DNA of 64,000 nucleotides from Minisyncoccia bacterium (GTDB taxonomy: Bacteria; Patescibacteriota; Minisyncoccia; 2-02-FULL-40-12; IGHO2-01-FULL-4-A): positions 10,388 through 74,387 of the forward strand of contig JBGQJN010000001.1 of assembly GCA_041499075.1 (NCBI GenBank). The letters are read 5' to 3'. Positions 1-64,000 of this stretch are shown here, piece after piece (the first letter of the stretch is position 1; the number at the start of each line of letters is the position of its first letter). A program made the translations under genes and the position numbers. Below the pieces are notes generated by a model. It worked only from the letters and a program-made list of their open reading frames with translations. It made no database searches and had not been told where the DNA came from.

Positions 1-445
1 TACCGAAATCACGTTTTGAAACCAGGTACTTCTGTATACGGTGCATAATCAAACGGCCAAGCGAGACAAAGATTATGGCAAAAAACCAGGCGCCCAGAAC
101 CAGAAATCTTGAATTGAAAAGAGTCTGCTGCAAAAAGATATAGATGATTACCACCATAATGCTGGCAGAAGAAGCAACGATAACTTTGAAAAATTCCTCC
201 AGAGTTTTACGCGTACTAGACAAGCTATAGAGCCCGGAAATGGCGTAACAAATTATGAAAATCAGCGACATAGTCAAGATCAAAATAAAGTATTTTTCCA
301 AGGGCAGGTTAAACTGAAAAAGTACTGGCCGAAATGAAGACAAAATCTGTGTCCTCAAAAAGTATGTCGTAAGCCCGGCCAGTATAAGCATGATAAAATC
401 AACCGGTAGAAGCAGGGCGCTGAATGTAAGTTCGGCTTTCTTCAT
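1..445 (-). CDS. N-terminal part (gene continues beyond window start) of a polyprenyl glycosylphosphotransferase / bacterial sugar transferase-like membrane protein
   Basis: Minus-strand ATG at 445 reads MKKAELTFSALLLPVDFIMLILAGLTTYFLR, then hydrophobic segments. This pattern is typical of the N-terminal membrane domain of the WbaP/EPS sugar-transferase family. It is not in the ORF track because no stop falls within the window. Confidence 0.4.
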   Translation of the reverse strand, partial: MKKAELTFSALLLPVDFIMLILAGLTTYFLRTQILSSFRPVLFQFNLPLEKYFILILTMSLIFIICYAISGLYSLSSTRKTLEEFFKVIVASSASIMVVIIYIFLQQTLFNSRFLVLGAWFFAIIFVSLGRLIMHRIQKYLVSKRDFG

Positions 446-490
446 GGTGTTAAATCTATTATAAAAAGAGTGAATTTTCAATGACCACTC

Positions 491-516
491 AAAAACCGGC
501 CGTATGGCCGGTTTTT
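491..516 (-). terminator. Rho-independent terminator downstream of rnpB (hairpin CCGGCCAUACGGCCGG plus U-run on minus strand; symmetric)
   Basis: aaaaaccggccgtatggccggttttt is a perfect 6-bp GC stem flanked by A-run and T-run. Confidence 0.6.
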
Positions 517-520
517 GAGT

Positions 521-1031
521 GCTTGGTAAATCTATAAGCCGAATTCTGTTTTTGTGTGATTATTTATCTGGGACCGGTATTGCTACCGACCTCTAGCGTA
601 CTAACTTTTCGAGGCACCACATTACTGCGATGCAACGCTGTACTTGCACCAGGCAGGGTTTAGCGCGACATCCGCCTTGCGGCGGAGCGATCCCGTTCGG
701 GAACTTTTCACCCGCAGTCCACGGCTTGCGCCGTGGAGCTCGGAATAGTCTCTGTGCCACTTTCCCTAGATTTTCCCAGCTCCACTTTTTCTTATTTACA
801 ATATAAGTAAAATTGTAGTTCTAGATTGTACTACTATCTTACCTTTCTAGAAAACTCGAAAAGTGGGGCTGGGTTATATCCGGCGGCCGTTAACCGCTGC
901 CTTTGGCTTCACTAGTGCTACGCACCGCGTCAGTAAACTTAAGCAGTGCTTGCACTGCGTAGCTTTAGCGGAGCAGTGTTCAGACTTTCCTCCCCGACAT
1001 AATGTGGGGGCAATCACCCGATTTACCAAGC
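521..1031 (-). ncRNA. rnpB: RNase P RNA (bacterial ribozyme), unusually long (~510 nt) with an AU-rich internal insertion
   Basis: The minus strand reads GGGGAGGAAAGUCUGAAC near the 5' end, matching the conserved P4 5' strand GGAAAGUCCGGGC. Near the 3' end it reads ACAGAAUUCGGCUUAUAG, matching the conserved ACAGAAnnCGGCUUA; P4 pairing CUGAA/UUCGG is preserved. A GCGCUAAACCC motif resembles CGGUAAAC. The P1 stem pairs GAUUUACCAAGC at 1020-1031 with 521-532. The region is about 600 nt of non-coding, highly structured sequence. Confidence 0.65.
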
Positions 1032-1063
1032 TATTTTAATTATACCAAAAATCAAAAAACGAG

Positions 1064-1498
1064 TCAAAGTAATCTGTTTAGCTCCTTATCCAGCGCCGCA
1101 TTCACGAGACGGTCGGCACCGCGATTTTTTTCGCGAGGTATGTGCTTAAAAAATACATCACCAAAGTCAACCTTGAGATTCCAGAGCTCCAAAAAATGCT
1201 TTTGTATAGTCTTATCCATAATCTTGTAATGACCGTTGAGCTGACGTTCAATCAATTCGCTGTCCAGATGGACTTCTACTGATGCTCGGCCGACAGCTTC
1301 TTTGCCTGCCAATTGTTTGAGTTTTTTCAAGGCAAAAATCACCGCTTGGTATTCGGCATCATTATTGGTGGTTTCCCCGATGTACTCGCTGTATTCCTTC
1401 TTCAGCGATTTGTCGGCTGCTTCTATTACCACGCCGATCGCCGCCGGTCCGGGGTTCCCACGCGATCCCCCATCTGTATGAATTATGTATTTAGTCAT
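1064..1498 (-). CDS. rnhA: Ribonuclease HI
   Basis: N-terminus IHTDGGSRGNPGPAAIGVV is the RNase H type-1 signature; 144 aa. Confidence 0.8.
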   Translation of the reverse strand: MTKYIIHTDGGSRGNPGPAAIGVVIEAADKSLKKEYSEYIGETTNNDAEYQAVIFALKKLKQLAGKEAVGRASVEVHLDSELIERQLNGHYKIMDKTIQKHFLELWNLKVDFGDVFFKHIPREKNRGADRLVNAALDKELNRLL

Positions 1499-2621
1499 AG
1501 TAATTTAGAGCTTCCAACCCGGGTAGTTTGTTGCCGGCAAGGAATTCCAGCATTGCACCGCCGCCGGTTGAGACAAAGCTCATTTTATCCAAAAGCCCGA
1601 GTTTGCCCACAGCGGATATGGTATCACCGCCGCCGATGATAGACACTGCCGCCGAAGCTACGGCAACACTGACGGCGTTAGTGCCTGCGGCAAACTCTTC
1701 TACCTCCGACAAGCCCATCGGCCCGTTCCAAACTACCATAGATGATCCGGCAATAATTTCCGCAAATTTCTTGGCCGTTTCCGGTCCAATATCAACTATC
1801 AAAAACTCCGGCTCAATGTCTTTAACCGCAGAAACTTCCGTACCAGATTTACCAGTTTTGTCATCAGAAATTAAAATATCTTCCGACAATAATATTTTAT
1901 CACTTTTTACGTCCAGTGAAACCGTATCGTCCACAACCGAATAGCCTACGTTGACGCCGTTTGCCTTGAAAAAATTATTCGCTATGGCACCGCCTATCAA
2001 AATTCGCTCCGCTTTGTCCAAAAAATTCTTAATAACCGGCAGTTTAGTTGAGATCTTGGCTCCGCCCATGACCAACACCTTGCCGGCAGAAGGCGCTTCA
2101 ATTGCTTTGGATAGACTCTCCGTTTCTTTTCTTATTAAAAATCCAGCATATGACGGTAAATGCTTAATAATGGCCGCTACCGAGGCGTGGTTACGGTGGC
2201 AAACCGCGAAAGCATCATTGACATAATAGTCAAAACCTGCCGCCAACTCTGCCGCGAATCCATCATCGTTTTTCTCCTCGCGCGGGTCTTGGCGAATATT
2301 ATCAAGGAGTAGTAGCGGACCCACCCCGAATAGTTTATCAACCGCGCCCAGTTCAGAGTGAGGTACCAAGGTAAGGGTATGATTCAGTATCTCGCCCAAT
2401 TCCTCCACTATCGGGCCAAAAGTATCGCCAATATCAATATGGCTAATCAAAAGCATTTTGGCACCGTTCCCCAATAGATAATCTATCGTCTCTTTGTTGG
2501 CTTTAACTTTGAAACTATCGACAATTTTGCCATCCTCCACCGGCACATTAAAATCCACCCGCAGTAAAACTTTTTTGCCGGCCAAATCTTCTTTTTTTAG
2601 CTCTTCTACAAATTTAATCAT
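1491..2621 (-). CDS. pgk: Phosphoglycerate kinase
   Basis: 376 aa with KVLLRVDFNVP and the PGK fold motifs throughout. Confidence 0.9.
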   Translation of the reverse strand: MIKFVEELKKEDLAGKKVLLRVDFNVPVEDGKIVDSFKVKANKETIDYLLGNGAKMLLISHIDIGDTFGPIVEELGEILNHTLTLVPHSELGAVDKLFGVGPLLLLDNIRQDPREEKNDDGFAAELAAGFDYYVNDAFAVCHRNHASVAAIIKHLPSYAGFLIRKETESLSKAIEAPSAGKVLVMGGAKISTKLPVIKNFLDKAERILIGGAIANNFFKANGVNVGYSVVDDTVSLDVKSDKILLSEDILISDDKTGKSGTEVSAVKDIEPEFLIVDIGPETAKKFAEIIAGSSMVVWNGPMGLSEVEEFAAGTNAVSVAVASAAVSIIGGGDTISAVGKLGLLDKMSFVSTGGGAMLEFLAGNKLPGLEALNYYD

Positions 2622-2628
2622 TAATTAA

Positions 2629-3627
2629 TTATACCAAATTTTCGTCTATGGTTTCCAATACCTTTCGCTTAAGATTGTAGCCATTGCCATACTCAAGCAT
2701 GCCCAAGTAAGAATCGGCAACTTCTTTTTTAACACCACAAGAAATCTTTTTAAACATTCGTCTTCTAGTTGTAGTCCTCAAAACTCTGTGATCTGGAAAA
2801 TTGACCCAGCCGAGAAAATCTACACCGGAAGTTATTGTTCTAATTGAGATTTTGTCTTGATGTAATTTCAGATGAAGTTTTCTATCTAAGAACTCCCCTA
2901 TCCTAGATAGAGCCAACCGAAGCCAAACTTTATCTTTGGATAAAACAACAAAGTCGTCAGCATAACGGATATAATATTTGGCACCAAGTTCATGCTTAAT
3001 GAACTGGTCAAACTCATTCATATAAATATTTACAAAAAGCTGGGAGGTCAGATTGCCCAAGGGTAAACCCCTACCATAACCAGCCGAGAAGCTATCAATA
3101 ACTTGCGACAAAAGCAATAATACATCCTGATCGGAAACATATTGAGATAATATGTTTTTCAAAATGACGTGATTAATATTTTCAAAAAACTTTTTGATAT
3201 CACACTTGAGCGTCCAACAAGTTCGGGTGTTGTTACTACTGGCTTGGTAAGCAAAACTTCTGAAATGATTGATAGCTTTGTGCGTTCCCTTGTTTAATCT
3301 GCAGGAAAAAGAATCGGCCACAAAGACCCGATCAAAAAACGGATACAAAATTCTGTAGATAGCATGGTGAAGAAGACGATCTCGGACCGGCGCTTTGTGT
3401 ATATGCCTTGGTTTCGGATCAGAGATATTGAACGCTTGATATCCGCCGTGTTTATATGTATGATTGGCAAGATGCAATTGCAAACTTAATATATTATCCA
3501 TCAGGTTTAACTGAAAGTCCTGCACGTCACGCTTGTTTCGTTTACCTTTAACGAATTCTCGCCAAGCCTCTAGCAAATTATCAACACTAATTATATCCTC
3601 AAATTTATGAGCCAAAATAGTTTTCAT
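2629..3627 (-). CDS. Diversity-generating retroelement reverse transcriptase
   Basis: Contains LPLGNLTSQLFVNIY, where the DGR-specific SQ replaces QG in RT motif 4. Also has the YADDFVV catalytic motif and a DGR-RT-like N-terminus NLLEAWREFVKGKRNKRDV...PVRDRLLHHA. The start is placed at the internal MKTIL (3627); the 383-aa track ORF would overlap avd. Confidence 0.85.
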   Translation of the reverse strand: MKTILAHKFEDIISVDNLLEAWREFVKGKRNKRDVQDFQLNLMDNILSLQLHLANHTYKHGGYQAFNISDPKPRHIHKAPVRDRLLHHAIYRILYPFFDRVFVADSFSCRLNKGTHKAINHFRSFAYQASSNNTRTCWTLKCDIKKFFENINHVILKNILSQYVSDQDVLLLLSQVIDSFSAGYGRGLPLGNLTSQLFVNIYMNEFDQFIKHELGAKYYIRYADDFVVLSKDKVWLRLALSRIGEFLDRKLHLKLHQDKISIRTITSGVDFLGWVNFPDHRVLRTTTRRRMFKKISCGVKKEVADSYLGMLEYGNGYNLKRKVLETIDENLV

Positions 3628-3648
3628 TTCAATAATCCATCTTCTAAG

Positions 3649-3658
3649 CCCCCCCCCC
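3649..3658. repeat. C10/G10 homopolymeric tract in the divergent avd-RT intergenic region
   Basis: Ten consecutive C lie 9 nt upstream of the avd ATG and 21 nt upstream of the RT ATG (opposite strand). Confidence 0.9.
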
Positions 3659-3667
3659 AGGCCTTCA

Positions 3668-4009
3668 ATGTCCATTATCCAAAGATTTGTCGCGGCATAC
3701 AAGCTTTGGCAAGAGTACATCAGCCACTTTCCGAAAAAATCTCGATATACGCTTGGAGGCAAAATTGACTCTCTTTTCATAGATACCGCAGAACTGATGT
3801 TTACTGCAAGTTATCTCACAAAAGACAAGAAACTGCCATATATTCAAAAAGCGTTGGGCACTTTTGATTTATTAAAATTCTTTCTGCAAATAGCTTGGGA
3901 AATCGGATCAATGGATAACAAGAAATATGCTGCGTTATCTGAACCGCTTAGTGAAATAGGAAGAATGCTCGGAGCCTGGTACAAACAAACACAAACCCCG
4001 TCTAAATAG
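3668..4009 (+). CDS. avd: Avd-like accessory variability determinant (four-helix-bundle, 23S rRNA IVS-protein family)
   Basis: 113 aa with FPKKSRYTLGGKIDSLFIDTAELMF...LGTFDLLKFFLQIAWEIG, the pattern of the four-helix-bundle/Avd family. It lies between TR and RT on the opposite strand. Confidence 0.7.
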   Translation: MSIIQRFVAAYKLWQEYISHFPKKSRYTLGGKIDSLFIDTAELMFTASYLTKDKKLPYIQKALGTFDLLKFFLQIAWEIGSMDNKKYAALSEPLSEIGRMLGAWYKQTQTPSK

Positions 4010-4036
4010 GCGGGTTTTGTAAAAATAACATTAGTT

Positions 4037-4168
4037 TCGGACAGCAGCGAAGCGGCAGTTGTCATTCCACCTGTTGTCGTTCCAGTTCAGGTTCAGCTTG
4101 CGCTTCGAGCCGTTCCTGTTGAGGTAAGGCACGTTGCGGTTGTCGTTGCTATTCTGCCACACGGAGCC
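4037..4168 (-). repeat. DGR template repeat (TR)
   Basis: 132 bp, near-identical to 4516-4649 apart from 25 positions. Every one of those is A on the minus strand of TR and G or T in VR. The TR sense strand is rich in AAC codons. Confidence 0.85.
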
Positions 4169-4423
4169 GTGTACAAGATATCATCTTTACCACTGCCCCT
4201 TGAATACTCTCAGGGCTGTATCGTATTTGGGATCTATAATCCTCCAATACCTTGTACCAAGTATTGTTATTTTAAGAGAAACTAGCGAGGCACGCTGAGA
4301 GAAGCCGTAACCGCCCCCATTCTGTCCTGCATAGCTCTAGAATTCGGCCACCGGAAGCCTTAACCGCCGGCAGATTCGCCTAATATCCAGATATATTAGA
4401 ACATATATTTTTATAAAAATGAA

Positions 4424-4458
4424 GAACTCCCGCTCGCGGAAACCGCGAACGGGAGTTA
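4424..4458 (-). promoter_or_regulatory. GC-rich hairpin immediately downstream of VR / target-gene stop (possible DGR homing-associated hairpin or terminator)
   Basis: actcccgctcgcggaaaccgcgaacgggagt is a 13-bp stem, followed on the minus strand by a U-rich run. Confidence 0.5.
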
Positions 4459-4511
4459 GGAGACCAGGGGTCCAGGGATCAACGGACCCAGAACTCCAGG
4501 AATCAGGGAAC

Positions 4512-5120
4512 CTACTTGCGGACAGCAGCGAAGCGGCAGCCGCCACTCCACCCGCCGTCGCTCCAGCCCAGGAACAGCCCGCGCTCCGAGCCGCCCCCGA
4601 TGAGGCAAGGCACGCTGCGGAAGCCGCTGCTATCCTGCCACACGGAGCCAAGAGCGAAGATTGGGAACTCGCGCTGCTTTTCCGGGTAGGTGACACCGAA
4701 GGCCAGTAGCTCAAGGAGAATCGCCGGACGCATGCCCTTTGACTCGAGGTCTTTGAGCACGTCGTCAGTCGACATATTCCGCCCATAGTGAACGAGCTCG
4801 ATGACGACATCCTGCTGGCCGCTGCCTTGGATCGGGAAGTGGTCGGCGTTGATGTCCTCATTCGCCCAGTCGTACTTGCCGGCCACGATCATCTCCTTGA
4901 GGGACTGGCCGTAGTTGACGACGACCTTGTAGCAGTTCTCGGCCACTCCGACCGCCGCGTCGATCAGCTTCAGAACGAACTCGTCGGTCAGCCGCTTGAT
5001 TGTGTCTTCGGACAGGCCGAGGATCGCTTCCTCCGCCTGGCGCAGCTTGACCGCGCCGATGATCCGAGTGGTGATGGTTGATACGAACCCGAACGCCGAA
5101 CCGATCGCTGACTTTGCCAT
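4512..5120 (-). CDS. DGR target protein (202 aa; C-terminal variable region, likely C-type-lectin-fold ligand-binding domain)
   Basis: C-terminus ...WQDSSGFRSVPCLIGGGSERGLFLGWSDGGWSGGCRFAAVRK is encoded by VR. GC content (~60%+) is well above the surrounding ~45%. Confidence 0.7.
   Translation of the reverse strand: MAKSAIGSAFGFVSTITTRIIGAVKLRQAEEAILGLSEDTIKRLTDEFVLKLIDAAVGVAENCYKVVVNYGQSLKEMIVAGKYDWANEDINADHFPIQGSGQQDVVIELVHYGRNMSTDDVLKDLESKGMRPAILLELLAFGVTYPEKQREFPIFALGSVWQDSSGFRSVPCLIGGGSERGLFLGWSDGGWSGGCRFAAVRK
4516..4649 (-). repeat. DGR variable repeat (VR) at 3' end of target gene
   Basis: See the TR entry. VR covers the last ~44 codons of the 4512..5120 ORF and runs to its stop codon. 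Confidence 0.85.
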
Positions 5121-5321
5121 GATCTTTCTCCTTTGTTTGGCTTACCCCTCACCCCATGGATTGCAGGGCCCCAGGCTTGCCGTTTTGGGTACAGCTTACA
5201 GAGCTCAATAAAATAAGCATCTAGAAGCTATACCCAGCCGTAATAAGTAGCCATTTAAAAGTACTATTTTGATAGTTCAATTATAGCAAAATTTAATGAT
5301 AAAGTCAAGCTAGACAAAATA

Positions 5322-6068
5322 CTATCCTAATGTAGCGGCTATTTTCGAAATCTCCGCAAATTCTTGTTTGTGCAAACTGGCACCGCCGATGACGGCGCCG
5401 GATATTTCTGGGTACTTGAGGAAATCAGCTACATTTTTTTCATTAACAGAGCCACCGTACAAACAGCCTGTGGCCGAGAGCTTATAGCTGATAGCTAAAA
5501 AATCTTTAATGATTTTAATGGCCCCAAGCGTATTTTCGGGAGTATCGGGTTCAGCTCCCGGTGCAGTGCTTATCGCCCAAACCGGCTCGTAGGTAATGAG
5601 AATTTTAGAAACTTCGCCGGCATTTAAGCCATTCAAATCAGCAGTTATCTGGTCTTCTAAAATCTTTTTTCTGTCGTCTCCTCTGTTTCGTTCGCCAACA
5701 AGCAAAACCGGGGTTATGCCGGCAGCCAACGCCGCTTTGATTTTTTTATTTATCACCTCGTCGGTTTCGCCTATTTTGTAACGCCTGTCCGAATGACCAA
5801 CCAAGACATGGGTTACGCCAAAATTCTTTAGCATATCCGGAGAAATCTCGCCAGTATAAGGCCCGGACCCCTCCCAAAATATATCTTGGGCGCCAAGATG
5901 TTCTCTGTCTATCTTAGACAGTTCTTCAATAAAAATCACCGGCGGACAGATCACGCTCGTTATACTGGCATATTCGCCGGCAGACTTAACTTCGGCGGCA
6001 AAAAGATCCTGTGCTTCATCTAGCTTAGCCGGGTTCATTTTCCAGTTTGCAATGATAATTTTTGTCAT
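5322..6068 (-). CDS. tpiA: Triosephosphate isomerase
   Basis: IIANWKMN, VGHSDRR and GE motifs of TIM. The start is probably the internal MTKII. Confidence 0.9.
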   Translation of the reverse strand: MTKIIIANWKMNPAKLDEAQDLFAAEVKSAGEYASITSVICPPVIFIEELSKIDREHLGAQDIFWEGSGPYTGEISPDMLKNFGVTHVLVGHSDRRYKIGETDEVINKKIKAALAAGITPVLLVGERNRGDDRKKILEDQITADLNGLNAGEVSKILITYEPVWAISTAPGAEPDTPENTLGAIKIIKDFLAISYKLSATGCLYGGSVNEKNVADFLKYPEISGAVIGGASLHKQEFAEISKIAATLG

Positions 6069-6676
6069 TTCTTTTTTTTGATATGTTTCCAAACAAACCA
6101 GATCAAGCCAACAATAATTACCGCCCCGATCACAAGTTCAAATTTCTGAAAATACGGCCTCAAAACATCCCAGTGATTACCCGTAACATAGCCAATGTAA
6201 ACCAGCGGCAGATTCCAAACTAATGACCCAAGTAGAGTGTACCAAACAAATCTTTTAAAATTAATACGGCTAACACCAATAATCAAAGAACTGAAAGTCC
6301 TGACACCCGGTAAAAGTCTTGAAAAGAAGGCAATCTTCGCTTCATAACGACCTGACCAGCTTTCAAGCTTTCTGACATCGGATTGATTTATCAAAAAGTA
6401 TTTACCGTAACGATCGACTAGCGGCCGTCCACCTAAGAATCCAACGGTATAGATCGCCACCGCTCCGGCAATATTTGCCGCCGTTGCGATCAGTACGATT
6501 AGCCACAGATTAAGTTTGCCGCTTGAAGCTAGGAAACCGCTAAAAGGCAAAACTACCTCTGACGGAATCGGTATGGCGGCGCTTTCAAGCATCATTGTAA
6601 AAAAAATACCGCCATAACCGAACTTGGCAATCAGAGCTAGGGCCCAAGCTACTATTTTTTCTATAATTGGACTCAT
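6065..6676 (-). CDS. DedA/TVP38 family membrane protein
   Basis: 203 aa, multi-transmembrane, with the conserved DedA region FFSRLLPGVRTFSSLIIGVS. Confidence 0.7.
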   Translation of the reverse strand: MSPIIEKIVAWALALIAKFGYGGIFFTMMLESAAIPIPSEVVLPFSGFLASSGKLNLWLIVLIATAANIAGAVAIYTVGFLGGRPLVDRYGKYFLINQSDVRKLESWSGRYEAKIAFFSRLLPGVRTFSSLIIGVSRINFKRFVWYTLLGSLVWNLPLVYIGYVTGNHWDVLRPYFQKFELVIGAVIIVGLIWFVWKHIKKKK

Positions 6677-6679
6677 TTT

Positions 6680-7681
6680 TTAAATATGCGTTTCTTTCAG
6701 TATTTTGGCCGACTCATCCGGGTCAACTACATTTACATCAATGCCACTGCCCAATTCAAAAGCGCCGATCATTGAAACCTTTGGTATTATTTCTATATGC
6801 CAAGTGTAAAAATTATGAGCATCAATTTCTGTTGTATCGAGGGGCGCAGTGTGAATAAAAAAATTGTAATCGGGATTATTCAAACCGGCGTGCATATTTT
6901 TCAACACTATTTGCATAGCTTCGCCTAGATAAGTAAGCTGCTCTTCGGGCATCTTTTCAAAGTGGGCATGGCCTGTCTGCGGGAATATCCGGACTTCGTA
7001 GGGAGTTCTGGAAATAAAAGGACAAAAGGCGATAAAATATTCATTCTCATAAAGTATTCTTTTCTTTTCTTCTTTCTCCCAGTCAATCATGACGTCATAA
7101 ATCCGTTTTTTATTTTTTTTATAGAACTCAGCCGAACCGTTAATGCTCCTTTTGACATCCGGCGGCAGAACCGGAATGGAAATAATTTGGGAATGCGGGT
7201 GCTCGATGCTTGCTCCAGCTTGAGGTCCGTTGTTGTGGAAAATTAAAGTATATTTGCGAGAGCTGTGATCCAGCATGTCGAGATACCTGTCCTGGTAAAT
7301 CTTGAAAACTCTGGCCAATTCTTCTTTTGAAAATTGCCATAATTGCTTATCGTGATCCCTGAAAATCACTATCTCGTGCCGGCCAACGCCGTTTTCAACA
7401 TTGAATGGGCCGGCCTTTTTGATCTGGGCAATTTCACCTTCTAAAACGGCTGGGAATTTATTTTTGGTAACTTTGGCCGACCAGTCTGACTTATCATCAT
7501 TCCAGTAGGTCGCCAAAACCACGTTGCCGTATTTCTCCGGATCTTCAAAAGGGCACTTGTCCTTGGATAGCGCTTCAACCTCGGGCTTTTCTTTTTTGAT
7601 AGTGTCCGGCCTCTTAGCTCTGCCGGTCGCAAACAATACCCATTCGCCGGAAACCAGATCTTCACGAAATTCGTTTAACAT
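6680..7681 (-). CDS. Galactose-1-phosphate uridylyltransferase-like (HIT superfamily, GalT class I)
   Basis: SGEWVLFATGRAKRP plus the HPHSQI (HxHxQ) active-site motif. Confidence 0.6.
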   Translation of the reverse strand: MLNEFREDLVSGEWVLFATGRAKRPDTIKKEKPEVEALSKDKCPFEDPEKYGNVVLATYWNDDKSDWSAKVTKNKFPAVLEGEIAQIKKAGPFNVENGVGRHEIVIFRDHDKQLWQFSKEELARVFKIYQDRYLDMLDHSSRKYTLIFHNNGPQAGASIEHPHSQIISIPVLPPDVKRSINGSAEFYKKNKKRIYDVMIDWEKEEKKRILYENEYFIAFCPFISRTPYEVRIFPQTGHAHFEKMPEEQLTYLGEAMQIVLKNMHAGLNNPDYNFFIHTAPLDTTEIDAHNFYTWHIEIIPKVSMIGAFELGSGIDVNVVDPDESAKILKETHI

Positions 7682-7688
7682 AGTTTAG

Positions 7689-8408
7689 TTATTTGTACTT
7701 ATTAGTCCACAAGTTCCATCTGATCCGCAAAACCTCCAGTAACATCCTGACCTTGCTCTTAAGCCCGCTGAACCTGCTGTCCAGATCATTAACCCATATG
7801 ATCGGTACCTCCTTGATCTTAAAATTCATTTTACGGGCAATCGCCAGTATCTCTACGTCAAAAGATCCTCCAAATATTGTCTGCTTCGGAAAAATAGCTG
7901 AAGCCGCTTTAGCCGAGAAAACCTTGAAGCCGGCTTGTGAGTCGGTTACACCAATCGGCACCAGAATATGGACTATGAAACGGAAAATGCTGCCTAGAAA
8001 ATCTCTCAGTAACGGCTGTTTGACGGCAATATCTGATCCGGCAATACGGCGAGAACCGATAACCATATCGTAGCCCTGATCGAAAAATGGCAAAAATCCC
8101 TCAACCTGATCCACGGTCGTAGAATTATCCGCGTCCATAAATAATCTGTAATCTCCGTGCGTCCCAAGCATACCCTGCTTCACCACCCAGCCCTTGCCGT
8201 GATTTTCTTTGTTATCAATCAGCTTGAGATTCTTTACTTGCGACGAGAGCCCCGAGACAACCGCCGCGGTATTGTCACGTGATCCATCATTGACAACGAC
8301 GATCTCGTACTCATACGTTTGCCTCGCCAAATACTCATGTACGCTCAAAAGCGTCTTGGTAATGCGTTTTTCCTCATTATAGGCCGGAATTATTACGGAA
8401 AAATACAT
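7689..8408 (-). CDS. Family 2 glycosyltransferase (dolichyl-phosphate mannosyltransferase-like)
   Basis: N-terminus VIIPAYNEE...VVVNDGSRDNT (GT2 DxD region). Confidence 0.75.
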   Translation of the reverse strand: MYFSVIIPAYNEEKRITKTLLSVHEYLARQTYEYEIVVVNDGSRDNTAAVVSGLSSQVKNLKLIDNKENHGKGWVVKQGMLGTHGDYRLFMDADNSTTVDQVEGFLPFFDQGYDMVIGSRRIAGSDIAVKQPLLRDFLGSIFRFIVHILVPIGVTDSQAGFKVFSAKAASAIFPKQTIFGGSFDVEILAIARKMNFKIKEVPIIWVNDLDSRFSGLKSKVRMLLEVLRIRWNLWTNKYK

Positions 8409-8423
8409 AAGACAATATTATCA

Positions 8424-9215
8424 TTATTGTTTTGTTAAAACTAGCGGGCCGGACTTGGTGATGGCAACCGTGTGCTCAAAATGGGCGGCAAAAGAAGCGT
8501 CATAGGTAACGTAGGTAAAGCTATTGCCGGCACGCTTAACTCGCCAATCGCCGACGGAAACCATCGGCTCGATGGCTACGACCATGCCTTCTTCCAGCCT
8601 GACACCTTCATTTTCAGAACCGTAGTTCGGAACTTGCGGTTCCTCATGAAGCTTGCGACCGATACCGTGACCGACTAGATCACGTATTACGCCAAAACCA
8701 CTTCTCTCCACTACCGCCTGCACGGCATGGCTTACTTTGCCAAGCCGATTACCGACCTTAGCTTCATTGATACCGGCATTAAGAGATTCTTTGGTCACAT
8801 CAAGTAAACGGTGGAGCCTGGGATTAAGTTTAGCCCATAGCTTATAATCCGTCTCGCCTAGAACCGGCAGGGTAATAGCACTATCAAGATAAAGTCCTTT
8901 GTAAACTATACCCATATCCAAACTAACGACTTCGCCTTCTTTGAGTATACGTTTGGAGGGTACGCCGTGTACCACCTCTTCGTTGATTGATACACAAAGT
9001 GCAGCCGGAAATCCGTCGTAACCGAGAAAAGCGGCTTTAACCGGCTTGCCACTTTCTTTGGCGTAAAACAAAATAAGCTCGCGTGCGAGCTTATCAAGAT
9101 CTTGAGTGGCAATCCCCGGTTTAACTTCTTTGGCTAACTTGTCCAATATTTCTGCCAGTATCCTGCCACCCTCACGCATTATTTGGATTTCTTCTGGAGT
9201 TTTTAGATTGATCAT
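8424..9215 (-). CDS. map: Methionine aminopeptidase type I
   Basis: 263 aa with metal-ligand motifs of the MetAP pita-bread fold (HGIGRKLHE). Confidence 0.85.
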   Translation of the reverse strand: MINLKTPEEIQIMREGGRILAEILDKLAKEVKPGIATQDLDKLARELILFYAKESGKPVKAAFLGYDGFPAALCVSINEEVVHGVPSKRILKEGEVVSLDMGIVYKGLYLDSAITLPVLGETDYKLWAKLNPRLHRLLDVTKESLNAGINEAKVGNRLGKVSHAVQAVVERSGFGVIRDLVGHGIGRKLHEEPQVPNYGSENEGVRLEEGMVVAIEPMVSVGDWRVKRAGNSFTYVTYDASFAAHFEHTVAITKSGPLVLTKQ

Positions 9216-9877
9216 TGGATGTTTTTCATTATATTCTCGGATATTTTTTGGGCCTCATCTTGGCCATTGACTTCAAAAACCTTATAACCTTTCTGCCGCA
9301 AATAATCAAGTACCGGTTCGGTTTCTATCTTATAGACTTCGTATCTTTCGCTTATTATATCCGGCTTATCAAGCTCTCTAGTTACAAGAAGTGAACCATC
9401 TTTGGGACAAGTGGTCATGCCCTCATACTCTGGTAAGTCCGGAATCGGGTGGCGATTAGCTTGGCAGATACGCCTGGCTGAATTGCGTTTTATCGACTCT
9501 TCTTTGCTCAATACAAGATGAAAGATTTTTATATTGTCATGACCGTATAGTTCTTCAAGCTCTGGCATAATATCTTTTGTTTCGGGCAGTGTACGCAATG
9601 AACCGGAGGTAGTAATACTCTTACCCTGCATAGCTAGTTCTCTGATCTCTTCCTTGAACCAACCAATGAATATGCTTGATGCGATCAATTCTCCGGCAAG
9701 CCATTTTCTTTTTTCTTCCTGCATCTTGGCATCATGAGGTTCGGCGTTTTTGAATTTAGCTTCTATTAATTTGGAGGTTTCTAAATGATAAAATCCTAAT
9801 TTCTCCGCCAAAAGATTCGCCTGGGTTCCCTTGCCGGATCCTGGTGGCCCGATAAAAACTACGACTTCCTTAGACAT
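9212..9877 (-). CDS. adk: Adenylate kinase
   Basis: GPPGSGKGTQ P-loop and a lid domain with Cys. Confidence 0.9.
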   Translation of the reverse strand: MSKEVVVFIGPPGSGKGTQANLLAEKLGFYHLETSKLIEAKFKNAEPHDAKMQEEKRKWLAGELIASSIFIGWFKEEIRELAMQGKSITTSGSLRTLPETKDIMPELEELYGHDNIKIFHLVLSKEESIKRNSARRICQANRHPIPDLPEYEGMTTCPKDGSLLVTRELDKPDIISERYEVYKIETEPVLDYLRQKGYKVFEVNGQDEAQKISENIMKNIQ

Positions 9878-9960
9878 ATTATCATTTTAACATATTTCCA
9901 CATTAAAAAACCAAAACTCCTTTGGCAAGGAGTTTTTAACTGCTGTCACCGACTAGCGAA

Positions 9961-11220
9961 CTAGTACTCGTACATAGATATTTGAGCATCTAGCGCTTTC
10001 ATGATTTCAAGGACGACGCTGACTACGATCAGTATTGAGGTGCCACCGATGGTAAGTATGGCAATGCCAGAAACGGCTCTGACAACCTGGGGCAAAATCG
10101 CGATTAAGCCCAAAAATACCGCTCCGACAAGGGTAACACGATTGAGAAGATGCATCAGGAATTGCGCTGTCGGCTGACCCGGACGGATGCCCGGGATGTA
10201 GCCGCCTTGTTTCTGAATGTTTTCGGAAATTGACTTGGGATCGAAAGTTACCGCTGTATAGAAATAGGTAAACAAAACTACCAACAGGAAATAAGAGATG
10301 TCGTAAGCTGTTTGATTCTGCACAAAGTTATTGAAAAATCTGGCCACGGTAGCAACAATATTGATCTTGGAGCCGCTGAAAAAATTAGCGATCATGCCCG
10401 GAAAAAGAAGAATAGACAAAGCAAAGATTATCGGCATCACGCCGGCATTATTGACGCGCATAGGCAGATAAGTAGACACCCCGCCGTAGACTTTATCGCC
10501 ACGTACACGCTTAGCGTAATTAATCGGAATATTGCGCTGGGCTTCAGTCAGATAGACGACTCCGGCAATGACAACCAGTCCAATAACAACGATTGCCACG
10601 TAGGTAAAAATTTGAGAGGAAGTGAAAGTAATAAGCGTCTCTCTGACAGTAGTCGGGAATCTGGAAACGATACCGGCAAAAATTAACAGCGAAACCCCAT
10701 TACCGATATTTTTTTCGGAAATTAGTTCGCCAAGCCACATCAGGAAAACCGAGCCGGCGGCAACAACTAAAAGAGAACTCGCCCAACCAAGCAATCCCAA
10801 ACTGCCGATTACGCCTTGGCGGGAGAGAATTATCATGAAGGCATAACCCTGGAGCATAGCCAAGGGCACAGTAATAACTCGGGAGTATTGGTTGAATCTC
10901 TGCCTGCCAGCCTCGCCTTCGTATTTATACATTTGCTCCAATGACGGGAAAATCATTGTCAAAAGCTGCATGATAATGGAGCCGGTTATATAAGGACCAA
11001 GACCAAGCATGGCAATAGAAAAATTGCTCAATCCGCCGCCAGTAAACGTGCTTATCAAGCCAAAAAGCTGGTTATTCTGAAGAAATGCCTTGAGTTTTAG
11101 CGGATCAACGCCGGGTATTGGTATAGCCGCAACCACGCGGAAAACTATCAGAAGCGCCAAAATAAAAATTACTTTATTGCGTAGATCGGGAATTTTAAAA
11201 ACTTTAAGTATTCTGTTCAT
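9961..11220 (-). CDS. secY: Preprotein translocase subunit SecY
   Basis: 419 aa with 10 transmembrane segments; position between rplO and adk. Confidence 0.9.
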   Translation of the reverse strand: MNRILKVFKIPDLRNKVIFILALLIVFRVVAAIPIPGVDPLKLKAFLQNNQLFGLISTFTGGGLSNFSIAMLGLGPYITGSIIMQLLTMIFPSLEQMYKYEGEAGRQRFNQYSRVITVPLAMLQGYAFMIILSRQGVIGSLGLLGWASSLLVVAAGSVFLMWLGELISEKNIGNGVSLLIFAGIVSRFPTTVRETLITFTSSQIFTYVAIVVIGLVVIAGVVYLTEAQRNIPINYAKRVRGDKVYGGVSTYLPMRVNNAGVMPIIFALSILLFPGMIANFFSGSKINIVATVARFFNNFVQNQTAYDISYFLLVVLFTYFYTAVTFDPKSISENIQKQGGYIPGIRPGQPTAQFLMHLLNRVTLVGAVFLGLIAILPQVVRAVSGIAILTIGGTSILIVVSVVLEIMKALDAQISMYEY

Positions 11221-11233
11221 GAAAACTTTGAAA

Positions 11234-11695
11234 TTATCTGATAGTTCCGCCGGCTTTTGCTATTTTTTCTTGTGCTGTTTTTGAAAATTTTAATCCCACA
11301 AATGTTAATTTCTTAATCAATTCCCCTTCTGCTAGTATTTTAACTCCTTTATTGCCCTTTTCAATAAGGCTCTTTTTTACGAGCGCTGACGGGGAAATCG
11401 TATCGCCACTTTCAAAACGCGAGTTTAGGTCGTTCAAATTTACGACAATCGCTTTGGTGCGCTTAACCTGGAAAGACCTGTGCTTAATATCAACTTTTTT
11501 GCTTGCCCCGCGCTGTTTGGGAAAAAGTTTCCAGATGGGATTGTCGCCGCCGCGAAAACCAGGCCTGATCCTGGCACCGGCTCGGGATTTTTGGCCTTTA
11601 CTGCCATGGCCAGAATAAGTACCACGCTTGCCGCCGCGGCCGACACGTTTGCGATCTTTTTGCTTATTTTTTGATTTTAGCTGATGTAGTTGCAT
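11234..11695 (-). CDS. rplO: Ribosomal protein L15
   Basis: KRVGRGGKRGTYSGHGSKGQKSR. It directly follows rpsE, with no rpmD in between. Confidence 0.85.
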   Translation of the reverse strand: MQLHQLKSKNKQKDRKRVGRGGKRGTYSGHGSKGQKSRAGARIRPGFRGGDNPIWKLFPKQRGASKKVDIKHRSFQVKRTKAIVVNLNDLNSRFESGDTISPSALVKKSLIEKGNKGVKILAEGELIKKLTFVGLKFSKTAQEKIAKAGGTIR

Positions 11696-11707
11696 AATAC
11701 GGTTAAT

Positions 11708-12226
11708 TTAAGGTTTCAGTTTACTTAAAGCACCTATCGTTGCTCTGGCGACATTGATTTTGTTATTTGTTCTCTCTATCAGCTTGGCAGTCAGATTTTC
11801 TATGCCGGCAAGACGCGCAACCACGCGCACCGGACCGCCAGCCTTGATACCGCTGCCATGAGCCGCCGGCTTAAGCATGACTACAGCGCTATGATATTTA
11901 TAAATAATATGATGCGGAATCGTGGCATTTTTTATAGGCACTCTTATAAGATTTTTCTTGGCTTTACTTGTCGCCTTGTTCATGGATTGGACCACGTCAT
12001 GCCCCTGAGCCACGCCGACTCCAACCCGACCCTTACCGTCACCGATTACCATAGTGGCGCGAAAACTAAACCTCTTACCGCCTTTGGTCACCCTAGTCAC
12101 ACGCGCCAAATCCAAAAGCTTAGAATCAAATTCCGATTTTTCTTTGGGCGCTCCTCTGAATGGTCCCCTCCTGCCACGGCCACCGCTATGAGGTCCGCCG
12201 AAATTATTTTTTGGTTTTTCTTCCAT
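11708..12226 (-). CDS. rpsE: Ribosomal protein S5
   Basis: S5 dsRBD and C-terminal domain; position in the spc operon. Confidence 0.85.
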   Translation of the reverse strand: MEEKPKNNFGGPHSGGRGRRGPFRGAPKEKSEFDSKLLDLARVTRVTKGGKRFSFRATMVIGDGKGRVGVGVAQGHDVVQSMNKATSKAKKNLIRVPIKNATIPHHIIYKYHSAVVMLKPAAHGSGIKAGGPVRVVARLAGIENLTAKLIERTNNKINVARATIGALSKLKP

Positions 12227-12237
12227 TTATTTTTTAG

Positions 12238-12591
12238 TTAAAATATTAAACCGCCCTTGCGCAAGCCTTCAGCCAGCGCCTTCACTCTGCCGTGATATTT
12301 ATAGCCGCCCCGATCAAAAACTACTTTTTCTATTCCCGCCTCTTTGGCTTTTTGGGCTAGCATTTCTCCAATTTTTGCGGCAAGTTCAGTTTTTCTTTCT
12401 TTGAGTTTACTTTTCTTTTGTGATTTAACGATACTGCTTAGTAATGTTTTGCCGACAGAATCGTCAACTATCTGAACAAAAATATGGCGATTACTTCTAA
12501 AAATAGAAACCCTAGGAACCACGTCCTTACCTGTAACCTTGGCTCTAACCCGTTTCTGGCGCCGTATTCTATTTTCTCTTTTATCAGACAT
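12238..12591 (-). CDS. rplR: Ribosomal protein L18
   Basis: Sequence and operon position. Confidence 0.85.
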   Translation of the reverse strand: MSDKRENRIRRQKRVRAKVTGKDVVPRVSIFRSNRHIFVQIVDDSVGKTLLSSIVKSQKKSKLKERKTELAAKIGEMLAQKAKEAGIEKVVFDRGGYKYHGRVKALAEGLRKGGLIF

Positions 12592-12601
12592 AATTCTAAT
12601 A

Positions 12602-13156
12602 TTATCCAGCTGTTGCCACAGCCTTTTTGCCTGCCTTACGGCGAATCACTTCATCTTTATATTTGATACCCGTTCCCTTATACGGCTCCGGCGGGCGGGC
12701 GGCACGAACAAGAGCGGCAACATGGCCTACCGCCTGTTTATCTATGCCGGTTATCTTAATCATGCTTTTTTCAACTTGGAAAATCACTCCCGCTGGCGCT
12801 TTGATCCTCACCGGGTTGGTATAACCGAGATTCAACTCCAGACTGTCTCCCTTGACTTGAGCCTTGAAGCCGATGCCGTTAAATTCTAAAATTGTCTCAA
12901 AATTTTCGGATACGCCCTTTATCATATTGGATAAAAGCGCGCGACCCAAACCCCATATCTGCGATTCCTGCCTGGTAATCAGCAAGCCTTCTTTCAAGTT
13001 AACATGGGCCATACCATCAGAAACTTTTATATCCAAAATCTCAGGGAATTCTTTTTCCAACTGGCCCTTGGGTCCTTTGACTACTGCTTCCCTGCCGTTG
13101 ATATTTATTTCCACTCCAGCAGGTATTTTGATTGGTTTTTTACCTATGCGACTCAT
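12602..13156 (-). CDS. rplF: Ribosomal protein L6
   Basis: MSRIGKKPIKIPAGV start. Confidence 0.9.
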   Translation of the reverse strand: MSRIGKKPIKIPAGVEININGREAVVKGPKGQLEKEFPEILDIKVSDGMAHVNLKEGLLITRQESQIWGLGRALLSNMIKGVSENFETILEFNGIGFKAQVKGDSLELNLGYTNPVRIKAPAGVIFQVEKSMIKITGIDKQAVGHVAALVRAARPPEPYKGTGIKYKDEVIRRKAGKKAVATAG

Positions 13157-13176
13157 AATTTAAAAAAATATTTTAT

Positions 13177-13575
13177 TTACCAAACTTCACATATTATCTC
13201 TCCTCCTAATCCGGCTTTCTTGGCGTCCTCTCCACTCATAACTCCTTTAGAGGTTGAAATAATTGCTACTCCGTAACCATTCTTGACCGGCTTCAGATCG
13301 GACTTGCCGAGATACATCCGGCGAGAGGGTTTGGAAATCATTTTCGTACCTATTATGCCGCCTACTTCATTGTCGTACTTTAATTTTATCCAAAGCGTAT
13401 TTATTTCTGATTTTTTGGTTTTGGTTTTTTTCTTGTCAACATCGGCAATGAAATTTTTATTTTTTAAAATCTGGGCAATATTAAATTTTAACATTGAAAA
13501 AGGCAAAACCGTCTCCTCTTGGCCCCGAGACTGAGCATTTCTTATTTGACTTAACATGTCAGCGATTGGAGACAT
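13177..13575 (-). CDS. rpsH: Ribosomal protein S8
   Basis: MSPIADMLSQIRNA start. Confidence 0.9.
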   Translation of the reverse strand: MSPIADMLSQIRNAQSRGQEETVLPFSMLKFNIAQILKNKNFIADVDKKKTKTKKSEINTLWIKLKYDNEVGGIIGTKMISKPSRRMYLGKSDLKPVKNGYGVAIISTSKGVMSGEDAKKAGLGGEIICEVW

Positions 13576-13578
13576 ATA

Positions 13579-13764
13579 TTACCAGGAAGATTTGTGTACT
13601 CCAGGCAACAAGCCTTGGCTGGCCAGCTCCCTGAAATGTATACGGCATAGACCAAACTGCCTCATGAAACCGTGTTTTCGACCGCACATAAAACAACGTA
13701 AAACTATCCTTGATGAAAACTTAGGCTTTTTGTTTGATCTTGCAATTGTTGATTTTTTAGGCAT
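13579..13764 (-). CDS. rpsN: Ribosomal protein S14 type Z (zinc-binding)
   Basis: 61 aa with CFMCGR...C motifs. Confidence 0.85.
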
Positions 13765-14338
13765 GTTTTATTGGAAAACCGATCAGTCTTAATAACTCAA
13801 TCCCTTCTTCTTTGCTCTTAGCAGTCGTGGCTATGGTGATTTGCAGACTGAAAATATCCTTCATTGACTCATATGTCACTTCCGGAAAAATGTTCTGTTC
13901 TTTAATGCCTAAGTTCAGATTGCCATGCTGGTCAATATTCTTAGGATCCAGGCCGTGAAAATCACGCGAACGCGGTAAAGCTATGGAGATCAGCCTATCT
14001 ATAAAATCATACATTCGCCTTCCGCGCAAGGTTACAATTGACCCGATTTCCAAACCCTGTCTTAATTTAAAGCCTGAAATTGACTGCTTAGCTTTGCGAA
14101 CCGACGTTTTCTGACCAGTAATCTTGACCAGGTCTTGCTCTATTTTTTCAATGCCTTTAGTATCCTTGGCTACCGCCTTGCGGCCGTAGCCGACATTAAC
14201 GACAACCTTTTCAATTTTCGGTATGGCCATTACATTCTTGTAACCGAACTTGGCCCGCATGGCTGGCATTACCTCTTTTCTGTATTTAGTTATAAGTCTC
14301 GGAATTGACATAATTGTGACTAATTCTCTGCTCCGCAC
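13757..14338 (-). CDS. rplE: Ribosomal protein L5
   Basis: Sequence and position; the real start may be the internal MSIPRL. Confidence 0.85.
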
Positions 14339-14625
14339 TTCTTACAAATTCTTGTCTTATTCTTACCATCAATCTTATGTCCGATCCTGGTCGGCTTGCC
14401 GCAACTCTTGCATACCAACATAACGCTTGAAGCATTAATCGCCCTCTCTTTGTGAACTATCTGACCCTTCTGGCCTTCTTTTCTTGCCCTTTGATGTCGC
14501 GCCACCAAATTCAACCCTTCGACCACAACCTTACCATCTTCAGGAAAAACAAATAAAACTTTGCCCGTCTTGCCACGGTCTTTGCCATTTAGCATTTTTA
14601 CATTGTCACCTTTTCTAATATTCAT
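14320..14625 (-). CDS. rplX: Ribosomal protein L24 with C-terminal CxxC...CxxC zinc-ribbon extension
   Basis: KOW domain N-terminus; C-terminal [27 protein letters not shown]. Confidence 0.85.
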   Translation of the reverse strand: MNIRKGDNVKMLNGKDRGKTGKVLFVFPEDGKVVVEGLNLVARHQRARKEGQKGQIVHKERAINASSVMLVCKSCGKPTRIGHKIDGKNKTRICKKCGAEN

Positions 14626-14637
14626 GTATTAAAGCTA

Positions 14638-15009
14638 CTAGACAATCTCCTGTGCTAAACTGGCGATGGTGTCATAGCCTCTTTCTTTTATCTCGCGCGG
14701 GATAGGACCAAATATGCGTCCACCCTTGGGTTCTTTGCTCGCGCCCTCCAAGATAACTATGGCATTCTCGTCAAATCTGACGTAACTGCCGTCTTTTCTG
14801 CGGAAATTATTACGCTGACGCACAATAACTGCTTTGAGTACTTCTTTTTTCTTGACGGTTTTGCGCGGTTCGGCTTCCTTAACTGAAACAACGACAATAT
14901 CGCCGAGCTGGCCGTACCTGCGCTTGGATCCGCCCAAAACCTGAATAACGCCAACTTTCTTGGCACCACTATTGTCGGCAACATTTAATATGGAACGTAA
15001 TTGGATCAT
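14638..15009 (-). CDS. rplN: Ribosomal protein L14
   Basis: [17 protein letters not shown]. Confidence 0.9.
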
Positions 15010-15021
15010 GTTATTTTCGGG

Positions 15022-15270
15022 CTATATTTTTGATACGACCCTCCATTTTTTGTCCTTAGACATCGGCCTGATTTCCTGAATAATCACCTTGTCGCCGGTG
15101 TGATATTCTCCTTTCTCGTCATGGGCCTTAAATCTGCTGGTAACCTTATAATACTTCTTATATTTGGGATGCTTCTTCAGCCGGGTAATTGAAACCACTA
15201 CAGTTTTCTGCATTTTATCGGAAACGACAATTCCTTTCAGTGTACGATTTTTTTTATTTGTTTTTTCCAT
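15022..15270 (-). CDS. rpsQ: Ribosomal protein S17
   Basis: Sequence and position. Confidence 0.85.
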
Positions 15271-15478
15271 TTTGAATAAGCAATTTTGAGTTAATAGCGG
15301 TCAAAAATCTTGCAATATCTTTCTTGGTTTTATTTATCTGACTAAAATCCTTCAAGGTCTTATTGGCCAATTCAAACCTCAATTTCCCCAAGCCAACCTT
15401 CAACTCTTTGAGCATTTCCTGAAGTTCTTCTTTACCCTTGTTTTGCAAATCTGCGTATTTCATAGTATTTGACATCAA
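15254..15478 (-). CDS. rpmC: Ribosomal protein L29
   Basis: Sequence and position. Confidence 0.8.
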
Positions 15479-15530
15479 TTTAACTTCTTGCTATTATACA
15501 GAAAAGTAGCAATTTAACAAGGAGCTTCAA

Positions 15531-15683
15531 ATGCTAATATTCAAGATACTAGGCATAGCAATCTATCTACTTGTTACCCTCAGCGTAGGTTATTCATTAA
15601 CTTCTTTATCTACTAAGGAAATCTTTAAGACCCTACTTCCAAGTTTTATTATTCTACTAATAGCATGTTACTTAATCCCTTAG
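15531..15683 (+). CDS. Small hydrophobic protein (50 aa, two predicted TM helices), antisense to the ribosomal-protein operon; followed by a terminator hairpin
   Basis: RBS aaggag 7 nt upstream of ATG; MLIFKILGIAIYLLVTLSVGYSLTSLSTKEIFKTLLPSFIILLIACYLIP. The hairpin cttgcaataaattgcaag plus T-run follows. Below the ORF-track size cutoff. Confidence 0.4.
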   Translation: MLIFKILGIAIYLLVTLSVGYSLTSLSTKEIFKTLLPSFIILLIACYLIP

Positions 15684-15743
15684 CGGCTCGGCCCAACTTG
15701 CAATAAATTGCAAGTTTTTATTTTTAAAAAAAGACAAGATTAA

Positions 15744-15952
15744 GCGTAGCAGGGTACCCTCTGGGGGATTCCAAAATTGGGAATTGCTGCTTGGTGAAGT
15801 TTCTTGTTGGCGGTGCTTTAGCCCGCCAATAGAATCTCCGTGGTCGCAAGCGGTATAATTATTCCTACCGCGAGCGAATTCACAATTTTGAAATAGTGGA
15901 GTCTGCCGCTGGAGCAGACGAAACGTCCTCCAGAGGATACCCTGCCGAAGCA
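15744..15952 (-). repeat. Structured intergenic repeat family 1, copy A (~210 nt, includes a 52-nt insertion relative to copy B); abuts rplP stop codon
   Basis: Near-identical to 18271-18429. Closing inverted repeat gcagggtaccctctgg / ccagaggataccctgc plus several internal hairpins. No coding potential. Confidence 0.7.
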
Positions 15953-16357
15953 CTATTTTTTAATAAACCTCGTCTTAATTGGTAACTTATGCGCCGCCAG
16001 TCTAAATGCCGCCCTTGCCGTCTCTTCACTTACACCATCCATTTCAAAAATTATCCGGCCGGCTTCCGTCGGTGCCACAAAATGCGACAATGACCCTGCG
16101 CCGCCGCCCATGCCCACTTCAGCGCCCTTCTGCGTCCTTGGCTTGTCAGGGAAAACTCTTATCCATAATTTACCGCCTCTTTGAATAAAATGGGTAACCG
16201 CGCGACGCGCCGATTCCAGCTGTGTCGCTTTTAGCCAGGTTGATTCCATCGCTTTTAAACCATAACTGCCAAAGCTCAAATAGTGGCCGCGGGTTGTGAC
16301 TTTTTTCAAACTTCCCTTATGTACCTTACGATGTTTTATTCTTTTAGGTTGTAACAT
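15953..16357 (-). CDS. rplP: Ribosomal protein L16
   Basis: MLQPKRIKHRKVHKG. Confidence 0.9.
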   Translation of the reverse strand: MLQPKRIKHRKVHKGSLKKVTTRGHYLSFGSYGLKAMESTWLKATQLESARRAVTHFIQRGGKLWIRVFPDKPRTQKGAEVGMGGGAGSLSHFVAPTEAGRIIFEMDGVSEETARAAFRLAAHKLPIKTRFIKK

Positions 16358-16358
16358 G

Positions 16359-16991
16359 TTATAATTTCAGTCCTTTATAAATCCAGACTTTGATTCCGAC
16401 GGTTCCGTACGTCGTATAGGCAGTAGCTTTGGCAAAATCTATATCCGCCCTCAAGGTCTGAAGCGGCAAACTGCCCTCTTCCAAATGCTCGGTCCTAGCT
16501 ATATCATTGCCGTCCAAACGTCCGCCGAGCCTGACTTTAGCCCCCTTAACATCGCGATTGGACATAATTTTAGCCAATGACTGCTTCAACACTCTGCGAT
16601 ATTGAATGCGCCGTTCTATTTGTTCGGCCATCTGTTCGGCGACAATGCGGGCTGAAGCTTCCGGATTTTTGACTTCCTGAACCTCAAGTCGAACGGCAGT
16701 TTTACGTTTGATTCTTTTGGCAATTTCCGTTTTTATGTCTTCGATGCCGGTGCCGCCGCGGCCAATTATCAAGCCGGGCCTGGCGGTTTTGATCGTAATC
16801 GCCAAAACATCCGGACTGCGCTCTATCTCGATACTGTCCACGCTCATATTTTTCAATTTCTTTTCAAGAAAATCCCTTATCAAAACGTCTTCTTTCAAAA
16901 ATTCCGTATAGTTTCTTAATTTAAACCAGCGGGATTTCCAGTCCTTGTTTATACTGAGCCTGAATGATGTTGGTGATATTTTCTGACCCAT
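16359..16991 (-). CDS. rpsC: Ribosomal protein S3
   Basis: KH domain and S3 C-terminal domain. Confidence 0.9.
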   Translation of the reverse strand: MGQKISPTSFRLSINKDWKSRWFKLRNYTEFLKEDVLIRDFLEKKLKNMSVDSIEIERSPDVLAITIKTARPGLIIGRGGTGIEDIKTEIAKRIKRKTAVRLEVQEVKNPEASARIVAEQMAEQIERRIQYRRVLKQSLAKIMSNRDVKGAKVRLGGRLDGNDIARTEHLEEGSLPLQTLRADIDFAKATAYTTYGTVGIKVWIYKGLKL

Positions 16992-17008
16992 ATTATTATA
17001 TCTATTAT

Positions 17009-17548
17009 TTATACAACTTTTCTTCTAAAAAATTTCTTGCCTAAGCCGCTGACTCTGCCGAATAGTCCGCCCTTCTTACCTAATTCCTTTTTGACTTCCG
17101 GCTTGGCGATTAATTTTTCAGTTTTGGATTCTTTTACTTCCGATTCCGAGGCTTTTTGTTTTGACTCCGGCTCCAGTTTTTTCATTTCAACTTCCTTGGC
17201 CGGCTTAAGGCCCGGTACTTTTTCTTCCAAGACAATCTTGATATGTGATGTCTTTTTTTCTATCGGCGAGGCCATGCCGAAACCTTTGGGTTTGAATCTT
17301 TTAAGCTTCGGCCCTTCGTTGACAATAATATCCTTGATAAAAAGATTCTCTCTGGCCAGGTTAAAATTATTTCTGGCGTTGGAAATCGCAGAATTGATCA
17401 GTTTGACTATCGGCTTGGATGATTTTTTAACAATATGATCAAGTTGATATTTAGCCGCATTCGCGTCCATACCCTTAATGATCCTGGCGACAAGTCTTAC
17501 CTTGCGCGGCGATATTCTTAAATTGTTTAATTGAGCTGTTACTTGCAT
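17009..17548 (-). CDS. rplV: Ribosomal protein L22 with long Lys/Glu-rich C-terminal extension
   Basis: The core MQVTAQLNNLRISPRKVRLVARIIKG is followed by ~80 extra residues. The start is placed at the internal Met to avoid overlap with rpsS. Confidence 0.8.
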   Translation of the reverse strand: MQVTAQLNNLRISPRKVRLVARIIKGMDANAAKYQLDHIVKKSSKPIVKLINSAISNARNNFNLARENLFIKDIIVNEGPKLKRFKPKGFGMASPIEKKTSHIKIVLEEKVPGLKPAKEVEMKKLEPESKQKASESEVKESKTEKLIAKPEVKKELGKKGGLFGRVSGLGKKFFRRKVV

Positions 17549-17549
17549 A

Positions 17550-17894
17550 TTATTTCTTTGCTTCCGCCTCCGGCGCCTTCGCGGCTTTGGCGGCATCTAT
17601 ATCTTTTTGCTTAGCGGCGGCTTCTATTTCTCTTTGCATTCGGCCTCCATGCCTGACAAATTTGCGCGTCGGAGAAAATTCTCCCAGCTTGTGGCCAACC
17701 ATATCTTCTGTTATCAAAACCTCTATAAAAATTTTGCCGTTATGCACTCCGAAAGTATAACCAACCATTTCCGGCGTAATCGTTGAAGCCCGCGCCCAAG
17801 TCTTGATTATCGTTTTATCGCCAGCCCTAAGCCGGCCGATCTTTTTCAGCAATTTCGCATCCACATATACACCCTTTTTTATTGATCTTGACAT
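17550..17894 (-). CDS. rpsS: Ribosomal protein S19
   Basis: Conserved GHKLGEF motif. Confidence 0.9.
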
Positions 17895-17950
17895 AACTTA
17901 TAATCTTTGATACCTTATATTAAATTTCGTTATTTTACAAGGAGAAAATT

Positions 17951-18184
17951 ATGGCTACGCAATACCCTCCGAATATGATTATTTACAGTAGAAGAGGCCA
18001 AATTTATAATTACCTAGCCAGTACCTGCTTGATCGTGGCGGTTCTACTCATGATCTCTACTTTCTTTCTGGATATTATCGGAATGAAACATTTGGCAAAC
18101 ATCATCATTCTCTCAGCACTTTTCACTGGTATATCTAGTCTAATTTTCAATATCAAAGCCTCGAAACATAGCACTGTGATTTAG
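17951..18184 (+). CDS. Small hydrophobic protein (77 aa, two predicted TM helices), antisense to the ribosomal-protein operon; followed by a terminator hairpin
   Basis: RBS aaggag upstream; MATQYPPNMIIYSRRGQIYNYLASTCLIVAVLLMISTFFLDIIGMKHLANIIILSALFTGISSLIFNI. The hairpin ctcgcgaaaaatcgcgag plus T-run follows at 18190-18220. Confidence 0.45.
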   Translation: MATQYPPNMIIYSRRGQIYNYLASTCLIVAVLLMISTFFLDIIGMKHLANIIILSALFTGISSLIFNIKASKHSTVI

Positions 18185-18270
18185 CTCTGACTCGCGAAAA
18201 ATCGCGAGTTTTTATTTTTAAAGCGGCGGAATCGAAATGCCTTGCGTGTATCGCACTTGCTAAAAATCAA

Positions 18271-18429
18271 GCGTAGGCAGGGTACCCTCTGGGGGATTCC
18301 AAAATTGGGAATTGCTGGGTCGCAAGCGGTATAATTATTCCTACCGCGAGCGAATTCACAATTTTGAAATAGTGGAGTCTGCCGCTGGAGCAGACGGAAC
18401 GTCCTCCAGAGAGTACCCTGCCGAAGCGC
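18271..18429 (-). repeat. Structured intergenic repeat family 1, copy B (~160 nt); abuts rplB stop codon
   Basis: Near-identical to copy A; same closing stem cagggtaccctctgg / ccagagagtaccctg. Confidence 0.7.
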
Positions 18430-19257
18430 TTACTTTTTCCTCCTTCTTACTATAAACTTACTAGATTTTTTCTTGCGGTTACGCGTCTTAACTCCCAGTG
18501 CGTGTTTGCCCCATGGTGTCTTCGGATATTTCAAACCGATTGATTGTCTGCCTTCTCCTCCGCCATGCGGATGATCCACTGGATTCATGGCCGAACCGCG
18601 CACTTTTGGCCGTCTACCAAGATAGCGCGAACGGCCGGCTTTGCCAAGACTGATCGAACCGTGTTCCGTGTTGGATAATTGCCCGATAGAAGCCATGACT
18701 TCACCGCTAAAACGCCTGACTTCAGATGACGGCATAACCACCTGGACATACTTGCCTTCGTGCGCCAGCACCGTGGCACCGCCGCCAGCCGAGCGGACCA
18801 CCTGCCCGCCTTTGCCCGGCTGTAACTCAAGATTGTGGACTATCGTGCCTTGAGGGATATTTTTAAGTTTCATCCTGTTGCCCGGCTCAAGCGCCGTTTT
18901 TTCAGAAGCGACAATGCTACTGCCGGCCCTTAATCCTTCCGGAGCGAGAATGTACCTTCGCTCGCCGTCGGAGTAATGCAGTCTGGCGATCCTTGCGGTA
19001 CGATTTGGATCGTACTCAATGGAGAAAACTTTAGCCGGTATGTTCACTTTGTCCTGTTTGAAATCAATAAACCGGTAAACCCTCTTCACGCCGCCGCCGC
19101 GATGTCGGGAGGTTATCCGACCTTGGTTATTCCTGCCGACCGCACGCTGAAAACCGGTCATTAGATTCTTCAACGGCTCAACTTTGGACAGATTTGAGTA
19201 ATCATAACCCAGCATCTGCCTTCGTCCCGGGGTTGTCGGTTTGTATATTTTGGACAT
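18430..19257 (-). CDS. rplB: Ribosomal protein L2
   Basis: 275 aa, VDHPHGGGEG motif. Confidence 0.95.
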   Translation of the reverse strand: MSKIYKPTTPGRRQMLGYDYSNLSKVEPLKNLMTGFQRAVGRNNQGRITSRHRGGGVKRVYRFIDFKQDKVNIPAKVFSIEYDPNRTARIARLHYSDGERRYILAPEGLRAGSSIVASEKTALEPGNRMKLKNIPQGTIVHNLELQPGKGGQVVRSAGGGATVLAHEGKYVQVVMPSSEVRRFSGEVMASIGQLSNTEHGSISLGKAGRSRYLGRRPKVRGSAMNPVDHPHGGGEGRQSIGLKYPKTPWGKHALGVKTRNRKKKSSKFIVRRRKK

Positions 19258-19261
19258 ATTA

Positions 19262-19681
19262 TTATGCCGCTAAGTCTATTTTACTGCCCTCTTTTAAGGT
19301 TACGATCGCCTTTTTGAAACCTGGCTTATGGCCCTCGTATTTACCGATCATCCTCTGTCTGGCTCTGGCTTTCAATATATGTACCTTGACAATGCTCACC
19401 TTATACAGCTTCTCAACAGATTTTTTTATATCAATTTTATTGGCACCATCAGCCACCTTGAATACATATTTATTGAGCGAACTCATGAGTGAACCTTTCT
19501 CGGTGATGTACGGCGCCAAAATTATTCCGTAAGCATGTTCGTCTTCGCCTTTGGGCATTGCTACCGCACCTTCTTCGGCCTTAATTTCTGCCGCTTTTTT
19601 CCCTAGGTCCGCTTCGCGGACCAGGATCCCGGCCGTAGGCCTAGGGACTTTTTCAGTTTTCTTTTTTCCAAATATAGCCAT
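19262..19681 (-). CDS. rplW: Ribosomal protein L23 (with N-terminal extension)
   Basis: Core KYVFKVADGANKIDIKKSVEKLYKV. Confidence 0.8.
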   Translation of the reverse strand: MAIFGKKKTEKVPRPTAGILVREADLGKKAAEIKAEEGAVAMPKGEDEHAYGIILAPYITEKGSLMSSLNKYVFKVADGANKIDIKKSVEKLYKVSIVKVHILKARARQRMIGKYEGHKPGFKKAIVTLKEGSKIDLAA

Positions 19682-19690
19682 GATAAAAAA

Positions 19691-20350
19691 TTAAAGCTTA
19701 AATGTCTCGGCAATGACTGGCAGGGAATCCTTCAACAAAACCAGATATTTATTAGCCAGAACATCTTTTACATTCAAATTTCTTGCTGAGGCAGTATCTA
19801 TAAATGAAAGGTTACTGGTCGCTCTGAAAATCATTTTATCCTGGTTTGGCATGACAAGCAGAATTGAATCGCGCTTCTTCTTGGTTTCTTTGTAGCCATC
19901 CATCTTGCCTGACAAAATCTTGAAAACTCCGGCTGCCATTTTTGTCTTCGGAGATTCAAATTTAAGATTTTCTAGGACAATTAGCTCGCTGTCCTTGACT
20001 TTACTTGATAGGGCCATGAAAAGCGCGTTACGTTTCATTTTTTTATTTATTTTTTTGCTAAAATTGCGTTCTTTGGTTGGGCCAAATGTTACGCCGCCGC
20101 CTTTCCAAATCGGCGATCTGATGGAACCGTGTCTGGCCCGGCCGGTACCCTTTTGCTTCCAGGGTTTGCGTCCGCCGCCGTGTACTTCGCCCCTGCCTTT
20201 GGTATGCGCCAAGACTTGCCTGGAATTAGCTGACTGTGCTTCCAAAACCTGTCTCACCAAATCCGTGTTCATGGCCACGCCAAAAATCCTGTCCGGCAAG
20301 TCGACATCACCGATCATTTCAGCGTTTTGATTGTATAAGATTGTTTTCAT
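19691..20350 (-). CDS. rplD: Ribosomal protein L4
   Basis: Sequence and position. Confidence 0.85.
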   Translation of the reverse strand: MKTILYNQNAEMIGDVDLPDRIFGVAMNTDLVRQVLEAQSANSRQVLAHTKGRGEVHGGGRKPWKQKGTGRARHGSIRSPIWKGGGVTFGPTKERNFSKKINKKMKRNALFMALSSKVKDSELIVLENLKFESPKTKMAAGVFKILSGKMDGYKETKKKRDSILLVMPNQDKMIFRATSNLSFIDTASARNLNVKDVLANKYLVLLKDSLPVIAETFKL

Positions 20351-20973
20351 TATAATTTTACTATTTCTAAAATTGTGCTGCGTCTTCCCGGCACCGCTCC
20401 CTTGATTGCCAAAAAATTATTTTCCTTGTCCACGGCCGCCACTTTCAGGCCACGCGTGGTAACTCTTTTACCGCCCATGCGGCCGGCCATACGCATACCC
20501 TTGAGCGTGTGCTGCGGGAAACGCTGGCCGATTGAGCCAACATGTCGCATGACGTGGTGATGGCCGTGGCTCGCCGGCATACCGTGGAAACCGTGGCGTT
20601 TGACTGCTCCCTGGAAACCCCTACCCTTGGCTATACCGCTTATCTTGACCGTGTCGCCGACATCAAAAACCGAAACATCCAGGATATCGCCTCGTACCAA
20701 ATTTTTTTCTTCTTCGCCGACTTTGGCCTTCAAGATTTTAAATTCCTTGAGATACTTTTTACTCTCTAAGTCTTTTAGGTGGCCGGACTTTGCCTTGTTA
20801 CTCTTTTTCTCTTTGGCATAGCCGACTTGCACCGACTCATAGCCGTCTTTTTCTTTAGTTCTGATCTGGGTCACGGTTATCGGTCCGGCTTCAATCAAAG
20901 TCACCGGTATAACTCGTCCGTCTTCCTGAAAAATCCTGGTCATCCCGATTTTCTTACCTAGTATGAAACTCAT
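20350..20973 (-). CDS. rplC: Ribosomal protein L3
   Basis: Internal start MSFILGKKIGMTRIF is the canonical L3 N-terminus. Confidence 0.85.
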   Translation of the reverse strand: MSFILGKKIGMTRIFQEDGRVIPVTLIEAGPITVTQIRTKEKDGYESVQVGYAKEKKSNKAKSGHLKDLESKKYLKEFKILKAKVGEEEKNLVRGDILDVSVFDVGDTVKISGIAKGRGFQGAVKRHGFHGMPASHGHHHVMRHVGSIGQRFPQHTLKGMRMAGRMGGKRVTTRGLKVAAVDKENNFLAIKGAVPGRRSTILEIVKL

Positions 20974-21142
20974 TTTAACAGAAAACCCAGATTCAGCTGG
21001 GCAATTCAAACTAGCTGGATCTTTGTGTTACCAATCAAATTTTGCTTAACAAAATTTGCATTAAGTTATAATTGCTACCTTACCACGGAGCAAAAGTAGC
21101 AAAGATGGCTGTACAAATTTTGCACAGTCATCTCTATTACTT

Positions 21143-21478
21143 TTACATTTTTATTTCAATATCTACACCGGCTGGCAAATTAAGATTCATTAAGGAATCT
21201 ATGATCTTGGAATTGGGTTGGGAAATATCAATCAGGCGCTGATGGACGCGCATCTCAAACTGCTCACGCGAATTCTTATCAATGAAGGCCGCGCGATTGA
21301 CGGTATACTTGTGGATCTGCGTCGGCAACGGCACCGGACCGGTGACATGGCCGCCGTTGCGCTCAATCGTCTCCACGATCTGCTTGGCAGATTTATCTAT
21401 GATCTTATTATCATACGCCTTGAGCTTGATTCTTATACGCTGGGCTAATTCCGGTGGTTTGTCTTTTTTAGTTGGCAT
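21143..21478 (-). CDS. rpsJ: Ribosomal protein S10
   Basis: Sequence and position upstream of rplC. Confidence 0.9.
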
Positions 21479-21542
21479 TTTCGTAAGGTGCTAAGGTACT
21501 ATTACTGACAACCCCGCCGAGTCTGACTCGGCGGGGTTGTTT

Positions 21543-22745
21543 TTATGCATTAATTTTTGTAACAACTCCGGCCCCTACCGTCTTACCACCCTCTCTGATG
21601 GCAAAACGCTGTTTCTCTTCCATAGCAATCGGGGCAATGAGTTTAACTTTGAATGTAACGGTATCTCCCGGCATAACCATTTCTGTACCTTCCGGCAAAG
21701 TCACTTCCCCAGTCACGTCTGTAGTTCTAAAGTAAAATTGCGGCTTATAGCCCTTGAAAAACGGCGTGTGACGTCCACCTTCTTCTTTGGACAAAATATA
21801 GGTCTCGGCATCAAACTCCGTATGCGGCGTGATTGATCCGGGTTTGGCAAGCACCTGACCGCGAGCGACGTCTTCTTTTTTCAAACCTCGCAAGAGCAAA
21901 CCGGCATTATCCCCGGCCCTGCCTTCGTCAAGCTGCTTATTGAACATTTCAATGCCGGTTACCACGGTTTTAACGCTCGGCTTGAGGCCGACTATTTCCA
22001 ACTCTTCGTTAATTTTGACCTGGCCCCTTTCAATTCTTCCTGTCACGACCGTACCACGGCCTTCAATAGAGAAAACGTCTTCAACCGGCATCAAAAATGG
22101 TTTATCCAGTTCACGTACCGGTTCCGGAATGTAGGAATCGAGCGTGTCAACCAATTCTTTAATCGGCTTAATCGCCGGGTCATCCTTGGTCTTAGCTTCA
22201 AGAGCTTTCAGGCTGGAGCCACGGATTATCGGCGTCTTGTCGCCGGGAAATTGATTCTTGTTAAGTAATTCACGAATTTCCGCCTCTACCAAGTCGAGCA
22301 TTTCCGGATCATCTACTTGGTCAACTTTATTAAGAAAAACGATAATAGAAGGTACGCCGACTTGGCGGGCAAGCAGGATGTGCTCTCGGGTTTGAGGCAT
22401 GGGTCCGTCAGTTGCGGCTACGACAAGTATCGCGCCGTCCATTTGAGCGGCACCGGTGATCATGTTTTTGATGTAGTCGGCGTGGCCGGGTGCATCAACA
22501 TGGGCATAATGGCGTTTGGGCGTTGAGTATTCAGAGTGATGCAAAGCAATGGTAATACCTCTGGCTTTTTCTTCGGGAGCATTGTCAATCTGATCGATTT
22601 TCTCAACCCTAGCCTCGTAACCTTCGTCTTTATACATATCCAGAGTGTGCAAAATCGCCGCCGTTAAGGTGGTTTTGCCGTGATCAACATGACCGATTGT
22701 GCCTACATTCAAATGAGGCTTAGTTCTTTCAAATTTTCCTGCCAT
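21543..22745 (-). CDS. tuf: Elongation factor Tu
   Basis: [17 protein letters not shown]-type motifs; 400 aa. Confidence 0.95.
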
Positions 22746-22913
22746 ATTTGAGTCATTTATAGGTACTAGTTATTAGGTTGTAGGCATAAGCCTAGCACCC
22801 AAAAGTTAGCGCCTAATGCTCTTTAATAAATTGAAACCTGATTGATTTAAGAATTACCCCTCTGCTGGAGAAAGACTAAAAACAATCACGACCTTACCAT
22901 TATAATCCAAAGC

Positions 22914-23243
22914 TTAATCCAGGTCAATACCTTCAGCAACCTGTTCTGTGGATTGCTCGTCTCCAAGCAATTCGGCAGATTCTTTTTGCCTGATCTCCTC
23001 CTTGAGGGCCAGTATCTCCTGATTCAATCTGTCAAATATTTTCTGGTCCTCATAATTCAATGGTTCAGAAGAACCAATGGGCTCTCCGCCGGTATTATCT
23101 CGTCCGAGTATCTCTATATCTTCACCGGCATCAAGAGCCCGATATTTATCATAAGATAGTACCACAAATTCCGGCTCATTGCCATTCATAACTAAAATCG
23201 CGCCCACTCGTTTTATCATGTCCCTAAGTTTCTTAAAATCCAT
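22914..23243 (-). CDS. Hypothetical protein (109 aa); N-terminal region weakly Phd/YefM-antitoxin-like, acidic C-terminus
   Basis: VGAILVMNGNEPEFVVLSYDKYRAL resembles the beta-alpha core of YefM/Phd. No toxin partner is visible. Confidence 0.3.
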   Translation of the reverse strand: MDFKKLRDMIKRVGAILVMNGNEPEFVVLSYDKYRALDAGEDIEILGRDNTGGEPIGSSEPLNYEDQKIFDRLNQEILALKEEIRQKESAELLGDEQSTEQVAEGIDLD

Positions 23244-23362
23244 AATAATAACCTTCTAACAAAAAAGTGAGAACCATGCAAGCCAGCGAGTGGGAATGGT
23301 TGCGGCTTATCTACGGGCGGGGTTTGACTAAAAAAGCTAATTCTGCTAATCTGTCTCCAACA

Positions 23363-23830
23363 ATGGAGAGCACACCCGAAACCAAATCTTACGAGCTAGC
23401 CTATCACTTGACGCCTGATATTGAAGAGAGTGAGGCCAGAAACAGAGTGCAGGAGCTCAATGATATAATAACGACCAGCGGCGGTTCAGTTTTAGTTGCC
23501 AAAGAACCGAGAAAGATACATTTGTCTTACTCCGTTAAAAGCAAAAATTATGCTTACTTCGGGATAATGGACTTCCAGGCGGCCAGTGACTCGATAGACA
23601 AGATAAACAACCAGATGAAGCTTCAGAATTCCATCTTACGTTATTTGTTAGTTAAGAAGCCGGAATTCAAGGAAGTGCGAACTTTGGGTGAATATCGCGC
23701 TCGAGCTAGAGTCAAAAAGACTTATGAACCTGCGCCGACAGAAGCCCGCAAAAGCGCACCCAAAGAAAAAACGGCGGAAGAAAAAGCTCAATTAGATGAG
23801 GAACTGGCAAAAGTAATAGAAGGATTATAA
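23363..23830 (+). CDS. rpsF: Ribosomal protein S6
   Basis: KSYELAYHL...YAYFGIMDFQA pattern; the start is chosen at the internal MEST. Confidence 0.8.
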   Translation: MESTPETKSYELAYHLTPDIEESEARNRVQELNDIITTSGGSVLVAKEPRKIHLSYSVKSKNYAYFGIMDFQAASDSIDKINNQMKLQNSILRYLLVKKPEFKEVRTLGEYRARARVKKTYEPAPTEARKSAPKEKTAEEKAQLDEELAKVIEGL

Positions 23831-23834
23831 CAAT

Positions 23835-24368
23835 ATGAATCTAAACAAAGTTTTCTTAATCGGCCGGCTGGCCGCAGATCCGGAATCGCGTACAACACCA
23901 TCGGGGCAGACCGTGACTACTTTAAGATTGGCCACAAATCGCGTTTGGAATAACAGAACTACTGGCGAGAAACAAGAACAGGTTGAGTTTCACACCGTGA
24001 TTGCCTGGGGTAATCTCGCCGAAATATCCTCCAAATACTTACGCAAAGGCCAGCTGGCGCTTTTTGAAGGCCGGATACAGACAAGGTCATGGCAAGGCCA
24101 AGATGGTGTCAAGCGTTATCGCACCGAGATCGTAGCCGACGGCTTACAGTTGGGACCCAAGGCCAGCAATATGCCTGGTAGTTATACGCCAAGGGACTCA
24201 ACATCGGATCAGCAAGTCCAGAGCAATAAACCAGCTTCCGCCGCTAGCACAATAAAAGAAGAAGATATTCCGGTTATCAACGAAGACTCCCCTATTACCA
24301 GCGATCCGGTTATAGCCGATAGCGAAGTGGAGGAAAGTGAAATTAATCTTAAGGATATACCTTTTTAA
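23835..24368 (+). CDS. ssb: Single-stranded DNA-binding protein
   Basis: OB-fold N-terminus LIGRLAADPESRTTPSGQTVTTLRLATNR...FHTVIAWGNLAE and an acidic C-terminal tail ending DIPF. Confidence 0.9.
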   Translation: MNLNKVFLIGRLAADPESRTTPSGQTVTTLRLATNRVWNNRTTGEKQEQVEFHTVIAWGNLAEISSKYLRKGQLALFEGRIQTRSWQGQDGVKRYRTEIVADGLQLGPKASNMPGSYTPRDSTSDQQVQSNKPASAASTIKEEDIPVINEDSPITSDPVIADSEVEESEINLKDIPF

Positions 24369-24369
24369 T

Positions 24370-24582
24370 ATGGTTTGCATTTGTTGCCAGGAAAAAATTA
24401 ATCACGTTGATTATAAAAATACGGACATCCTCCGTAAGTTTGTCTCGGGCCAATTTAAGATCTCCTCTTCTGCCCGCACCGGCCTGTGCCAGAACCATCA
24501 GCGCATGGTCGCCAACGCCGTTAAACTCGCCAGATATATGGCACTGATGCCATATACGAAGTTACAGACATTGAAAAAATAG
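24370..24582 (+). CDS. rpsR: Ribosomal protein S18 (copy 1)
   Basis: MVCICCQEKINHVDYKNTDILRKFVS...; starts 1 nt after the ssb stop. Confidence 0.9.
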   Translation: MVCICCQEKINHVDYKNTDILRKFVSGQFKISSSARTGLCQNHQRMVANAVKLARYMALMPYTKLQTLKK

Positions 24583-24586
24583 TTGA

Positions 24587-24650
24587 CGAGTGTAGGCGAG
24601 GAAATACTGAGGCCAACAGGCCGAACGTGTCGCTCGCCCCTCAATTTTTC
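24587..24650 (+). repeat. Intergenic repeat family 2 (one ~30-nt unit GGCGAGGAAATACTGAGGCCAACAGGCCGAACGTG in stem-loop), directly after rpsR stop
   Basis: Shares TTGACGAG...GGCGAGGAAGTACTGAGGCTAGCAGGCCGAACGTGCCGCTCGC with 56848-56925 and, inverted, 29400-29521. Confidence 0.6.
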
Positions 24651-24867
24651 TTTCAACATCTGTCCCCGGCAAATAATATATTGATTTTCTCATTTCCCTG
24701 GATAAAAAATCATACCCCTTCCGCTACGCAGAGCCCCGACATTAGTCAGGGCTCTGCTTTGCCACATCCTAATTTATTTATCAGCGGAAGATATCAAAAA
24801 TCAATATTTATTTGTACGGCACCATATGGATGACGAGGATCAGAGAGTGTCGCTCTAGATCTCGCTA

Positions 24868-24896
24868 CAAAAACAAAACCGACATGCGATGTCGGC
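24868..24896 (-). terminator. Rho-independent terminator after 125-aa island gene
   Basis: ccgacatgcgatgtcgg hairpin followed by a U-run on the minus strand. Confidence 0.5.
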
Positions 24897-24900
24897 AGGA

Positions 24901-25278
24901 TTATTGAGCTAGAGCAACCTCGGGCTCGGGATCTGGCAATTGATCGGATTGCAAGAACTTACCAAGCAAAACTTCTCTCTCGAGACATGCTAAAGTTTTA
25001 TGGCCATAATTAACACCTTCATCATACCAAGGGATACCTTCTTCGTAAATCTCACGGGTGAATCCAGCGGCAATTAATTTTTCTTTATCAGAACTATACA
25101 ATTTATCCCAGATGACTTTGGCTTCTACATCAAAAGCTCTAGCTAGCGGGCAATTACATGTACCATGGCTACCGACACCTTTAAGCGCCTCTTCTTTTCT
25201 AGTAAATAACAGTCTAATCCATTGCTGCACATTTGCCGCTAATTTTTTAAAGATCCGCTCAAGCTCTGGATCCATCAT
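24901..25278 (-). CDS. Hypothetical protein (125 aa) with Cys/His cluster (HGTCNCP...H...C)
   Basis: ORF in the island between the rpsR copies; no recognisable family. Confidence 0.4.
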   Translation of the reverse strand: MMDPELERIFKKLAANVQQWIRLLFTRKEEALKGVGSHGTCNCPLARAFDVEAKVIWDKLYSSDKEKLIAAGFTREIYEEGIPWYDEGVNYGHKTLACLEREVLLGKFLQSDQLPDPEPEVALAQ

Positions 25279-25520
25279 CTTCCGGCTCCTTGTCTGATTG
25301 ATTATCTACCTGGAACTTTACACCATCTAAAATCTTCCGCAAGCCAAATATAAAAGTGCCAAAAGGCACTTTTATATTTGTTAGTTTCAGATGAATGACG
25401 AAAATCAGAGGACATCGCTTTGGCCTGGGGTATCCTTGGATGGGAACAGAAGCGGGTCACCGATACATTAGACGCTAGTATATGCGGACTAAACAACTGT
25501 TTAATCCCCTATCTAAAATA

Positions 25521-26348
25521 TTATGCCCTGTGTATTTCTAATAGATCGCTTAGAACACTGTCCAAGTACATTTTGATTTGTAGAATCTCCGACCGTCCCT
25601 CTCTGTGGCTGTGAGCCGAAAGTGATCCACGTTCATAAACAGCCCTGACTAAACGAGGCACACTTTCATCAACTATTTGAGCAGCCATTTTCGGAGCTTC
25701 CATGGCCGTATCGGGGATTTCTCTGATTTTGAGAATATAGTGTACTTTCTGTTTCATTGTTGGCTGCTTTTCCCCTTCTTCAAATTTAAAGCCAGGGATC
25801 GCCTCAACTTCGGCATCGGGAGCCAAGTGATCCAAAACCTCACGAAGAACCTCTCGCAACTCAGTAGCCGTACCTCGGTATGATGCTCGGTTTTCCTGCA
25901 GGTCAGCAAGTGCTTGTTTATACGATATCGCCGCTCCAGGAACAACCTGTTCAAGCATATTTAGTATAACTTCATCCTGCTGGGAAGTATTTTTTGTGGC
26001 TGTTCCTTGAGTCCCTCCGGAGAGTCGTTGACTATTTAAATATTCGCGAGATATTTCTGCCTCAGCAAGATTTGCTCCAATTTTTGCAAAAACTTTTTTG
26101 TATACTGTTACCGAGGTGCGGGCACTGGCCATTCTCATCAAATCTTGCATCTGCTTGTCCAGCACCTCCGTTGCAACCATGCCAACAACCAGTTCGGGCC
26201 GTAACTCTCGAAAATATCGTTGCACAAAATATCGGATTCGGTTCTGCAGATTAGCAGAACTGATTTGAATAGAATTGGCACGATTTACTCTGGAAAGAAT
26301 CAGTTTTGTTTCGCGCACAATGGAAAGAAAGGTGTCGCTTTCCGACAC
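25521..26348 (-). CDS. Hypothetical protein (275 aa), predicted all-helical; C-terminal R-x5-H motif (VYERGSLSAHSH) reminiscent of HEPN-type RNase/abortive-infection domains
   Basis: ORF in the island; motif-level resemblance only. Confidence 0.35.
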   Translation of the reverse strand: MSESDTFLSIVRETKLILSRVNRANSIQISSANLQNRIRYFVQRYFRELRPELVVGMVATEVLDKQMQDLMRMASARTSVTVYKKVFAKIGANLAEAEISREYLNSQRLSGGTQGTATKNTSQQDEVILNMLEQVVPGAAISYKQALADLQENRASYRGTATELREVLREVLDHLAPDAEVEAIPGFKFEEGEKQPTMKQKVHYILKIREIPDTAMEAPKMAAQIVDESVPRLVRAVYERGSLSAHSHREGRSEILQIKMYLDSVLSDLLEIHRA

Positions 26349-26384
26349 CCCAGGAGATGTGTTAGCAGATTTAATTCTAGCGGC

Positions 26385-26712
26385 GCTTTTTGAAGGCCGG
26401 ATTCAGACAAGATCATGGCAAGGCCAGGATGGCGTCAAACGCTACCGCACCGAGATTGTAGCCGATGGTTTACAACTGGGACCCAAGGCAAGTAATCCAA
26501 GCACTGCGAATTATCAATCAAACAATCAGACATCGAGACCATCCTCCTACACCTCTCCTTCGCATAAAGCTCCGGATGAGCAAAGCAAGTCTTCGGTAAA
26601 GGAAGAAGACATTCCCGTTATCAATGAAGACTCTCCCATTACCAGCGATCCGGTTATTTCTGATAGTGATGTGGAAGAAACGGAAATTAATTTAAAAGAT
26701 ATACCGTTCTAA
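26385..26712 (+). pseudogene. Diverged duplicate of the ssb 3' half (lacks OB-fold N-terminus)
   Basis: About 85-90% nucleotide identity to 24060-24368. Encodes LFEGRIQTRSWQGQDGVKRYRTEIVADGLQLGPKASN...EEDIPVINEDSPITSDPVI...INLKDIPF. The unrelated upstream frame supplies an ATG. Confidence 0.7.
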
Positions 26713-26814
26713 TCAACGAATAGCGAATATGTACGAATATACCAATATACGAAATGGATTAATTAGTACTTTCGTAAATTAGTATAAATTCGTAATTCGT
26801 TGATAGCGACAAGC

Positions 26815-27024
26815 ATGTGTATTTGTTGCCAGGAAAAAATTAATCACGTTGATTACAAAAATACGGACATCCTCCGCAAGTTTGTTTCCGGTCAATTTAA
26901 GATTTCTTCTTCGGCCCGCACCGGCCTGTGCCAGAATCATCAGCGCATGGTCGCCAACGCCGTCAAACTCGCCCGGTATATGGCGTTGATGCCTTATACC
27001 AAGTTACAAACTATAAAAAAATAA
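26815..27024 (+). CDS. rpsR: Ribosomal protein S18 (copy 2, intact paralog; many synonymous differences vs copy 1)
   Basis: MCICCQEKINHVDYKNTDILRKFVSGQFKISSSARTGLCQNHQRMVANAVKLARYMALMPYTKLQTIKK. Confidence 0.75.
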   Translation: MCICCQEKINHVDYKNTDILRKFVSGQFKISSSARTGLCQNHQRMVANAVKLARYMALMPYTKLQTIKK

Positions 27025-27063
27025 AAACTTCACTTGCCCCATACTTATTACCATAAGTGTGGG

Positions 27064-27104
27064 GTGGCCCTGATGCCGTACACCAAACTCCAGACTATAA
27101 AGAA
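27064..27104 (+). pseudogene. Third remnant of the rpsR 3' end (last ~13 codons LMPYTKLQTIKK*)
   Basis: ctgatgccgtacaccaaactccagactataaagaaataa matches copy 1 at 24540-24582 and copy 2 at 26983-27024, with synonymous changes. Confidence 0.6.
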
Positions 27105-27146
27105 ATAAAAAAAACCGCCAACCAGCGGATTTTTTATTTCTTATTT

Positions 27147-27629
27147 TTAGTAACCTCTCTGATCTTGCTGGAACCTTTCTTCTATTTTTCTTTTTTCGTT
27201 TTCTAAGTCGCTGATTTTCTTTGAGTATTCATCTATCTGCCTCCCGAGATGCGCTTTCATCTCTTGCGTTACAGCTCGGCTATCTTTAAGAGCACTTGCC
27301 CAATCCTCATATTCCCTTCTCCTATTTGGATCCGTAGCATCAACCGGTGACAGTGCGGCATTAAGTTCGTATTCCTTGTCCAATATTTTCCTCATATCTG
27401 GGCCCCTCGATATTTCTAGCCTTCGCTTAAAATCCTCAATTTCAGCAGGGATTTCTGATAATCTCTTTTCGAGCTTAGGTTTTTCCACCACAAATTTCCT
27501 CTTGGCTTCTTCTAGCTTGGCTTGTCTAGCCGCTTCACGTTCTTTTCTAGCTACTTCTTCCATCGGCTCTGGTTCTTTTTCCGCTTCTGCTTTGGGCTTT
27601 ATACCTAAAAATTCTTTAAATGTTGGCAT
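27147..27629 (-). CDS. Hypothetical coiled-coil protein (160 aa, Lys/Glu-rich)
   Basis: ORF; no recognisable family; downstream of recA. Confidence 0.4.
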   Translation of the reverse strand: MPTFKEFLGIKPKAEAEKEPEPMEEVARKEREAARQAKLEEAKRKFVVEKPKLEKRLSEIPAEIEDFKRRLEISRGPDMRKILDKEYELNAALSPVDATDPNRRREYEDWASALKDSRAVTQEMKAHLGRQIDEYSKKISDLENEKRKIEERFQQDQRGY

Positions 27630-27678
27630 GTTCCCAATCTACCACTAGTGTTTTTTTTTGCAATTCGGTTATCAACAT

Positions 27679-27720
27679 AGCTCCGTATATAATTAGCATA
27701 TGCTAATTATATACGGAGCT
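27679..27720. promoter_or_regulatory. Perfect 42-bp palindrome (candidate operator)
   Basis: agctccgtatataattagcata|tgctaattatatacggagct; between the recA stop and the 27147..27629 start. Confidence 0.5.
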
Positions 27721-27746
27721 ATCAGTTAAAGGCATTAATCTAAAGC

Positions 27747-27776
27747 AAAAAGGACTCCTTTTCAAGAGTCCTTTTT
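27747..27776 (-). terminator. Rho-independent terminator after recA
   Basis: aaaaaggactc cttttcaa gagtccttttt. Confidence 0.6.
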
Positions 27777-27872
27777 GCTGACACGCAGATTTAGCTCGTA
27801 ATTTATAGAGCTATTCCACCGTTAATCCAAGTATAGCAAAATGGAGTGGTAGAGTCAATACTTGTTATCAAC

Positions 27873-28907
27873 CTATGCCTCCTTGACTGCCGCCGCTTTG
27901 CGGACGGCACCAAGTATCTCCTTCTCAATCTTGGGATTTTCTTTGAGGAATTGGCGGGCGCCTTCAATGCCCTGACCGAGCTTCTGTTCACCGAAGTTAT
28001 ACCAGGCACCGGCCTTAGCAACCACGCCGAGAATCACACCGGTATTAACCAGATCGGCATGTCGGGAGATGCCCTCGTTATAGAGAATATCAAACTCTGC
28101 CACACGGAATGGCGCGGCAACTTTGTTTTTGACGATTTTGACTTTGACTCGATTGCCGATAATTTTCTCGCCGGATTGTATCTGCGCGGCTCGGCGGATC
28201 TCAATTCTGACTGAAGCATAAAATTTAAGAGCAAGGCCACCGGTTGTCGTTTCCGGATTGCCGAACATAACACCAATCTTGTGCCTTATTTGGTTTATAA
28301 ACAAAACCGTGGTGTTGGTTTTGGAAACCACGCCGGTCAGTTTGCGTAAAGCATGTGACATCAGCCGCGCTTGTAGGCCCATGTGCTGTTGGTCCATTTC
28401 ACCTTCAATCTCGGCACGCGGTGTGAGCGCGGCCACGGAATCTACTACTACAAGTTGAATCCCACCAGACCTTACCAAAGTTTCTACTATCTCAAGCGCT
28501 TGCTCGCCGTTGTCCGGTTGAGAAATTAAAAGATCGTTAACCCTGACGCCGATTTTTTTGGCATATTCCGGGTCAAGCGCGTGCTCGGCATCGACATATG
28601 CCGCCACACCGCCGGCCTTCTGGACTTCAGCTACGAGATGCAAAGCCAAAGTCGTCTTACCGGAACTTTCCGGACCATAGACTTCTACCACGCGTCCTCG
28701 TGGAATACCGCCAACACCCAATGCCAGGTCCAGCGAGATCGAGCCGGTTGGTATAACGTCGACATCAACTCTCCGCGCGTCACCAAGTTTCATAATCGAG
28801 CCGTCACCGTATTTTTCCTGTATCTCCCTGACAGCGAGATCCACGCTCCTGTTACTTAGATCAGACTTACTCTGCTTCTCCTCCTTCTTATTTTTTTCTT
28901 TAACCAT
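27873..28907 (-). CDS. recA: Recombinase A
   Basis: GPESSGKTT Walker A; L1/L2 loops; 344 aa. Confidence 0.95.
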
Positions 28908-28990
28908 AAAAAATTAACAATGCCCTCCCGGCCATTGGTTGTTTAGTAAAATTAACTTAGCAAATTAAACTTCTCACGGCAACTATTACG

Positions 28991-29371
28991 TTATTTCCTC
29001 AATTTTTTCTTTAGGTAAAATACATACTTTAATTTTTTATAGCCAAGCTGATATGCCTTGGCCAAACGGTGTAATCCATCCAAGACCGGCCACCTATTAT
29101 TATTTCTCATAATATCCAGAGGATAATCTAGGTTTGCATTATCAATTTTTTTCTGGTGGTCCTTACTGCCTTCAGTTTTTTTAATTACCTCCCAAGGAGT
29201 AAGATTCCAGTCGTCAGTATCATCTTTTTCCCAGAAAGGTATATCAAAATGCCAAATTAATTCTTCTATATCTAGCTCCGTAACGGGCAGCTCCAGTTTC
29301 CAAAGTTTTTGAAAATTAATTTTAAAGTTAAATCCTAAATCTTCGAGTAATTTTGGCCCGTGGTTTTCCAT
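28991..29371 (-). CDS. Hypothetical protein (126 aa)
   Basis: ORF only. Confidence 0.35.
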   Translation of the reverse strand: MENHGPKLLEDLGFNFKINFQKLWKLELPVTELDIEELIWHFDIPFWEKDDTDDWNLTPWEVIKKTEGSKDHQKKIDNANLDYPLDIMRNNNRWPVLDGLHRLAKAYQLGYKKLKYVFYLKKKLRK

Positions 29372-29399
29372 TGAAATATTCTATTCTTCCGTTGCAATC

Positions 29400-29521
29400 T
29401 TATCATCACATTCAGGCTGCTGCCTTCAGTATTTCCTACATTCAGCTTGTTAGCTTCAGTACTTCCTCGCTTCCTCTCGGTCGTCGCCGGAGTTTATACT
29501 GAGCCAGCGAAGTGCTCCTCA
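29400..29521 (-). repeat. Intergenic repeat family 2 (expanded copy, two tandem ~30-nt units) directly after ftsK stop
   Basis: Reverse complement reads GGTTGAGGAGCACTTCGCTGGCTCAGTATAAACTCCGGCGA...GGAAGTACTGAAGCTAACAAGCTGAATGTAGGAAATACTGAAGGCAGCAGCCTGAATGT. Confidence 0.6.
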
Positions 29522-29524
29522 ACC

Positions 29525-31783
29525 TCATTCTTCTATGGCTATCTTGTCGTCTAGCTTTGAATCTACAGATACAACCTCGGCTGTGCTACCATCATCCACG
29601 TAGTTATCTTCAACGGGCACAGGCACGCCCCCGCCCCTGCCGATATAGACTTCCCTGGGTTTAGCACCCTCGCCGGGGCCGATTATGCCCGCCTCTTCAA
29701 GTAGGTCAAGCAATCTCGCCGCTCTGGCATAACCCACTCGCAATCTACGTTGGAGTAAAGATGCCGATGCCTTGCCGGCTTGAGCCACGACGACCTTGGC
29801 ATCACCAAATAAGACGTCTCCCATGCCGTCATCAGAGCCGGTCAAGGTCGCATCAGAAACCGGAGCATCAAGGTCAAGCTTGAGATCACTGCCCTCCGTC
29901 TCGTCGGCATTTTCTTCTTCAAGACTTTCGGCCTGTTGTTTGATAAATTTAACGACATCCTTGACTTCTTTCTCGGTGACATAAGAACCTTGTAACCGGC
30001 GTGGTTTGGCAGTATCGCCGGCAAGATAAAGCATATCGCCGTTGCCCAAGAGTTTTTCGGCGCCGGACATATCCAAAATAGTCCGCGAATCAACTTGAGA
30101 AGCAACTTGTAAAGCAATACGCGAAGTAATGTTCGCCTTGATCAAACCGGTAATGACTTCTACTGACGGGCGCTGGGTAGAGACAACCAGATGAATACCG
30201 ACTGCGCGGGCCATCTGGGCCAAACGCACGATCCCGGCTTCCACATCCCTGCCGTGCGCCGCCATCAAATCAGCCAATTCATCAATAACAATAACTATGA
30301 ACGGCATGAGATCAGCTTTGGCTTCAGACTGTTTAGTATTAAATGAGAACAAATCGCGCGAACCGGAAACCGAGAGACGTTCGTAGCGTTTTTCCATTTC
30401 TCTGACTGCCCAGCGCAAGGCGTTGACTACTTTTTTGCCATCGGTAATGACCGGAGTAATCAGGTGCGGAATATTATTGTAAAGTGATAGCTCGACGCGC
30501 TTGGGGTCAACCAAAATCAGCTTGAGCATATCCGGCGAATGCTTGTACAAAAGTGAAAGCAAAAGCGTATTAATGGCAATGGATTTGCCGGTGCCAGTCG
30601 CACCGGCTATTAACATATGCGGCATCTTTTCAAGCCCGGCATAGACCGGGAAACCGGCAACATCGCGGCCGATAGCAATCGGCAGAGAATATTTACTTTT
30701 CTTGAAATCTTCCGGCTCAAACATATCGCGTAAACCGACGAGGGCGGATTTCTTGTTAGGGACTTCTATGCCGACAAGCGCCTTACCGGGAATGGGTGCT
30801 TCTATTCTTATGGGATGCGCCGCCAAAGCCAAAGCTAAATCCGGTCCCAGGGCGGTAATCTTTGACAGCTTCACGCCCACTGCCGGACGCAAAGTGAATT
30901 GGGTAACAGTCGGTCCGATGGAGACTTCGCCCATTTCAACGTCAATGCCGAAATTCTGAAGCGTGCGCTTGATCACTGTCACATTGGCATTGATATCCCC
31001 TGATCTAGGTTGGTCTTTGTCAGAATGCAATATCTCAATCGGCGGCAGAACCCATTTGCCTGATTTGGACGTCTTAATCACAAACTCCCGCTCTTCGTCA
31101 TCATGTTTGGCGGCAGTTTTGGCAATAACTTGGAGTTTCGGATTTTTAGCGGCGGCTTCCTCAGCCCTTTGCATTTCCGCTGTAATTACCTGGGTACCGC
31201 GCTTGATAACAACGTTGTCTTTGAGCACGGGCACTCCCGTGCTTTCTTCAGTTTCGTCTTCGGTTTTCCACAATAACTTATGAAATGGAATGTTTAAAGC
31301 TATAAGCACCGATACAAAAAGCAAAATCAGAAGAATAATAAATGAAGCAACAAAGCCAACCGAGCTATATATGGGAAGTCCCAGGATAAGGCCGAGATAA
31401 CCGCCCTGATGCACCCGCAAAGCAAAGTCGCCTTTGCCTATAATGTAAAACAGCGCCAAAAAAGTCAGAACAAAAAGCAGCGTACCCAAGGTTGCGCTTG
31501 AGTAAATACGGCGGGACATTGATTTCAAGAAGGCAACACCGAGCAATATCAGCGCCAGTGGCACCAAAAACATACCCCAGCCGAAAAGTGCGCCGGCCAC
31601 GGAACCAAAAAGATCTCCGGCCCCGCCGGCTTTGTGGAAGAACGCCAGCGTGCTTACCAAGGCCAGACCTAGACAAGCTACTCCCCAGATGCCATTTTTC
31701 GTCTCTTGCGACAAACCCAAATGCTCTTTAGTCTCCCCTGTTTCTTTTTCAGCCTTATTATATTTTTTGAGCTTCTTTTTCAC
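29525..31783 (-). CDS. ftsK: DNA translocase FtsK/SpoIIIE
   Basis: N-terminal TM domain, Walker A GATGTGKS, C-terminal gamma (winged-helix) domain. Confidence 0.9.
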   Translation of the reverse strand: MKKKLKKYNKAEKETGETKEHLGLSQETKNGIWGVACLGLALVSTLAFFHKAGGAGDLFGSVAGALFGWGMFLVPLALILLGVAFLKSMSRRIYSSATLGTLLFVLTFLALFYIIGKGDFALRVHQGGYLGLILGLPIYSSVGFVASFIILLILLFVSVLIALNIPFHKLLWKTEDETEESTGVPVLKDNVVIKRGTQVITAEMQRAEEAAAKNPKLQVIAKTAAKHDDEEREFVIKTSKSGKWVLPPIEILHSDKDQPRSGDINANVTVIKRTLQNFGIDVEMGEVSIGPTVTQFTLRPAVGVKLSKITALGPDLALALAAHPIRIEAPIPGKALVGIEVPNKKSALVGLRDMFEPEDFKKSKYSLPIAIGRDVAGFPVYAGLEKMPHMLIAGATGTGKSIAINTLLLSLLYKHSPDMLKLILVDPKRVELSLYNNIPHLITPVITDGKKVVNALRWAVREMEKRYERLSVSGSRDLFSFNTKQSEAKADLMPFIVIVIDELADLMAAHGRDVEAGIVRLAQMARAVGIHLVVSTQRPSVEVITGLIKANITSRIALQVASQVDSRTILDMSGAEKLLGNGDMLYLAGDTAKPRRLQGSYVTEKEVKDVVKFIKQQAESLEEENADETEGSDLKLDLDAPVSDATLTGSDDGMGDVLFGDAKVVVAQAGKASASLLQRRLRVGYARAARLLDLLEEAGIIGPGEGAKPREVYIGRGGGVPVPVEDNYVDDGSTAEVVSVDSKLDDKIAIEE

Positions 31784-32328
31784 TAACTAAATTTTATGAG
31801 AAACAGCGCTAAAAAGCAAATGGCAATAGGCGGTCATTTTCAAAAAATATCATTGACATCAAAAACCTCATATGTTATCTTTACCCTTAGTTACTATAAA
31901 ATTTAATAGCGGAGGGAACTTATGAGTCTATCTCAAATGCGCATAGACACTAGATTACTCAATAGCAATGAGCTGTTAGGGGTTTTAAAAGACCAAATCT
32001 TCCACCCAAAAGATAAAAAAATTATATATACTTCGTTCCTTAGAAGAAATCGAGGCAGAGTTACAAGAGGCTGGTTATTCTTATAATTTCGTGGATCTAG
32101 AAAATCTCATAATATATCTCGTTGAGCAAGCGGCATATTTAGGAATTAGAATAATAGCGGTTGCGGTTAAGGAGTTTGATATAGAAAAACCTATGTCATG
32201 GGCCAAAGGTTGCATAATAAAGTTCATTCATTTCATGTATTAGATATCTGAGGCAAATAGACAGGTTAAATCCCAAAATCTAGAAGAGGCCAGACGGTCT
32301 CTTTTTTCAAAAACAAATACAAAAAAAT

Positions 32329-32586
32329 ATGATCTTAGCCATTGAACTTAGCCAGGATACAATTACTCTGGAGCTGTCAGACAAAGGCAGGGCTGTTGAC
32401 ATTGAAACAGCAAAGTACTATCATGATATAGACGATGTGTTGATAACTAGTATTGACAGACTTTTAAAAAGGAATAAGATTGACATCAAATCACTAAAAA
32501 GCTATAGAATACTTGGTAATTTAGGTTCTGACAGCACTTCATACAAAATAGCCCAGGCTTTCGTAGAGGGCTTAAAAGTTAGGTAA
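32329..32586 (+). CDS. Short TsaB/YeaZ-like fragment (N-terminal domain only, 85 aa); possibly degenerate
   Basis: MILAIELSQD...YRILGNLGSDSTSYKIAQAFVEGLKV aligns with the ILAIDTS...VGPGSFTGLRIG pattern of TsaB but stops after ~85 aa. Confidence 0.3.
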   Translation: MILAIELSQDTITLELSDKGRAVDIETAKYYHDIDDVLITSIDRLLKRNKIDIKSLKSYRILGNLGSDSTSYKIAQAFVEGLKVR

Positions 32587-32712
32587 TGGCCTGCGATATA
32601 GTTACTTAACTTGTAATCCTTAAGATTGGCTACTGATATCTCGAAAAATTAAAGAGAGGAATTTTAATTCGTCCCCGCTAAGCGGGGCTAGGTGTTTTTG
32701 TCTTCTCAAAAT

Positions 32713-35700
32713 ATGCGTAAGATTTTCTCCAAATATTCGCCGGATACTTTCGAGGCGCCTAACCTGGTGCAGGTACAACTTGACTCGTACCAGTGGTTTT
32801 TAGATGTCGGCTTAAAAGAACTGCTCAACGACGTTTCCCCCATCTCTGATTGGACCGGCAAAGAGCTTGAGTTGAGGTTTTTAGATTTCAAACTTGAAGA
32901 GCCAAAATTCAGTGAACGTGTCGCCCGAGAAAAAAATATTACCTTTGAAGCTCCATTACGCGTAAAAATAGCTCTGACCAACAAGAAGACCGGCCAGGTT
33001 GACGAACAGGAAGTTTATCTTGGCGATTTTCCGATTATTACGCCTCGCGGCACATTTGTAATTAACGGCGTTGAGAGAGTCGTGATCTCACAGCTCATTC
33101 GTAGCCCAGGCGCATTCTTTTCTTTATCACGTTCAAGCCGTTTCAAACGGTTTTTTGGTGCTAAGATAATTCCTTCGCGCGGCGCTTGGCTGGAGTTTGA
33201 AACTGAATCAAGTGGAGCAATTTCAGTAAGGATCGATCGTAAAAGAAAAATACCGGCAACTTCCATCTTGCGTGCCTTTGGCGTCAGCAAAGACGAAGAC
33301 ATAAAAAAACTTTTTGAGGATGTAGATACCGATCCGGAGATGAAGTACATCCTATCAACCATTGTTGCTGATCCGGCATCCACCGAAGAAGAAGGCCTGA
33401 TTGAAGTGTACAAACGATTACGTCCGGGCGATCCGGCCACGGTAGACACCGCCCGGCAAATGGTCACTAATACATTTTTTAACTTCTCGAGGTATGACCT
33501 TTCCAAAGTAGGCCGCTACCGGATGAATGAACGCTTCCAGAAAGACTATCCTCTTGATGAAAAGAATCGGGTTTTGAAATTGGATGATGTCGTCTGCATT
33601 ATGCGCGAAATCATAAAGCTCAATAACGACCCGGCTGCCCAACCGGACAATATTGACCATTTAGGCAACCGCAGGGTTAAAACTCTGGGTGAACTACTGC
33701 AAGACAAATTGCGACTATCCTTCACCCGAATGGAGCGTATTATCAAGGATCGCATGAGCACGCTTGATATTACTACCGTAGTACCGGCTCAACTGGTTAA
33801 CTCCCGTCCCTTCGTAGCCTCGGTAAAAGAGTTCTTTTCTTCTGGTCAGCTTTCACAGTTCATGGACCAGGTTAATCCGCTGGCTGAGCTTGAACACAAG
33901 CGCAGACTATCCGCCTTAGGCCCCGGCGGTCTTACCCGCGAACGAGCAAGCTTTGAGGTACGTGACGTTCATCCTTCGCATTACGGCCGAATTTGTCCTA
34001 TTGAAACGCCCGAAGGTCCGAACATTGGTCTTGTCGGCCATCTAGCTTTGTATGCTAATGTCTCTCCTCTGGGTTTCATACTTACACCTTACCGCAAAGT
34101 GGTGAAGGGCCATGTTACCGACCAGATAGACTATTTGGGTGCGACTGAAGAGGAACGTTTCATCATTTCGCACGCCGGCGCCAAACTTGATGCTAAGGGC
34201 AAGTTTTTGGAAGATAAGATCCCCGCTCGAATCCACTCCGAACCTGGCTTAGCCATTCCGCAAGAAATAGACTACATCGATGTCTCACCAAAACAACCGT
34301 TTTCTGTAGCCACTTCTTTGATCCCCTTTCTTGAAAATGACGATGCTAACCGCGCTTTGATGGGATCGAACATGCAACGCCAAGCCGTACCTATAATCAC
34401 GCCGGAAGAACCGATTGTCGGTACCGGCCTTGAAAGCAAAGTCGCCCGTGATTCAGGCATGATGGTCATTTCCGCTGACGCCGGAACGGTAGAAGAGGTA
34501 GATAGCTCGCATGTTATGCTCAAAAATACCAAAGGAGAAAAGACGATTTATGATCTGCTCAAATTCAACAAATCAAACAGCTTTACCGCCATCAACCAGC
34601 GGGCAATTGTCCGGGTTGGCCAAAAAATTAAAAAGGGCGACGTTTTAGCCGACGGACCGGCAACGCAAAACGGCGAGTTGGCTCTGGGACGCAATCTTCT
34701 GGTAGCCTTCATGTCTTTTGAAGGAGCCAACTTTGAAGACGCGGTTGTGCTTTCGGAAAAATTGGTCAAAGAAGACCTTTTCACTTCAATACATATAGAA
34801 GACTACTCGATTGACGTGCGCGAAACCAAGCTCGGTCCGGAAATAACAACTTATGATATTCCCAACCGGTCAGAAGAAAAACTCAAAGATCTGGACCCCG
34901 ATGGTGTAGTCAGGATCGGCGCCGAAGTTAGATCGCAGGATATTTTGGTAGGTAAAATTTCGCCTAAAGGCGAGAGTGACCTGACTGCCGAAGAAAGATT
35001 ACTGCGTGCAATATTCGGAGAAAAATCACAGGACGTCAAAGATACCTCTTTAACTCTTGATTATGGTAAAATCGGCCGTGTTGTTGGCGTGCGTGTCTTT
35101 TCACGCGAGCAGGGAGACAAACTGCCTGCCGGTGTCATCAAAACCATTCAGGTTTCAATCGCTCAGATGCGTAAAGTACAGGTCGGCGATAAGCTTGCCG
35201 GACGTCACGGCAACAAGGGTGTTATCTCCACGATACTACCTGAAGAAGATATGCCTTTCTTGCCTGATGGCCGACCGGTTGACATGATATTGAGCCCCCT
35301 GGGTATCATTTCACGTATGAACATCGGCCAGGTTCTTGAAACTCATCTTGGCTGGGCTGCACAAAAACTCGGTTATAAGGCCGCCGTGCCTTCTATGGGC
35401 GGAGCTACTGAAGACATGATCAAAGAAGAGTTGCACAAAGCCGGTTTGCCCGAAGACGGCAAAATTTATGTATACGATGGCCGGACCGGCCGGAGGTTTG
35501 AGCAAAAAACCACTGTCGGCGTAATTTATTTCATGAAACTGATGCACATGGTTGAAGATAAAATTCATATGCGTTCAATCGGTCCGTACTCACTGATCAC
35601 CCAGCAGCCGCTTGGCGGCAAGGCGCAATTCGGCGGCCAAAGATTCGGAGAAATGGAAGTCTGGGCGCTTGAGGGATATGGCGCCGCTCATACTTTACAG

Positions 35701-35865
35701 GAGATGCTGACGATTAAATCAGATGATGTTCAGGGCCGCGCTAAAACGTATGAATCAATAGTTGAAGGCGAAGAGATACGCGCCCCGCATCTGCCTGAAT
35801 CATTCAAGGTATTATTGTCAGAAATCAAAGGATTGGGATTAAACATTGAGCTTAAAGAAATGTAA
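32713..35865 (+). CDS. rpoB: DNA-directed RNA polymerase beta subunit
   Basis: ~1050 aa with conserved rpoB blocks. Start set at MRKIFSKYS, because the upstream ATG overlaps a hairpin plus T-run (32663-32695). Confidence 0.95.
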
Positions 35866-38800
35866 TCATATGAATTTTAGCGCATTAAAGCTTAAGATTG
35901 CCTCTCCGGAAGAGATTTTAGAATGGTCTTACGGCGAAGTCACTAAACCGGAAACCATCAATTATCGCACGCAGAAACCGGAGAAAGAAGGGCTTTTTTC
36001 AGAGTCTATTTTCGGGCCGACCAAAGACTGGGAATGTTATTGCGGTAAATACAAGAGGATCCGCTACAAGGGTATCATATGTGACCGCTGCGGCGTTGAA
36101 GTAACGCGTTCTATCGTCCGCCGTGAGCGAATGGGCCATATTAAACTGGCTAGTCCGATAGCACATATATGGTTTTTGCGCGGCGTGCCCTCACGTATTG
36201 CGACACTGCTTGACGTTTCACTTCCTGATTTGGAAAGGGTGATTTACTTTGCAAGCTATATCGTAACTAAGGTCAATGAAGAGCTTAAGGTGGAAGCCGT
36301 CAAAAAAATGGAATCCGAGTTCAAGTCTCTCATTAAAAATGCCAAGCAAGAAACCGAGCAGGATAAAATCAAAGCCCAAAAAGAAAGAGAGCGAGAGAAC
36401 CTCCGCAGTCTCAAAAAATATCAAATACTTTCTGAACTTGATTTCCGAGACCTATCTCTTAAATACGGAGAGGTTTTTGAAGCCAGTATCGGCGCTGAAG
36501 CCGTAAGACGTTTGCTTGAAGAGATGAACCTTGAGGAAGAGGTAAAAAAGGGTGAAGCCTCCGTGAAAGACATGGATAATACCGTAGCTCAGAAAAAAAT
36601 GCTGCGCCGCCTCAAAATGCTAAAACGCATGTGGCGAAGCAACATTCGGCCTGAATGGATGATCATGACCGTTCTGCCTATTATTCCGCCGCTTCTGCGG
36701 CCAATGGTCCAACTTGACGGCGGACGCTTTGCCACTTCCGATCTCAACGATCTCTATCGCCGCGTTATCAATAGGAACAACCGCTTAAAACATTTACTTG
36801 AACTTCGCGCGCCTGAAGTTATTACCAAAAACGAGAAGCGCATGCTTCAAGAAGCGGTGGATGCCTTAATCGACAACAGTATGCGCCGAGGCCAAACACT
36901 GGTTTCTGCTTCAACCGGTCAAAAACGGGCATTGAAATCTCTGGCGGATATGCTCAAAGGCAAACAGGGTAGATTCAGACAAAACTTACTCGGTAAGCGT
37001 GTGGATTATTCCGGCCGAAGCGTTATCGTCATCGGACCGGGGCTTAAGCTTGGCGAATGCGGTCTGCCTAAATACATGGCTTTAGAACTTTTTAAACCAT
37101 TCATCATTAACTATCTTAAAACCAAAGGTCTGGCTCACAACATACGTTCGGCAAATCATTTAATAGACCAGGAAGTGCCGGAAGTCTGGGAAGCACTGGA
37201 TGAGGCAATTAAGGATAAGCTGGTATTGCTAAATCGCGCGCCAACTCTACACAGACTGTCAGTACAAGCGTTCAAGCCGGTATTGATTGAGGGTAAGGCA
37301 ATCAAGATCCCCGCCTTGCCTACCCGTGCCTTCAACGCCGACTTTGATGGTGACCAGATGGCTGTCCATTTGCCGCTGACCAAAGAAGCTCAGCAAGAGG
37401 CTCAGGATCTTATGCTCTCGACCCATGGTATTTTGAAGCCGGCAAGCGGCGAACCGGTCGCCATTGCTACCCGCGACATTACTTTCGGCTGTTACTATCT
37501 TACCAGTATCCACAACGGCGCAACTGGAGAAAACAAGATATTTTCATCCGAGTCAGAAACCATGCTCGCCTACGACCATGGCGTTATTGATTTGCGAGCT
37601 AAAATCAAAGTGCATTTGACCAAAAAACCGGCCAACGGCGAAGACAAGCTGGTTGAGACCACCATAGGCAGAATTATCTTTAACCATGCTCTGCCGGAAG
37701 CTCATATCTTCATAAACAAAACACTGAATCAGACCGACTTGCGCAATATAGAAGCCGAGATTTTACATAACTATGGCGAAGATCGAACGGTAGAATTTTT
37801 AGATGCCATCAAAGAATATGGTTTTCATTACGCCACCGTCTCGGGCGTATCCTGGGGCATGAATGACTTGAGGATCCCTATTGAAAAAAATGAGCTTATC
37901 GCTGAAGCTGAAAAAATAATAGAAGAAAACAAATCACTCTACGAGCAGGGACTACTTACTGAATACGAAAGAAAATCAAAGGCAATTGAGCTTTGGACAC
38001 TGACCAAAAGCAAACTTGAAAAACTTGTCAGTAAACAATTCGGCGAGGACGACGCAGTATTTATGATGGTAGATTCAAAAGCCCGCGGCAATTGGGGCAC
38101 GGTCAACCAGCTTGCCGGTATGCGTGGTTTGATGGTCAAACCCGACGGTGAACTGATTGAATTGCCGGTTAAAAGCTCCTTCAAACAGGGCTTAAATGTT
38201 TTGGAATACTTTATCTCTACTCACGGTGCCAGAAAAGGTCTGGTAGACACGGCTTTGCGTACAGCAACCGCCGGTTATCTTACCAGACGCTTAGTTGATG
38301 TCGCCCAAGATGTTGTCATCAAAGAAGAAGATTGCAAGGACAAAGAGGGTTATACCCTACACGCCCAGGATGGCAAGGCTGCCGGCGGTGAAAATATCGG
38401 CAAACGCTTGCATGGCCGCACTTTGCTTGAAGATATCAAAGACGCCGAAGGCAATGTTATCGCCAAGAAAGGCCAGGTGGTCAACAGAGAAGTCAGCCAT
38501 AAAATTGATCAGATTAAACTTGATAAAATCAGGATTCGTTCGGTTATTACTTGTAAAGCCGTTGATGGCATCTGCCGCATGTGCTACGGCTACGATTTGT
38601 CCAAAAACAAGCTCGTAGAAATCGGCGAGGCCGTGGGTATCGTTACCGCCCAAGCTATCGGCGAACCGGGTACTCAGCTAACAATGAGGACGTTCCACAC
38701 CGGCGGTGTGGCCAGCGTTGGTGATATTACCATGGGTTTGCCGCGCGTGCAGGAAATATTTGAAGTGCGTCCGCCGTCAGGCAAGGCTTTGATTTCTGAA

Positions 38801-39457
38801 ATTGACGGTAAAATTACCAGTCTAGAAGAGAAAGGCGGCCAATTCATCGTCAAAATGATTTCTGATATCGGTGAAGAGCGAGAATATTTAACAATGCCGG
38901 GCAGCCAACCGACGGTGGCGGCTGGAGATCTAATAACCGCCGGCCAACAGCTCTCCGATGGTCACGTTGACCTGAAAGAGTTGTTTCAAACCACTGCCAG
39001 CATTGAAGTTGTAGCTAGATATGTTATCCGTGAAGTACAAAGCATTTATCTGGCGACCGGTGAAGGCGTCAATGATAAACATGTTGAATTGATAGTCAGA
39101 CAGATGTTCTCGCGCGTGAAAATTACAGAAGCGGGTGACACAGATCTATTGCCCGGTGATGTCGTGGAAAAACGCACTCTGCTTGAAGCCAATATCGCAG
39201 CTAAACAAAACCAGCAAGGCGGTGGCAAACCGGCTCAATTCCAGCAGTTACTTTTGGGCATAACTAAAGTTTCTCTCTCAACCGAAAGCTATCTCTCTGC
39301 CGCATCCTTCCAAGAAACTGCCAGAGTCTTGATTGACGCGGCAATTTCAGGCAAAGAGGATCCTCTGCGCGGACTTAAAGAAAATGTCATCATTGGCCGG
39401 CTCATTCCTGCCGGTACTGGGTATGGGCAGGTTAGCCAGCCGGTTACAGAAGAGTAG
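35846..39457 (+). CDS. rpoC: DNA-directed RNA polymerase beta' subunit
   Basis: Zinc-finger [23 protein letters not shown] and the [14 protein letters not shown] catalytic motif. Confidence 0.95.
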   Translation: [1203 protein letters not shown]

Positions 39458-39523
39458 ACGCTCGCTCAAGTAAAATATAAAAATAAAAAACCCACAATAA
39501 GTGGGCCAATCTATGTACGAAAG

Positions 39524-40003
39524 CTATTCATCTTTTTTAAACTTGATACTCTTAAATATTTTTAAGACTAATTGTCTTTGGCTAGAGCTAAGATCTTGAG
39601 TGCTCGTTATAGACAAAGCAACCCATTGTCGCATTACCAACTTATTTTGTAAGTACATCCCAATTAAACCTTTTTCTGCCCTGGCATTTACAATTTTGGT
39701 TCTGTGACCAATCCTAAACTTGTGCGCAAACTTAGCAATAATATTTCCCCTGTTTACGCGGTAGTCTTTTCCCTCATAATCACTAAGGCTATTAGAATAC
39801 CACCCGTAATCGAAACTTAAAGCTATCATATCTCCTTTAAAGCTACCAATAAAAGAATCTACACCTCTTGCTGGCTGGAATACCCAACCAGAAGGCAAAG
39901 AAATAGTAAACGGACCGACATCCTTAACTTGCCATTTAGATTGGCCTAAGCATTGAGAAGCCAAGAATAAAAAGATCAATACAGGAATAGCTCTTCGTGA
40001 CAT
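39524..40003 (-). CDS. Hypothetical secreted protein (signal peptide)
   Basis: MSRRAIPVLIFLFLASQCLG signal; terminator at 39490-39515. Confidence 0.4.
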   Translation of the reverse strand: MSRRAIPVLIFLFLASQCLGQSKWQVKDVGPFTISLPSGWVFQPARGVDSFIGSFKGDMIALSFDYGWYSNSLSDYEGKDYRVNRGNIIAKFAHKFRIGHRTKIVNARAEKGLIGMYLQNKLVMRQWVALSITSTQDLSSSQRQLVLKIFKSIKFKKDE

Positions 40004-40154
40004 ATTAACTCCTAATTTTAAAGATCGTCTATCAAAGTCTATGCCAAACTTAACCCAAAGTAAATAGATTGATTAGCCTAAAACAAAAACGCCACGGCGG
40101 GGATGGGCCCGCGCGTGGCGTGATTTTTTGGGGGAATTTTCGCTTCAGTGTTTG

Positions 40155-40988
40155 TTAGTCAACACCAAAATCGTACAATTTGCCGCCGGCGCTAGCCATA
40201 TCGCCAACGGCTCTGACGCCGCCGGCCGGGTAGAAAGCGTACTCGCCCGGCTTGAGTGGCTCCTCGAAGATGATCTGGTACTGCTCGCCTGCTTTCTTGG
40301 CAGTGAACTTCACCAGATTCTTCTTCTCAAAGCCGACGCTCTGACCGGTGATGCCCATGGAACCGATGGTCACCTCTCTCTTGTCCGGCTGCCTTTCCAG
40401 ATGCAGCAGAACGTACTCCCTAGGACTAGAATCGTCCCGAGGAATGAAGAGTAACGTCGGTTGTCTGCTGGTCCGAATACGGGCAGCCGGTCCTTGAATT
40501 TCGGCCTTTTCTCGCCCTTTGAGGGCGCCGAAGGTTCCAATCATCTTGCCGGCACTTTTGATGCCGATCTTCTGCCGGCCGAAGGCAGTCGCTTCGATTT
40601 GGTCCAGCTTGCCATCCTGGACTAGATAGAAGCCTGGTTTGGTCGGCTGGCCGGTGATGGCCGTTGCCGCCGGCATGTCCCTTGTGACCGGCGAGATCTT
40701 TACGGTTGGCATCGGTGCCGGTGATGTAGCCAGAAGCGCCAGGATGACCTCCTCCTTGCAGGAGGCTCCCTTAAGGGTCATCACCTGGCCACTACTGACC
40801 GGTGCCTGCGGCGGCCGTTGTTTTATGAACGCCAGAATGATACTGTCCGACGTTCTGCCAATACAGAGCTGGGCGATACCATCAACAACGGGGTCGGCCG
40901 TGGTGGTCTCGGCTCCGGCGGTCATCGTAACCGCCAGGAGGATTGTAACCAAGCAAAACATCTTGATCTTCATGCTATTTTCCTCCAA
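40155..40988 (-). CDS. Hypothetical secreted protein (277 aa), GC-rich relative to neighbourhood
   Basis: Signal peptide MKIKMFCLVTILLAVTMTAGA; ~58% GC; strong terminator at 40098-40128. Confidence 0.45.
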   Translation of the reverse strand: MEENSMKIKMFCLVTILLAVTMTAGAETTTADPVVDGIAQLCIGRTSDSIILAFIKQRPPQAPVSSGQVMTLKGASCKEEVILALLATSPAPMPTVKISPVTRDMPAATAITGQPTKPGFYLVQDGKLDQIEATAFGRQKIGIKSAGKMIGTFGALKGREKAEIQGPAARIRTSRQPTLLFIPRDDSSPREYVLLHLERQPDKREVTIGSMGITGQSVGFEKKNLVKFTAKKAGEQYQIIFEEPLKPGEYAFYPAGGVRAVGDMASAGGKLYDFGVD

Positions 40989-41125
40989 GCGGTTGTGAGA
41001 TACCGCAAAACTTAAGTTAACGAACTACCTTATAATAATAGCATACTTTAGCAAAAGTAGCAAGTACCACATCAAAAAACCTTGTAAAACAAGGTTTTTT
41101 GATGAATAAAATCAACGAATTGCAT

Positions 41126-41461
41126 TCAGCTCTTCTTAACCCTACGTTGAGTATCGCGAATCTTAGATTTGAACTTTTTGATCTGGCGCTCTATCTCATC
41201 GCGCACGGAATCTATGGCTGTATGCAAATCAATATTCTCATTGACGCCACGCAAGAGCTTGCTGCCTATCTTAAGGTTAATTTCTGCATAATAGACAAGA
41301 CCCTTCTTGTGATGCTTAGACAGCTTACCGACTTCAACTCTAGTTTCGCTTAACCGATCATCCTTATTTAGAAATTTGGAGATCATAGCCATCTTTTCTT
41401 CAATAAAAGCTTGAATAGATGGAGTCAGATCTATATTTTTGGCATGAATCATCAATTTCAT
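41126..41461 (-). CDS. hpf: Ribosome hibernation promoting factor / RaiA family
   Basis: MKLMIHAKNIDLTPSIQAFIEEKM...GLVYYAEINLKI. Confidence 0.8.
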   Translation of the reverse strand: MKLMIHAKNIDLTPSIQAFIEEKMAMISKFLNKDDRLSETRVEVGKLSKHHKKGLVYYAEINLKIGSKLLRGVNENIDLHTAIDSVRDEIERQIKKFKSKIRDTQRRVKKS

Positions 41462-41963
41462 CCCGCTAATCTTAGCACACTAGAGAATAATTGAAAACCC
41501 TCCGCCATAAGCGGAGGGTTTTCTGGTCGCGCCAGCTGGCGCGAGGAAGAGACTATATTTGCAAGCGAGTCTACAAGTAAAGAATTTATTTGAGACGAGC
41601 GAAGCAAATACATGCCTGTCGCATTGCGACAGTGCCTATATTCTCTTCTTTTTCTTTGCTTTTTTTCTTGGCATAGTCTAAGTATACGAGACGATGAGAC
41701 AAAATCTTAAATCAAATTTTTGATATTTGATTTTTGATATTTGATTCGATCATCTCGCCCTCCTAATATGACAGTCGACCAAACTGCCAACGTAAACTAA
41801 AAGCTAAAAACGAAAAGTAGAAAATTTTTAATGAATCTCTACTAACGCTTACCTCTTAATTATACTGCAAAAAAATAATAATAAAACAAAAAAGTTGATA
41901 ACTTTTAGGAATAAAAAGGAGCCATAATTTTTTCAACATCATGTAAAAAAATTTCTGGCTCCT

Positions 41964-42413
41964 TTAGATGTCTAATCTGACAAATTCGCCTATTTTAATA
42001 TTCTCACCGAGCTTGGCAACAGATTGGTTGATGAGTTCCTTAATGGTAACATCTTGATCTTTGATGAAAGGCTGGACCAGGAGTTCTTTGGTATTTTCCG
42101 GAGCCATCGCGGCCACATGCATGGCAAGATTATGGGCCAGTTCTACAAACAACGGGTTGCGGGCTACGAAATCGGTCTCACAAAGCAGTTCTACCATGGC
42201 ACCAACCTTTTTGGTGGCATGGATGTAGGATTCTATTATCCCTTCACCGGTAGTACGGGCGGATTTTTTTTCGGCAATCGTCGCACCGTGAGCTTTCAAC
42301 ACATTAATCGCTCTGGCTTTATCACCGCCGGCCTCTTCCAGTGCACGCTTGATTTGCGCAAAAGAAAAACCTGTCGTATCACGAAGCTCCTTGATTATTT
42401 CAATGTCAGGCAT
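41964..42413 (-). CDS. tsf: Elongation factor Ts (short form)
   Basis: UBA-like N-terminus [30 protein letters not shown]; 149 aa. Confidence 0.85.
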
Positions 42414-42417
42414 AATG

Positions 42418-43200
42418 TTATTGACTGGCGACTGGTGACCCGATTGCTTTTTTGATGGTTTCCAATATCAGCTCCACTGATTTTTTAGAATTATCGTTGG
42501 CCATAATCGGGTAATCAATTTGCTTGGGATCGCTATCAGTGTTTACTATGCCGACTATCTTAATCCCCATTTTCTTAGCCTCATGAACCGGTAACTGGCT
42601 TTCCTTCAAAGAAGAGACAAAGATAATATCCGGCAGGCGCGCCAGCTTGCGGATGCCGTCAAATTTCTTCTTCATGGCCACAATTTCGCGCTCTTTAAGG
42701 ATTCTTTCTTTTTTGGTAAATTTCTCAAAGCCATCTTCGGCTTGTTTTTTTTCAAGATCTTCCAGGTATTTTACTCGCGCCATAATTGTCTTAAAATTAG
42801 TGGCTGTACCACCAAGCCAGCGTTCTATGACATACGGCATATTAAGGGCTTCGGCTGTGGCTTTGACGGCTTCAGCCGATTGTTTAGTCAAACCGACAAA
42901 TAAAATCAGCTTGCCTTCAGCCAGCGCCGACTTCAAAAAATTAGCCGCTTTTATCAAACTGCCGGTTGTTTTGATCAAATCAAGGATGTAGATATTATCC
43001 TTGAGAGTATAGACGTAGGGCTTCATATTTGGATGAAAAACGGTCTTCTTACGACCAAAATGCATCCCCGATTTGACCATGTCTTCATAGGCCGGCAATA
43101 AGTTTTGGATGTTTGTTTCTGGCATATTAGTCAGAATGGTAGCAAGAAAAGTTAAATTATGCAAATTTTTGAGCTTGGCGCGTACACTCTCTATCACCAT
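42418..43200 (-). CDS. rpsB: Ribosomal protein S2
   Basis: Sequence and tsf adjacency. Confidence 0.9.
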
Positions 43201-43403
43201 TTGTCCGCTCAGCGAGCGGACTGCATTCCGTTGAAAGCGTGGATTTTACTCGCAGTGGCGAATTATACTGCTCACAAACCATGCAATCCACTCTTTCAAC
43301 GGTGCTATAGAGCATGTGCGCCAGACTCAAAAATTTATCCAAAAATTACAAACCGGAGCCGATAGCAATCGGCGATACCTGGCAATCAGATAGTTATTAA
43401 GTA

Positions 43404-43486
43404 AAGGATGTTTTAGTAGGCGGAGGCGCGTGCGTTTTGCGCCTGTCCCGAAGGGCCAGCAAAACACGCGCGCGTAGCCGTACTAA
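43404..43486 (-). repeat. Intergenic repeat family 3 (~85 nt GC-rich hairpin element), copy 1
   Basis: Reverse complement is nearly identical to 58386-58469. Core gcgcgtgcgttttgc-gcctgtcccgaagggccagc-gcaaaacacgcgcgc. Confidence 0.6.
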
Positions 43487-43532
43487 ATACTTTTTTGCTA
43501 AGTGGGTTTGTAATTTTTGAGGAAACTGGCAA

Positions 43533-44102
43533 TTATTTTAAGACATACAAATACACCAAATGGCGCCCTATTTTTTGAGATTTAAGCAGTTGGAATTCCG
43601 GGTGAGAAGTAAGATCAATCGGAAAACTGGGACAGAGGATTTTAATGCCTGGCCTGACTTCACACGCAATCTTAGAAGCAAGCTGGTTAATTAACTTGGG
43701 AAAAAGATACATATAGATAAAGGTTGCCTCCGACAAATCGGCAGACAGGAAATCTCGTCTCTTGATATTAAGCTTTGCCCTATCGGCGGCAGAGGTATTG
43801 AGAGCTAATGCAAATTTAGATTCCAGGTACGGCCAGAAAGATACCTCACAGCCAACGGCTTTTTTGACGCCGAAATTTTTAACTGCCGATATCAGCACTC
43901 GCCCGTCACCAGAGCCGAGATCGTAAAAAATATCCTTGCCGGATAAGCCACCAAATGATAATAACTCCCCCACTAGTTTGCTCGCTATCGGAACATAAGG
44001 CGCACCGTGAATGCTTGAAACTACACCCGACAGTAAAAATACACTAAAAACTAACACTACGGCCAACATCAAAAATAAAATAAAAACAAGAAGCAGAATC
44101 AT
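43533..44102 (-). CDS. Membrane-anchored class I SAM-dependent methyltransferase-like protein
   Basis: N-terminal TM helix, then YDLGSGDGRVLI (motif I). Confidence 0.5.
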   Translation of the reverse strand: MILLLVFILFLMLAVVLVFSVFLLSGVVSSIHGAPYVPIASKLVGELLSFGGLSGKDIFYDLGSGDGRVLISAVKNFGVKKAVGCEVSFWPYLESKFALALNTSAADRAKLNIKRRDFLSADLSEATFIYMYLFPKLINQLASKIACEVRPGIKILCPSFPIDLTSHPEFQLLKSQKIGRHLVYLYVLK

Positions 44103-44172
44103 GAATTAACTTTACAAAATAGCCATGAAAAACACAAAACCCCGCTAAGGGGTTCGTGTTTTTTAATAATAT

Positions 44173-44550
44173 CTAGAATGCGCCACCGCTCAAGCTAGAT
44201 ACAACGTAGTTTGCGGTAGCAAGTATCAAACCAACAGCCACCACCACCACTATTCCTATGAAACCATGAAGTATCGTGCCTCTGGCTTCCTCCGCCTTTT
44301 TCGCGTCACCTCGGGCAAGCATGTATTTCAAACCACCATAAACTATGAAAATAACTCCGATCGTGACACCAACTACCATCAAATATGTAGCAGCCTGGTT
44401 GATGATGCCAACAATACCATTTAATGTTACTGCTCCCGTTGTAGAACCAGGATTAGGAATAGGCACCTTTGCTTGTGCTAATGCTAATAACGGTAAGGCA
44501 AACCATGCCAACGGACTTGCCATCTTAATCATTTTTTTAATTTTATTCAT
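44173..44550 (-). CDS. VirB2/TrbC-like pilin (125 aa: signal peptide plus two hydrophobic helices separated by a charged loop)
   Basis: LNGIVGIINQAATYLMVVGVTIGVIFIVYGGLKYMLARGDAKKAEEARGTILHGFIGIVVVVAVGLILA; this architecture is typical of T4SS pilins. Confidence 0.55.
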   Translation of the reverse strand: MNKIKKMIKMASPLAWFALPLLALAQAKVPIPNPGSTTGAVTLNGIVGIINQAATYLMVVGVTIGVIFIVYGGLKYMLARGDAKKAEEARGTILHGFIGIVVVVAVGLILATANYVVSSLSGGAF

Positions 44551-44677
44551 ACGACACCCCCCTTCAGACTAGAATCTAGCGCTAGTTTTTAGTTACTAGT
44601 GCTTATCGCCGGCTGAACTAAAAACTAAACCTAGAACCTAGAAATCTTAATATTAAATTCTTGTTTCTATAGACAAA

Positions 44678-45700
44678 TTAACAAACTAGCGGAATAATGG
44701 AAACACTTGAACCTACCGCGTAAGCAACAGTAGCCATTATAACATACACGCCTATGATTACCAGTAAACCTATCAACACATGGCCAAAATTCTTTGTAGC
44801 GGCGGCAAATGCCGTAGGATTGCCTCTGGCATGCATGAAACGCAAACCGGCAATGACAATGAAAATAACCATTATGCCGTCGGCGGCGGTAAGCAGATAG
44901 CAGGCAAGCTTGGTGATTATCTTAAAAACATCCTGAATGGTCAGGTCAACCCCCGGCAAACCGCTGGTACCCGTAGTAGTCCCCGCTCCCGTCCCCGCTC
45001 CCGTACCCGTACCCGTTCCCGTACCTGTCCCAGTTCCAGTACCTGTCCCAGTTCCAGTACCTGTGCCTGTACCAGTGCCACCACCGGCAGGATTGGTAAC
45101 ACAAGTTGTGCCTGTCCAACTACAAGCTGGATTAAGGTTACATCTATTACCCGTACAATCGTTCGGCACTGGATAGTTAGCACAGCTTGTAATAGTTGAA
45201 CAATTAGGATTGATGGTTGTAGCCCGGGTCTGGATGTTAAATTGCGGTGAGGACCAGGTTTGACCTGGATTGAGACTGGCCAGAGTATCTAAAGCAGCTT
45301 TGGAAGTCCCCTGGCTTGATGCCGAACAATAGAAGAAACCAACGTAACGATTCTGCTGTTGATCAACACCCGAGCTAAAATTATAAGTTATATCTTGACC
45401 GCTGCCAGGAGACAGATACTCATAGTTAATGGCCGATCCGGCAATATAGTGCCTGACGGCATTAAAGAGTGAACCGGAATTGCAGGTAGGAGGTGAGCCA
45501 TTCGATTGTTGAAATACAGAAAAACTTAAATTAACAGTTTGAGCCGGGTCAACACCGGTCGCTCCAGTGGCAAGATCATCGCTTTCGTTGACACAAATAC
45601 CGTTATTACAACTTTGAGCGGTGTTGGTAGCAGAAACATTGTTTCCAATTAAAAACGTTGCAATGATTATTAGAAGCAATATTTTGTAGAAATTTTTCAT
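44678..45700 (-). CDS. Secreted Cys-rich protein with (Gly-Thr)n linker and C-terminal VirB2/TrbC-like two-helix module
   Basis: Signal peptide; many Cys; GTGTGTGTGTGTGTGTGTGTGTGTGAGTGAGTTTGT linker; C-terminus IMVIFIVIAGLRFMHARGNPTAFAAATKNFGHVLIGLLVIIGVYVI. Confidence 0.55.
   Translation of the reverse strand: MKNFYKILLLIIIATFLIGNNVSATNTAQSCNNGICVNESDDLATGATGVDPAQTVNLSFSVFQQSNGSPPTCNSGSLFNAVRHYIAGSAINYEYLSPGSGQDITYNFSSGVDQQQNRYVGFFYCSASSQGTSKAALDTLASLNPGQTWSSPQFNIQTRATTINPNCSTITSCANYPVPNDCTGNRCNLNPACSWTGTTCVTNPAGGGTGTGTGTGTGTGTGTGTGTGTGTGTGAGTGAGTTTGTSGLPGVDLTIQDVFKIITKLACYLLTAADGIMVIFIVIAGLRFMHARGNPTAFAAATKNFGHVLIGLLVIIGVYVIMATVAYAVGSSVSIIPLVC
44950..45075 (-). repeat. Imperfect hexanucleotide (GGNACN)n coding repeat encoding Gly-Thr linker, including an 18-nt perfect tandem duplication
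   Basis: Plus strand ccccgctcccgtccccgctcccgtacccgtacccgttcccgtacctgtcccagttccagtacctgtcccagttccagtacctgtgcc. Confidence 0.8.
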
Positions 45701-45704
45701 TGAA

Positions 45705-46835
45705 TTACGGGCCTTTTAAGCTCAGTATACTTTGGATTAAGCTGACAAATCCTTTGCCAATCAATACAATTGCCAGACCGATGACGGCATAGGTCAAAGC
45801 TTTTTTGCCCAACTCATAACGTTTAGGGCTACCGCCGGAAGTTAGCAATAAAATACCGGCATAAATTATTACAATCACCGCAAGCGGTATTGAAAGATTA
45901 AAAATCCAGGTACCAATGATGTTGACTAGATCTTGAAAGGTACTGATACCGATGGGGTTTTGTAAAGTAAAGGTTTGGTTGCCACCGCCAGTTGTGCCAC
46001 CGCCAGTTGTGCCACCGCCACCACCACCACCAGCAGCAGCACAGCCTGTACAATTATCGGTGCCCGCTCCCGGCACCACAACACAAACATTACTTTGACA
46101 TTCCTTGTGGCTTTGCGTCGACACCTCTTTTCCGCATAAAGTGCTGTCGCTTAGTTTCGCACATTGTGTCCTATCCGTGCAACCAGTCGTATTGACACAG
46201 GTACTGTCGTTTTTGGAATCACAAATATAAACAGTTTTCCCAACGGCATCGGGTCCGGTACACGCGAAGATGTTGTATGTGCCCGATGTTAGTTTTATAG
46301 AATACTGGCCGCTCGAGGTAAGAATTGTACAATTGTTTGTAAAAAAGCCGCCGGTTTTGCAAACCACAACATAGGCTTTTACTGGCATGCTATCCCCGGC
46401 TGTAAAACCTCCTATATTGGAATCTATAAGATCAGATGGTGTAACCGTAACAGAACTGCCATAAGGCGTCGGCTTATTCTGCGTCATATTTATAGTATTG
46501 GTTGCATACCTATTTCCTAGACCGTTTTTTGCTTGGGGCGGTGCATCGCTTAAATCAAGTGAATAGGCTTGGTAAAAATCATAGTAAACATAAAACTTAT
46601 TAGAACAAATGGTACCGTCAACGCTACAATAGCCATCGCATGTTCCACCGTTAACAAAGCCGCCCATAGTCACTTGGCTTGTGATCGTAAGCGGTCGGTT
46701 AAAAGACAAATTGCCCGAAGGAAGATTTACTTGAATATTTGCCGTACAATTAGCACTTGCAATTTTTACCGGAATCAAAACAAACAAAAAACCCGCGATT
46801 AATGTAACGATTAAAATTTTATAAGTATTCCGCAT
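45705..46835 (-). CDS. Secreted Cys-rich protein with Gly-rich linker and C-terminal VirB2/TrbC-like two-helix module
   Basis: Signal peptide; AAAGGGGGGGTTGGGTTGGG linker; C-terminus LAVIVIIYAGILLLTSGGSPKRYELGKKALTYAVIGLAIVLIG. Confidence 0.55.
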   Translation of the reverse strand: MRNTYKILIVTLIAGFLFVLIPVKIASANCTANIQVNLPSGNLSFNRPLTITSQVTMGGFVNGGTCDGYCSVDGTICSNKFYVYYDFYQAYSLDLSDAPPQAKNGLGNRYATNTINMTQNKPTPYGSSVTVTPSDLIDSNIGGFTAGDSMPVKAYVVVCKTGGFFTNNCTILTSSGQYSIKLTSGTYNIFACTGPDAVGKTVYICDSKNDSTCVNTTGCTDRTQCAKLSDSTLCGKEVSTQSHKECQSNVCVVVPGAGTDNCTGCAAAGGGGGGGTTGGGTTGGGNQTFTLQNPIGISTFQDLVNIIGTWIFNLSIPLAVIVIIYAGILLLTSGGSPKRYELGKKALTYAVIGLAIVLIGKGFVSLIQSILSLKGP

Positions 46836-46884
46836 ATTTAATTTGATTGGATTTCTTTTATCAAGGGCTCTAAAATGTCAAACG

Positions 46885-47227
46885 TTAGTTGGTTAGCAGG
46901 TCTTGCGCAAGGCGATCAATCTTTTCCGGGATCAGTTGAATTATTAAATCAATATCGGCTGTAAACCGCGGCCTACCCCAAATCGCAAGGGCAAAACTTC
47001 CGGTAATAACGTAGGAAATTCTTAAATTATCAAGGATTGCGGCTATTATTGTCAGTAAGTTTTCTTGCTCCATAATTAAAATATGCCGGGTTAAGCTTGC
47101 GGGCCAACTTAAAGAAATTGCTGACTATTTTTACTTTTTGTTCGGCCGACATTTTTTGAAAAACCTCGTCCTGAATATCTTGAGCGGTTTTTATTTTGGC
47201 CGTTTGAGCTGATGACATATTGGGCAT
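46885..47227 (-). pseudogene. Possible remnant of a small two-gene module: 65-aa ORF plus truncated minimal nucleotidyltransferase (MNT)-like ORF (GSFALAIWGRPRFTADIDL)
   Basis: Two overlapping short ORFs; the second has the GS...DxD nucleotidyltransferase motif but only 62 aa. Confidence 0.3.
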
Positions 47228-47274
47228 TGTACTTGCTATTAATTCCCTTATGATATTTTACTACCTAAAACGAA

Positions 47275-47958
47275 TTACGGCAATTTAATCTGTGGAGGAA
47301 GAGGCGGCAATGGGTTGCTAGGTCCGATATTTTTCTTGGTAACCGAACGTCTGACCAGCCAAATGACAATCACGATGGCAATTCCGCCCAACAAGTAAAG
47401 TATCGCCCCCAGCCAATTACTGCCGCTCTTGGCCGCCAGTTGCGGTGTAACGGAAGTACTCGGCGGCGGTTTCAAATGGCAATCAGTCGGACAGTTGTCG
47501 GAATTCTCACCGACATCCGAGTTACAAATATTATCATCATTGCAAAATGAGCTCGCTGAAACGCTCAAAGTCAAAAGTAATTGATTGTTGCTGTCATAAA
47601 AATTGACATTGTCACCATCAGCAAAATATGGTCCCTTTACCGAAAATCTGCCCTTAACAATACTCGTATCAAATTGAAAAGTAGCCAGTATTTTATTTTG
47701 GAAATTAACTATTTCTCCGTGATAAGGGTTGGCTGTTTTTAAAACTGGCACTAAATAGGGTTCGGCGACAATGTCGTATTGAAACTTAACATCCCGATCG
47801 GCGACTAGCTGATTATTAGAAAAGTAAAGATGAAAAAGATATGTAAAACCACTATCACTTGCAGTTTTGGTATCAGCGCTAGTTTTGTACGCGTAGAACC
47901 CGGCTACTGAAACTAGCCCTATGAATAAAAATACAAATATTTTTTTAATCTTAAGCAT
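47275..47958 (-). CDS. Secreted, C-terminally membrane-anchored hypothetical protein (227 aa, Cys-rich stalk, Pro-rich tail)
   Basis: Signal peptide, C-terminal TM segment LGAILYLLGGIAIVIVIWLV. Confidence 0.45.
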   Translation of the reverse strand: MLKIKKIFVFLFIGLVSVAGFYAYKTSADTKTASDSGFTYLFHLYFSNNQLVADRDVKFQYDIVAEPYLVPVLKTANPYHGEIVNFQNKILATFQFDTSIVKGRFSVKGPYFADGDNVNFYDSNNQLLLTLSVSASSFCNDDNICNSDVGENSDNCPTDCHLKPPPSTSVTPQLAAKSGSNWLGAILYLLGGIAIVIVIWLVRRSVTKKNIGPSNPLPPLPPQIKLP

Positions 47959-47963
47959 ATTAA

Positions 47964-50900
47964 TTAAAACCCGGGATTAGCAGTACAATAAATAATCTTG
48001 GTTGCCCCGGCCTTGGTTTGATTATAACCTAGCTTAATATCGCTGTCTCCATTGCAAATAGTATGCGCGTTATCATCGTAAAGACACTCCCACTTGCGGA
48101 CATTATTAGTGCCATCACAACTTTTTTCAGGAGGCAGACAATTAGCACTGTCGGCACAGGCACCGGCAGCAGTCCATCCTCCATTATAACCGGCATAAAT
48201 ATTTCTGACTTGAGAACCGCAGGTTCCAGCGGCTATTACATTGATAAAGTTCGCGCCGATGCAGATACTCGCATCGGCATTTATGGGATTAGTTAGCCAA
48301 GCGCGCGTAACCATACATCTATTAAGAATGCTGTCCCAACGGCCTCCGGCAGCAGTACAACTTAGCGAGCTATTTTGAATTGGACAGCCTCGACTATTCT
48401 GGTTGGCGGTGTCAACGTTAAGCTGCATTAAACCGAATGAAGACGGTGGATTGTCAAATGATACCGCACCGACATTACAGGAAGATTCGGCCAATATTAT
48501 CGCTTTCAAAATATTAGCCGTCGCCGCTCCGTTGTTGGTACCATACTTATTAGCAGAAGCGGCATATTGGGCGCTACAGTTGCCGTTACTACATGCTGTT
48601 GATTGGCCCTGACAAAGATTTAAACTGCTAAACATGCAAATTGCTCCCGTTGTTGTTCCCGTTCCTGTCCCTGTGCCTGTTCCAGTTCCTGTCCCAGTAG
48701 TTGTCTGGCTGGGATTAGTACAAATAACCGTGTTCCAGTTTTGCCCAAATAAGCTATTGCCCGCAATAGATTTGAGTACGGAATTGGTGATCATCCATGC
48801 CGCAAAAATTATTATCAGCCCCCAAGTAGTATTTTTAAAAAACGTTTTGCCGGTCCCGACCCAGCCAGGATTGAATCCGCCGAGTAATATCATTGTTCCG
48901 GCGATCAGATACATCAGCACCGCGATTGCCGGCACAAGCGTGAAAAGAACAAAATTAATCACCCGGCTCAATAGAGCCAGGATATCGCATGGTTGGCATG
49001 GCTGAGCTTCAGCGGCAGTATAGCCAGGAATTGGAACAGGATTGCCGCTAGAATCAATGGCTGAATAGTGGCCGCAAGGTACCAATGATGTTTTAGTTCC
49101 CGCCGCGTTGGTAGTCGCACCCGTACCGGTCCCCGTCCCTGTACCTGTACCTGTACCTGTACCCGTGCCTGTCCCCGTACCCGTGGTAGCTGCCTGAGCA
49201 ATATTAGGTCCAAAGGCAATGTCCGCTGCCGCTTTTTGCGCAGGATTACTAGAATCGGTAGCTTCCACGCCAACGCCATTGGCAGGCACAGCGGCTTGGG
49301 CAATATTAATAATATTTCGAGGGAAATTTACGGCTATGGTCCCGGTAATTAACCCATCCGAACTTAAATTGAAACCAGTAGGTAAATTTCCGCGTATTAT
49401 CTTCCAGGTATAGGGTGCAGTTCCATTTTGAACTGTCAGTTGAGCCTGATAACTAGTTGCCTGCGCAACGTTAATGAGCTTAGACGGCGATTTGGGTGTT
49501 GCTAATGATATTGTTCTGCTTGTGTCAGGGATAAATAATGAGTTGCCGGGTATAGACAGGTCGGGCGAAGAAATCTTAAACCTAATGGTCGTCGATTTAT
49601 CAGCATTAGCGCCGACAAGCAACCATTCTACCCAAGAACCATTGAGACTGGCCTCATCGAATCCGGCCCAGCTATTCTCAAGTGACCAGTTGCCACCGCC
49701 ATCTGTGGTCAGCGGGGCAGCAATGCCTAAATCTCCGACCGGCGTACAGCCCAGAGAGCTGCCATTTTGTTCGGCGCATATCTGAAGTGTGGCGTTGGCA
49801 GGTGCACCCGTTAGATTAAGCCGCCAAGAATCTATATTCCAAAATCCGGGATTTCGAAATGGCTTGGTGATATTAGTAATCGTCAACTTAGGACCACAGG
49901 CTGAACCGCCGGTAAGGCCGCAAATGTAGTCACCCGCAGGCGTCAGTGTCGCGCTGGAATCATAGAGTCCGAACTGTCCGCCAGCATCAAGTAGATTCCA
50001 GACGAAAGCGTATTTGACTCCCGAGTCCACGGCCACTTGTGTCACGATTGCCACTTTACTTTCGATATCCTGCCTGCTTCCTTGATCAAAACCGTACTCA
50101 CCGATTACCAGATTGCCGGAATTCTTACCGGCAGAGGAGATAACACTTCTTATCAAACTGAGGTCGTTCCTTAATTGAGTGCCATCGTCGCCATTGTAAA
50201 GTGCGTTAATTGATTCGTAAGATGAATAGGAGTAATAGTCGGCGTTAACTGCCGGTATGACATCGTAGAGAACGCTTAGTAAACCCCGGTCTTTCAAATT
50301 ATGAACAATATTGAATTCCACGGCACTGAAAACATTGGAGGCACCAGATGATTTTATGCCTGCCGTGCGCGCATTGATCCATTTCTCGAAACCAGCCATA
50401 GAGTTCAGGTAGCTCGGGCAACCGGCAGCAGTAGCACCAAATGCCGCACCGCAATAGATGTCGTTATCACCCTCCCAGTTTGAAATGATAAATGTTTTGT
50501 TGGGATAATTGGTGGCCAGATAACTTGCAAAATTAGCATATTCGTTTTGAATACGCTGGGTATTAGCTGCTGTGAAAAAGCTAGGATTGAGATAATTCTT
50601 AGTAACACAATCAGCAAAAGAAACACCGTCATAAGCAGTAATCATAATCACATTAAAGTTTGGGTCGCTCAATAGTGTATTGAAATCCGCCCTCCGCGCT
50701 AAACTTGTAAGGGAAAAATTGCTAATGCAACTCCCGCCACCGTAATCCTTGTCTGATTGCGGACCCATTACTATTCTTACGTTTTTAGGTCCTAAATCCT
50801 GCAATAGCATATCACCAGCCTGCAGCATGCCACTAGGCTGATTGCTTATTCTGCCGGCCCAAAAATATGCCCCGACATTATTGGCAGTAAGGGCTAAGGA

Positions 50901-50978
50901 GTGTGTTATGCCAACAGAAAAGACTCCAACAACAATTAGGAGGGTAACCGCTAAGATTTTAGATGCATTATTATTCAA
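47964..50978 (-). CDS. Giant multidomain surface protein (1004 aa): GH5-like (clan GH-A) glycoside hydrolase, Ig-like/cadherin-like domain, (Thr-Gly)n linker, VirB2/TrbC-like two-helix module, second linker, C-terminal lytic transglycosylase (SLT) domain
   Basis: NWEGDND and GEYG catalytic-region motifs; GNLPTGFNLSSDGLITGT; two TGTGTG... linkers; FVLFTLVPAIAVLMYLIAGTMILLGG...WGLIIIFAAWMI; ILKAIILAESSCNVGAVSFDNPPSSFGLMQLN (SLT E-S...GLMQ motif). Confidence 0.6.
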   Translation of the reverse strand: MNNNASKILAVTLLIVVGVFSVGITHSLALTANNVGAYFWAGRISNQPSGMLQAGDMLLQDLGPKNVRIVMGPQSDKDYGGGSCISNFSLTSLARRADFNTLLSDPNFNVIMITAYDGVSFADCVTKNYLNPSFFTAANTQRIQNEYANFASYLATNYPNKTFIISNWEGDNDIYCGAAFGATAAGCPSYLNSMAGFEKWINARTAGIKSSGASNVFSAVEFNIVHNLKDRGLLSVLYDVIPAVNADYYSYSSYESINALYNGDDGTQLRNDLSLIRSVISSAGKNSGNLVIGEYGFDQGSRQDIESKVAIVTQVAVDSGVKYAFVWNLLDAGGQFGLYDSSATLTPAGDYICGLTGGSACGPKLTITNITKPFRNPGFWNIDSWRLNLTGAPANATLQICAEQNGSSLGCTPVGDLGIAAPLTTDGGGNWSLENSWAGFDEASLNGSWVEWLLVGANADKSTTIRFKISSPDLSIPGNSLFIPDTSRTISLATPKSPSKLINVAQATSYQAQLTVQNGTAPYTWKIIRGNLPTGFNLSSDGLITGTIAVNFPRNIINIAQAAVPANGVGVEATDSSNPAQKAAADIAFGPNIAQAATTGTGTGTGTGTGTGTGTGTGTGATTNAAGTKTSLVPCGHYSAIDSSGNPVPIPGYTAAEAQPCQPCDILALLSRVINFVLFTLVPAIAVLMYLIAGTMILLGGFNPGWVGTGKTFFKNTTWGLIIIFAAWMITNSVLKSIAGNSLFGQNWNTVICTNPSQTTTGTGTGTGTGTGTGTTTGAICMFSSLNLCQGQSTACSNGNCSAQYAASANKYGTNNGAATANILKAIILAESSCNVGAVSFDNPPSSFGLMQLNVDTANQNSRGCPIQNSSLSCTAAGGRWDSILNRCMVTRAWLTNPINADASICIGANFINVIAAGTCGSQVRNIYAGYNGGWTAAGACADSANCLPPEKSCDGTNNVRKWECLYDDNAHTICNGDSDIKLGYNQTKAGATKIIYCTANPGF

Positions 50979-52309
50979 GGGCCGTTTTGACTGCGTTGCA
51001 TTAAAACATTAACTTTATTTTGAGCGGAATCGAGAGCATCGCGGGCACTGGCGCGCCCAAAATTAACGTCATCTATCATGTTGGCAAATATGGTTTCGAT
51101 GGCAGAACTGTTAACTTGGTACCAGCATTTAGCCGAAAGGGCTTGCTCGGCAAAGACACCGATATCCGGCTGGCCCTTTTCTTGCTCAATCAGATCACGC
51201 CTGGCTGACGGGCGGCCGGAAGCCGTAAGATACAAGCCCGCACCTTTGGCCGAACTAAGGTAAACTAAAAATTTCCAGGCGGCAACCGCGTTTTTGGATT
51301 GTTTAGAAACTGTTGGCGCCCAATAATTTGCATAATTGACGGCAACTTGTGAACCGGCTATCTGCGGCATTGGCGCAATTCCGAAATTAAATCTTGCCGA
51401 TTTGGAACGGATTGTCGTAATCTCATGGGAATAATTGAACATCATTGCCGCATTGCCTCCGGCAAAGGCGTCAATTGAATATTGCTGTTGGTCGTTCCAG
51501 GTGTAAACCTGCTTGGTTGAGTTGGCAAAATCAGTGTAATACTGCAAAGCCGTTTCACCGACATTCTGGCCGCCTACTGAAAGCGCGAAAGCAGCGCTCC
51601 TGTGGCTATCGTCAGTCATTTTAACACCGCTTTGCATCATCAGAAGTCCCAGGATATCAGTCGAACGATTAATATTACTTGCTGTGCCAATAGCCGCTCC
51701 GGCTCTGACAATATTGCCGTGAGAATCAAGAACGGTGAGTTTTTTGACGTCATCATTAAATTCATCCCACGTCTTGGGCGGCTGAGCTATACCGGCAGTG
51801 TTAAAAAGATCTTTATTGTAGTAAAGCGCCATGCTGTCCATGTAAATCGGCAGGGCGTAGATTTGACTGTTTTGAGTCAAATCATTAAGCGCGCCGTCAA
51901 CAAACTGATCTTGGAATTGCTTAATCGTAAAGATGGACACTTTCGCGCCGCTAAGAACTTGCTGAGGCAAAGGCTGAATCTCGGCGATATGCTTGGGCAA
52001 CCAAGTGTTGTGCATCAGCCAGATATCCGGACCAGTACCGGCGGCAAAAGAATTTATCAGCTGACTTTCATAATCGGCGAAATTGAACTGCCTATAAGCA
52101 ATTCTGATACTGGGATTCGTCTTCTGGAAGTCAGTAATTGCGCTATTATAAAAACTAACATCATCATAAACACCCCAGAATTGTAAAGTTACGGACTGCG
52201 GCGCCGGCGGCGCGCCAAGACCTCCGAAAAAAAAGACCAAAATCAAAAGCAGGATCAGCACCACAAGGCCAGCGAGAGAACCGATTATGATTAGTTTAGT
52301 TTGGGACAT
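50975..52309 (-). CDS. ABC transporter extracellular solute-binding protein (carbohydrate family 1)
   Basis: N-terminal TM anchor, then VTLQFWGVYDD...; 444 aa. Confidence 0.7.
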   Translation of the reverse strand: MSQTKLIIIGSLAGLVVLILLLILVFFFGGLGAPPAPQSVTLQFWGVYDDVSFYNSAITDFQKTNPSIRIAYRQFNFADYESQLINSFAAGTGPDIWLMHNTWLPKHIAEIQPLPQQVLSGAKVSIFTIKQFQDQFVDGALNDLTQNSQIYALPIYMDSMALYYNKDLFNTAGIAQPPKTWDEFNDDVKKLTVLDSHGNIVRAGAAIGTASNINRSTDILGLLMMQSGVKMTDDSHRSAAFALSVGGQNVGETALQYYTDFANSTKQVYTWNDQQQYSIDAFAGGNAAMMFNYSHEITTIRSKSARFNFGIAPMPQIAGSQVAVNYANYWAPTVSKQSKNAVAAWKFLVYLSSAKGAGLYLTASGRPSARRDLIEQEKGQPDIGVFAEQALSAKCWYQVNSSAIETIFANMIDDVNFGRASARDALDSAQNKVNVLMQRSQNGP

Positions 52310-52334
52310 TAAAATTCAACTGCAGATCTACAGT

Positions 52335-52955
52335 TTAGATTTTCTTGAAAGTCATACCATAGTGAAATAGGCCGGCATCAATATCGCTTATATGTCCGAA
52401 GCCATGATTGAGAATCATCTGCCTCATCTCTTCTTGGTCGGTCCGAAGATCGTCCGGCGGGCCAAAACCGCCTGTACCCTTGCGCCAATCTATGACAACA
52501 ATGATCCCGCCGGGCTTGAGCACGCGCTTAGACTCGTCGATGATAGAAGGCTTATTTTTGTTCTGGAAAAGTATATTGGCCAGGATCGCCATATCCTGCG
52601 ACTCATTGGAAAGTCCGGAACTGCCGAGAACCTCAAGATTAGATCTAACCGTTTCAATGTTGCTCAAACCTTCCATCTTGGCTTTGGCGCGCAAAGTATC
52701 CAGGGCGTTATTCATGACATCCACCGCCGTGACAACGCCGCTATCACCAAGCATTTTAGCAATAATAATAGCAAAAAATCCCGCACCAGAACCGAAGTCA
52801 GCAATACGCATACCTTCGGTTACACCAAAACCGGCCGCTACCTTTTGCGGATCTATAAACCCCCCGCTTCCAGGTACGTGTTGAGCAGGAGTAAAACCAG
52901 TTGTGTTCAACTGCATTTCTATACTTCTAATTTTAGCACTGCTAGCTTTCAACAA
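52335..52955 (-). CDS. Class I SAM-dependent methyltransferase
   Basis: IADFGSGAGFFAI (motif I) ... LKPGGIIVVIDW. Confidence 0.7.
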   Translation of the reverse strand: MLKASSAKIRSIEMQLNTTGFTPAQHVPGSGGFIDPQKVAAGFGVTEGMRIADFGSGAGFFAIIIAKMLGDSGVVTAVDVMNNALDTLRAKAKMEGLSNIETVRSNLEVLGSSGLSNESQDMAILANILFQNKNKPSIIDESKRVLKPGGIIVVIDWRKGTGGFGPPDDLRTDQEEMRQMILNHGFGHISDIDAGLFHYGMTFKKI

Positions 52956-52996
52956 AAAGCCGCGTTGTTCACAACGTGGCTTTTCTAAATCTTAAT

Positions 52997-55438
52997 TTAA
53001 ACTACCACTACCGATGCGACGGCGTCGCCGGTATCAAGTTTCATGATACGCACACCCTGGGTGGCGCGGCTTAATACGGAGATACTGCCAAGTTCTGTCC
53101 TGATTACTACGCCCTTGCCCGAAACAGCGATAATTTCTTTGTCCTCCTCGCTTGTCACGTGTGCTGATACTATATCTCCGGTCTTGGCCGTAATCTTGGC
53201 GGTTAAGATACCTTTGCCGCCGCGTCGCTGCAGACGATACGAGTTGACGTCCGTCCGCTTACCATAGCCATGCGCCATGACTACAAGCAATTCCAAACCT
53301 TTCTGCTGGTTAGTATTCGCCGGAATGACATCAGCACCGACAATCTTGGCACCGGCATCAAGGCGCATGCCGATCACGCCGCCAGCACCGCGGCCCATAG
53401 GCCTGACATCTTTTTCTTTAAAACGCACGGCTGAACCGTCGGACGTCACCAACATGATTTCGTCAGAGCCGGAACTGGTCCTGACCCACTTGAGTTCGTC
53501 ATCTTTTTTAAGCTTTATCGCCACCATGCCCGAGCGACGCACTTGAGAAAATTCATCAATGGCAACTTTCTTGATGATGCCGTTAGCCGTGACCATAACC
53601 AGATACTTATCCTTGAGTTCTTTAGATATCGGGATGATTGCCGTAATCAAGTCACTTGGCGAGGTATTGAGGAAGTTAACTATGGCTTTGCCTTTGGTCT
53701 GACGCGATGTTTCCGGCACCTCGTAACCTTTAGTATTGTAAATTTTACCGGAGTTAGTGAAAAACATCAGGCTGTCATGCGTATTGGCAACGAAAAAATG
53801 CCTGACTGCGTCTTCTTCTTTGGTAGCCATGCCGACCAAACCTTTGCCGCCTCTTTTTTGCGAACGCAAAGTATCCGGCGGAATGCGCTTGATATAGCCG
53901 CCGTAAGTCATCATAAAAAGCGATTCTTCGTCAGGTATAAGCTCTTCTTCTCCGATTTCCTTAAGCGCCGATTTAATAATATTCGTCCTGCGCTGGTCGC
54001 TGTATTTAGTCTTGATCTCGTGGAACTCATCCTTGACTATGCCCAGGACTTTTTTAGGATGCGCCAGTAAATCTTCAAGGGAAGTAATCAATATCTTTTT
54101 TTCTTTGAGTTCATCTTCAACCTTTTTACGCTCAAGTCCGGCAAGCGCCTGTAAACGCATCTCTAGAATTGCCGCCGATTGTTTGTCTGAAAATTTGAAA
54201 GTTTTAATTAGATTCCGGAAGGCCTCTTCCTTGGATTCTGATTTCTTAATGAGTTTAATGATCTCATCAATATGATCAAGTGCTTTTTTAAGCCCTTCCA
54301 ATATATGCGCCCGCTCCTGCGCCTTGTGCAGGTCATACTGGCTGCGCCTGCGGACTATAATCTGGCGATGTTCAATAAATTTACCAAGCATACTTTTGAG
54401 ATCCAAAATCTGCGGCTGTATGCCGTCAACCAGGGCAAGAATGTTAACATGGAAAGATTTCTGTAGTTCGGTGTACTTGAAAAGCTGGTTTAAAACTTTG
54501 CGCGGATAGGCATCCTGCTTGAGATCTATGGCTATACGCAGGCCTTCTCTGTCTGATTCGTCGCGTATATCCTTGATACCGTCTACTTTTTTCTCTTTAA
54601 CCAGGTCGGCAATTTTTATGATTAATTCCGCTTTATTAACCTGGTAAGGAATTTCCGTAACAATTATCTGGAATCCTCTTTTTTCGGATTCTACTATTTC
54701 AGTCTTAGCACGCATAATAATCGGTCCTTTGCCCGTTGCGTAGGCATTCAAAATATCACGCTCGTTATAGATCGTGCCGCCAGTCGGAAAATCCGGACCT
54801 TTGACGAATTGCATAAGATCACTGACATCAGAATCTGGATTATCAATCAAGTGGATAAGCCCGTCTAAAACTTCGCCTAGATTGTGAGGCGGGATGTTGG
54901 TCGCCATACCGACGGCAATACCCATTGAGCCGTTAATGAGCAGATTAGGAACTCGTGTCGGTAAGATTGTCGGCTCCTGTGCCGTACCGTCAAAATTATC
55001 CCTGAAATCCACGGTCTCCTTATCAATATCGGCAAGAAGATATTCCGATATCGGAGCAAGCTTAGCTTCGGTGTACCTGTATGCCGCGGCACGATCGCCG
55101 TCAACACTGCCGAAGTTGCCTTGGCCGTCAACCAAGGGATAACGCAGAGAAAAATCTTGCGCCATGCGAACCATGGAATCGTAAGCGGCAGAATCACCAT
55201 GGGGATGGTACCGGCCAAGCACATAACCGACTACTGTGGCTGATTTGCGGTATTTTGCCTGTGGCCGCAGTCCCATTTCGTGCATAGAATACAAAATCCT
55301 CCGGTGAACCGGCTTGAGTCCGTCTCGCACGTCAGGCAGGGCTCGGTCAACGATCACGCTCATTGCGTAATCAAGGAACGACTCCTGCATCTCCTGCACG
55401 ATTTCCCGAGGTTTGATTGTACCAGCTAAAACAGCCAT
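52997..55438 (-). CDS. gyrA: DNA gyrase subunit A
   Basis: [27 protein letters not shown] and the active-site Tyr region; 813 aa. Confidence 0.95.
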
Positions 55439-55516
55439 TAAAAAAAGTTATAAGCTATAGGCCTTAAGCCATGTTAAGTGGCTTGTTGCCTACAGCTTAT
55501 AGCTTATGGTCCATAG

Positions 55517-55873
55517 TTAATCTGATAAAGGTAATTTTTTCGGCGGCACTATTTCTGTTTGGGTGTTTTGCCCATTATTGATGTCTAAACTTGCCGGTTT
55601 ACCACTAATAAGTTCTGAAATGTTCGCCTGTAGATCCTTGAACGAATTGAAAATCGTAGCAAATGGTGATGGCTGTTTTGGTTTATTACTGTCGGCCAGC
55701 GCCTGGTCTTGGGCGGTTTCAGGATGCAGTAAGGCCACAAACTGCTTGCTAGTTGAACGGAACCAAACAAAACCGATCACCGAAAAACAAATCACGACCA
55801 TGAGCCACATGAAAACATGGCGGATATGTTCTGGCTGTTGTCGGATTTCTTCAAGTAAGCTTTTCATAAACAA
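55517..55873 (-). CDS. Hypothetical membrane protein (118 aa)
   Basis: One TM helix; ORF only. Confidence 0.35.
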   Translation of the reverse strand: MFMKSLLEEIRQQPEHIRHVFMWLMVVICFSVIGFVWFRSTSKQFVALLHPETAQDQALADSNKPKQPSPFATIFNSFKDLQANISELISGKPASLDINNGQNTQTEIVPPKKLPLSD

Positions 55874-55875
55874 AT

Positions 55876-56511
55876 TTACATTTTAAACATTACCAATTTG
55901 ATTTCCTCCGTTGGCAGATTTTTTGCCGCGATCTTGAAAATGTCTACTTCTTCCGGCTTAAGCCCAATCTCTTTCAAAAATTTCTGCGGGCTATCAATAT
56001 CTACATTGAGTCCAGTGACTTTGTAATGCATTGGAATGATTATTTTGGGCTCTATTTGTTTCACTATCTCCGCCGCCTCCTTGCCGTCAATGGTATATTT
56101 GCCACCCACGGGAATAAACAAAATATCTATATCGCCGATCGCTTCAACTTGTTCGTCGGTCAGCTTGGCCTGGCCGAAGTCCCCCATGTGGCACAGTCTC
56201 ATATCTTCCATCCTGATTACGTAAATCGTATTCAGGCCGCGTTCGGTGCCTTGCATGTTATCATGATACGACATAATGCCTTCGACATAAACCCCCGACT
56301 TTTCATATTCGCCAGGTCCGCGTACGACAAATGCCTCTGGCGGTACGCCCTCCACATTATTATGGTCATAGTGCTCGTGGCTGACAAGAAAGACATTGTC
56401 ATTCAGGCGCGGTACGCGCAGGCCAATATCCTTGGAAAATGGGTCTATTAGGACACTTACTCCCTTGGATTCCAGACGAAAACACGATTGTCCGTACCAA
56501 CTGATGGTCAT
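55876..56511 (-). CDS. MBL-fold metallo-hydrolase
   Basis: HEHYDHNN (HxHxDH) motif. Confidence 0.75.
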   Translation of the reverse strand: MTISWYGQSCFRLESKGVSVLIDPFSKDIGLRVPRLNDNVFLVSHEHYDHNNVEGVPPEAFVVRGPGEYEKSGVYVEGIMSYHDNMQGTERGLNTIYVIRMEDMRLCHMGDFGQAKLTDEQVEAIGDIDILFIPVGGKYTIDGKEAAEIVKQIEPKIIIPMHYKVTGLNVDIDSPQKFLKEIGLKPEEVDIFKIAAKNLPTEEIKLVMFKM

Positions 56512-56595
56512 ACACTAATTATAGCAAAATAATGACGACCTATCAACTACCTGGGAAGCATTGCGTTTTTTATTTTTTATGCTAAAATCAGATTA

Positions 56596-56844
56596 ATGAA
56601 AGCTAGTATACATCCACAATATTATGAGGCGACAGTACACTGCGCCTGCGGCAATAAATGGAAAACCGGCTCAACTATGCCGGAAATTAGCGTGGAAATA
56701 TGCAGTAACTGCCATCCATTTTACACCGGCAAAGAGAAGCTTTTGGATGCTCGCGGCCGGGTAGATAAGTTCAAAAAACGTATGAGCAAGTCCGAAGAAA
56801 TCATAAAAACCAAGGCTGCCAAGAAACCCCGCACCAAAAAGTAA
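56596..56844 (+). CDS. rpmE: Ribosomal protein L31
   Basis: [22 protein letters not shown]...[11 protein letters not shown]. Confidence 0.9.
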
Positions 56845-56847
56845 TTG

Positions 56848-56925
56848 ACGAGCACTTCGCCAGCTCAGCATAAACTCCGGCGAGGAAGTACTGAGGCTAG
56901 CAGGCCGAACGTGCCGCTCGCTTAT
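56848..56925 (+). repeat. Intergenic repeat family 2 copy directly after rpmE stop
   Basis: TTGACGAGCACTTCGCCAGCTCAGCATAAACTCCGGCGAGGAAGTACTGAGGCTAGCAGGCCGAACGTGCCGCTCGC. Confidence 0.6.
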
Positions 56926-56929
56926 CCGA

Positions 56930-57820
56930 ATGCCGACTACCGAAGAACTAAAAAAAGAACTTGAAGAGATCCAAAAACAACTCGCTGATGCCGAGTTTGT
57001 TTTAGATTACAAACGAGTGGTTGAAGCATCTAAACGCTATGCTGAGATCGAACGACTGCTCTCTGGCGGCCCTTCGACAAGCTCAGGGCAAGTCCGGTCA
57101 GAGGTTATTGTAGAAATCCGCGCCGGTACCGGCGGTGAGGAGGCGGCACTTTTTGCCAACACTCTTTTTGAAATGTACAAAAAATACGCCATACTCCAAG
57201 GCTGGCGGTTGGATGTGCTTGATTACAGCCGCACTACAATCGGCGGTTACAAAAATATTACTTTTGAAACTTCCGGCAAAGATGCTGGCACAAAAATGCT
57301 ATATGAATCAGGCGTGCATCGCGTTCAGCGTATTCCCGAGACGGAAAAAAGCGGCCGGGTACATACCTCAACGGTCACCGTGGCAGTCCTGCCCAAGGCT
57401 AAAGAAAGTGAGATTGAGATAAAACCTGATGATATTGAGATGTCCGCTTACCGTTCCGGCGGTCCGGGCGGTCAAAATGTTAACAAGGTATCCACCGCCG
57501 TCAGAATTCTGCACAAGCCGTCAGGCATCGTTGTCAGCTCGCAAGAGGAACGCTCGCAGGCGCGCAATAAGGAGCGGGCCCTTGATATTCTGCGTGCAAA
57601 GTTGTTAGATATCAAAAGAAGCCGTGAAGTCGGTGTTGTCACCGAAGAACGGCGCAAACAAATAGGTTCGGCCGAGAGAGCAGAAAAGATCCGGACTTAC
57701 AACTTCCCCCAAGACCGCATCACCGACCACCGCATCAAAAAAAGCTGGGGTAACATAGAAAAAATACTTAACGGCTACCTGGAACCAATAACTGAAGAAT
57801 TAAGCAAACAACTAAAATGA
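56930..57820 (+). CDS. prfA: Peptide chain release factor 1-like (short, 296 aa)
   Basis: GGQ motif ([12 protein letters not shown]) and a PxT-type tripeptide (RIPETE) rather than SPF. Confidence 0.75.
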
Positions 57821-58332
57821 CAGAGTATCAACCGGAATTAATGACTCCGCCAGACAATAAATACCCGGGTAGCGGGCCGGTCTTTGAAGCCGGACCAGGC
57901 TGGGGCAAAAAGCTAAATGAGTGGTTTAAGAAAAATTTTGCTAAATGGATTCTACCGGTAGTGGGAGCTGTGATCATAGCTGCCATCATATTAAATCTTT
58001 ACAAAAATAATCCCGGGGCAACGGCGACGCCAACTGTTGCCAATACCAACTTGATCTCACAGCCGGTGCAAAAGGGTGACAGCCGCACACTTGTAGCACG
58101 CCATGCTTTGGCCCAATATCTACAGATGAATCCTGATCAATCCCTTACAAACGGCCAGAAACTATTCATAGAAGAAGTACTTAGACGCAAAATAGATGCC
58201 AAACCCCTGGCTGTCGGCACAACAATTGAATTCAGCGTATCTGACATCGAATCTGCTATTTCCCAGGCCAAGCAACTCGCCCCCTCCACTCTTGCTAAAT
58301 GGGAAATCTACGCCAAAAACGTTAGGTTTTAG
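57817..58332 (+). CDS. Hypothetical membrane protein (171 aa)
   Basis: One TM helix; ORF only. Confidence 0.35.
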
Positions 58333-58385
58333 TTGTAATCAAAAATTAAAAACTAGCTTAGCAAAAACTTTTTAGTACGGTTGCG

Positions 58386-58469
58386 CACGTGCGTTTTGCT
58401 GGCCCTTCGGGACAGGCGCAAAACACACGTGCCTCCACCTACTGGAACATCCTTTGATTGGTAATTAGG
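58386..58469 (+). repeat. Intergenic repeat family 3, copy 2 (inverted relative to copy 1)
   Basis: agtacggttgcgcacgtgcgttttgctggcccttcgggacaggcgcaaaacacacgtgcctccacctactggaacatcctttg. Confidence 0.6.
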
Positions 58470-58540
58470 CAAGTTAAAAAAACCACCGACTGGTGTCGGT
58501 TTGTGGTTTTTAATTTTTGATTACAATGAAACAGGAGCGA

Positions 58541-58700
58541 GGCTGGGTAGTGCTTTGTGGGTATTCCAGCGAGCAGATTGCTTGGTTAATTTTTGATACA
58601 ATTTTTCCTCATCAAAAATTAAATCTGTGAGATGAAATAGCGGAGCCGCCGCTGGAGCGGCGGAGCGTACCAAAAAAGCACTACCCTGCCGAGCGCTACT
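58541..58700 (-). repeat. Intergenic repeat family 1, diverged copy C
   Basis: ...gaaatagcggagccgccgctggagcggcggagcgtacc...taccctgccgagcgctact parallels the 3' half of copies A and B. The 5' part gggtagtgctttgtgggtattccagcgag parallels gggtaccctctgggggattccaaaattg. Confidence 0.5.
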
Positions 58701-58726
58701 TTTTATTTCTGCACAAATGGCGGCAA

Positions 58727-59413
58727 CTACTGATGCGTTATGAAGGCAAAATCCATTTTTTCTACAAAATAATTGCGAAAGTTTTTAGGCAAGGAGTTTA
58801 GTACGTCAGGTACTGTCCACGGCCGTTTTGCTATATGGTCACGAATTACTTTGGGATCAGAATACAGCTCCCCCAAATCTACCAGAATGATGTTGCCGTC
58901 GGCGCTTGTAGCAAAGTTATCCGTAATAAGAAAATTCCTATCAATGAGCGAATGTCCGATCAGGGTTTTATTAAATTCAACAAAAGCGTCAATAATTTTT
59001 TTAGCTTCTTCTAACGTCGCGGACTTCAAGCATCTACGCAATGGAGTGACTTTATCCTGTTCGTAATCAAGTTCATTGAGAACCCTAGGGTTACCGAGTA
59101 CCCGACCCTCTAGCGTGGTATGCAGGATTTTTTGTATTGATCCGGCAGCTTCTTGCCGGCATCTTTTATAGTATTTATGAAATTTCCAAAAAGGATGCCT
59201 GACGTAAGGAAAACTGTCATGTAACATCATGAGATAAGCAGTAAAACGAGTGTTGAATTTCTTTAACACTCTAGCGTTACCTATGTCATAAGTTGTATAC
59301 TGCCACCCCCTGCCAATTACTTTCATATCTTTATTGTGCCAACATCTGTTTAATTGTTTGATAGACGGGTTTTTGACTGCCGTCATAACGAAGAATGCCG
59401 AAGAAATTTTCAT
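58727..59413 (-). CDS. Hypothetical protein with protein-kinase-like features (Gly-rich loop IGRGWQYTTYDIGNARVLKKF; DLG motif)
   Basis: Motif-level resemblance only; the true start may be the internal MKVIGRGW (~59329). Confidence 0.35.
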   Translation of the reverse strand: MKISSAFFVMTAVKNPSIKQLNRCWHNKDMKVIGRGWQYTTYDIGNARVLKKFNTRFTAYLMMLHDSFPYVRHPFWKFHKYYKRCRQEAAGSIQKILHTTLEGRVLGNPRVLNELDYEQDKVTPLRRCLKSATLEEAKKIIDAFVEFNKTLIGHSLIDRNFLITDNFATSADGNIILVDLGELYSDPKVIRDHIAKRPWTVPDVLNSLPKNFRNYFVEKMDFAFITHQ

Positions 59414-60467
59414 TTGTACTGTTGCTGGTACCTAAGTCTTTGTAACTGTAGAAGAACAACGGGCCAGCCCAGGAATAGCTGCGAACCAAGTTGATACCGT
59501 CCTGGTAAATAGTAGACTGCAGGCCCTCTGAAACATGATCGGGGTTTTTGCTCAAGTTACTATTGGTAAGCGAGGCTTCCGCGCCCGGTCCGTCTGTCGG
59601 AGCACCGAATTCTGTCATCCAGATTTGCTTACTTGCATCACTGTTTGTGATCATTATACTGCGTAAACTCGGATTAGTCACCGATATCTGCGACCAAGCA
59701 TTTGAGTTAGCCGGTCTTGAGGGAAATGAGTATGGGTGGACCCCAATAGCGTCAAAATAATTTTTGGCGTTATTTTCATATAATTGGGAAATAAAATCTA
59801 CCGGCAGGATATCGCCCCTGGCAGTATTAGCCGGACCGACGCCACCTGTTACCACAAAGGCAGTAGGGTCCTCGCTTTTTATCGCGTTATGGACAGCTTT
59901 AAGAAGATCGGTGTAGTCGGCGGCATCAGGGGAGGGCTCCCAAAATGTTTTCAAATTAGGTTCGTTCCATATTTCCCAATTATGTATGCCTTGTGAAGCA
60001 TAGCGCTGAACGGCGGCGGCGGCAAATGTAGCGAAGGCGGAGTTATCCGCCGGCCGACATTGGGCTGAAAAACAGCCATCTTGACGTGCCCAAGGCGGCG
60101 TATAGTCAAGTATCGGGAGTAACTTAATGTGGCGAATATTGGCAGCCGTCACAAGACGATCAATGGCATTCCAATTAAAACTATCGGCATCATTTGGCTG
60201 AACACTACTCCAATCAATGTCAAAGCGCAGCCAACCGATATTTAGCGACACCAGGTCATCTAACTCCGCGTTTACATCACCCTTACCCCGTGAAAGAATT
60301 GTACCGGTTGATACGCCGAATCTATATGCAACTGGATTTTTTACAACAGTGGTGCCAGGAATTGAAATAATAAAACTACCCGACAAAAAATACCAAATTA
60401 AAAACATCCCGCCTAAAAAAATAACCAGCGATCCTAAAAATAACTTGAAGTGTCCCTTTTTTCTCAT
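59331..60467 (-). CDS. Secreted GH5-like (clan GH-A) glycoside hydrolase, 378 aa
   Basis: N-terminal TM/signal, IWNEPN acid/base motif and MTEFG nucleophile motif. Confidence 0.65.
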   Translation of the reverse strand: MRKKGHFKLFLGSLVIFLGGMFLIWYFLSGSFIISIPGTTVVKNPVAYRFGVSTGTILSRGKGDVNAELDDLVSLNIGWLRFDIDWSSVQPNDADSFNWNAIDRLVTAANIRHIKLLPILDYTPPWARQDGCFSAQCRPADNSAFATFAAAAVQRYASQGIHNWEIWNEPNLKTFWEPSPDAADYTDLLKAVHNAIKSEDPTAFVVTGGVGPANTARGDILPVDFISQLYENNAKNYFDAIGVHPYSFPSRPANSNAWSQISVTNPSLRSIMITNSDASKQIWMTEFGAPTDGPGAEASLTNSNLSKNPDHVSEGLQSTIYQDGINLVRSYSWAGPLFFYSYKDLGTSNSTNENFFGILRYDGSQKPVYQTIKQMLAQ

Positions 60468-60483
60468 AAATTAATCAGTCCGT

Positions 60484-60768
60484 CTATTCCCTGACGAGAT
60501 TCCAAACAAAGAAGGAGACAAAAGACATCAAAAAACATATGGCACCGAATGTGTCCTCGCGGGGAAATGGCAAGAGGTGCGTCAACGGTAGTTCAAGTGT
60601 TTCCGGATGAGTGGAGGCATTAACTGCAATATAGATCCAACCCAGCAATCCAAAAACAAACAAGGTTAATGAAAGTGAACGAATTATTTTTATATTATCT
60701 ATCCTCATATCTTTATTGTACCAGCATCTGCTTAATTGTCTGATAGGCAGGTTTTTGACTGCCGTCAT
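60484..60768 (-). pseudogene. Remnant of the kinase-like gene produced by tandem duplication (shares MTAVKN..QL.RCW.NKDM N-terminus with 58727..59413, then unrelated hydrophobic tail)
   Basis: 59330-59390 and 60710-60770 are about 85% identical. Confidence 0.4.
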
Positions 60769-62782
60769 ATCTTAATACGCCAAAGAAGTTCTCATTGGTG
60801 CTTGAACTGGTACCCAAGTCTTTGTAACTGTAGAAGAATATCGGGCCAGCCCAGGAATAGGTGCGAACCAGGTTAATGGCGTCGCCTATGATTAAGCTTT
60901 GAAGTTCTTCCGTGACATGGTCAGGGCTTGCATCTAGGTTATAATTGGTTGCCGTGGCCAATGCTCCCGGTCCGCCTGTCGGAGCGCCGAATTCTGTCAT
61001 CCAGATTTGCTTGGCTGAATCGCCGTTTGTGATCATTATACTGCGTAAACTCATCGATGTAAGCGACATCTGTGACCAGGCATTCCATGATGCCGAATAT
61101 GATGGCTTAACGGGGTATGAATATGGATGAAACCCAACCTGGTCAAAATATGGCCTAGCCCCGTTCTGATACATCTGGTTGAGATAATTTACCGGTGCAA
61201 TATTGCCGCCGCCTGTGGCAGAAGGTGCCATGCCACCGGATATGACAACTGCCGAAGAGTCTTTATTTTTTATGGCCGGGTAGACTGCTTTAAGTAAGTT
61301 TGTATACTCAAGTGAATCAGCTCCCGAGCTCCAGAATGATGTTGAATTCGGTTCGTTCCATATCTCCCAGTTATGTATGCCCTGCGGAGCATAGCGCTGA
61401 ACGGCAGCGGCAGCAAATGCGGCAAAAGCGGAGTCATCTGCCGGCGGACACCATAAAAAAGAGGAGCAGCTGACAGACCTGGCCCAAGCCGGTGTATCGT
61501 CTAATACGGGAAGTAACTTTATATTGTGGGTGTTAGCCGCTGCGACCAAACTATCTATCACACTCCAATGAAAAGTCGATGCACCGCTAGATTGGATGCT
61601 GTTCCAACTAATATCAAAACGGAGCCACGTAATTCCCAGAGAAGCCATATCACTAAGCCGAGCATTCAATTCGGTACTGGATAGGGAAAGAAATGTTTCA
61701 CCTACCGACATGCCAAAATTATTAGAAATAATAGTTGTCGGGGTTGGAGTCAGCGTTGGTGTTGTCGTAGGCGTTGGAGCCGGAGATGCAGAGACAATAG
61801 TCGAGGGAGTTGGTGTCGGAGTTTTTGTTGGTATGGGTGTTGGGATTACAGTCGGTGTTGAGATAGAGGTTGAACTTGGGGTAGGGATTGGAGTCAAACT
61901 AGGAGTTGGGGCAGGTGTGGAAGTATAGCTTGGGGTTGTCGAAGGCATTGGAGCCGAAGATCCCGATACGGCAGGCGAGGAAGTTGGAGTAGGAGTTGGT
62001 GTTGAATTCGGAACTGGGGTGAGGGTTGGTGTCAGCATTAGGGTAGCTGAAGGTCCTGGGCTTGGGGTTGTCGAAGGAGTTGGGGTCAATTTAGCAGTTG
62101 ATATCGGGGCGGCGTTTACTATTAATCGCGTAGTGCTTAGTTTGTAGCCAACATTACCCTTGTTATCATGAGTTTCAAGACTGTACCACCAAGTACCTTT
62201 AGCCGGAGTATCCTGTAAAACAGAGGCCCAAGAATCCAGATTCGCCGGAACATTAGTAGTCGCCACAGCCGACCAAATACAATCTGATTTCTTACTTGTA
62301 TTACATTTTGATACCGAATATGGAGCATGATTGAGACCCACATAACTTAAATGCGAACCGCCGGAATCGGTGACTGTAAATGATGCTGTCATGGAATCGC
62401 CGGCATTTATACTGCGTGGCTGTATATCAAACAAATTAACCACGGGGACGGTCCCGTCATCGGCCGGTAAAGGAATCGGTGTAGGGCTGGTAGTACCGGC
62501 ATTCTTAGGGATAGAAGCGAGCTGGCTGTCTGCCCCGATATCGATTATAGTCTCATTTATGTTTCCCAGTTTAAAAATTGTGGTTACCGGCGGGAAAAAG
62601 AAAATAACCAAAAACGCTTCGACAACAAAGAGTATCGACAGACCAATAATAAGTTTGAATTTTGATGTTTTGTAGATAATGTTTTTATAATACCGGATTT
62701 TTTTCCTTTTGATATTATGCCAAAAAAATGTATACTTTATTCTTGGCATCACATCATACCATAAATGACGTATTCTCCACAA
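60713..62782 (-). CDS. Secreted GH5-like glycoside hydrolase paralog with N-terminal Ig/FN3-like domain and Pro/Thr-rich linker (689 aa)
   Basis: C-terminal 330 aa is paralogous to 59331..60467 (IWNEPN, MTEFG); the PT-rich segment is TPTPTPTSSPAVSGSSAPMPSTTPSYTSTPAPTPSLTPIPTPSS... Confidence 0.65.
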   Translation of the reverse strand: MWRIRHLWYDVMPRIKYTFFWHNIKRKKIRYYKNIIYKTSKFKLIIGLSILFVVEAFLVIFFFPPVTTIFKLGNINETIIDIGADSQLASIPKNAGTTSPTPIPLPADDGTVPVVNLFDIQPRSINAGDSMTASFTVTDSGGSHLSYVGLNHAPYSVSKCNTSKKSDCIWSAVATTNVPANLDSWASVLQDTPAKGTWWYSLETHDNKGNVGYKLSTTRLIVNAAPISTAKLTPTPSTTPSPGPSATLMLTPTLTPVPNSTPTPTPTSSPAVSGSSAPMPSTTPSYTSTPAPTPSLTPIPTPSSTSISTPTVIPTPIPTKTPTPTPSTIVSASPAPTPTTTPTLTPTPTTIISNNFGMSVGETFLSLSSTELNARLSDMASLGITWLRFDISWNSIQSSGASTFHWSVIDSLVAAANTHNIKLLPVLDDTPAWARSVSCSSFLWCPPADDSAFAAFAAAAVQRYAPQGIHNWEIWNEPNSTSFWSSGADSLEYTNLLKAVYPAIKNKDSSAVVISGGMAPSATGGGNIAPVNYLNQMYQNGARPYFDQVGFHPYSYPVKPSYSASWNAWSQMSLTSMSLRSIMITNGDSAKQIWMTEFGAPTGGPGALATATNYNLDASPDHVTEELQSLIIGDAINLVRTYSWAGPIFFYSYKDLGTSSSTNENFFGVLRYDGSQKPAYQTIKQMLVQ

Positions 62783-64000
62783 AAAAAAATCCGAGATTGG
62801 CTTAAAAGTTTACACAGCGACAGTTTATTCCGTAATTCTTTCTACTTAATGCTAAACACTGGAATACAGGCCATACTTGGCTTTTTTTTCTGGCTGATTT
62901 CCGCTCATCTCTTCACGCCGGCAGAGATCGGAGTGGCGGCTTCTTTTATTTCCGCCATGACGCTTATTTCCTACCTTAGTCTTCTGGGCTTCAATACCAC
63001 GTTCGTTCGCATTCTACCGACTTCCACAAACAGAGACAACGAGATTAACACCGGCCTGTTATTATCCATAAGTGCAGCGCTTATTATAGGAACTGCGTAT
63101 GTTTTACTGGCTCCCCACATCGCGCCCAGCCTTGATATTATTCGTGAAAATATTTTTTATGCTATGGGCTTTATCATACTGGTTGCCTTGGCCACGATAA
63201 ATTTATTGACCGATAGCATTTTTATCGCTCTACGCGCGGCAAAGTATAATCTTTTGATAGACGGCTGGATAATGGGCACCATCAAAATGCTTTTGCCGTT
63301 TGCGTTTGTAGACCTCGGTGCTTACGGTGTGTTTGCCGCATCCAGTTCCGCTGCGGCTATAGCAATGTTCTTAAGTATAGTATTTCTTGTTACAAAATTT
63401 GGTTATAAACCCAGGCTGAATATTAACATGCAAACGCTTCGCAATATGTTTCATTACGCATCCTCTAATTATTTTGCAAATCTTTTAAATATTGCTCCAG
63501 TAATGATTTTGCCGCTAATCGTGATTAACCGTCTTGGTTCCACAGAGGCCGGCTATTATTATTTGGCATTTACGGTAGCCAATTTGCTGTATGCAGTGGT
63601 ATATTCGGTATCGTCATCACTTTTTGCAGAGGGTTCTTATGGCGAGGTTAAGTTAAAAAAATTATTTATACGTTCGTCGTTAATTATTACCGCCATCATC
63701 ATCCCTGTCGGATTGATACTTGCATTCTTTGGTCCATTAATATTACAGTTGTTTGGAAAATCCTATAGCGATGCGGCTTCTCGTGTAATCATCCTCCTAG
63801 CGCTAGCATCGCCGGCCGTTGCCGCCTACACGCTAGGTAATGTGCTATTACGAATCATGCATCGTATATACTCTATAGTTATAGTTAATTTAGTGTATAT
63901 GGTTACTATCAGCGGGCTAGCAATACTTTGGGTTAACCGCGGACTTCCCTGGATAGCGATAGCTTGGATGATAGGAAACGTAGCGGCTGCCGCTACCGGA
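62765..64000 (+). CDS. Polysaccharide biosynthesis protein / Wzx-like flippase (MOP superfamily), C-terminus beyond window
   Basis: Open frame from ATG 62765 to the window end; 12 or more hydrophobic helices. It is not in the ORF track because no stop falls within the window. Confidence 0.55.
   Translation, partial: MTYSPQKKIRDWLKSLHSDSLFRNSFYLMLNTGIQAILGFFFWLISAHLFTPAEIGVAASFISAMTLISYLSLLGFNTTFVRILPTSTNRDNEINTGLLLSISAALIIGTAYVLLAPHIAPSLDIIRENIFYAMGFIILVALATINLLTDSIFIALRAAKYNLLIDGWIMGTIKMLLPFAFVDLGAYGVFAASSSAAAIAMFLSIVFLVTKFGYKPRLNINMQTLRNMFHYASSNYFANLLNIAPVMILPLIVINRLGSTEAGYYYLAFTVANLLYAVVYSVSSSLFAEGSYGEVKLKKLFIRSSLIITAIIIPVGLILAFFGPLILQLFGKSYSDAASRVIILLALASPAVAAYTLGNVLLRIMHRIYSIVIVNLVYMVTISGLAILWVNRGLPWIAIAWMIGNVAAAATG

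Follow-up and report, generated by a model that had tools for sequence, protein, structure and literature searches.

The window analysed here, a 64,000-nucleotide stretch of a Minisyncoccia contig, carries a 2.66-kb block between the host genes tpiA and pgk. Within this block a target gene ending in a variable repeat (VR) is followed by a template repeat (TR), an inverted avd gene (accessory variability determinant) and a gene for a reverse transcriptase (RT), an order established from the window coordinates together with profile matches (Table 1). In three related genomes tpiA and pgk are directly adjacent and the surrounding synteny is kept, so the 2.66-kb cassette is an insertion; the original prediction, which had read it as an interruption of a normally contiguous pair, is borne out on this point. 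Copies of an imperfect 15-bp direct repeat, identical at 13/15 positions, lie at the two boundaries of the insert.

Table 1. Features of the tpiA/pgk interval, in window coordinates.
Feature	Position	Strand	Basis and remarks
pgk, host gene, downstream flank	1491..2621	-	Pfam PGK, 358 bits
Right copy of imperfect 15-bp direct repeat	2610..2624		spans pgk start codon; repeat search, family D3
DGR reverse transcriptase	2629..3627	-	Pfam RVT_1; LGNLTSQLF and YADD; 332 aa from M52
C10 tract (G10 on RT-sense strand)	3649..3658		in the 40-bp divergent avd/RT intergenic region
avd	3668..4009	+	Pfam PF22296 bAvd; inverted relative to RT, TR and target
Hairpin and T-runs at convergent avd/TR RNA ends	3997..4014		candidate bidirectional terminator, or stem-loop just 3' of TR; + strand terminator scan
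H7 3' strand	4022..4030	-	U-rich tail directly after TR; inverted repeat I3
TR	4038..4168	-	gapless alignment with VR; start 4038/4039
Structured 5' domain of TR RNA, conserved	4169..4388	-	40-locus alignment A2, covariation
H5	4216-4195	-	H3-H5 domain
H4	4242-4230	-	H3-H5 domain
H3	4257-4246 with 4182-4171	-	H3-H5 domain
Invariant ACUUGG	4263-4258	-	5' domain
H7 5' strand	4273-4265	-	A-rich; pairs with 4022-4030
H2	4319-4296	-	stem-loop, YNMG tetraloop, on H6
H6	about 4337-4324 with 4293-4279	-	carries H2
H1	4371-4350	-	stem-loop, YNMG tetraloop
Putative extended -10 promoter-like element for TR RNA (TGnTAnAAT)	4395..4403	-	conserved columns in A2
GC-rich 15-bp hairpin and T-run	4425..4457	-	candidate target terminator; terminator scan; present in relatives
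YCTGG/CTTGG pentamer array	4464..4508	-	between target stop codon and hairpin
Target gene, 202 aa	4512..5120	-	N-terminal helical region and C-terminal C-type-lectin-fold domain; GC3 0.815
VR	4519..4649	-	codons 158-201 of target; start 4519/4520
Sigma-70-like target promoter, strong (TTGACT-17-TATAAT with TG)	5280..5308	-	11/12 match; spans left repeat copy
Left copy of 15-bp direct repeat	5289..5303		degenerate copy of pgk start
tpiA, host gene, upstream flank	5322..6092	-	Pfam TIM, 214 bits

The TR and VR align without gaps in a register of 481 bp. They had been placed at 4037-4168 and 4516-4649 with 25 substitutions between them; the repeat itself stands, with the start of the VR shifted by ~3 bp and the substitutions now numbering 26. 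Tabulated by TR base, all of the mismatches (26/26; 21 A>G and 5 A>T) fall on minus-strand TR adenines, in agreement with the claim that only adenines are altered and that the VR has G or sometimes T in their place. There are 36 TR adenines among the 130 aligned positions, 10 of them unchanged in the VR, and the non-adenine positions are identical throughout (94/94); the chance that 26 random mismatches would all land on 36 adenines of 130 positions is ~1.6e-19. Adenine specificity extends across the family, with 759 of 785 TR/VR mismatches in 40 loci lying at TR adenines. The VR forms the last ~44 codons of the 202-aa ORF, and the TR is rich in AAC codons (10 AAC and 2 AAT in frame), both as originally described. 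The two repeats share an identical, GC-rich and A-free 3' end of 20 nt, beyond which the sequences diverge, and they are the sole matches to the TR in the window, which holds no other targets for it.

The RT carries LGNLTSQLF and YADD, corresponding to the [I/L]GxxxSQ motif 4 and the YxDD motif of diversity-generating retroelement (DGR) enzymes, so that its initial assignment to the DGR type is upheld. Its long ORF extends to 3780 and overlaps avd; the start is most likely M52 (3627), given that homologues are 327–341 aa in length. Among solved structures its best relative is chain 8ub7, aligned over the full length with an E value of 1.7e-45; group II intron RTs and others reach ~1e-20. We take this chain to be the RT of the Bordetella phage BPP-1 DGR (bRT), since its IGSLTSQLF motif and length of 328 aa fit; the PDB table names it only as 'Reverse transcriptase'. 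In the NCBIfam scan no DGR-RT model reported a match to the protein. Assignment to a group II intron RT or a retron RT was rejected on the basis of scores well under the model cut-offs (TIGR04416, 135 bits versus 300; NF038233, 53 bits versus 235) and of Rfam scans that found neither group II intron RNA nor retron RNA. The 113-aa Avd scores above the cut-off of the Pfam bAvd model (46.6 bits versus 40), which substantiates the Avd-like gene predicted between RT and TR, and below that of the NCBIfam DGR Avd model NF033474 (69 bits versus 80); no solved relatives of Avd were detectable by sequence. It is encoded on the strand opposite to RT and TR, an orientation absent from the original prediction. 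Outside the cassette the window contains no further homologues of RT, Avd or target.

The C-terminal domain of the target is a C-type-lectin fold carrying the VR at its C-terminus, which is the arrangement that characterises DGRs, whose VR closes the target ORF and is part of a C-type-lectin or Ig fold. The N-terminal part is helical, spans ~60 aa and has no known fold relative. Its helix is moderately hydrophobic, with a maximum 19-aa Kyte-Doolittle window of 1.38, and hydropathy is transmembrane-like in 21 of 60 target family members, so the cytoplasmic appearance first ascribed to the target, with no signal peptide, is not secure. The target belongs to a family of >250 homologues, matches no Pfam or NCBIfam family, and gives only spurious helical-repeat matches in a PDB profile search. 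Compared with Treponema denticola TvpA and other variable proteins of the CLec/FGE fold, it shows no HMM-detectable similarity, and it differs from the TvpA group both in that N-terminal region and in the absence of a lipoprotein signal.

The target also differs sharply from its surroundings in composition: its GC content is 0.62 (GC3 0.82), against 0.38 for the RT and ~0.45 for the host, whose genes have a GC3 of ~0.45. So abrupt a change could betray a GC-rich target misjoined to an AT-rich CPR contig during assembly, but we consider such a chimera hardly credible, because the same junctions occur in independent assemblies, the GC-rich VR matches a TR that adjoins the AT-rich avd and RT, and 39 of the 40 related cassettes, which come from different genomes, show the same contrast.

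Taken as a whole, the block is best explained as a complete DGR of the Patescibacteria/CPR type with B3 architecture, and we assign this reading a probability of about 0.9; each part of the predicted set (RT, Avd, TR/VR and target) was found on testing. In Wu et al. (2018, NAR, PMC5758913) a TR-(avd)-RT order with avd on the reverse strand is termed B3 and is typical of CPR DGRs, and Roux et al. (2021, Nat Commun, PMC8144416) describe CPR clade 2 DGR targets as having no transmembrane or known domains. Here the B3 order and a Patescibacteria host are found together. Since an inverted avd is part of the published B3 architecture, it makes the element typical of the CPR clade and not special. 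The four-part order was first found in four family cassettes, each in an unrelated genomic context in other CPR genomes, and it holds in 45 homologous loci (40 non-redundant), nearly all labelled as Patescibacteria/CPR MAGs. Further likenesses to CPR DGRs are the host lineage (the closest Pgk and most target homologues come from Yanofskybacteria and other Parcubacteria), a small target lacking a Pfam or transmembrane domain, and a chromosomal, cellular location. The element is thus an ordinary further member of a known DGR class, differing in nothing from CPR DGRs as described in print. The same literature, as searched in sections of these two papers, makes no mention of the four features considered further below: a 5' RNA domain, a simple-sequence tract between avd and RT, a GC3-rich target and YCTGG repeats.

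This complete DGR is probably active. The exact element occurs in four contigs (JGI 3300052991, NCBI GCA_041486835.1, Logan SRR35969162), all with the same VR, and one identical VR is likewise present in ten assemblies of a sister element, as would be expected of a fossil that is structurally complete but frozen at a single VR sequence. Exact-protein look-ups with target, RT and Avd returned identical contigs or nothing, and a metagenome searched with a TR-adjacent pattern yielded relatives and not the exact element. Against a fossil, such look-ups are by construction blind to VR variants and the contigs may share one study; moreover, none of the three ORFs is disrupted, conservation extends to the RNA domain, promoters and hairpins, and the perfect identity of TR and VR at non-adenine positions implies recent homing when measured against the rate of point mutation. 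Differing VRs are also found in sister lineages that share one TR: two sister elements (L004 and L099) have 98% identity over 3 kb, with substitutions concentrated in the VR and the TR unchanged. We therefore regard loss of activity as unlikely.

Read on the TR-sense strand, the ~220 nt that separate the target terminator from the TR make up a conserved, strongly covarying RNA structure. RNAalifold applied to the 40-locus alignment finds compensatory changes in 34 of the 39 pairs of this 5' domain, and pairing is kept in 96.5% of cells, compared with 74% for shuffled and about 45% for slid controls. The H7 duplex, which joins the domain to the tail directly after the TR, is more stable in cognate combinations (-7.7 kcal/mol) than in non-cognate ones (-4.6 kcal/mol; 0/5000 permutations). 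H6 is supported as well, and H3 reaches with its 3' arm to 4171, within 3 nt of the TR start (4168). A covariance model (R1), built on the H3-H5 domain, has a single match in the window, at 4168-4276 on the minus strand; each cassette has one such match, on the TR strand in every case, with none elsewhere in the 1.1 Mb searched, and the model also matches more distant B3 elements. At the position of the hairpin on the far side of the TR, the 40 loci show a covarying hairpin followed by a U-run on the TR-sense strand. From this conservation we infer that the RNA has its own promoter and terminator, and its ends are placed on the same basis. Two further pairings were rejected. One between J4/5 (AAUA) and the 3' tail was suggested by a column scan, with no consistent covariation locus by locus; the other, in which ACUUGG would pair with either the flank 3' of the TR or the YCTGG repeats, shows no covariation, the RNA motif changing to AGUUGG while the repeats stay CTTGG.

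The same ~220 nt could instead be a regulatory region acting at the DNA level, a small ORF or a linked but unrelated sRNA, given that the structured spacer of the Bordetella phage element sits 3' of its TR and that gene callers at times place ORFs of 52–60 aa nearby. We consider this improbable. The called ORFs overlap the TR and not the domain, the abundant G-U pairs settle the strand as the TR-sense one, and the compensatory changes and pairing frequencies, the H7 duplex, the abutment of H3 on the TR and the strict one-per-cassette distribution all argue for a DGR RNA. The large, conserved structured domain on the unusual 5' side of the template RNA does not seem to have been described in the published sections consulted.

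Comparison with the DGR of Bordetella phage BPP-1 (mtd-avd-TR-brt), for which roles of the RNA have been reported (Handa et al., bioRxiv 10.1101/2023.10.23.563531; PDB 8ub7 series), brings out both shared and rearranged elements. [quoted passage not shown] In contrast to BPP-1, avd is inverted in the present element and so cannot supply the upstream RNA strand; that strand lies ~100 nt from the TR, with H3-H5 in between. The 3' spacer is ~55 nt, compared with 140 nt in BPP-1, and ends at the candidate terminator over the avd stop, whereas a structure of ~220 nt lies 5' of the TR. A search of the whole window at gathering score found none of the Rfam RT-associated motifs (RT-1 to RT-19, among them RT-10, which is the BPP-1 spacer), and none appeared at E values up to 1 between 400 and 5300; the 5' domain itself has no Rfam match. 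A published survey of other DGRs covered no more than 40 nt on the upstream and 100 nt on the downstream side. The target, finally, is a small cellular protein and not a phage tail fibre.

Across the 40 loci, YCTGG/CTTGG pentamers occur at 2.95 per 95 nt after the VR versus 0.43 in the flanks. These repeats are specific to the VR, from which the 15-bp GC-rich hairpin is 62 nt away. The hairpin's position is analogous to that of the GC-rich inverted repeat after IMH.

Between avd and RT, the C10/G10 tract is the sole G/C homopolymer of at least 7 in the 64 kb. At the corresponding position, 29 members of the 40-locus set have a G-run of at least 7 (G7-14, with a mode of 10); another six carry (CT)n. 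Relatives with identical flanks differ in tract length (G7 versus G8); a second pair (L011 and L095, G14 versus G18) was rejected as clean tract variation, having an adjacent 26–32-bp deletion and a possible assembly artefact. All ten assemblies of one sister clone have G7, which speaks against wild instability of a tract this long.

These features suggest the following scheme. The TR would be transcribed as its own RNA of ~400 nt, from the extended -10 promoter near 4400 to the hairpin and U-run at ~4000, with most of its structure 5' of the TR (H1, H2 on H6, H3-H5, and the H7 duplex bracketing the TR). On the model of the Bordetella phage element, the RNA would form a complex with the RT and pentameric Avd, place the TR 3' end for self-primed cDNA synthesis, and stop that synthesis at the TR 5' end so as to limit mutagenesis to this template; the functional roles that H1-H7 would play are proposed by the same analogy. 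The adenine-mutagenised cDNA would then replace the VR, at a site marked by the common GC-rich TR/VR 3' end together with the VR-specific YCTGG repeats and 15-bp hairpin, with ~21 codons of the ligand-binding surface diversified as the outcome. More speculatively, the G10 tract may modulate expression of the machinery.

Mechanistic understanding of DGRs has so far come from one phage element with a structured spacer 3' of the TR, and the covariation across at least 40 cassettes amounts to a different layout, in which structure is mostly upstream. Together with the ~330-aa RT and the 113-aa Avd, an RNA of ~400 nt would make a compact set for in vitro work and a candidate for engineering targeted mutagenesis. 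The GC3-rich target and the YCTGG array by the VR are family-wide and may bear on target finding by the cDNA, which of all steps in DGR biology is the least understood. For the CPR B3 DGRs in general we propose, tentatively and as a possibility that we would not yet favour, a rearranged, independently transcribed ncRNA of ~400 nt with protein-binding and stop elements 5' of the TR, coupled to a mutator that is phase-variable through its G(n)/(CT)n tract. If this is true, the protein-binding and stop elements would lie 5' of the TR, as opposed to 3' in the Bordetella paradigm, and the avd/RT tract, if hypermutable, would be a new level at which a hypermutation system is controlled.

Re-alignment gives a best register of 481 bp between the template repeat (TR, 4039-4168) and the variable repeat (VR, 4520-4649), with identity extending one more base to 4038/4519; a repeat search delimited this pair as 4032-4168 and 4513-4649. 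All 26 mismatches over the 130 positions fall at minus-strand TR adenines (21 A>G, 5 A>T), while 10 TR adenines are unchanged and 94/94 non-adenine positions are identical. The probability that 26 random mismatches would all hit the TR's 36 adenines among 130 positions is ~1.6e-19. The original prediction had placed the substitutions at these adenines alone, as found, and its repeat pair stands, but it counted 25 substitutions and began the VR 3 bp off, at 4516. It also put the VR near the end of a 202-aa ORF and described the TR as rich in AAC; the VR indeed lies in frame as codons 158-201 of this target ORF (4512-5120(-)), and the variable sites in the TR frame are 10 AAC and 2 AAT codons.

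The target belongs to no family in Pfam or NCBIfam. Nearly all of its 254 homologues are ~200-215 aa long and without names, those labelled being from Yanofsky-, Niyogi-, Kerfeld-, Lipton- and Azambacteria. Their alignment displays a conserved core and a C-terminal GSVWxxxxGxRxVPxLxxxGSxRxLxLxWxxxxWxxxCRFAAVRK, and the hypervariable positions coincide with AAC in the TR. The N-terminal ~60 residues are helical; the top 19-residue hydrophobicity window is 1.38 in the target, but 21 of 60 relatives score 1.6 or more, so that an N-terminal membrane anchor is conceivable and the earlier description of the protein as cytoplasmic-looking is not established. Outside the VR, target GC exceeds that of the flanks (mean +0.12) and of the reverse transcriptase (RT) gene (mean +0.17), each in 39 of the 40 non-redundant loci aligned. 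Within the window GC3 is 0.815 for the target (family mean 0.72), compared with 0.41-0.54 for host genes and 0.38-0.41 for RT and avd (accessory variability determinant), and the sequence directly upstream of the target ORF is AT-rich. This contrast is limited to the target ORF and the TR, and is kept across diverged cassettes.

Among all PDB sequences the closest to the RT is chain 8ub7 (E 1.7e-45, full-length alignment), with IGSLTSQLF and YMDD at positions matching the motifs of the RT; group II intron RTs rank next at ~1e-20. The PDB table labels this chain just 'Reverse transcriptase', and from its sequence we take it to be the Bordetella phage enzyme, bRT. Model scores for group II intron, retron and defence-RT identities are all far under their cut-offs. 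The avd gene runs antisense to RT, TR and target, and with the profile and motif matches listed in the table below, the proposed DGR-type RT and Avd-like gene are both borne out. Because the first 51 codons of the RT ORF overlap avd and homologues are 327-341 aa long, translation of the RT most likely begins at M52 (3627). Within the RT 3' end, immediately upstream of pgk, lies a promoter-like site (TGGAAA-18-TATAAT with TG, 2628-2657(-)).

Scanning one genome per species for target homologues gave 80 loci, and almost every one carries a Patescibacteria/CPR MAG label. The 45 loci with both RT and Avd all share one order: target-VR, a 236-549-nt spacer, TR, 21-67 nt, inverted avd, RT. When the 40 non-redundant loci are pooled, TR adenines account for 759 of the 785 TR/VR mismatches, and the changes are 64% A>G, 22% A>T and 14% A>C. 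Wu et al., 2018 (PMC5758913) give architecture B3 as TR-(avd)-RT, and the clade 2 outlined by Roux et al., 2021 (PMC8144416) is confined to CPR, with targets described there as having no transmembrane or known domains. The gene order here is that of B3, and the element, a complete diversity-generating retroelement (DGR), is thus a regular member of this known CPR clade. Some genomes hold two tandem or nearby target paralogues (L020, L029, L040, L041 and L076), and at many of the 80 loci RT and Avd are absent within 4 kb, these being remote targets or contig ends.

The window matches identically contigs of a JGI metagenome, the NCBI MAG GCA_041486835.1 and a Logan assembly. Three Yanofskybacteria relatives (Pgk 66-72% identical) keep the synteny adk-map-GT2-galT-like-VTT-tpiA-pgk-rnhA, with tpiA and pgk overlapping or 10 nt apart and no DGR between them. 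The ~2.66-kb cassette is therefore, in agreement with the original prediction, an insertion between genes that usually adjoin. An imperfect 15-bp direct repeat (13/15 identical) borders the insert at 2610-2624 and 5289-5303, copying the pgk start as ATGATTAAATTT at pgk and ATCATTAAATTT beside tpiA. The left copy (5289-5303), a degenerate version of the pgk start-codon region, forms the spacer of a strong target promoter, TTGACT-17-TATAAT (5308-5280). At the other border the RT stop is 7 nt from the pgk start, and pgk may now be reliant on transcription from the cassette. Homologous cassettes lie at RNR/comEC, at rpoC/ftsK and at a thiaminase-like/PEMT-like gene pair, and these unrelated flanking genes indicate that the DGR module has moved between sites.

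The region from the target terminator hairpin (4457-4425) to the TR is strongly conserved among cassettes whose targets are 45-73% identical. RNAalifold on a plain MAFFT alignment of the 40 loci predicts 39 pairs, 34 with compensatory double changes. The predicted pairs are formed in 96.5% of cells; shuffling the columns lowers this share to 74%, and sliding the partners by 1-3 columns lowers it to 42-48%. Double-change cells number 366, versus 106 after shuffling and ~80 after sliding. Frequent G-U pairs establish that the RNA is on the TR-sense strand, the minus strand of the window. Five helices (H1-H5) are joined by two more (H6 and H7), detected by comparing the duplex energies of each locus's own partner with those of partners from other loci, with permutations. 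H7 joins an A-rich strand just 5' of an invariant ACUUGG to the U-rich tail immediately 3' of the TR, and was also returned as an inverted repeat by the repeat search.

Genes and RNA helices of the cassette (energies in kcal/mol)
Feature	Position	Strand	Description
RT	ORF 2629-3780	-	Pfam RVT_1 match; LGNLTSQLF and YADD motifs
avd	3668-4009	+	Pfam bAvd above cut-off; NCBIfam DGR-Avd below cut-off
H1	4371-4350	-	hairpin; YNMG tetraloop (UACG, UAAG or CACG) on conserved G-U / G-C / U-G top
H2	4319-4296	-	hairpin; cap like that of H1
H3	4257-4246 with 4182-4171	-	12 bp; 3' arm stops 3 nt short of TR; encloses H4 and H5
H4	4242-4230	-	variable insertion here in some relatives
H5	4216-4195	-	
H6	bears H2	-	cognate mean -11.3 vs non-cognate -7.8; 0/5000 permutations reach observed mean
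H7	4273-4265 with 4030-4022	-	cognate -7.7 vs non-cognate -4.6; 0/5000 permutations

Upstream of H1 the alignment contains a conserved TGnTAnAAT (4403-4395), a predicted extended -10 element, and ~45-60 nt past the TR every locus has a covarying hairpin with a U-run after it; in the window this hairpin (3997-4014) overlaps the avd stop. From these two signals the TR appears to be made as its own RNA of ~400 nt. When 86 sources were searched with a covariance model for H3-H5, the model hit exactly one site per cassette in 48 of them (two in L033), on the target strand in every case, and its only site in the 64-kb window is 4168-4276(-). It also matches IMG/VR contigs with B3-type RTs 46-58% identical, some with unrelated targets, and has no match in DGR-less relatives or in DGRs whose RTs are ~30% identical. 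Rfam contains no match for the 5' domain, including the RT-1 to RT-19 motifs, which are those of Weinberg et al., 2017, RT-10 being the Bordetella spacer (PMC5737381). Elsewhere in the window, a class A bacterial RNase P RNA at ~519-1010(-) scores 87.6 against an Rfam gathering score of 100 bits, with a reported match of 519-845. By eye, positions 977-993 hold the conserved GAGGAAAGUC and ~780-850 an AT-rich insertion; with this insertion the gene is therefore probably ~490 nt long.

In Bordetella phage BPP-1, the RNA required for cDNA synthesis is described as the TR together with 20 nt of avd and, 3' of the TR, a 140-nt spacer, which binds Avd through a stem-loop, supplies the primer, forms a stop duplex with upstream avd and carries RT-binding elements (bioRxiv 10.1101/2023.10.23.563531). 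In the present clade, by contrast, the 3' tail is only ~55 nt before antisense avd begins. The survey of 278 other DGRs by Handa et al. in the same preprint covered the 40 nt before the TR and the 100 nt after it, and the upstream strand of H7, ~100 nt from the TR, falls outside its upstream range. Our reading, by analogy, is that the functional elements of BPP-1 exist here but mostly 5' of the TR: H7 and H3 would bracket the TR and provide the stop, the tetraloop-capped H1 and H2 would be candidate Avd-binding sites, and H3-H5 with the conserved single strands candidate RT-binding elements. A primer site was sought in the TR RNA and not located, and two candidate tertiary pairings failed the covariation check.

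Neither exact-protein look-ups, which cannot return VR variants, nor one metagenome scan yielded a variant of this particular element. L004 and L099, two loci with a sister element whose target is 73% identical, share the same TR and have 98% identity over 3 kb; ~22 of their ~30 substitutions lie inside the 100-bp VR. Several further cassettes have identical TRs and different VRs. Together these patterns show that the clade is active, and from its intact genes and full identity at non-adenine positions we infer activity of this copy. The sister element (TR ~7031-7162) also has two TR alleles with the same VR and target protein, L004/L005 differing from L006 at former adenines (CAGAAT/CGGCAT, AACAGG/AACCGG and GACAAC/GACCAG). 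In one lineage, adenines seem to have been lost from the TR itself.

Two further features recur across the family. The divergent starts of avd and RT are separated by a 40-bp gap that holds G10 on the RT-sense strand (3649-3658; C10 on the other), the sole G/C homopolymer of at least 7 in the window. Among the 40 loci the same place is occupied by G7-G14 in 29 (mode 10) and by (CT)9-17 in six; more distant B3 elements have no such tract. That two kinds of simple repeat occupy one position suggests a contingency (phase-variation) or polypurine/polypyrimidine regulatory tract, though evidence for length switching is thin: L004 and L006 have G7 versus G8 in L099, with 300-bp flanks 100% identical, and ten assemblies of one clone all have G7. 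The second feature is an array of YCTGG/CTTGG pentamers every 8-11 nt from the target stop codon to the terminator hairpin (4508-4464(-)), with a density after the VR of 2.95 per 95 nt versus 0.43 in flanks (~7-fold, 40 loci). The array is absent after the TR, and such VR-specific pentamers are therefore candidates for target-site recognition. The pentamer recurs in the invariant ACUUGG of the TR RNA (4263-4258), with no covariation between the two. The interest lies less in the element itself than in what its clade may teach about the organisation and control of DGR RNA.

Follow-up and report, generated by a model that had tools for sequence, protein, structure and literature searches.

A clade-wide simple-sequence repeat between avd and the reverse transcriptase of a Patescibacteria DGR: a candidate translational phase-variation tract

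The DGR locus and its C10 tract

The 64-kb window, by which we mean the whole stretch of DNA analyzed here, contains a DGR locus (hereafter W) that was compared with related loci (L numbers) and related proteins (P numbers). The reverse transcriptase (RT) of this element is encoded in 332 codons on the minus strand (positions 2629 to 3627) and was identified from the open reading frame (ORF) list, a match to PF00078, and its homologues. Alignment placed its true start at M52 of a long ORF (MKTILAHKFEDII), as the homologues begin MK(I/T)QL. Divergently oriented on the plus strand lies the body of avd (positions 3668 to 4009; 113 codons plus stop), which begins with ATG in the ORF list and matches the bAvd profile PF22296. 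A template repeat (TR) of 137 nt is found on the minus strand at positions 4032 to 4168, and repeat alignment paired it with a variable repeat (VR), likewise on the minus strand (positions 4513 to 4649), at the 3′ end of a target gene spanning positions 4512 to 5120. TR and VR are 80% identical, and every mismatch in the alignment falls at a TR adenine. Because the differences between the repeats are confined to TR adenines, and with RT and Avd as neighbors and the VR in the 3′ end of the target, the W element is a genuine DGR.

The closest relatives of the RT are 59 to 78% identical and come from metagenome-assembled genomes (MAGs) of Patescibacteria (CPR), and RT and Avd homologues in Patescibacteria MAGs carry DGR Avd or RT annotations. 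The Patescibacteria DGR clade corresponds to clade 2 of Roux et al. (PMC8144416). Exact-sequence look-up with the 113-amino-acid (aa) Avd and the 332-aa RT returned no match; the W locus was instead found in databases through a 363-aa RT call, P0001. Two hairpins accompany the element. The first, at about positions 3997 to 4014 between the avd stop codon and the TR, was detected on the plus strand and has T/U-rich tails on both strands, with GTTTGTGTTTGTTTGT following the stem on the minus strand. It likely functions as a bidirectional terminator that ends both the avd mRNA and the TR RNA. The second, a GC-rich hairpin with a 15-bp stem on the minus strand (positions 4425 to 4457), was recovered in a hairpin scan just downstream of the VR.

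The annotated starts of avd and RT are separated by 40 bp (positions 3628 to 3667). Within this gap, direct reading of the plus strand gives a C10 homopolymer (G10 on the RT-sense strand; CCCCCCCCCC) at positions 3649 to 3658, which is 9 bases from the avd ATG at position 3668 (positions 3659 to 3667, AGGCCTTCA) and 21 bases from the RT ATG (positions 3628 to 3648), the A of which is position 3627 on the minus strand. These coordinates confirm the placement of the tract in an earlier note on this DNA. It is the only G/C homopolymer longer than 6 nt in the 64 kb: a whole-window count of C runs returned 410, 81, 17, and 2 for lengths of 3, 4, 5, and 6, respectively, followed by the single run of 10. 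C10 is also present in two other public records of the W locus (JGI Ga0534154_0001270 and NCBI JBGPMC010000002.1), both of which are 100% identical to it over 4.3 to 6.7 kb, including the tract and the VR.

The set of related loci comprised 80 from species-representative genomes and 80 from metagenomes, with duplicates removed. A pure G run on the RT-sense strand lies between divergent avd and RT genes in 137 non-redundant Patescibacteria loci, with a length of 6 to 14 nt and a mode of 9 to 10 nt (length:loci, 6:2, 7:5, 8:19, 9:37, 10:42, 11:20, 12:6, 13:3, and 14:3). The run is at least 8 nt long in 130 of these 137 loci, and its orientation never varies: in all pure-tract loci, the G's are on the RT-sense strand. 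Elsewhere in the same loci (695 kb) only three G/C runs of at least 7 nt occur, compared with 137 at the avd/RT site. Six loci carry a different simple repeat at the tract site, namely, (GA)n in L042 and L081, (CT)11 in L046, (TC)15 in L183, (GT)8 in L134, and (GT)11 in L160, and seven retain a decayed remnant of the tract (L028, L031, L039, L132, L136, L186, and L201). Divergent avd/RT pairs from IMG/VR, at 55 to 59% identity, are mostly without the tract. The bases flanking the tract are scarcely conserved (<0.8 bit per position in a position matrix). Since the tract can be replaced by other simple repeats and its flanks are weak, the conserved feature is a repeat in itself and no particular motif. 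Judged by this comparison, C10 is the W copy of a clade-wide, slippage-prone (hypermutable) simple-sequence repeat, and the suggestion in the earlier note that the run is a slippage hotspot fits a pure repeat that has been kept across the clade while varying in both length and unit.

Coding evidence across the tract

The first codon of the avd body is ATG in W and was annotated there as the start codon. Across the related loci, however, ATG occupies this position only three times, W included, compared with TTG in 36 loci, TTA in 15, CTG in 13, CTT in 8, CTA in 3, and CTC in 3; most loci therefore carry a Leu codon, which is followed by Pro. The use of all six Leu codons argues that body position 1 is selected as an internal leucine and not as a start codon. 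A putative start for the family lies further upstream, at a conserved ATG (positions 3607 to 3609 of the plus strand) that is the reverse complement of RT codon 7 (His, CAT) and that was identified from the codon bias at His7 and the frames of decayed-tract loci. RT His7 is encoded by CAT in 104 loci and CAC in 3, against 672:539 (55% CAT) at the other His codons of the same RTs (p = 1e-21). This bias is partly regional, because the codons for F9 and D11 are likewise T-ending in 90 to 91% of cases, but His7 is still the most extreme.

From this ATG, an avd 5′ extension of 14 codons (MSQNSFHFNNPSSK; plus strand, positions 3607 to 3648) runs without a stop codon to the tract, antisense to RT codons 1 to 7 and the RT leader. 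Between the ATG and the tract, stop codons occur in the frame of the ATG in 4 of 104 loci, compared with 86 and 88 of 104 in the other two frames; for the RT-leader portion alone, the stop counts by frame are 3, 26, and 61 (p = 3e-15). In all seven decayed-tract loci the ATG is in frame with the avd body (e.g., L031, MRQLNFSHNTNSTPPPLLPVVEKVK), as it is in the tract-less relatives L075 (with GTG at this position), L093, and L096. Extended Avds that are naturally in frame are also found in the protein database: P0182 (MFKKNSSTPPPRPSMSIIQRL) has the junction that W would have with C9, and P0183 (MSQLDFNKNSNPLSPPPYASLPIIQRF) and P0311 are further examples. The Leu codons, the antisense ATG, the stop-free frame, the decayed loci, and the natural extended Avds together argue that the tract region is coding, such that avd in this family would start inside RT on the opposite strand, cross the RT leader, and read the tract as Pro codons. 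The description of the 40 bp as a divergent control region in the earlier note is therefore superseded.

A first frame test, in which any upstream ATG, GTG, or TTG in frame was scored and real tracts were compared with tracts shifted by +1 or +2, found no enrichment of the real phase. A non-coding reading of that result was considered and overruled by the Leu-codon, antisense-ATG, stop-avoidance, and decayed-tract tests. The phase of the tract is thus random, yet the avd extension ORF is real.

Tract phase, strain-level variation, and VR turnover

The frame relation between the upstream ATG and the avd body was scored in 85 pure-tract loci: 22 are in frame, 30 are shifted by one, and 33 by two, a split that is indistinguishable from uniform (chi-square p = 0.32). 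The six loci with dinucleotide repeats divide evenly between in-frame and out-of-frame states (three each). An unbroken avd body of 109 to 131 codons, as in in-frame loci, is found in every one of the 60 complete out-of-frame loci, and 36 out-of-frame loci have no ATG, GTG, or TTG after the tract. The loci thus present several features of a contingency locus: a G/C run of at least 8 nt, a repeat between the start codon and the body, and a gene that is otherwise intact. About one locus in four, and no more, is in frame, which leaves two readings: most of the sampled populations are OFF, or expression needs no in-frame DNA.

In roughly 20% of loci there is no RT start after the tract, and the RT frame crosses the run as Gly codons from a start further upstream (e.g., MPNLINNNQPLNNGQSSVGGGRRRIEFSHSF). 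Here, RT and avd are in frame at one and the same tract-length class in 23 of the 24 loci for which this could be determined, where chance would give 1/3, and the class needed for joint frame is spread 7/8/9 among the three possibilities. In this subclade, the frames of RT and avd are thus locked together while the tract wanders among phases, and the tract may gate both strands, RT as well as avd. In W, the RT start lies 21 nt downstream of the G run on the RT strand, and translation of the W RT is independent of the tract. Of the proposal in the earlier note that the tract is an on/off switch for the DGR acting on both genes, the part that stands is that it could gate the element, here by way of the avd frame; gating of RT translation does not hold for W.

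In its present C10 phase, the upstream ATG of W opens an out-of-frame ORF of 53 codons (plus strand, positions 3607 to 3768). When other tract lengths were substituted in silico, C9 and C12 fused ATG3607 to avd to give predicted Avds of 133 and 134 aa, respectively (MSQNSFHFNNPSSKPPPRPSMSIIQRF...), while C7, C8, C10, C11, C13, and C14 gave dead-end ORFs of 52 to 59 aa. W retains all of the family features (CAT at RT His7, a stop-free extension, and a pure tract), but its body begins with Met-Ser at position 3668 in place of the conserved Leu-Pro of the family. ATG replaces the Leu codon throughout the W subclade (W, L125, L011, and the P0302 lineage), and a more distant member, L192, keeps CTC. 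The Shine-Dalgarno context of ATG3668 is limited to AGG at −9 to −7 in C/G-rich surroundings; in the W genome, 32 of 34 long ORFs have no Shine-Dalgarno sequence, and leaderless-type −10 boxes are common. As long as the tract is C10, the internal ATG3668, in a poor context, would be the only source of Avd, and this internal start may bypass the switch in the W lineage.

The lability of the tract was assessed in ten lineages represented by contigs with identical or near-identical RT or Avd. In consensus sequences, tract length differs in three of the ten lineages and is invariant in seven. The comparison of related genomes proposed in the earlier note thus returned a divided answer, with length heterogeneity in some lineages but not in others, W among the latter. 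In a Yanofskybacteria lineage, CCA-G8 is found on eight contigs and CCAA-G9 on two, and this 2-nt difference in the tract is the sole difference between L122 and L119 in 3,270 bp; the variant allele is A+G, and not a pure one-unit slip. L053 and L195 have G11 and G8, respectively, with one substitution otherwise in 2,042 bp. In the P0302 lineage, whose Avd is 88% identical to that of W, C7 is found on nine contigs and C8 on one, with an identical Avd protein. The invariant lineages, with two to seven contigs each, are W, P0009, P0045, P0159, P0076, P0007, and L180/L188. The three records of the W lineage, all C10, are possibly from one population. A single site supplied many of the invariant contigs, which may likewise represent one population. 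The anatomy of the tract, its conservation, its evolutionary lability, and its strain-level polymorphism are documented. At greater distances (loci no more than 78% identical), the difference in tract length was saturated at all levels of RT divergence and carried no rate signal.

Avd length heterogeneity within 90% clusters was also tried as a proxy for phase and was rejected, as the call in L010 was shortened by annotation choice alone. One pair of differing length is P0183 (134 aa) and P0320 (102 aa).

VR sequences provide a view of DGR activity in the same lineages. In the in-frame lineage P0045, the VR differs between samples (19 and 2 mismatches), although the tract itself is invariant. 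The P0302 lineage carries a strong Shine-Dalgarno sequence (AAGGAG) ahead of its post-tract ATG, and its VR differs between contigs even though the extension is out of frame. This variation indicates that an internal start can bypass the tract, and the P0302 DGR is evidently active out of phase, with its post-tract start working whatever the phase of the tract. No VR differences were seen in the five out-of-frame lineages W, P0009, P0159, P0076, and P0007. VR turnover is therefore seen in 2/2 lineages able to express Avd and in 0/5 out-of-frame lineages, which are small numbers. One sample series yielded both P0007 and P0045. In the Yanofskybacteria lineage, the VR is not the same on two contigs that share the frame-breaking allele, a difference that a simple ON/OFF prediction leaves unexplained.

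Mechanisms, precedents, and significance

We propose that translation of avd would begin at the ATG antisense to RT His7 (position 3607 in W), read through the RT leader in antisense with the tract as Pro-Pro-Pro, and enter the four-helix-bundle body at Leu-Pro (Met-Ser at position 3668 in W). Slipped-strand mispairing during replication would alter the length of the tract and thereby decide whether the upstream start shares the frame of the body. If Avd is needed as it is in the Bordetella phage, an out-of-frame tract would silence mutagenic retrohoming in a manner that is both heritable and reversible. In W, a slip of −1 or +2 (C9 or C12) would restore an Avd of 133 to 134 aa. The best-supported mechanism, to which we assign a probability of roughly 0.58, is translational phase variation by slipped-strand mispairing that affects avd and, in one subclade, RT too. 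We infer that such switching could occur at high frequency within populations, turning the DGR on and off.

A broader hypothesis, which we put forward tentatively, is that in a DGR clade restricted to Patescibacteria a hypermutable repeat gates a hypermutator. The avd and RT genes would be arranged head to head, each start antisense to a His codon of the other, with the repeat encoding Pro on the avd strand and, in a subclade, also Gly on the RT strand. Replication slippage would then switch Avd, or Avd together with RT, so that a shifting minority of cells diversifies the target while the rest keep a fixed variant.

An alternative hypothesis is that the tract is a site of recoding, in which RNA polymerase stutter or ribosome frameshifting by tRNA-Pro on CCC-CCC-C makes some Avd in every phase. 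The tract would then be an attenuator that keeps Avd low, and changes in DNA length would be incidental. Such a role would accommodate the uniform distribution of phases, the avd bodies that remain intact out of frame, and the 36 loci without an alternative start; the tracts of at least 8 nt in 130/137 loci are long enough for slippage, and the consensus length is stable in 7/10 lineages. In symbionts with reduced genomes, polymerase slippage at long homopolymers rescues frameshifted genes, which we count in favor of this hypothesis. In insect endosymbionts, where such transcriptional slippage is known, the tracts are poly(A), genome-wide, and driven by AT bias. The DGR loci resemble these cases in that the genome is reduced and intact ORFs lose their frame only where they cross a long homopolymer, but differ in having just one G/C tract, maintained at a single site of a genome that otherwise lacks such tracts. 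Moreover, no single required shift is conserved (22/30/33), making a classical programmed +1 or −1 frameshift unlikely, and the dinucleotide repeats in six loci are good substrates for DNA slippage but are not known as recoding sites. The coupling of RT and avd frames in 23/24 two-strand loci, which share one in-frame DNA length class, indicates that selection acts on the in-frame state at the level of DNA, and all lineages in which VR turnover was seen can express Avd by conventional means. We regard recoding as the main rival of slipped-strand switching, but as unlikely.

The earlier note favored a different role, in which the tract is a spacer within overlapping divergent promoters or 5′ untranslated regions (UTRs) and tunes transcription of RT and/or avd. 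Phase variation by promoter spacing is known from poly-G at porA and poly-C at opc in Neisseria meningitidis, poly-C at fim in Bordetella pertussis, and (TA)n in the divergent hifA/hifB promoter of Haemophilus influenzae. Phase variation of porA is treated in PMC3639595. Like these systems, the DGR tract is a G/C homopolymer of about 9 to 11 nt between divergent genes, and in 24/137 loci a TAnnnT box lies at the exact base after the run, compared with 0 to 8 loci at other offsets. Eighteen of those 24 have the arrangement G(n)-TAnnnT-N6-8-ATG, the layout expected of a leaderless RT mRNA. Leaderless-type −10 boxes are frequent in the W genome. In W, a weak TTGAAG-16-TAGAAG straddles the tract, but W is not among the loci with an abutting −10-like box, and a consensus scan found no tract-straddling promoter there. 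Nor is the distance from landmarks at the avd start plus tract length constant, the implied spacers ranging from 15 to 21 on hand inspection of the flanks. Candidates for a constant promoter-spacer geometry were sought with the position matrix, the consensus scan, and hand-derived −35 candidates over the avd start, and none emerged. In contrast to porA, opc, fim, and hif, the main evidence here is for a coding-frame switch, and no conserved −35/−10 pair straddles the W tract. A spacer would also leave unexplained the antisense ATG, the stop-free frame, the Leu first codon, and the rule followed by 7/7 decayed-tract loci. Reading-frame evidence thus takes the place of the promoter-spacing and 5′ UTR mechanism, which we consider improbable as a general account. 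Where a −10 box abuts the tract, in one subclade, promoter spacing may nevertheless act on RT as an additional effect.

A structural or sequence-specific element is more improbable still, whether it were an H-DNA insulator separating the divergent genes, a site bound by a protein, or a portion of the DGR RNA. The constant strand of the G run in pure-tract loci and the homopurine-homopyrimidine nature of the (GA)n and (CT)n variants would fit such an element, but (GT)8 in L134 and (GT)11 in L160 are not homopurine, and H-DNA was rejected on these (GT)n variants. The weak flanks (<0.8 bit) also speak against it, and the reading-frame evidence has no place in a structural account. Pairing of the G run with a C-rich RNA or a known RNA was likewise rejected: the RT-sense strand has no complementary C run nearby, there was no Rfam match and no tRNA, and the TR RNA probably ends at the terminator between avd and TR (positions 3985 to 4014), far from the tract. 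Finally, chance or an assembly artefact (e.g., two-colour poly-G) can be dismissed with near certainty, for although N-runs abut the tract in L009, L029, and L040 and assemblers struggle at this site, some 140 independent assemblies, produced in many studies by many pipelines and among them the closed genome CP066687.1, have the tract in the interior of a contig, its length is reproduced across 3 to 9 independent assemblies within each lineage, and no comparable run occurs elsewhere.

Slipped-strand translational phase variation of avd has close precedents in kind. Intragenic contingency loci include (CAAT)n in lic1 of H. influenzae, (CTCTT)n in the opa genes of Neisseria, poly-G in pilC and lgt, and the poly-G tracts of Campylobacter jejuni. 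For loci of this intragenic simple-sequence type, see also PMC2831843 and PMC6321876. The DGR tract shares with them a perfect repeat of 8 to 14 units just downstream of a start codon, a change in length that shifts the start relative to an otherwise intact ORF, a repeat type that varies between orthologues, and a mixture of ON and OFF phases across isolates. It differs in that the gated gene encodes an accessory factor of a retroelement mutator and not a surface or modification function, and in that the host is an environmental Patescibacterium with a reduced genome and not a host-adapted pathogen. The repeat also lies in a head-to-head overlap with RT, with the avd start antisense to an RT His codon, and in one subclade it would be read on both strands (Pro in avd, Gly in RT), gating both genes. 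The kind of mechanism is therefore that of the lic1, opa, pilC, and Campylobacter poly-G loci; the new aspects are the function under control, which is that of an accessory protein of a mutagenic retroelement, together with the overlap with a start antisense to His, the reading on two strands, and the host group.

A close comparison for the element itself is the DGR of Bordetella phage BPP-1 (mtd-avd-TR-brt), in which Avd is required for cDNA synthesis by the RT. This requirement would make avd an effective control point. W and BPP-1 have in common an RT, an Avd with the bAvd fold, and paired TR and VR that mismatch specifically at adenines. The avd, TR, and brt of BPP-1 all point the same way, and no repeat tract or phase switch is known there; in W, avd has the opposite orientation to RT, overlaps it head to head, and contains the tract. 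PMC6182149 and PMC5758913 deal with the BPP-1 element. A full-text literature search found no repeat tract or homopolymer reported in DGRs, within a coverage that excludes the key CPR DGR paper of Paul et al. (2017), and no report of phase variation in Patescibacteria.

How DGR mutagenesis is restrained is an open question, and a 2024 preprint on Bacteroides DGRs states that mechanisms of retrohoming control "await discovery" (bioRxiv 10.1101/2024.11.15.621889). If our reading is true, the avd repeat is a concrete control point that can be read from sequence, the ON/OFF state of a DGR could be scored from metagenomic reads and related to VR diversity, and contingency-locus biology would extend to free-living or episymbiotic uncultivated bacteria. 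Homopolymer errors at the tract site would change the state so inferred. Gene models are also corrected, with avd starting inside RT on the other strand; avd is often miscalled, truncated, or missed. For W, the predicted peptide spanning the junction between extension and body is SSKPPPRPSMSIIQR, with NSSTPPPRPSMSIIQR as its counterpart in a homologue, and CCACCTCCG is a synonymous, interrupted version of the C run.

One repeat read on both strands

In about one-fifth of the related patescibacterial loci (28 loci; the window is not among them), no ATG, GTG or TTG codon is available to the RT after the tract. These loci include L005, L010, L017, L127, L129, L131, L144, L147, L150 and L151. In such loci the RT frame reads the run itself as glycine codons, and the start lies upstream, antisense to avd. 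Where frame could be determined in loci lacking a post-tract RT start, a single tract-length class puts both RT and avd in frame in 23 of 24 cases. Because one length class frames both genes, a single repeat would gate two genes on opposite strands, RT and avd, in these loci. Within the RT, codon 56 (numbered as in the window's own locus) is CAT in 33/33 related loci that have histidine there, so the gene shows strong bias in synonymous codon use at a second site.

Runs of N adjoin the G-run in three public assemblies (L009, L029 and L040), so scaffolds tend to break or to be gap-filled at this point; tract lengths from these N-abutted records are unreliable and were left out. Gene callers disagree on avd even where the sequence is identical: they give it 135, 118, 92, 71 or 68 aa, or do not call it at all (gene tables of L083-L088, L117-L123 and L204-L221). 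RT calls are often extended through the run, and the RT of the window is called at 363 aa (P0001). The avd/RT junction is systematically wrong in the public annotations of this clade.

Strain variation and the predicted end of the template RNA

Within the Yanofskybacteria lineage, the tract reads CCAA-G9 in two loci (L122 and L123) and CCA-G8 in a third (L119). The two forms differ by one A plus one G, rather than by the single unit that a clean slip would add or remove. L122 and L123, which share the CCAA-G9 form, also differ from each other at 9 positions of the variable repeat (VR). In another pair of contigs, L229 and L224, which encode identical Avd, 14 substitutions are clustered at locus positions 1891-2047, in the interval from the avd stop to the target gene. 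These substitutions probably lie inside the template repeat (TR), where variation between strains is not expected from the action of the DGR itself.

A hairpin at the avd stop (window 3985-4014) carries a U-rich tail on each strand, from which the TR RNA is predicted to end only ~20-45 nt past the TR (4032-4168, minus strand). The DGR RNA of Bordetella requires a 3' "spacer"; here it would then amount to a very short stretch that is antisense to the 3' end of avd.

Genomic setting and expression signals

The DGR cassette (target, TR, avd and RT, with avd alone on the plus strand and the rest on the minus strand; window 1491-6092 including flanks) lies between tpiA (5322..6092, minus) and pgk (1491..2621, minus), whose start is 8 nt from the RT stop. 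The cassette therefore interrupts genes that commonly form a glycolytic cluster. An RNase H/RVT_3-like gene (1064-1498, minus; PF13456, PF00075), which may be a housekeeping rnhA or may have a link with the DGR, overlaps pgk at the latter's end and lies 1.1 kb from the RT of the DGR. It borders an ORF-poor stretch of ~620 nt (445-1063), flanked on the other side by a sugar-transferase-like gene (start ~445, taken from the L001 gene table). Such a stretch is unusual for a compact genome; a search of it for Rfam families and tRNAs found none.

Across the window, Shine-Dalgarno sequences are absent at 32 of the 34 ORFs of at least 200 codons and are hardly used by this genome. At many starts window-wide, a TATAAT-like box lies 6-7 nt upstream, a spacing that matches the geometry of leaderless mRNAs. 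One example is the sequence upstream of pgk (2622-2640, minus strand; TGGTATAAT TAATTA ATG, start 2621), which falls within the 3' end of the RT. A strong Shine-Dalgarno sequence (AAGGAG) precedes the DGR target gene (start 5120), and only two ORFs in the set have a strong one.

Follow-up and report, generated by a model that had tools for sequence, protein, structure and literature searches.

Two antisense ORFs in the S10/spc ribosomal cluster

Few gene orders in bacteria are as well conserved as that of the S10/spc ribosomal cluster. In the window, by which we mean the whole 64,000-nt stretch of DNA analysed here (Minisyncoccia bacterium, contig JBGQJN010000001.1), this cluster lies on the minus strand and has only two large spacers, one between L16 and L29 (474 nt) and the other between L2 and S19 (535 nt). 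Each spacer contains one small ORF on the opposite strand, of 50 and 77 aa, respectively. The original prediction described both ORFs as antisense to the ribosomal protein operon, each with two predicted transmembrane helices, an AAGGAG ribosome-binding site, its own terminator of a hairpin and a T-run, and a copy of a repeat (family-1) downstream. All of these sequence features were recovered where they had been placed, the helices appearing as two hydrophobic segments in either ORF (Kyte-Doolittle, window size 19; peaks of 2.1-2.5 across both). Because the gene order of the cluster is so highly conserved, it is unusual for an antisense non-ribosomal gene to be retained at the same two junctions across species. 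A search of genome contigs with S19 as the query gave, among the matches listed, mostly distant phyla and few useful Parcubacteria loci. An apparent insertion between S19 and L22, seen when locus L004 was compared with L005, was rejected as it is merely a run of N. The features of the two spacers, each set of which we refer to as a cassette, are as follows:

15469..15497, plus strand: sigma-70-like promoter of the 50-aa ORF, TTGACA-17-TATTAT, TG-extended (promoter scan, 11/12 matches)
15493..15520, minus strand: promoter-like site for L29 and the downstream ribosomal protein genes, TTGTTA-16-TATAAT (promoter scan)
15519..15524, plus strand: AAGGAG Shine-Dalgarno (SD) sequence of the 50-aa ORF, 6 nt 5' of the ATG, with a 2-nt overlap with the minus-strand -35 box
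15531..15683, plus strand: 50-aa ORF with two hydrophobic segments; orphan, putative coding (ORF call, Kyte-Doolittle)
15695..15726, plus strand: intrinsic terminator of the 50-aa ORF transcript (hairpin 15695-15716; 9-bp stem, loop of 4, T-run; terminator scan)
17888..17916, plus strand: promoter-like site of the 77-aa ORF, TTGACA-17-TACCTT (9/12 matches)
17912..17940, minus strand: promoter-like site for S19-L22-S3-L16, TTGTAA-17-TAAGGT (promoter comparison across cassettes)
17939..17944, plus strand: AAGGAG SD of the 77-aa ORF, 6 nt 5' of the ATG, inside the conserved motif GTTATTTTACAAGGAG
17951..18184, plus strand: putative 77-aa gene of a two-helix membrane protein family (77-90 aa, 9 clusters; HMMER, profile search, AlphaFold2)
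18189..18220, plus strand: intrinsic terminator of the 77-aa gene (hairpin 18189-18210; 9-bp hairpin and T-run; terminator scan)

Conservation of the two ORFs

The two peptides were said to be dissimilar to each other, and comparison bears this out. They also differ in their relatives. With the 77-aa ORF as query, a word-indexed protein search found no match besides the ORF itself. A full HMMER scan recovered five relatives of 79-90 aa with 33-47% identity, and a profile search brings the family to nine clusters in total. Eight columns of their alignment are invariant; they belong to a motif near the N terminus (P.N.IIY..G.iY), to an Asp in the loop and to a motif near the C terminus (LIF..KS.K.ST). 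The AlphaFold2 model (pLDDT 80) consists of two helices, at residues 14-43 and 46-72, with short strands at the N- and C-terminal ends, and a Foldseek comparison of the model with the PDB returned only generic helical hairpins (e.g., ferritins), none at E < 0.001. Between the family members of L089 and L090 there are three synonymous changes and no non-synonymous ones. Every member with usable context is antisense within the S10 cluster and adjoins either S19 or L29. The gene diverges from S19 in the window, L090, L106/L107 and L108, and from L29 in L100-102, the P0129 contig, L089 and L091. In L089 and L091 the gene apparently stands between L2 and L29.

On this pattern of sequence conservation, the 77-aa ORF is to be regarded as a real gene. 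The protein it encodes is genuine and belongs to a family of small membrane proteins that evolves fast and is restricted to one lineage; it would be expected to insert into the membrane, and the inheritance of the family looks vertical. A frame of at least 76 codons open from an ATG at the base composition of the ORF has a chance probability of about 0.009, compared to about 0.05 for the at least 49 codons of the 50-aa ORF. The latter gave no match in an exact look-up and is not recorded as a called gene; across all fetched loci, neither tblastn, nor six-frame profile search, nor profile-profile comparison detected a relative, and the same three methods found no link to the 77-aa family or to the ORFs of L005. 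Conservation in related genomes, on which the original prediction had staked both peptides, therefore holds for the 77-aa ORF, at the same operon positions, and fails for the 50-aa ORF, for which no relative was found. The 50-aa frame sits in the paralogous cassette but could be newly arisen or in decay.

The common frame of the cassettes

What the two cassettes have in common is the frame in which the ORFs are set. The sequence AAGGAG followed by 4-9 nt and ATG occurs just five times in the 64 kb, both strands included, and GTTATTTTACAAGGAG followed by a small ORF was found only in cassettes, in the window as in the more than 100 fetched loci. This motif is the putative SD of the ORF and, read on the opposite strand, would be the -35 box of the S19 or L29 promoter; conservation of AAGGAG could partly reflect this flanking box. 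In all cassettes a consensus SD and an ATG stand at fixed spacing and the frame extends to the terminator. At both sites in the window the terminator has a G+C-containing hairpin with a T-run after it, both on the strand transcribed, and the two hairpins covary (TTGCAA/TTGCAA vs. TCGCGA/TCGCGA, compensatory changes), as do the terminator stems across species. Compared with shuffled sequences, the predicted 5' leaders show no extra folding (z = +0.53 and +0.32), and the SD is open. Judged from these signals, each ORF apparently belongs to a self-contained plus-strand expression unit inside the operon, with promoter-like hexamers, SD, ORF and terminator.

L005, L007, L089-91, L100 and L106 all keep the leader/SD motif and the terminator, even with an unrelated ORF or one of 14-25 codons. 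At the same positions L005 has ORFs of 100 and 80 aa and L007 ORFs of 25 and 14 aa, and similarity among these and the 50-aa ORF is not detectable. Since unrelated ORFs occupy the same positions, the ORF at some sites may be incidental.

To our knowledge, promoters of the CPR are experimentally uncharacterised. The promoter-like sites of the cassettes are arranged in opposed pairs. On the ORF strand, TTGAC(A/T)-17-TAnnnT is found in 11/13 cassettes, and the ribosomal protein strand has TTGT(A/T/C)A-16/17-TATAAT-like sequences. The -35 box of the 50-aa ORF overlaps ATGTCAA at the 5' end of L29, and that of the 77-aa ORF overlaps the S19 start codon. On the L29 side the -10 boxes of the two strands are offset by 1 nt in the heptamer TATTATA, and on the S19 side the minus-strand site has the heptamer TACCTTA in common with the plus-strand -10. 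In both heptamers, then, the opposed -10 hexamers lie within TANNNTA, with -7T and -11A reciprocal. This +1 offset is present in 8 of the 13 cassettes; in L090, L091 and L108 it is -2, and the sites orthologous to the S19-side minus-strand site read TTGTAA-17-TATAAT. The plus-strand -10 of the 77-aa ORF, weak in the window, is TATTAT, TATACT or TATATT in orthologous cassettes. The weak -10 shared by the two strands of the S19-side cassette in the window (TACCTT/TAAGGT) counts against reading it as a promoter.

Published bidirectional promoters have overlapping, near-symmetrical -10 elements (Warman et al., 2021, as summarised in PMC10268837 and PMC12825309). A further mark of the class is a distance of about 18 bp between the divergent transcription starts. 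The sequence layout of the cassettes likewise suggests a bidirectional promoter that would serve the small ORF on one side and S19 or L29 on the other. Selection might in theory act on this promoter and on a terminator that insulates L2 and L16, with the ORFs as mere by-products whose frames are hydrophobic from T-richness. L005 and L007 indeed keep the frame around ORFs that are unrelated or very short, no relative of the 50-aa ORF was found, and the strand is T-rich, the ORFs having 35% T and 14% G. Moreover, where -10 elements are symmetrical, the divergent transcripts frequently do not code for protein (PMC10268837). We nevertheless consider this explanation unlikely. It does not account for a 77-aa family with full-length similarity in nine clusters, invariant residues and a confident two-helix model, nor for the consensus SD, ATG spacing and frame-to-terminator arrangement kept in all cassettes, nor for a frame that stays open over at least 76 codons at the low chance probability given above. 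As for hydrophobicity by itself, the T-richness of the plus strand alone renders random ORFs hydrophobic.

The family-1 element

The repeat found downstream of both ORFs is a structured element of about 130-220 nt with strong covariation. Its copies in the window, together with one relic, are:

15743..15952, minus strand: copy c1, with an extra 52-nt hairpin (70.6 bits); abuts the L16 stop codon (15953-15955)
18223..18246, unstranded: relic of an older element, one arm of its outer stem (about 90% identity to the P1 arm of the L106 orthologous element, by eye)
18270..18429, minus strand: copy c2 (107.7 bits; z = -7.5, -8.8); abuts the L2 stop codon (18430-18432)
43185..43315, plus strand: copy c4, diverged (44 bits, E = 3e-8); upstream of rpsB, with both neighbouring genes on the opposite strand
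58535..58697, minus strand: copy c3, a different core subtype (147 bits); about 28 nt 3' of the stop of a 228-aa minus-strand gene, with no neighbouring small ORF

Copies c1 and c2 are 94-97% identical across two shared blocks of 55 and 110 nt. A covariance model finds 12 copies (11 distinct), four in the window and eight (seven distinct) in other Parcubacteria loci, and 10 of the 12 lie directly 3' of a gene on the same strand. The copy of L099, which a long helix closes, lies in a 16S rRNA insertion beside a group I intron. In the alignment 22 of 40 pairs are changed on both sides, as expected of a conserved structured RNA with compensatory base pairs, and 94.6% of cells are paired, figures to be read with the structure having been derived from the very sequences tested. 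Slid controls of the same alignment had 37-50% of cells paired and 2-6 pairs changed on both sides, and 0/500 shuffles reached the observed value. The excess of G-U over A-C (25 vs. 7) speaks for the strand on which the upstream gene lies. No match to Rfam 15 was found at the gathering score in the window, and relaxed searches (E up to 5-10) with four members produced scattered chance matches and nothing consistent. In viral contigs there was one chance match to the core, rejected by the covariance model, and two of eight metagenome pattern matches (L093 and L098) were chance occurrences inside coding sequence.

The original prediction paired the small ORFs with family-1. Both ORFs of the window do have a copy downstream; as a rule, the pairing breaks down. 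Nine copies lack a small-ORF cassette, and some cassettes lack family-1: those of L100-102 have only a short hairpin 3' of L16, and the near-identical L004 and L005 have the same cassette with different hairpin elements after the L16 stop. Family-1 is independent of the small-ORF cassettes. It is a dispersed structured element that resides in 3' untranslated regions, on the strand of the gene concerned, and is probably mobile. That its closing stem represents the terminal repeats of a MITE was rejected, the outer stem being copy-specific and varying even between copies of one genome (the two of L096 and the two of L106). Terminal inverted repeats, target duplication and a related autonomous element were not found for family-1; around c1 and c2 there are no flanking direct repeats and no transposase nearby. 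A general role as the intrinsic terminator of the operon was also rejected, since most copies have no U-run following them.

Function and origin of the cassettes

We think it probable, with some reserve, that cassettes with bidirectional promoters cut the ribosomal cluster, that the 77-aa gene is genuine and that the family-1 repeat is a separate entity. In this Yanofskybacteria-like lineage the S10/spc cluster would then be divided into three transcription units, one ending in L23-L2, a second consisting of S19-L22-S3-L16 and a third beginning with L29-S17. Each cut would hold a compact cassette whose near-consensus sigma-70-type promoter has its -35 over the first codons of S19 or L29. On the plus strand there would follow a short unstructured leader, a consensus SD, a translated ORF encoding a membrane protein of two segments, and lastly an intrinsic terminator to halt transcription ahead of L2 or L16. 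The opposite strand would carry the S19 or L29 promoter, with its -35 abutting the SD of the ORF and its -10 overlapping that of the ORF promoter. Because the opposed promoters overlap, one bidirectional promoter would be expected to drive both the small gene and the ribosomal genes downstream, and the expression of the two could be coupled or competing. Family-1 would simply happen to occupy the ends of L2 and L16.

The original prediction raised a type I toxin-antitoxin function as possible, with operon read-through RNA as the antisense regulator. On such a reading the small hydrophobic peptides would be membrane-damaging toxins silenced by an antisense RNA, arising from operon read-through or from the repeat. 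Type I toxins are usually under 60 aa, hydrophobic, and typically have one transmembrane helix. Both ORFs are small and hydrophobic, and ORF content differs among lineages. By size the 50-aa ORF fits but has two hydrophobic segments; the 77-aa protein (77-90 aa in the family) is two-helical, with termini that are polar and conserved. Antisense RNA across the two ORFs is plausible, since they converge on L2 and L16 and a terminator scan found no intrinsic terminator on the operon strand. Convergent arrangements that place antisense RNA over the 3' end of a toxin gene are known from txpA/RatA and bsrG/SR4. However, there is no match to a toxin family of Pfam or NCBIfam at cut-off, just sub-threshold generic membrane families, and the 77-aa family is strictly syntenic rather than sporadic. 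The open, strong SD and unstructured leader are unlike typical toxin mRNAs, which have a structured leader. The promoter scan found no conserved promoter for a dedicated antitoxin RNA downstream of the ORFs: the sole minus-strand promoter-like site there lies in the repeat and matches at 9/12, which is chance level (11 sites against 6.0 +/- 2.3 expected), and it is missing from other family-1 members. The repeat, in addition, mostly occurs without any small ORF, and the cassettes of L007 are down to 14-25 codons with promoter and terminator retained. With the computational tests of toxin family, antitoxin promoter and leader all negative, the toxin-antitoxin function is improbable.

The other function suggested at the outset, cargo of a mobile module, survives in part: promoter, SD and terminator form a frame that is paralogous in the two spacers, and members of the 77-aa family sit in one spacer or the other depending on the species; that repeat, terminator, ORF and promoter form a single mobile element inserted twice in the operon is very improbable, for although leader, SD spacing, terminator and repeat are common to both cassettes and the L2-S19 junction is a recurrent insertion point in other Parcubacteria, the whole unit has neither bounding terminal repeats nor a transposase, target duplication is not evident at the repeat ends, cassettes were found at these two operon positions only in the material examined, and the repeat turns over independently of the cassette.

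Two further, linked proposals are less likely than not: that family-1 is an undescribed RNA class or an RNA-shaped mobile element of Parcubacteria, and that the cassettes are a conserved means of wiring a fast-evolving small membrane protein to ribosomal protein promoters by way of the shared bidirectional promoter. With its conserved four-helix core and its copy-specific outer stem, family-1 may be inserted or retained right after stop codons (and in the rRNA insertion), which, if true, would point to hairpin-targeting insertion or to a function at the RNA level, such as processing or 3'-end protection. The wiring, if true, would allow an episymbiotic bacterium to adjust functions of its envelope or host contact to its growth rate. 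In a phylum that is uncultured and whose promoters are unmapped, the cassettes would offer a clean natural case of a bidirectional promoter with coding genes, and they add a small membrane protein family missed by standard word-based searches. The covariation of family-1 is unusually clear for a family absent from Rfam. The tiny genomes of Parcubacteria thus carry several families of hairpin elements with fast turnover at gene 3' ends. These yield spurious ORF calls, among them a 93-aa ORF at 15672-15953 and a 166-aa call in L106, and may produce chimeric assemblies.

Comparison with known systems

Like the type I loci hok/Sok, ldr/Rdl, tisB/IstR, fst/RNAII, txpA/RatA and bsrG/SR4, the cassettes contain a small hydrophobic ORF with what appear to be its own promoter and terminator, and their convergent layout could yield antisense RNA over the ORF 3' end as in the last two. 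They differ from these loci in the two helices, conserved termini and fixed synteny of the 77-aa protein within a housekeeping operon, and in having no dedicated antitoxin promoter, an unstructured leader and an exposed SD.

In E. coli, S17 is the last gene of the S10 operon and L14 the first of the spc operon. As with the S10-spc-alpha operon boundaries, the long ribosomal cluster appears here to be split into several promoter-driven units; the breaks, however, are at L2-S19 and L16-L29, each with a putative antisense protein-coding gene.

Family-1 resembles REP/BIME elements and MITEs (Correia/NEMIS, RUP, ERIC) in being dispersed, intergenic and usually just 3' of genes, in its long stem and in its multiple copies per genome with turnover from strain to strain. 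Unlike them, it combines a conserved core of several helices, conserved nucleotides at the junctions and compensatory changes with an outer stem unique to each copy and a strong preference for the strand of the upstream gene, and it lacks target duplication and a known partner transposase. The long helix of the L099 copy is of the kind removed by RNase III from the rRNA intervening sequences of CPR bacteria (PMC11270868), whereas 11 of the 12 family-1 copies are outside rRNA.

With published bidirectional promoters (PMC10268837), the cassettes have in common the shared TANNNTA, a -35-like hexamer 16-18 nt away on each strand and an mRNA operon driven by one arm. What sets the cassettes apart from those described there is that both arms appear to drive coding genes and that different species keep the arrangement at two positions of the ribosomal cluster.

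Two small ORFs antisense to the ribosomal cluster

The window matches contig JBGPMC010000002.1 (MAG GCA_041486835.1) and one JGI contig, and its S19 comes closest to S19 sequences annotated as Candidatus Yanofskybacteria (Parcubacteria, CPR). Its ribosomal genes lie on the minus strand in the order tuf-S10-L3-L4-L23-L2-S19-L22-S3-L16-L29-S17-L14... and are tightly packed, with two spacers as the only exceptions.

Spacers of the ribosomal cluster and the units within them
17895-18429, L2-S19 spacer, 535 nt
17951-18184 (+), 77-aa ORF
18189-18210, hairpin and T-run
15479-15952, L16-L29 spacer, 474 nt
15531-15683 (+), 50-aa ORF
15695-15716, hairpin and T-run

The two units are confirmed as originally described. 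AAGGAG stands exactly 6 nt ahead of both ATGs, each product has two hydrophobic segments, and each ORF is followed by its terminator, the stems of the two being distinguished by compensatory changes. An ATG-started frame of this length has a chance of ~0.05 for the 50-aa ORF and ~0.009 for the 77-aa ORF. A consensus AAGGAG Shine-Dalgarno (SD) sequence followed by ATG is found at no more than five sites of the 64-kb window, both small ORFs included, and the ribosomal protein genes of the window, unlike these ORFs, do without it.

The L2-S19 junction is a recurrent breakpoint in Parcubacteria. In other members, it holds a hydrophilic 99-aa antisense ORF (L015, 326-836) or several sense-strand membrane-protein genes (L017, 1723-4501). 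In L008, a further Yanofskybacteria genome, neither L2-S19 nor L16-L29 carries an insertion.

A conserved protein in a conserved cassette

The 77-aa ORF is a genuine gene and is conserved. A word-indexed protein search returned only the ORF itself; an exhaustive HMMER scan found five relatives (79-90 aa, 33-47% identity), and a profile search enlarged the family to nine clusters. Eight alignment columns are invariant; they make up P.N.IIY..G.iY near the N terminus, an Asp that separates the helices and LIF..KS.K.ST near the C terminus. From this alignment AlphaFold2 predicts a hairpin of two helices (pLDDT 80), with pairing between short strands at the N and C termini; a structure search with the model was uninformative. 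Between two contigs with the same protein there are three synonymous differences and no non-synonymous one; between a more distant pair there are five and eight, respectively. For the 50-aa ORF, no relative was found by exact look-up, in the fetched loci or in profile searches.

All family members with usable context lie antisense within the same ribosomal cluster. They adjoin S19 in the window and in related loci L090, L106/L107 and L108, and L29 in L100-L102, the P0129 contig, L089 and L091, so the family occupies either spacer depending on the species. In the whole contigs L089 and L091, S19-L22-S3-L16 is missing and the gene is flanked by L29 and, on its far side, by L2 rather than L16; L090 has the same protein adjoining S19. 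Either the genes have truly been rearranged or the assembly is chimeric, joined through repeated cassettes.

The frame of the cassette persists even where its ORF differs. Both spacers also hold insertions in the related genomes L005 (GCA_964358785.1) and L007 (GCA_001794195.1), which share the leader/SD motif and terminator with the window cassettes. The ORFs of L005 (100 and 80 aa) are unrelated to those of the window, and those of L007 are very short (25 and 14 aa).

The original prediction took the small ORFs for possible type I toxins countered by operon read-through RNA. Our terminator scan found no canonical operon-strand terminator from L2 to S19 or from L16 to L29; transcripts reading through from the operon may therefore run antisense to the small genes. 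Every test run on the toxin reading was nevertheless negative: the 77-aa protein has no family in Pfam or NCBIfam, it combines two helices with conserved termini, its synteny is fixed, the promoter scan of the window found no conserved antitoxin promoter, and the leaders are unstructured with the SD open. The reading is unsupported and appears unlikely.

A separate structured element at gene ends

Each small ORF had also been paired with a family-1 repeat. The copies beside the two ORFs, c1 and c2, are 94-97% identical over shared blocks; c3 and c4 lie outside the operon. As a rule, the pairing does not hold.

Family-1 copies in the window and in an rRNA gene
15743-15952 (-), c1, with an extra 52-nt hairpin
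18270-18429 (-), c2
58535-58697 (-), c3, after an unrelated 228-aa gene, without an adjoining small ORF
43185-43315 (+), c4, antisense to its neighbours, upstream of rpsB
735-870 (-) of locus L099, inside 16S rRNA gene 823-2154

A metagenome collection was scanned with segments conserved between diverged copies, giving five true members. The eight-sequence alignment, from which the structure was also derived, supports four elements, namely the long outer stem P1, hairpins P2 (GCUCCAGCGGC) and P4, and helix P3, with conserved junctions CGYUCC, UCCRCUAUUUC, CCAAGCAAU and GGAAU. Paired cells amount to 94.6% (37-50% in slid controls) and compensatory changes occur at 22 of 40 pairs (2-6 in the controls); read on the upstream gene's strand, G-U outnumbers A-C by 25 to 7. 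With a covariance model the count reaches 12 copies (11 distinct), among them the diverged c4 and a second copy each in L096 and L106. None of the Rfam 15 families matches.

Ten of the 12 copies stand directly 3' of a same-strand gene's stop codon (L2, L16, L14, L7/L12, GrpE, a LemA-like gene and others). The outer stem differs in every copy, even within one genome; c1, c2 and c3 have the outermost arm AGCGCT(T)CGGCAGGGTA in common, and the core of c3 is of a different subtype from c1 and c2. The L099 copy lies in an insertion at about E. coli position 790, enclosed by an extra 24-bp hairpin and immediately 5' of a group I intron with an ORF (230-700); rRNA intervening sequences of CPR bacteria are the subject of PMC11270868.

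Family-1 is an element separate from the cassette. Nine of the 12 copies have no adjoining cassette, the cassettes of L100-L102 have only a short hairpin after L16, and L005, L007 and L089-L091 carry other long-hairpin elements instead. With this independent occurrence, the two meet only because both occupy the junction of two converging genes. Near-identical strains L004 and L005 share the same S19 protein and a cassette identical base for base, yet the hairpin elements that immediately follow their L16 stop codons are wholly different (6715-7000 and 6617-6720, respectively), which directly shows that elements have turned over recently. Window segment 18223-18246 resembles the leftover arm of an element still present at the orthologous site in L106.

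The extra hairpin of c1 (15790-15841) is cleanly absent from c2; likewise, between two copies of one element, a hairpin of ~46 nt is present in L090 (2094-2139) and absent from L089. This suggests nested insertions or modular stem gain and loss. ORFs spanning family-1, one of 93 aa at 15672-15953 (-), seen only in a mechanical listing, and one of 166 aa recorded as a called gene in L106 (1091-1591, +), are almost certainly not genes.

Other repeats were also seen. A second hairpin family (GCGCGTGCGTTTTGC...CCTTCGGG...GCAAAACGCACGCGC) occurs at 43400-43470 and 58360-58440 and 3' of L16 in L005 (6660-6760). A long inverted repeat (58328-58531; 26-nt arms 152 nt apart) starts from the stop codon of plus-strand gene 57817-58332, so that two long-stem elements stand back to back in the 440-nt spacer.

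Diverged direct duplications (75-90% identity)
24056-24581 and 26382-27023, near the S6/SSB region
59323-60059 and 60705-61450, within a pair of adjacent large genes

Predicted promoter layout and probable overall arrangement

The original prediction is borne out in part: the antisense expression units look real, and one of them is a conserved gene. Most likely two small-membrane-protein cassettes at predicted bidirectional promoters would cut the ribosomal cluster into three units, with an unrelated family of probably mobile structured elements at the neighbouring gene ends. We infer the promoters from sequence. The conserved motif GTTATTTTACAAGGAG includes the SD of the small ORF; its opposite strand, CTCCTTGTAA, contains TTGTAA, a predicted -35 box that 16-17 nt separate from a TATAAT-like hexamer in front of S19 or L29. 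The ORF strand has TTGAC(A/T), which overlaps the ATGTCAA with which S19 or L29 begins; its spacing to a TAnnnT hexamer is exactly 17 nt. On the L29 side of the window, the scan gave a TG-extended TTGACA-17-TATTAT (11/12 matches) opposed by TTGTTA-16-TATAAT; the S19-side -10 box is weak (TACCTT / TAAGGT).

An ORF-strand promoter was found in 11 of the 13 cassettes scanned, and in eight the -10 boxes are shifted by a single base relative to each other (TANNNTA). This overlap has the layout of published bacterial bidirectional promoters, with their reciprocal -7T/-11A pairing and starts separated by 18 bp (PMC10268837).

Follow-up and report, generated by a model that had tools for sequence, protein, structure and literature searches.

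A branched, covarying repeat element at stop codons in ribosomal-protein operons of a Yanofskybacteria-like patescibacterium

Results

Repeats in the ribosomal-protein superoperon

The stretch of DNA analyzed here (the window, 64,000 nucleotides of a contig assigned to a Minisyncoccia bacterium) carries a ribosomal-protein superoperon of the S10/spc type on its minus strand (Table 1). The intergenic spacers in this genome are mostly 1–20 nt long. Those between rplP and rpmC and between rplB and rpsS measure 474 and 535 nt, respectively, in agreement with the lengths of about 475–535 bp given in the initial annotation. The structured repeat to which that annotation drew attention fills only part of each of these spacers, however, more than half of which corresponds to small antisense open reading frames (ORFs) that had been overlooked.

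The window contains four copies of the element: copies A, B, and C on the minus strand, and the more diverged copy D on the plus strand. The first three had been reported as the only ones and were all recovered, the fourth being detected with a covariance model. Copy A lies directly at the TAG stop codon of rplP (15953–15955) and copy B directly at the TAA of rplB (18430–18432), while the core of copy C, which had rightly been described as a diverged copy, starts 27 nt past the stop codon of a 228-aa ORF, 58727–59413(-). As annotated, these three copies have the same orientation as their upstream genes, both genes and elements being on the minus strand, and the closing-stem sequences reported initially are correct when read on this strand. 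The RNA sense of copy A is also that of the minus strand, and its 5' end overlaps the rplP TAG. The near-identity claimed for copies A and B was confirmed by alignment (41 nt at 100% and 120 nt at 94% identity), and the extra hairpin present only in copy A, inserted between the terminal hairpin of the long arm and the ACCAAGC bulge, has exactly the 52 nt announced. The outermost helix of copy B, AAGCG/CGCUU, takes in the TAA stop codon of rplB. Copy C shows about 90% identity in its core with copies on other metagenome contigs. Copy D lies back to back with a hairpin belonging to another family (family 2) and has its flanking genes, rpsB and a methyltransferase gene, on the opposite strand.

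Table 1. Features identified in the window; positions are counted from its first nucleotide.
Feature	Position	Strand	Evidence and remarks
Ribosomal-protein superoperon (S10/spc)	rplB 19257-18430, rpsS 17894-17550, rplV, rpsC, rplP 16357-15953, rpmC 15478-15254	-	
Copy A	15742-15958	-	covariance model 82.8 bits; alignment with copy B; MFE -94.4 kcal/mol, z = -7.5
Extra hairpin of copy A, UUGGCGG-loop-CCGCCAA, 52 nt	15790-15841	-	bracketed by repeat families D6 and D17; gap in the A/B alignment
Copy B	18269-18434	-	covariance model 123.8 bits, E = 1e-33; MFE -79.8 kcal/mol, z = -9.4
Copy B, closing stem P1, 5' arm GGCAGGGUACUCUCUGGAGG	18403-18422, pairs with 18276-18295	-	inverted repeat I7; consensus structure
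Copy B, hairpin P2, GUCUGC-UCCAGCG-GCAGAC	18377-18395	-	alignments and pair counts
Copy B, long arm P3/P4 with conserved U.G pair, AUUAUA loop motif, and 7-nt 3' bulge ACCCAGC	18296-18370	-	
Copy C	58535-58701	-	covariance model 166 bits, E = 4.5e-46; inverted repeat I9
Copy D, diverged	43163-43336	+	covariance model 47.1 bits, E ~1e-11; 39-nt inverted repeat I2
50-aa hydrophobic ORF, antisense, rplP-rpmC spacer	15531-15683	+	AAGGAG ribosome-binding site; promoter-like site 15469-15497; terminator 15695-15716
77-aa hydrophobic ORF, antisense, rplB-rpsS spacer	17951-18184	+	AAGGAG ribosome-binding site; promoter-like site; terminator 18189-18210
Promoter-like site facing rpmC, TTGTTA-16-TATAAT	15493-15520	-	10/12 consensus matches
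Family-2 long hairpin, flush with the TAG of a 171-aa ORF, 57817-58332(+), tail to tail with copy C	58328-58531	+	inverted repeat I6; alignment A8
Family-2 long hairpin after the stop codon of a methyltransferase gene, 43533-44102(-), tail to tail with copy D	43340-43526	-	inverted repeat I20; alignment A8

The terminators of the two small antisense ORFs are canonical hairpins followed by a U-tract, and they end 28 nt (copy A) or 61 nt (copy B) before the element. Neither ORF has any Pfam match, and the 77-aa ORF, which was called as a gene by JGI, matched only itself among 5.8 billion proteins. The related loci L031 and L036 have analogous antisense mini-ORFs at both junctions. Since the ORFs have promoter-like sites and terminators of their own and a further promoter-like site precedes rpmC, the superoperon seems to be divided at these spacers into units with separate promoters, and the site facing rpmC suggests that the operon is re-started after the insertion. 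The element at these junctions is probably an insertion, in favor of which we count the spacers of only 24 and 8 nt present at the same two junctions in the relative L034. The RplP proteins encoded with and without the element are equal in length, which means that the protein is made neither shorter nor longer by the insert. The idea that one arm of P1 was copied from the host spacer, based on a 7-mer (ATTGCCA) common to L034 and L031, was abandoned as a chance match because it was not reproduced at the other two junctions.

Secondary structure and covariation

The consensus fold is a three-way junction composed of an outer helix (P0) with a closing stem (P1), a short hairpin (P2), and a long arm (P3/P4). 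The P0/P1 closing stem is 16–25 bp long, starts at the stop codon, and often base-pairs with it. The folding energies are far below those of dinucleotide shuffles (z-scores in Table 1; z = -5.6 in the case of copy C). RNAalifold applied to a MAFFT alignment of seven members detected compensatory changes in 26 of the 49 pairs, and when 12 members were aligned to the model, double changes were present at 39 of them. In these 12 members, the paired cells amounted to 89.4%, vs. 65.0 ± 1.3% with shuffled partners (a set of 500, none of which reached the value observed) and 35–44% with slid partners; these figures are somewhat inflated by the fact that the alignment was fitted to the model, although the MAFFT alignment and the raw sequences agree with them. 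The pair counts and both alignments thus uphold the view that this is a genuinely structured, multi-copy element showing strong covariation.

It is the loops and not the stems that are conserved across the members. The P1 sequences are entirely different from one member to another and yet complementary, whereas the CAGC of the P2 loop is present in all the aligned copies and the bulge in the long arm (family consensus ACCWWGC) is kept across the members. The AUUAUA motif in the P4 loop and the U.G pair in P3 are found in most of them. Reading frames are not conserved among the copies: the one open in copy C and in L015–L021 is interrupted by a stop codon in copies A and B and in L026. This interruption and the substitutions in the stems, which are compensatory rather than synonymous, rule out a protein-coding gene or pseudogene.

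Several more specific readings of the structure were also rejected. A hammerhead-like interpretation of UGAUGAGGAAA in the P4 loop of copy C has no stem II, and copies A and B do not contain the motif; a tRNA minihelix (P4 followed by ACCA) shows neither a T-loop nor any ARAGORN match; and a pseudoknot between UCCAGC in the P2 loop and GCUGGA is not conserved in copy D or L031. In the case of integron attC sites, 6S, SRP, and 5S RNAs, and bridge RNAs, either the architecture differs or Rfam is silent. The Rfam scan proposed in the initial annotation did not yield any family: none of the 4227 covariance models of Rfam 15 matched any part of the window at the gathering score, and at E <= 10 only chance-level matches were obtained over copies A/B, C, and D.

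Distribution of the element in Patescibacteria

Members were searched for by combining a metagenome pattern scan, protein look-ups, and the covariance model. Ten further members were identified, all of them on Patescibacteria contigs, giving a total of 14 copies. The conserved-core pattern led to true homologs on five distinct metagenome contigs. Comparing the translated element ("pseudo-peptide") with the protein database, with a view to catching spurious ORF calls, returned two proteins only, from which L028 and L029 were identified, and three further members came from ribosomal operons of relatives. The host of the window's copies was placed by its L22 protein next to Candidatus Yanofskybacteria (66–68% identity to named MAGs).

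The sites occupied are varied. In the 12-kb locus L021, one copy follows rplL and a second one an ORF of unknown function that immediately precedes a tRNA. The 8.5-kb locus L031, from a Yanofskybacteria MAG, likewise has two copies, which follow rplP and rplN, and rplN is also the gene preceding the element in L038, from another MAG. The grpE-dnaK spacer is occupied in two different organisms (L017 and L028). The element follows LemA, downstream of groES-groEL, in L015/L029, and in L020 it follows a membrane ORF located after gatA. The copy in L026, which is lengthened by a stem of about 45 bp, lies in the intervening sequence of a 16S rRNA gene, with the 5' splice-site region on one side of it and a group I intron core on the other. 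This core (RF00028, 54 bits) does not include the element, which is located on its 5' side, and the pairing between GGAU|UAA and UUAGUCC would place the element in the L1 loop of the intron. In the window itself, no Intron_gpI match was obtained.

Copies therefore exist in other genomes, and they covary. The pattern scan of the GTDB species representatives, which do not include the source genome, gave only chance matches in unrelated coding genes, and that of viral contigs a single chance match that was not confirmed by the covariance model; the phage and plasmid collections contained no match to the element. We found no description of the element in the literature searched.

Stop-codon abutment and other hairpin families

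The abutment on stop codons and the co-orientation with the upstream gene noted initially were both confirmed. The proposal that the element targets stop codons is not needed to explain this location: with spacers as short as those of this genome, any insertion that is tolerated must touch a stop codon. In many copies, however, the stop codon can itself pair with the 3' end of the element (UAAGCG/CGCUUG in copy B, UAGC/GCUA in L031, and UGAUUGACAA/UUGUCAAUCA in L038). The same flush, stop-pairing architecture is found in at least three unrelated families of hairpins, some of them at junctions used in the window. In the sister lineages L036 and L039, the same junctions are taken by unrelated hairpin families, and family-2 hairpins lie tail to tail with copies C and D.

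Evolutionary constraint and strand

Two pairs of orthologous sites were compared. In the grpE-dnaK spacer, the element is 88.5% identical between L017 and L028, vs. 71% for the grpE DNA and 49% for the GrpE protein. In the rplN-rplX spacer, it is 86% identical between L031 and L038, vs. 46% at the third codon positions of rplN, which are saturated. Swaps between G-C and A-U pairs were observed in P1 in both pairs of orthologs. The fact that the element has resided at these sites and is more similar than the flanking third positions or GrpE indicates that it is a long-term resident under purifying selection rather than a recent neutral insertion. On this comparative evidence, the fold and the loop sequences are shown to be kept by selection.

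Co-orientation with the upstream gene was observed in 13 of the 14 copies. The exception is copy D, the partner hairpin of which is itself co-oriented with its operon, in the same tail-to-tail layout as at copy C. On the proposed sense strand, 36 G.U pairs were counted vs. 19 A.C mismatches, in an alignment fitted to that strand, and two G.U pairs are nearly invariant. The G.U excess and the co-orientation favor a structure acting at the RNA level, although they would also be compatible with single-stranded DNA, and the co-orientation could reflect the direction of replication. Being located in short spacers and oriented like the upstream gene, the copies would be transcribed as an mRNA tail or an intercistronic segment, and it is from this position that we infer their co-transcription with the upstream gene.

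Search for a mobilizing enzyme and comparison with known repeats

The initial annotation suggested either a structured 3'UTR or processing RNA, or a MITE- or PATE-like element. The structured, multi-copy, and co-oriented character of the element is in keeping with this suggestion. On the other hand, no transposase, TnpB, or IscB was identified among the ORFs of the window (Pfam) or in related loci, and the termini are not conserved. No mobilizing enzyme was detected in about 200 kb of related sequence, and a tblastn search with an approximate IS200 TnpA query returned nothing in the window or the Patescibacteria loci. The window encodes a reverse transcriptase, which is part of a diversity-generating retroelement (TR/VR pair) and was for this reason rejected as a partner of the element.

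Copies A, B, and C share the ends GGCAGGGUA/UACCCUGCC, whereas copy D and those from other genomes have unrelated stems and a conserved interior. A MITE defined by its terminal inverted repeats was therefore ruled out: termini differing between genomes around a conserved interior are the opposite of what characterizes a MITE. No target-site duplication was evident. The TA found at both ends of copy A, L031-1, and L021-2 cannot be distinguished from the outer helix UAGC/GCUA, which is palindromic, and copies B and C, L015, and L017 lack such a TA.

On the antisense strand, an exact (C)GTAG is present 5' of P1 in five of the 14 copies (A, B, L017, L028, and L021-2); the variants GAG, CGTG, and CTAG occur in copy C, L021-1, and L031-1, and the remaining copies have no tag. 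The sense strand often begins with RTAG, which gives the stop codon of the host gene. In GTAG-tagged REPs, the GTAG tetranucleotide similarly lies beside the stem at one end, and TAG ends can supply stop codons to flanking ORFs (PMC3733652). By analogy, the (C)GTAG tag leaves mobilization of a REP/RAYT-like kind (IS200/605 superfamily) as a possible lead only.

The likeness to REPs and REPINs extends to the multi-copy, extragenic, and probably transcribed nature of the element, which mostly lies just 3' of coding regions, to stems varying by compensatory changes, and to the occurrence of G.T(U) pairs, a GTAG-like tag in some copies, and a terminal TAG serving as a stop codon. However, REPs are simple hairpins of 20–40 bp and REPINs consist of two inverted REPs, whereas the present element forms a three-way junction of about 165 nt, and membership of either group was rejected because of this size and architecture. 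The element also differs from them in that its interior is better conserved than the rest, an exact tag is restricted to five of the 14 copies, and no RAYT gene was detected in the sequence searched.

The enterobacterial ERIC, the Correia/NEMIS elements of Neisseria, the pneumococcal RUP and BOX, and the Rickettsia palindromic elements are transcribed MITE-like repeats of 100–170 nt, interspersed in operon spacers and co-transcribed, which form long hairpins able to affect mRNA stability or to be cut by RNase III or RNase E, and which also occur in reduced genomes (Rickettsia). The defining feature of these families is a conserved set of terminal inverted repeats, frequently accompanied by target duplications. 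The present element, by contrast, has termini that vary between genomes and conserved internal loops; its branched fold and its long residence at orthologous sites, where it evolves more slowly than synonymous positions, are also atypical of this group. With the PATEs of IS200/IS605 and the guide-RNA regions of TnpB/IscB, it shares a structured, strand-specific organization, a biased orientation, and the lack of long terminal inverted repeats. Unlike these, it is not accompanied by tnpA, tnpB, or iscB in the window, its ends pair with each other and thus leave no single-stranded guide, and it did not match the HEARO or IS605-orfB families of Rfam. The L17 downstream element and similar Rfam motifs are conserved structures occurring right after a ribosomal-protein gene; the present element differs from them in that it has no Rfam 15 match, also follows grpE, LemA, and ORFs of unknown function, and occurs in a 16S rRNA intron. 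The element is closest in kind to the transcribed repeats of the REP/ERIC/Correia type, from which it differs by its conserved branched interior and its variable, covarying ends.

Discussion

The element belongs to a previously uncatalogued family of interspersed structured repeats, about 165 nt long, in Yanofskybacteria-like Patescibacteria. The explanation we favor, on which our judgment as a whole is evenly balanced, is that these multi-copy repeats are co-transcribed and under selection at the RNA level, and have spread as non-autonomous DNA with help in trans. This assessment includes the role and the mode of spread proposed. By packing into a compact domain, the fold might make a 165-nt insert tolerable in essential operons, with the stop codon held near the start region downstream, and the copy located within the group I intron of a 16S rRNA gene shows that the element is also tolerated inside RNA genes. 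The long closing helix (>=20 bp) might provide a protective 3' hairpin and/or a site for RNase III-type double-strand processing between cistrons. The helper acting in trans on the non-autonomous copies at the DNA level might, as the GTAG tag points to, use a REP/RAYT-like single-strand mechanism.

The genomes of Patescibacteria measure about 1 Mb and their spacers only a few bases, and yet these lineages keep several structured 165-nt inserts in their most essential operons. Since these are better conserved than synonymous sites, either the fold does something or its preservation is what makes the insert harmless. A three-way junction with dozens of compensatory pairs constitutes a well-supported new RNA motif, which provides a system for studying the punctuation of operon mRNAs in ultra-small bacteria and the spread of repeats in genomes with almost no recognizable mobile-element genes. 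The element family also explains the apparent splitting of the S10/spc "superoperon" into separately promoted pieces in this lineage.

The conservation of CAGC, ACCWWGC, and AUUAUA goes beyond what a harmless fold would need and suggests that there may be a specific partner or activity. Because the loops are conserved to this extent, the main rival explanation is a trans-acting or catalytic noncoding RNA, processed out of abundant mRNAs and rRNA precursors and acting via its conserved loops, for instance by binding a conserved protein or as a small ribozyme, the highly expressed hosts ensuring the dose required. We regard this as unlikely, if worth serious attention. It would fit in with a three-way junction having invariant loop nucleotides and an interior more conserved than either the stems or the neighboring protein genes, as well as with the fact that the hosts found without any ribosomal bias (rplL, grpE-dnaK, groES-groEL-LemA, the region upstream of a tRNA, and the 16S intron) are all highly transcribed. 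It is less easily reconciled with the presence of several copies per genome having divergent closing stems, or with the decaying state of copy D, which is antisense to its neighbors, and no protein partner, known ribozyme core, or weak Rfam similarity was found. In addition, the fact that the junctions of L036 and L039 hold unrelated families of hairpins suggests that what matters there is the site and not this particular RNA.

A broader reading, which we consider rather unlikely, is that the element represents a new class of functional RNA, consisting either of a device coupled to the stop codon or of a small ribozyme or processed noncoding RNA exploiting the most highly transcribed operons. 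In the stop-coupled version, the closing helix would hide the stop codon and be opened by the terminating ribosome, and the translation of the upstream cistron would thereby be tied to processing, decay, or re-initiation at the next cistron. If this were the case, the unrelated families of stop-flush hairpins would reflect a lineage-wide form of operon organization in Patescibacteria.

The possibility that the element is a selfish DNA of the REP/REPIN or IS200/605-PATE type seems quite doubtful to us. The folded single-stranded DNA would be read by a tyrosine (HUH) transposase encoded elsewhere, the orientation would follow replication, and the RNA would have no role. The antisense (C)GTAG tag and the RTAG at the start of the sense strand, both of which are known for REPs (PMC3733652), speak for this possibility, as do the combination of variable stems and kept loops found in structure-recognized DNA sites, the multi-copy state of the element, and the near-identity of copies A and B within a single genome. 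No Y1 transposase or TnpB was detected in the window or in related loci, however; the tag is exact in the five copies listed above only; and the element is 4–8 times the length of a REP, with an interior three-way junction instead of two REPs. Its orthologous residence, its compensatory changes, and its conserved G.U pairs are also more consistent with selection at the RNA level, as supposed in the explanation we favor.

It is very unlikely that the element is a cis-regulatory RNA serving its neighbors, whether as a processive antiterminator (like EAR or put RNA), as an attenuator or terminator, or as a ligand- or heat-sensing switch. It does occur inside long, highly expressed operons (S10/spc and hrcA-grpE-dnaK) and an rRNA gene; hairpins able to terminate transcription lie just downstream of copies A and B; and an alternative pairing of GCUGGAAU with AUUUCAGC or with UCCAGC in the P2 loop was noted by eye, although it is not conserved in copy D or L031. 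However, the downstream neighbors bear no relation to one another (dnaK, a tRNA, antisense ORFs, and a convergent gene), and no riboswitch-like similarity was found. A terminator would not be tolerable inside a 16S rRNA intron, and on the sense strand no U-tract follows the stem. An intrinsic terminator was rejected because all the terminators of the spacers belong to the small ORFs on the plus strand, and none is predicted on the minus strand at copy A or B.

Lastly, a module of the type I toxin-antitoxin kind, in which the element would be the antitoxin to the adjacent antisense small hydrophobic ORF in the spacers of copies A and B, is disfavored and extremely improbable: the 50- and 77-aa hydrophobic ORFs are convergent with the element and have their own promoter-like sites and terminators, and analogous antisense mini-ORFs occur at these two junctions in L031 and L036, but 10 of the 14 copies have no small ORF adjacent to them, the element overlaps neither the ORF nor its terminator where it adjoins one (A, B, and L031-1), and in L036 the same ORF layout goes with unrelated families of hairpins.

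Additional repeat families behind stop codons

The three-way-junction element is accompanied in the window and in related contigs by other repeats, the positions of which are listed in the table. The second family forms a long hairpin, about 190 nt in size, with CAAAAAUUACAAA as its closing stem and a GC-rich inner hairpin (GCGUUUUGC...CCCGAAGGG...). Like the main element, it starts immediately behind the stop of a gene in the same orientation, and the two families were found tail to tail in two cases. The third, smaller repeat has the layout GGCGAGGAARUACUGA-[GGCC-loop-GGCC]-GAAYGU...CGCUCGCC and lies flush behind the stops of rpsR, rpmE, and ftsK, in tandem in the case of ftsK. Its apical stem shows covariation, and its internal loop, CUGA/GAA, resembles tandem G.A pairs of a k-turn-like or loop-E-like kind; no match to this repeat was found in Rfam. 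Another hairpin family (ACCUUACCAAUUUUUCUUUGUUUGU...AAAGAAAAAUUGGUAAGGU) occurs at ribosomal junctions of relatives, including the rplN-rplX junction, where the main family is located in L031 and L038. In this family too, the stop codon takes part in base pairing (UGA...UCA, UAG...CUA).

Table. Positions of the features identified in the window and in the compared contigs (L numbers)
Feature	Contig	Position	Remarks
Second repeat family	Window	58328-58531(+), 43340-43526(-)	
Second repeat family	L036	3210-3395	
Third small repeat	Window	24583-24640(+), 56845-56925(+), 29372-29524(-)	
ACCUUACCAAUUUUUCUUUGUUUGU...AAAGAAAAAUUGGUAAGGU hairpin	L036	278-450	
ACCUUACCAAUUUUUCUUUGUUUGU...AAAGAAAAAUUGGUAAGGU hairpin	L031	3824-4000	
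ACCUUACCAAUUUUUCUUUGUUUGU...AAAGAAAAAUUGGUAAGGU hairpin	L039	7861-8030	
16S rRNA gene interruption	L026	about 113-907(-)	near E. coli position 790
G+C-rich stretch	L029	6340-6900	about 550 nt, downstream of main element and LemA
Small hydrophobic ORFs	Window	15531-15683(+), 17951-18184(+)	antisense to ribosomal-protein operon
Small antisense hydrophobic ORFs	L031	about 3310-3420, 5940-6030	
Small antisense hydrophobic ORFs	L036	512-805(-), 3433-3696(-)	
Diversity-generating retroelement	Window	2629-5120	
Reverse transcriptase	Window	2629-3780(-)	
Template repeat	Window	4032-4168	
Variable repeat	Window	4513-4649	3' end of target gene 4512-5120(-)
rpsF-ssb-rpsR cluster, partial duplication	Window	23267-24582, 26275-27023	
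ORF with predicted pPIWI-associating nuclease domain	Window	25521-26348(-)	between the duplicates
T4SS-pilin-domain gene cluster	Window	44173-50978(-)	
CCCGTNCCNGT tandem repeats	Window	44961-45088, 48643-49208	

Intervening sequence in L026 and possible structured RNA in L029

The intervening sequence in the 16S rRNA gene of L026, about 795 nt long, contains the main element, the core of a group I intron (RF00028), and an ORF of 60 aa. Another ORF is present further upstream in the interrupted gene; judging from its sequence, it is similar to the four-helix-bundle proteins whose genes lie in intervening sequences of 23S rRNA. The G+C-rich stretch in L029, in which neither an ORF nor an Rfam match was found, contains many complementary segments recognizable by eye and may be another large structured RNA.

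Small antisense ORFs

The rplB-rpsS and rplP-rpmC junctions both carry antisense small hydrophobic ORFs in three lineages, and these ORFs share no sequence similarity. Each of the two in the window has its own promoter-like site and terminator; the ORF of 77 aa is an orphan. These ORFs may represent type I toxin-like genes or encode fast-evolving membrane peptides.

Assembly breaks at the repeat

Two independent short-read assemblies (Logan contigs L011 and L012) break off at an identical position within copy A, the main element following rplP, just after CUAUUU, as expected if assemblers collapse this repeat with copy B, which follows rplB. Elements of this kind will be under-represented or misassembled in MAGs.

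Other loci in the window

The template and variable repeats of the retroelement are 80% identical. The second copy of the rpsF-ssb-rpsR cluster comprises an ssb fragment and rpsR, with 84-90% identity. The T4SS-pilin-domain cluster includes a gene with a long Gly-Thr repeat, where the CCCGTNCCNGT tandem repeats are found, and also encodes a 1004-aa protein bearing a lytic transglycosylase domain.
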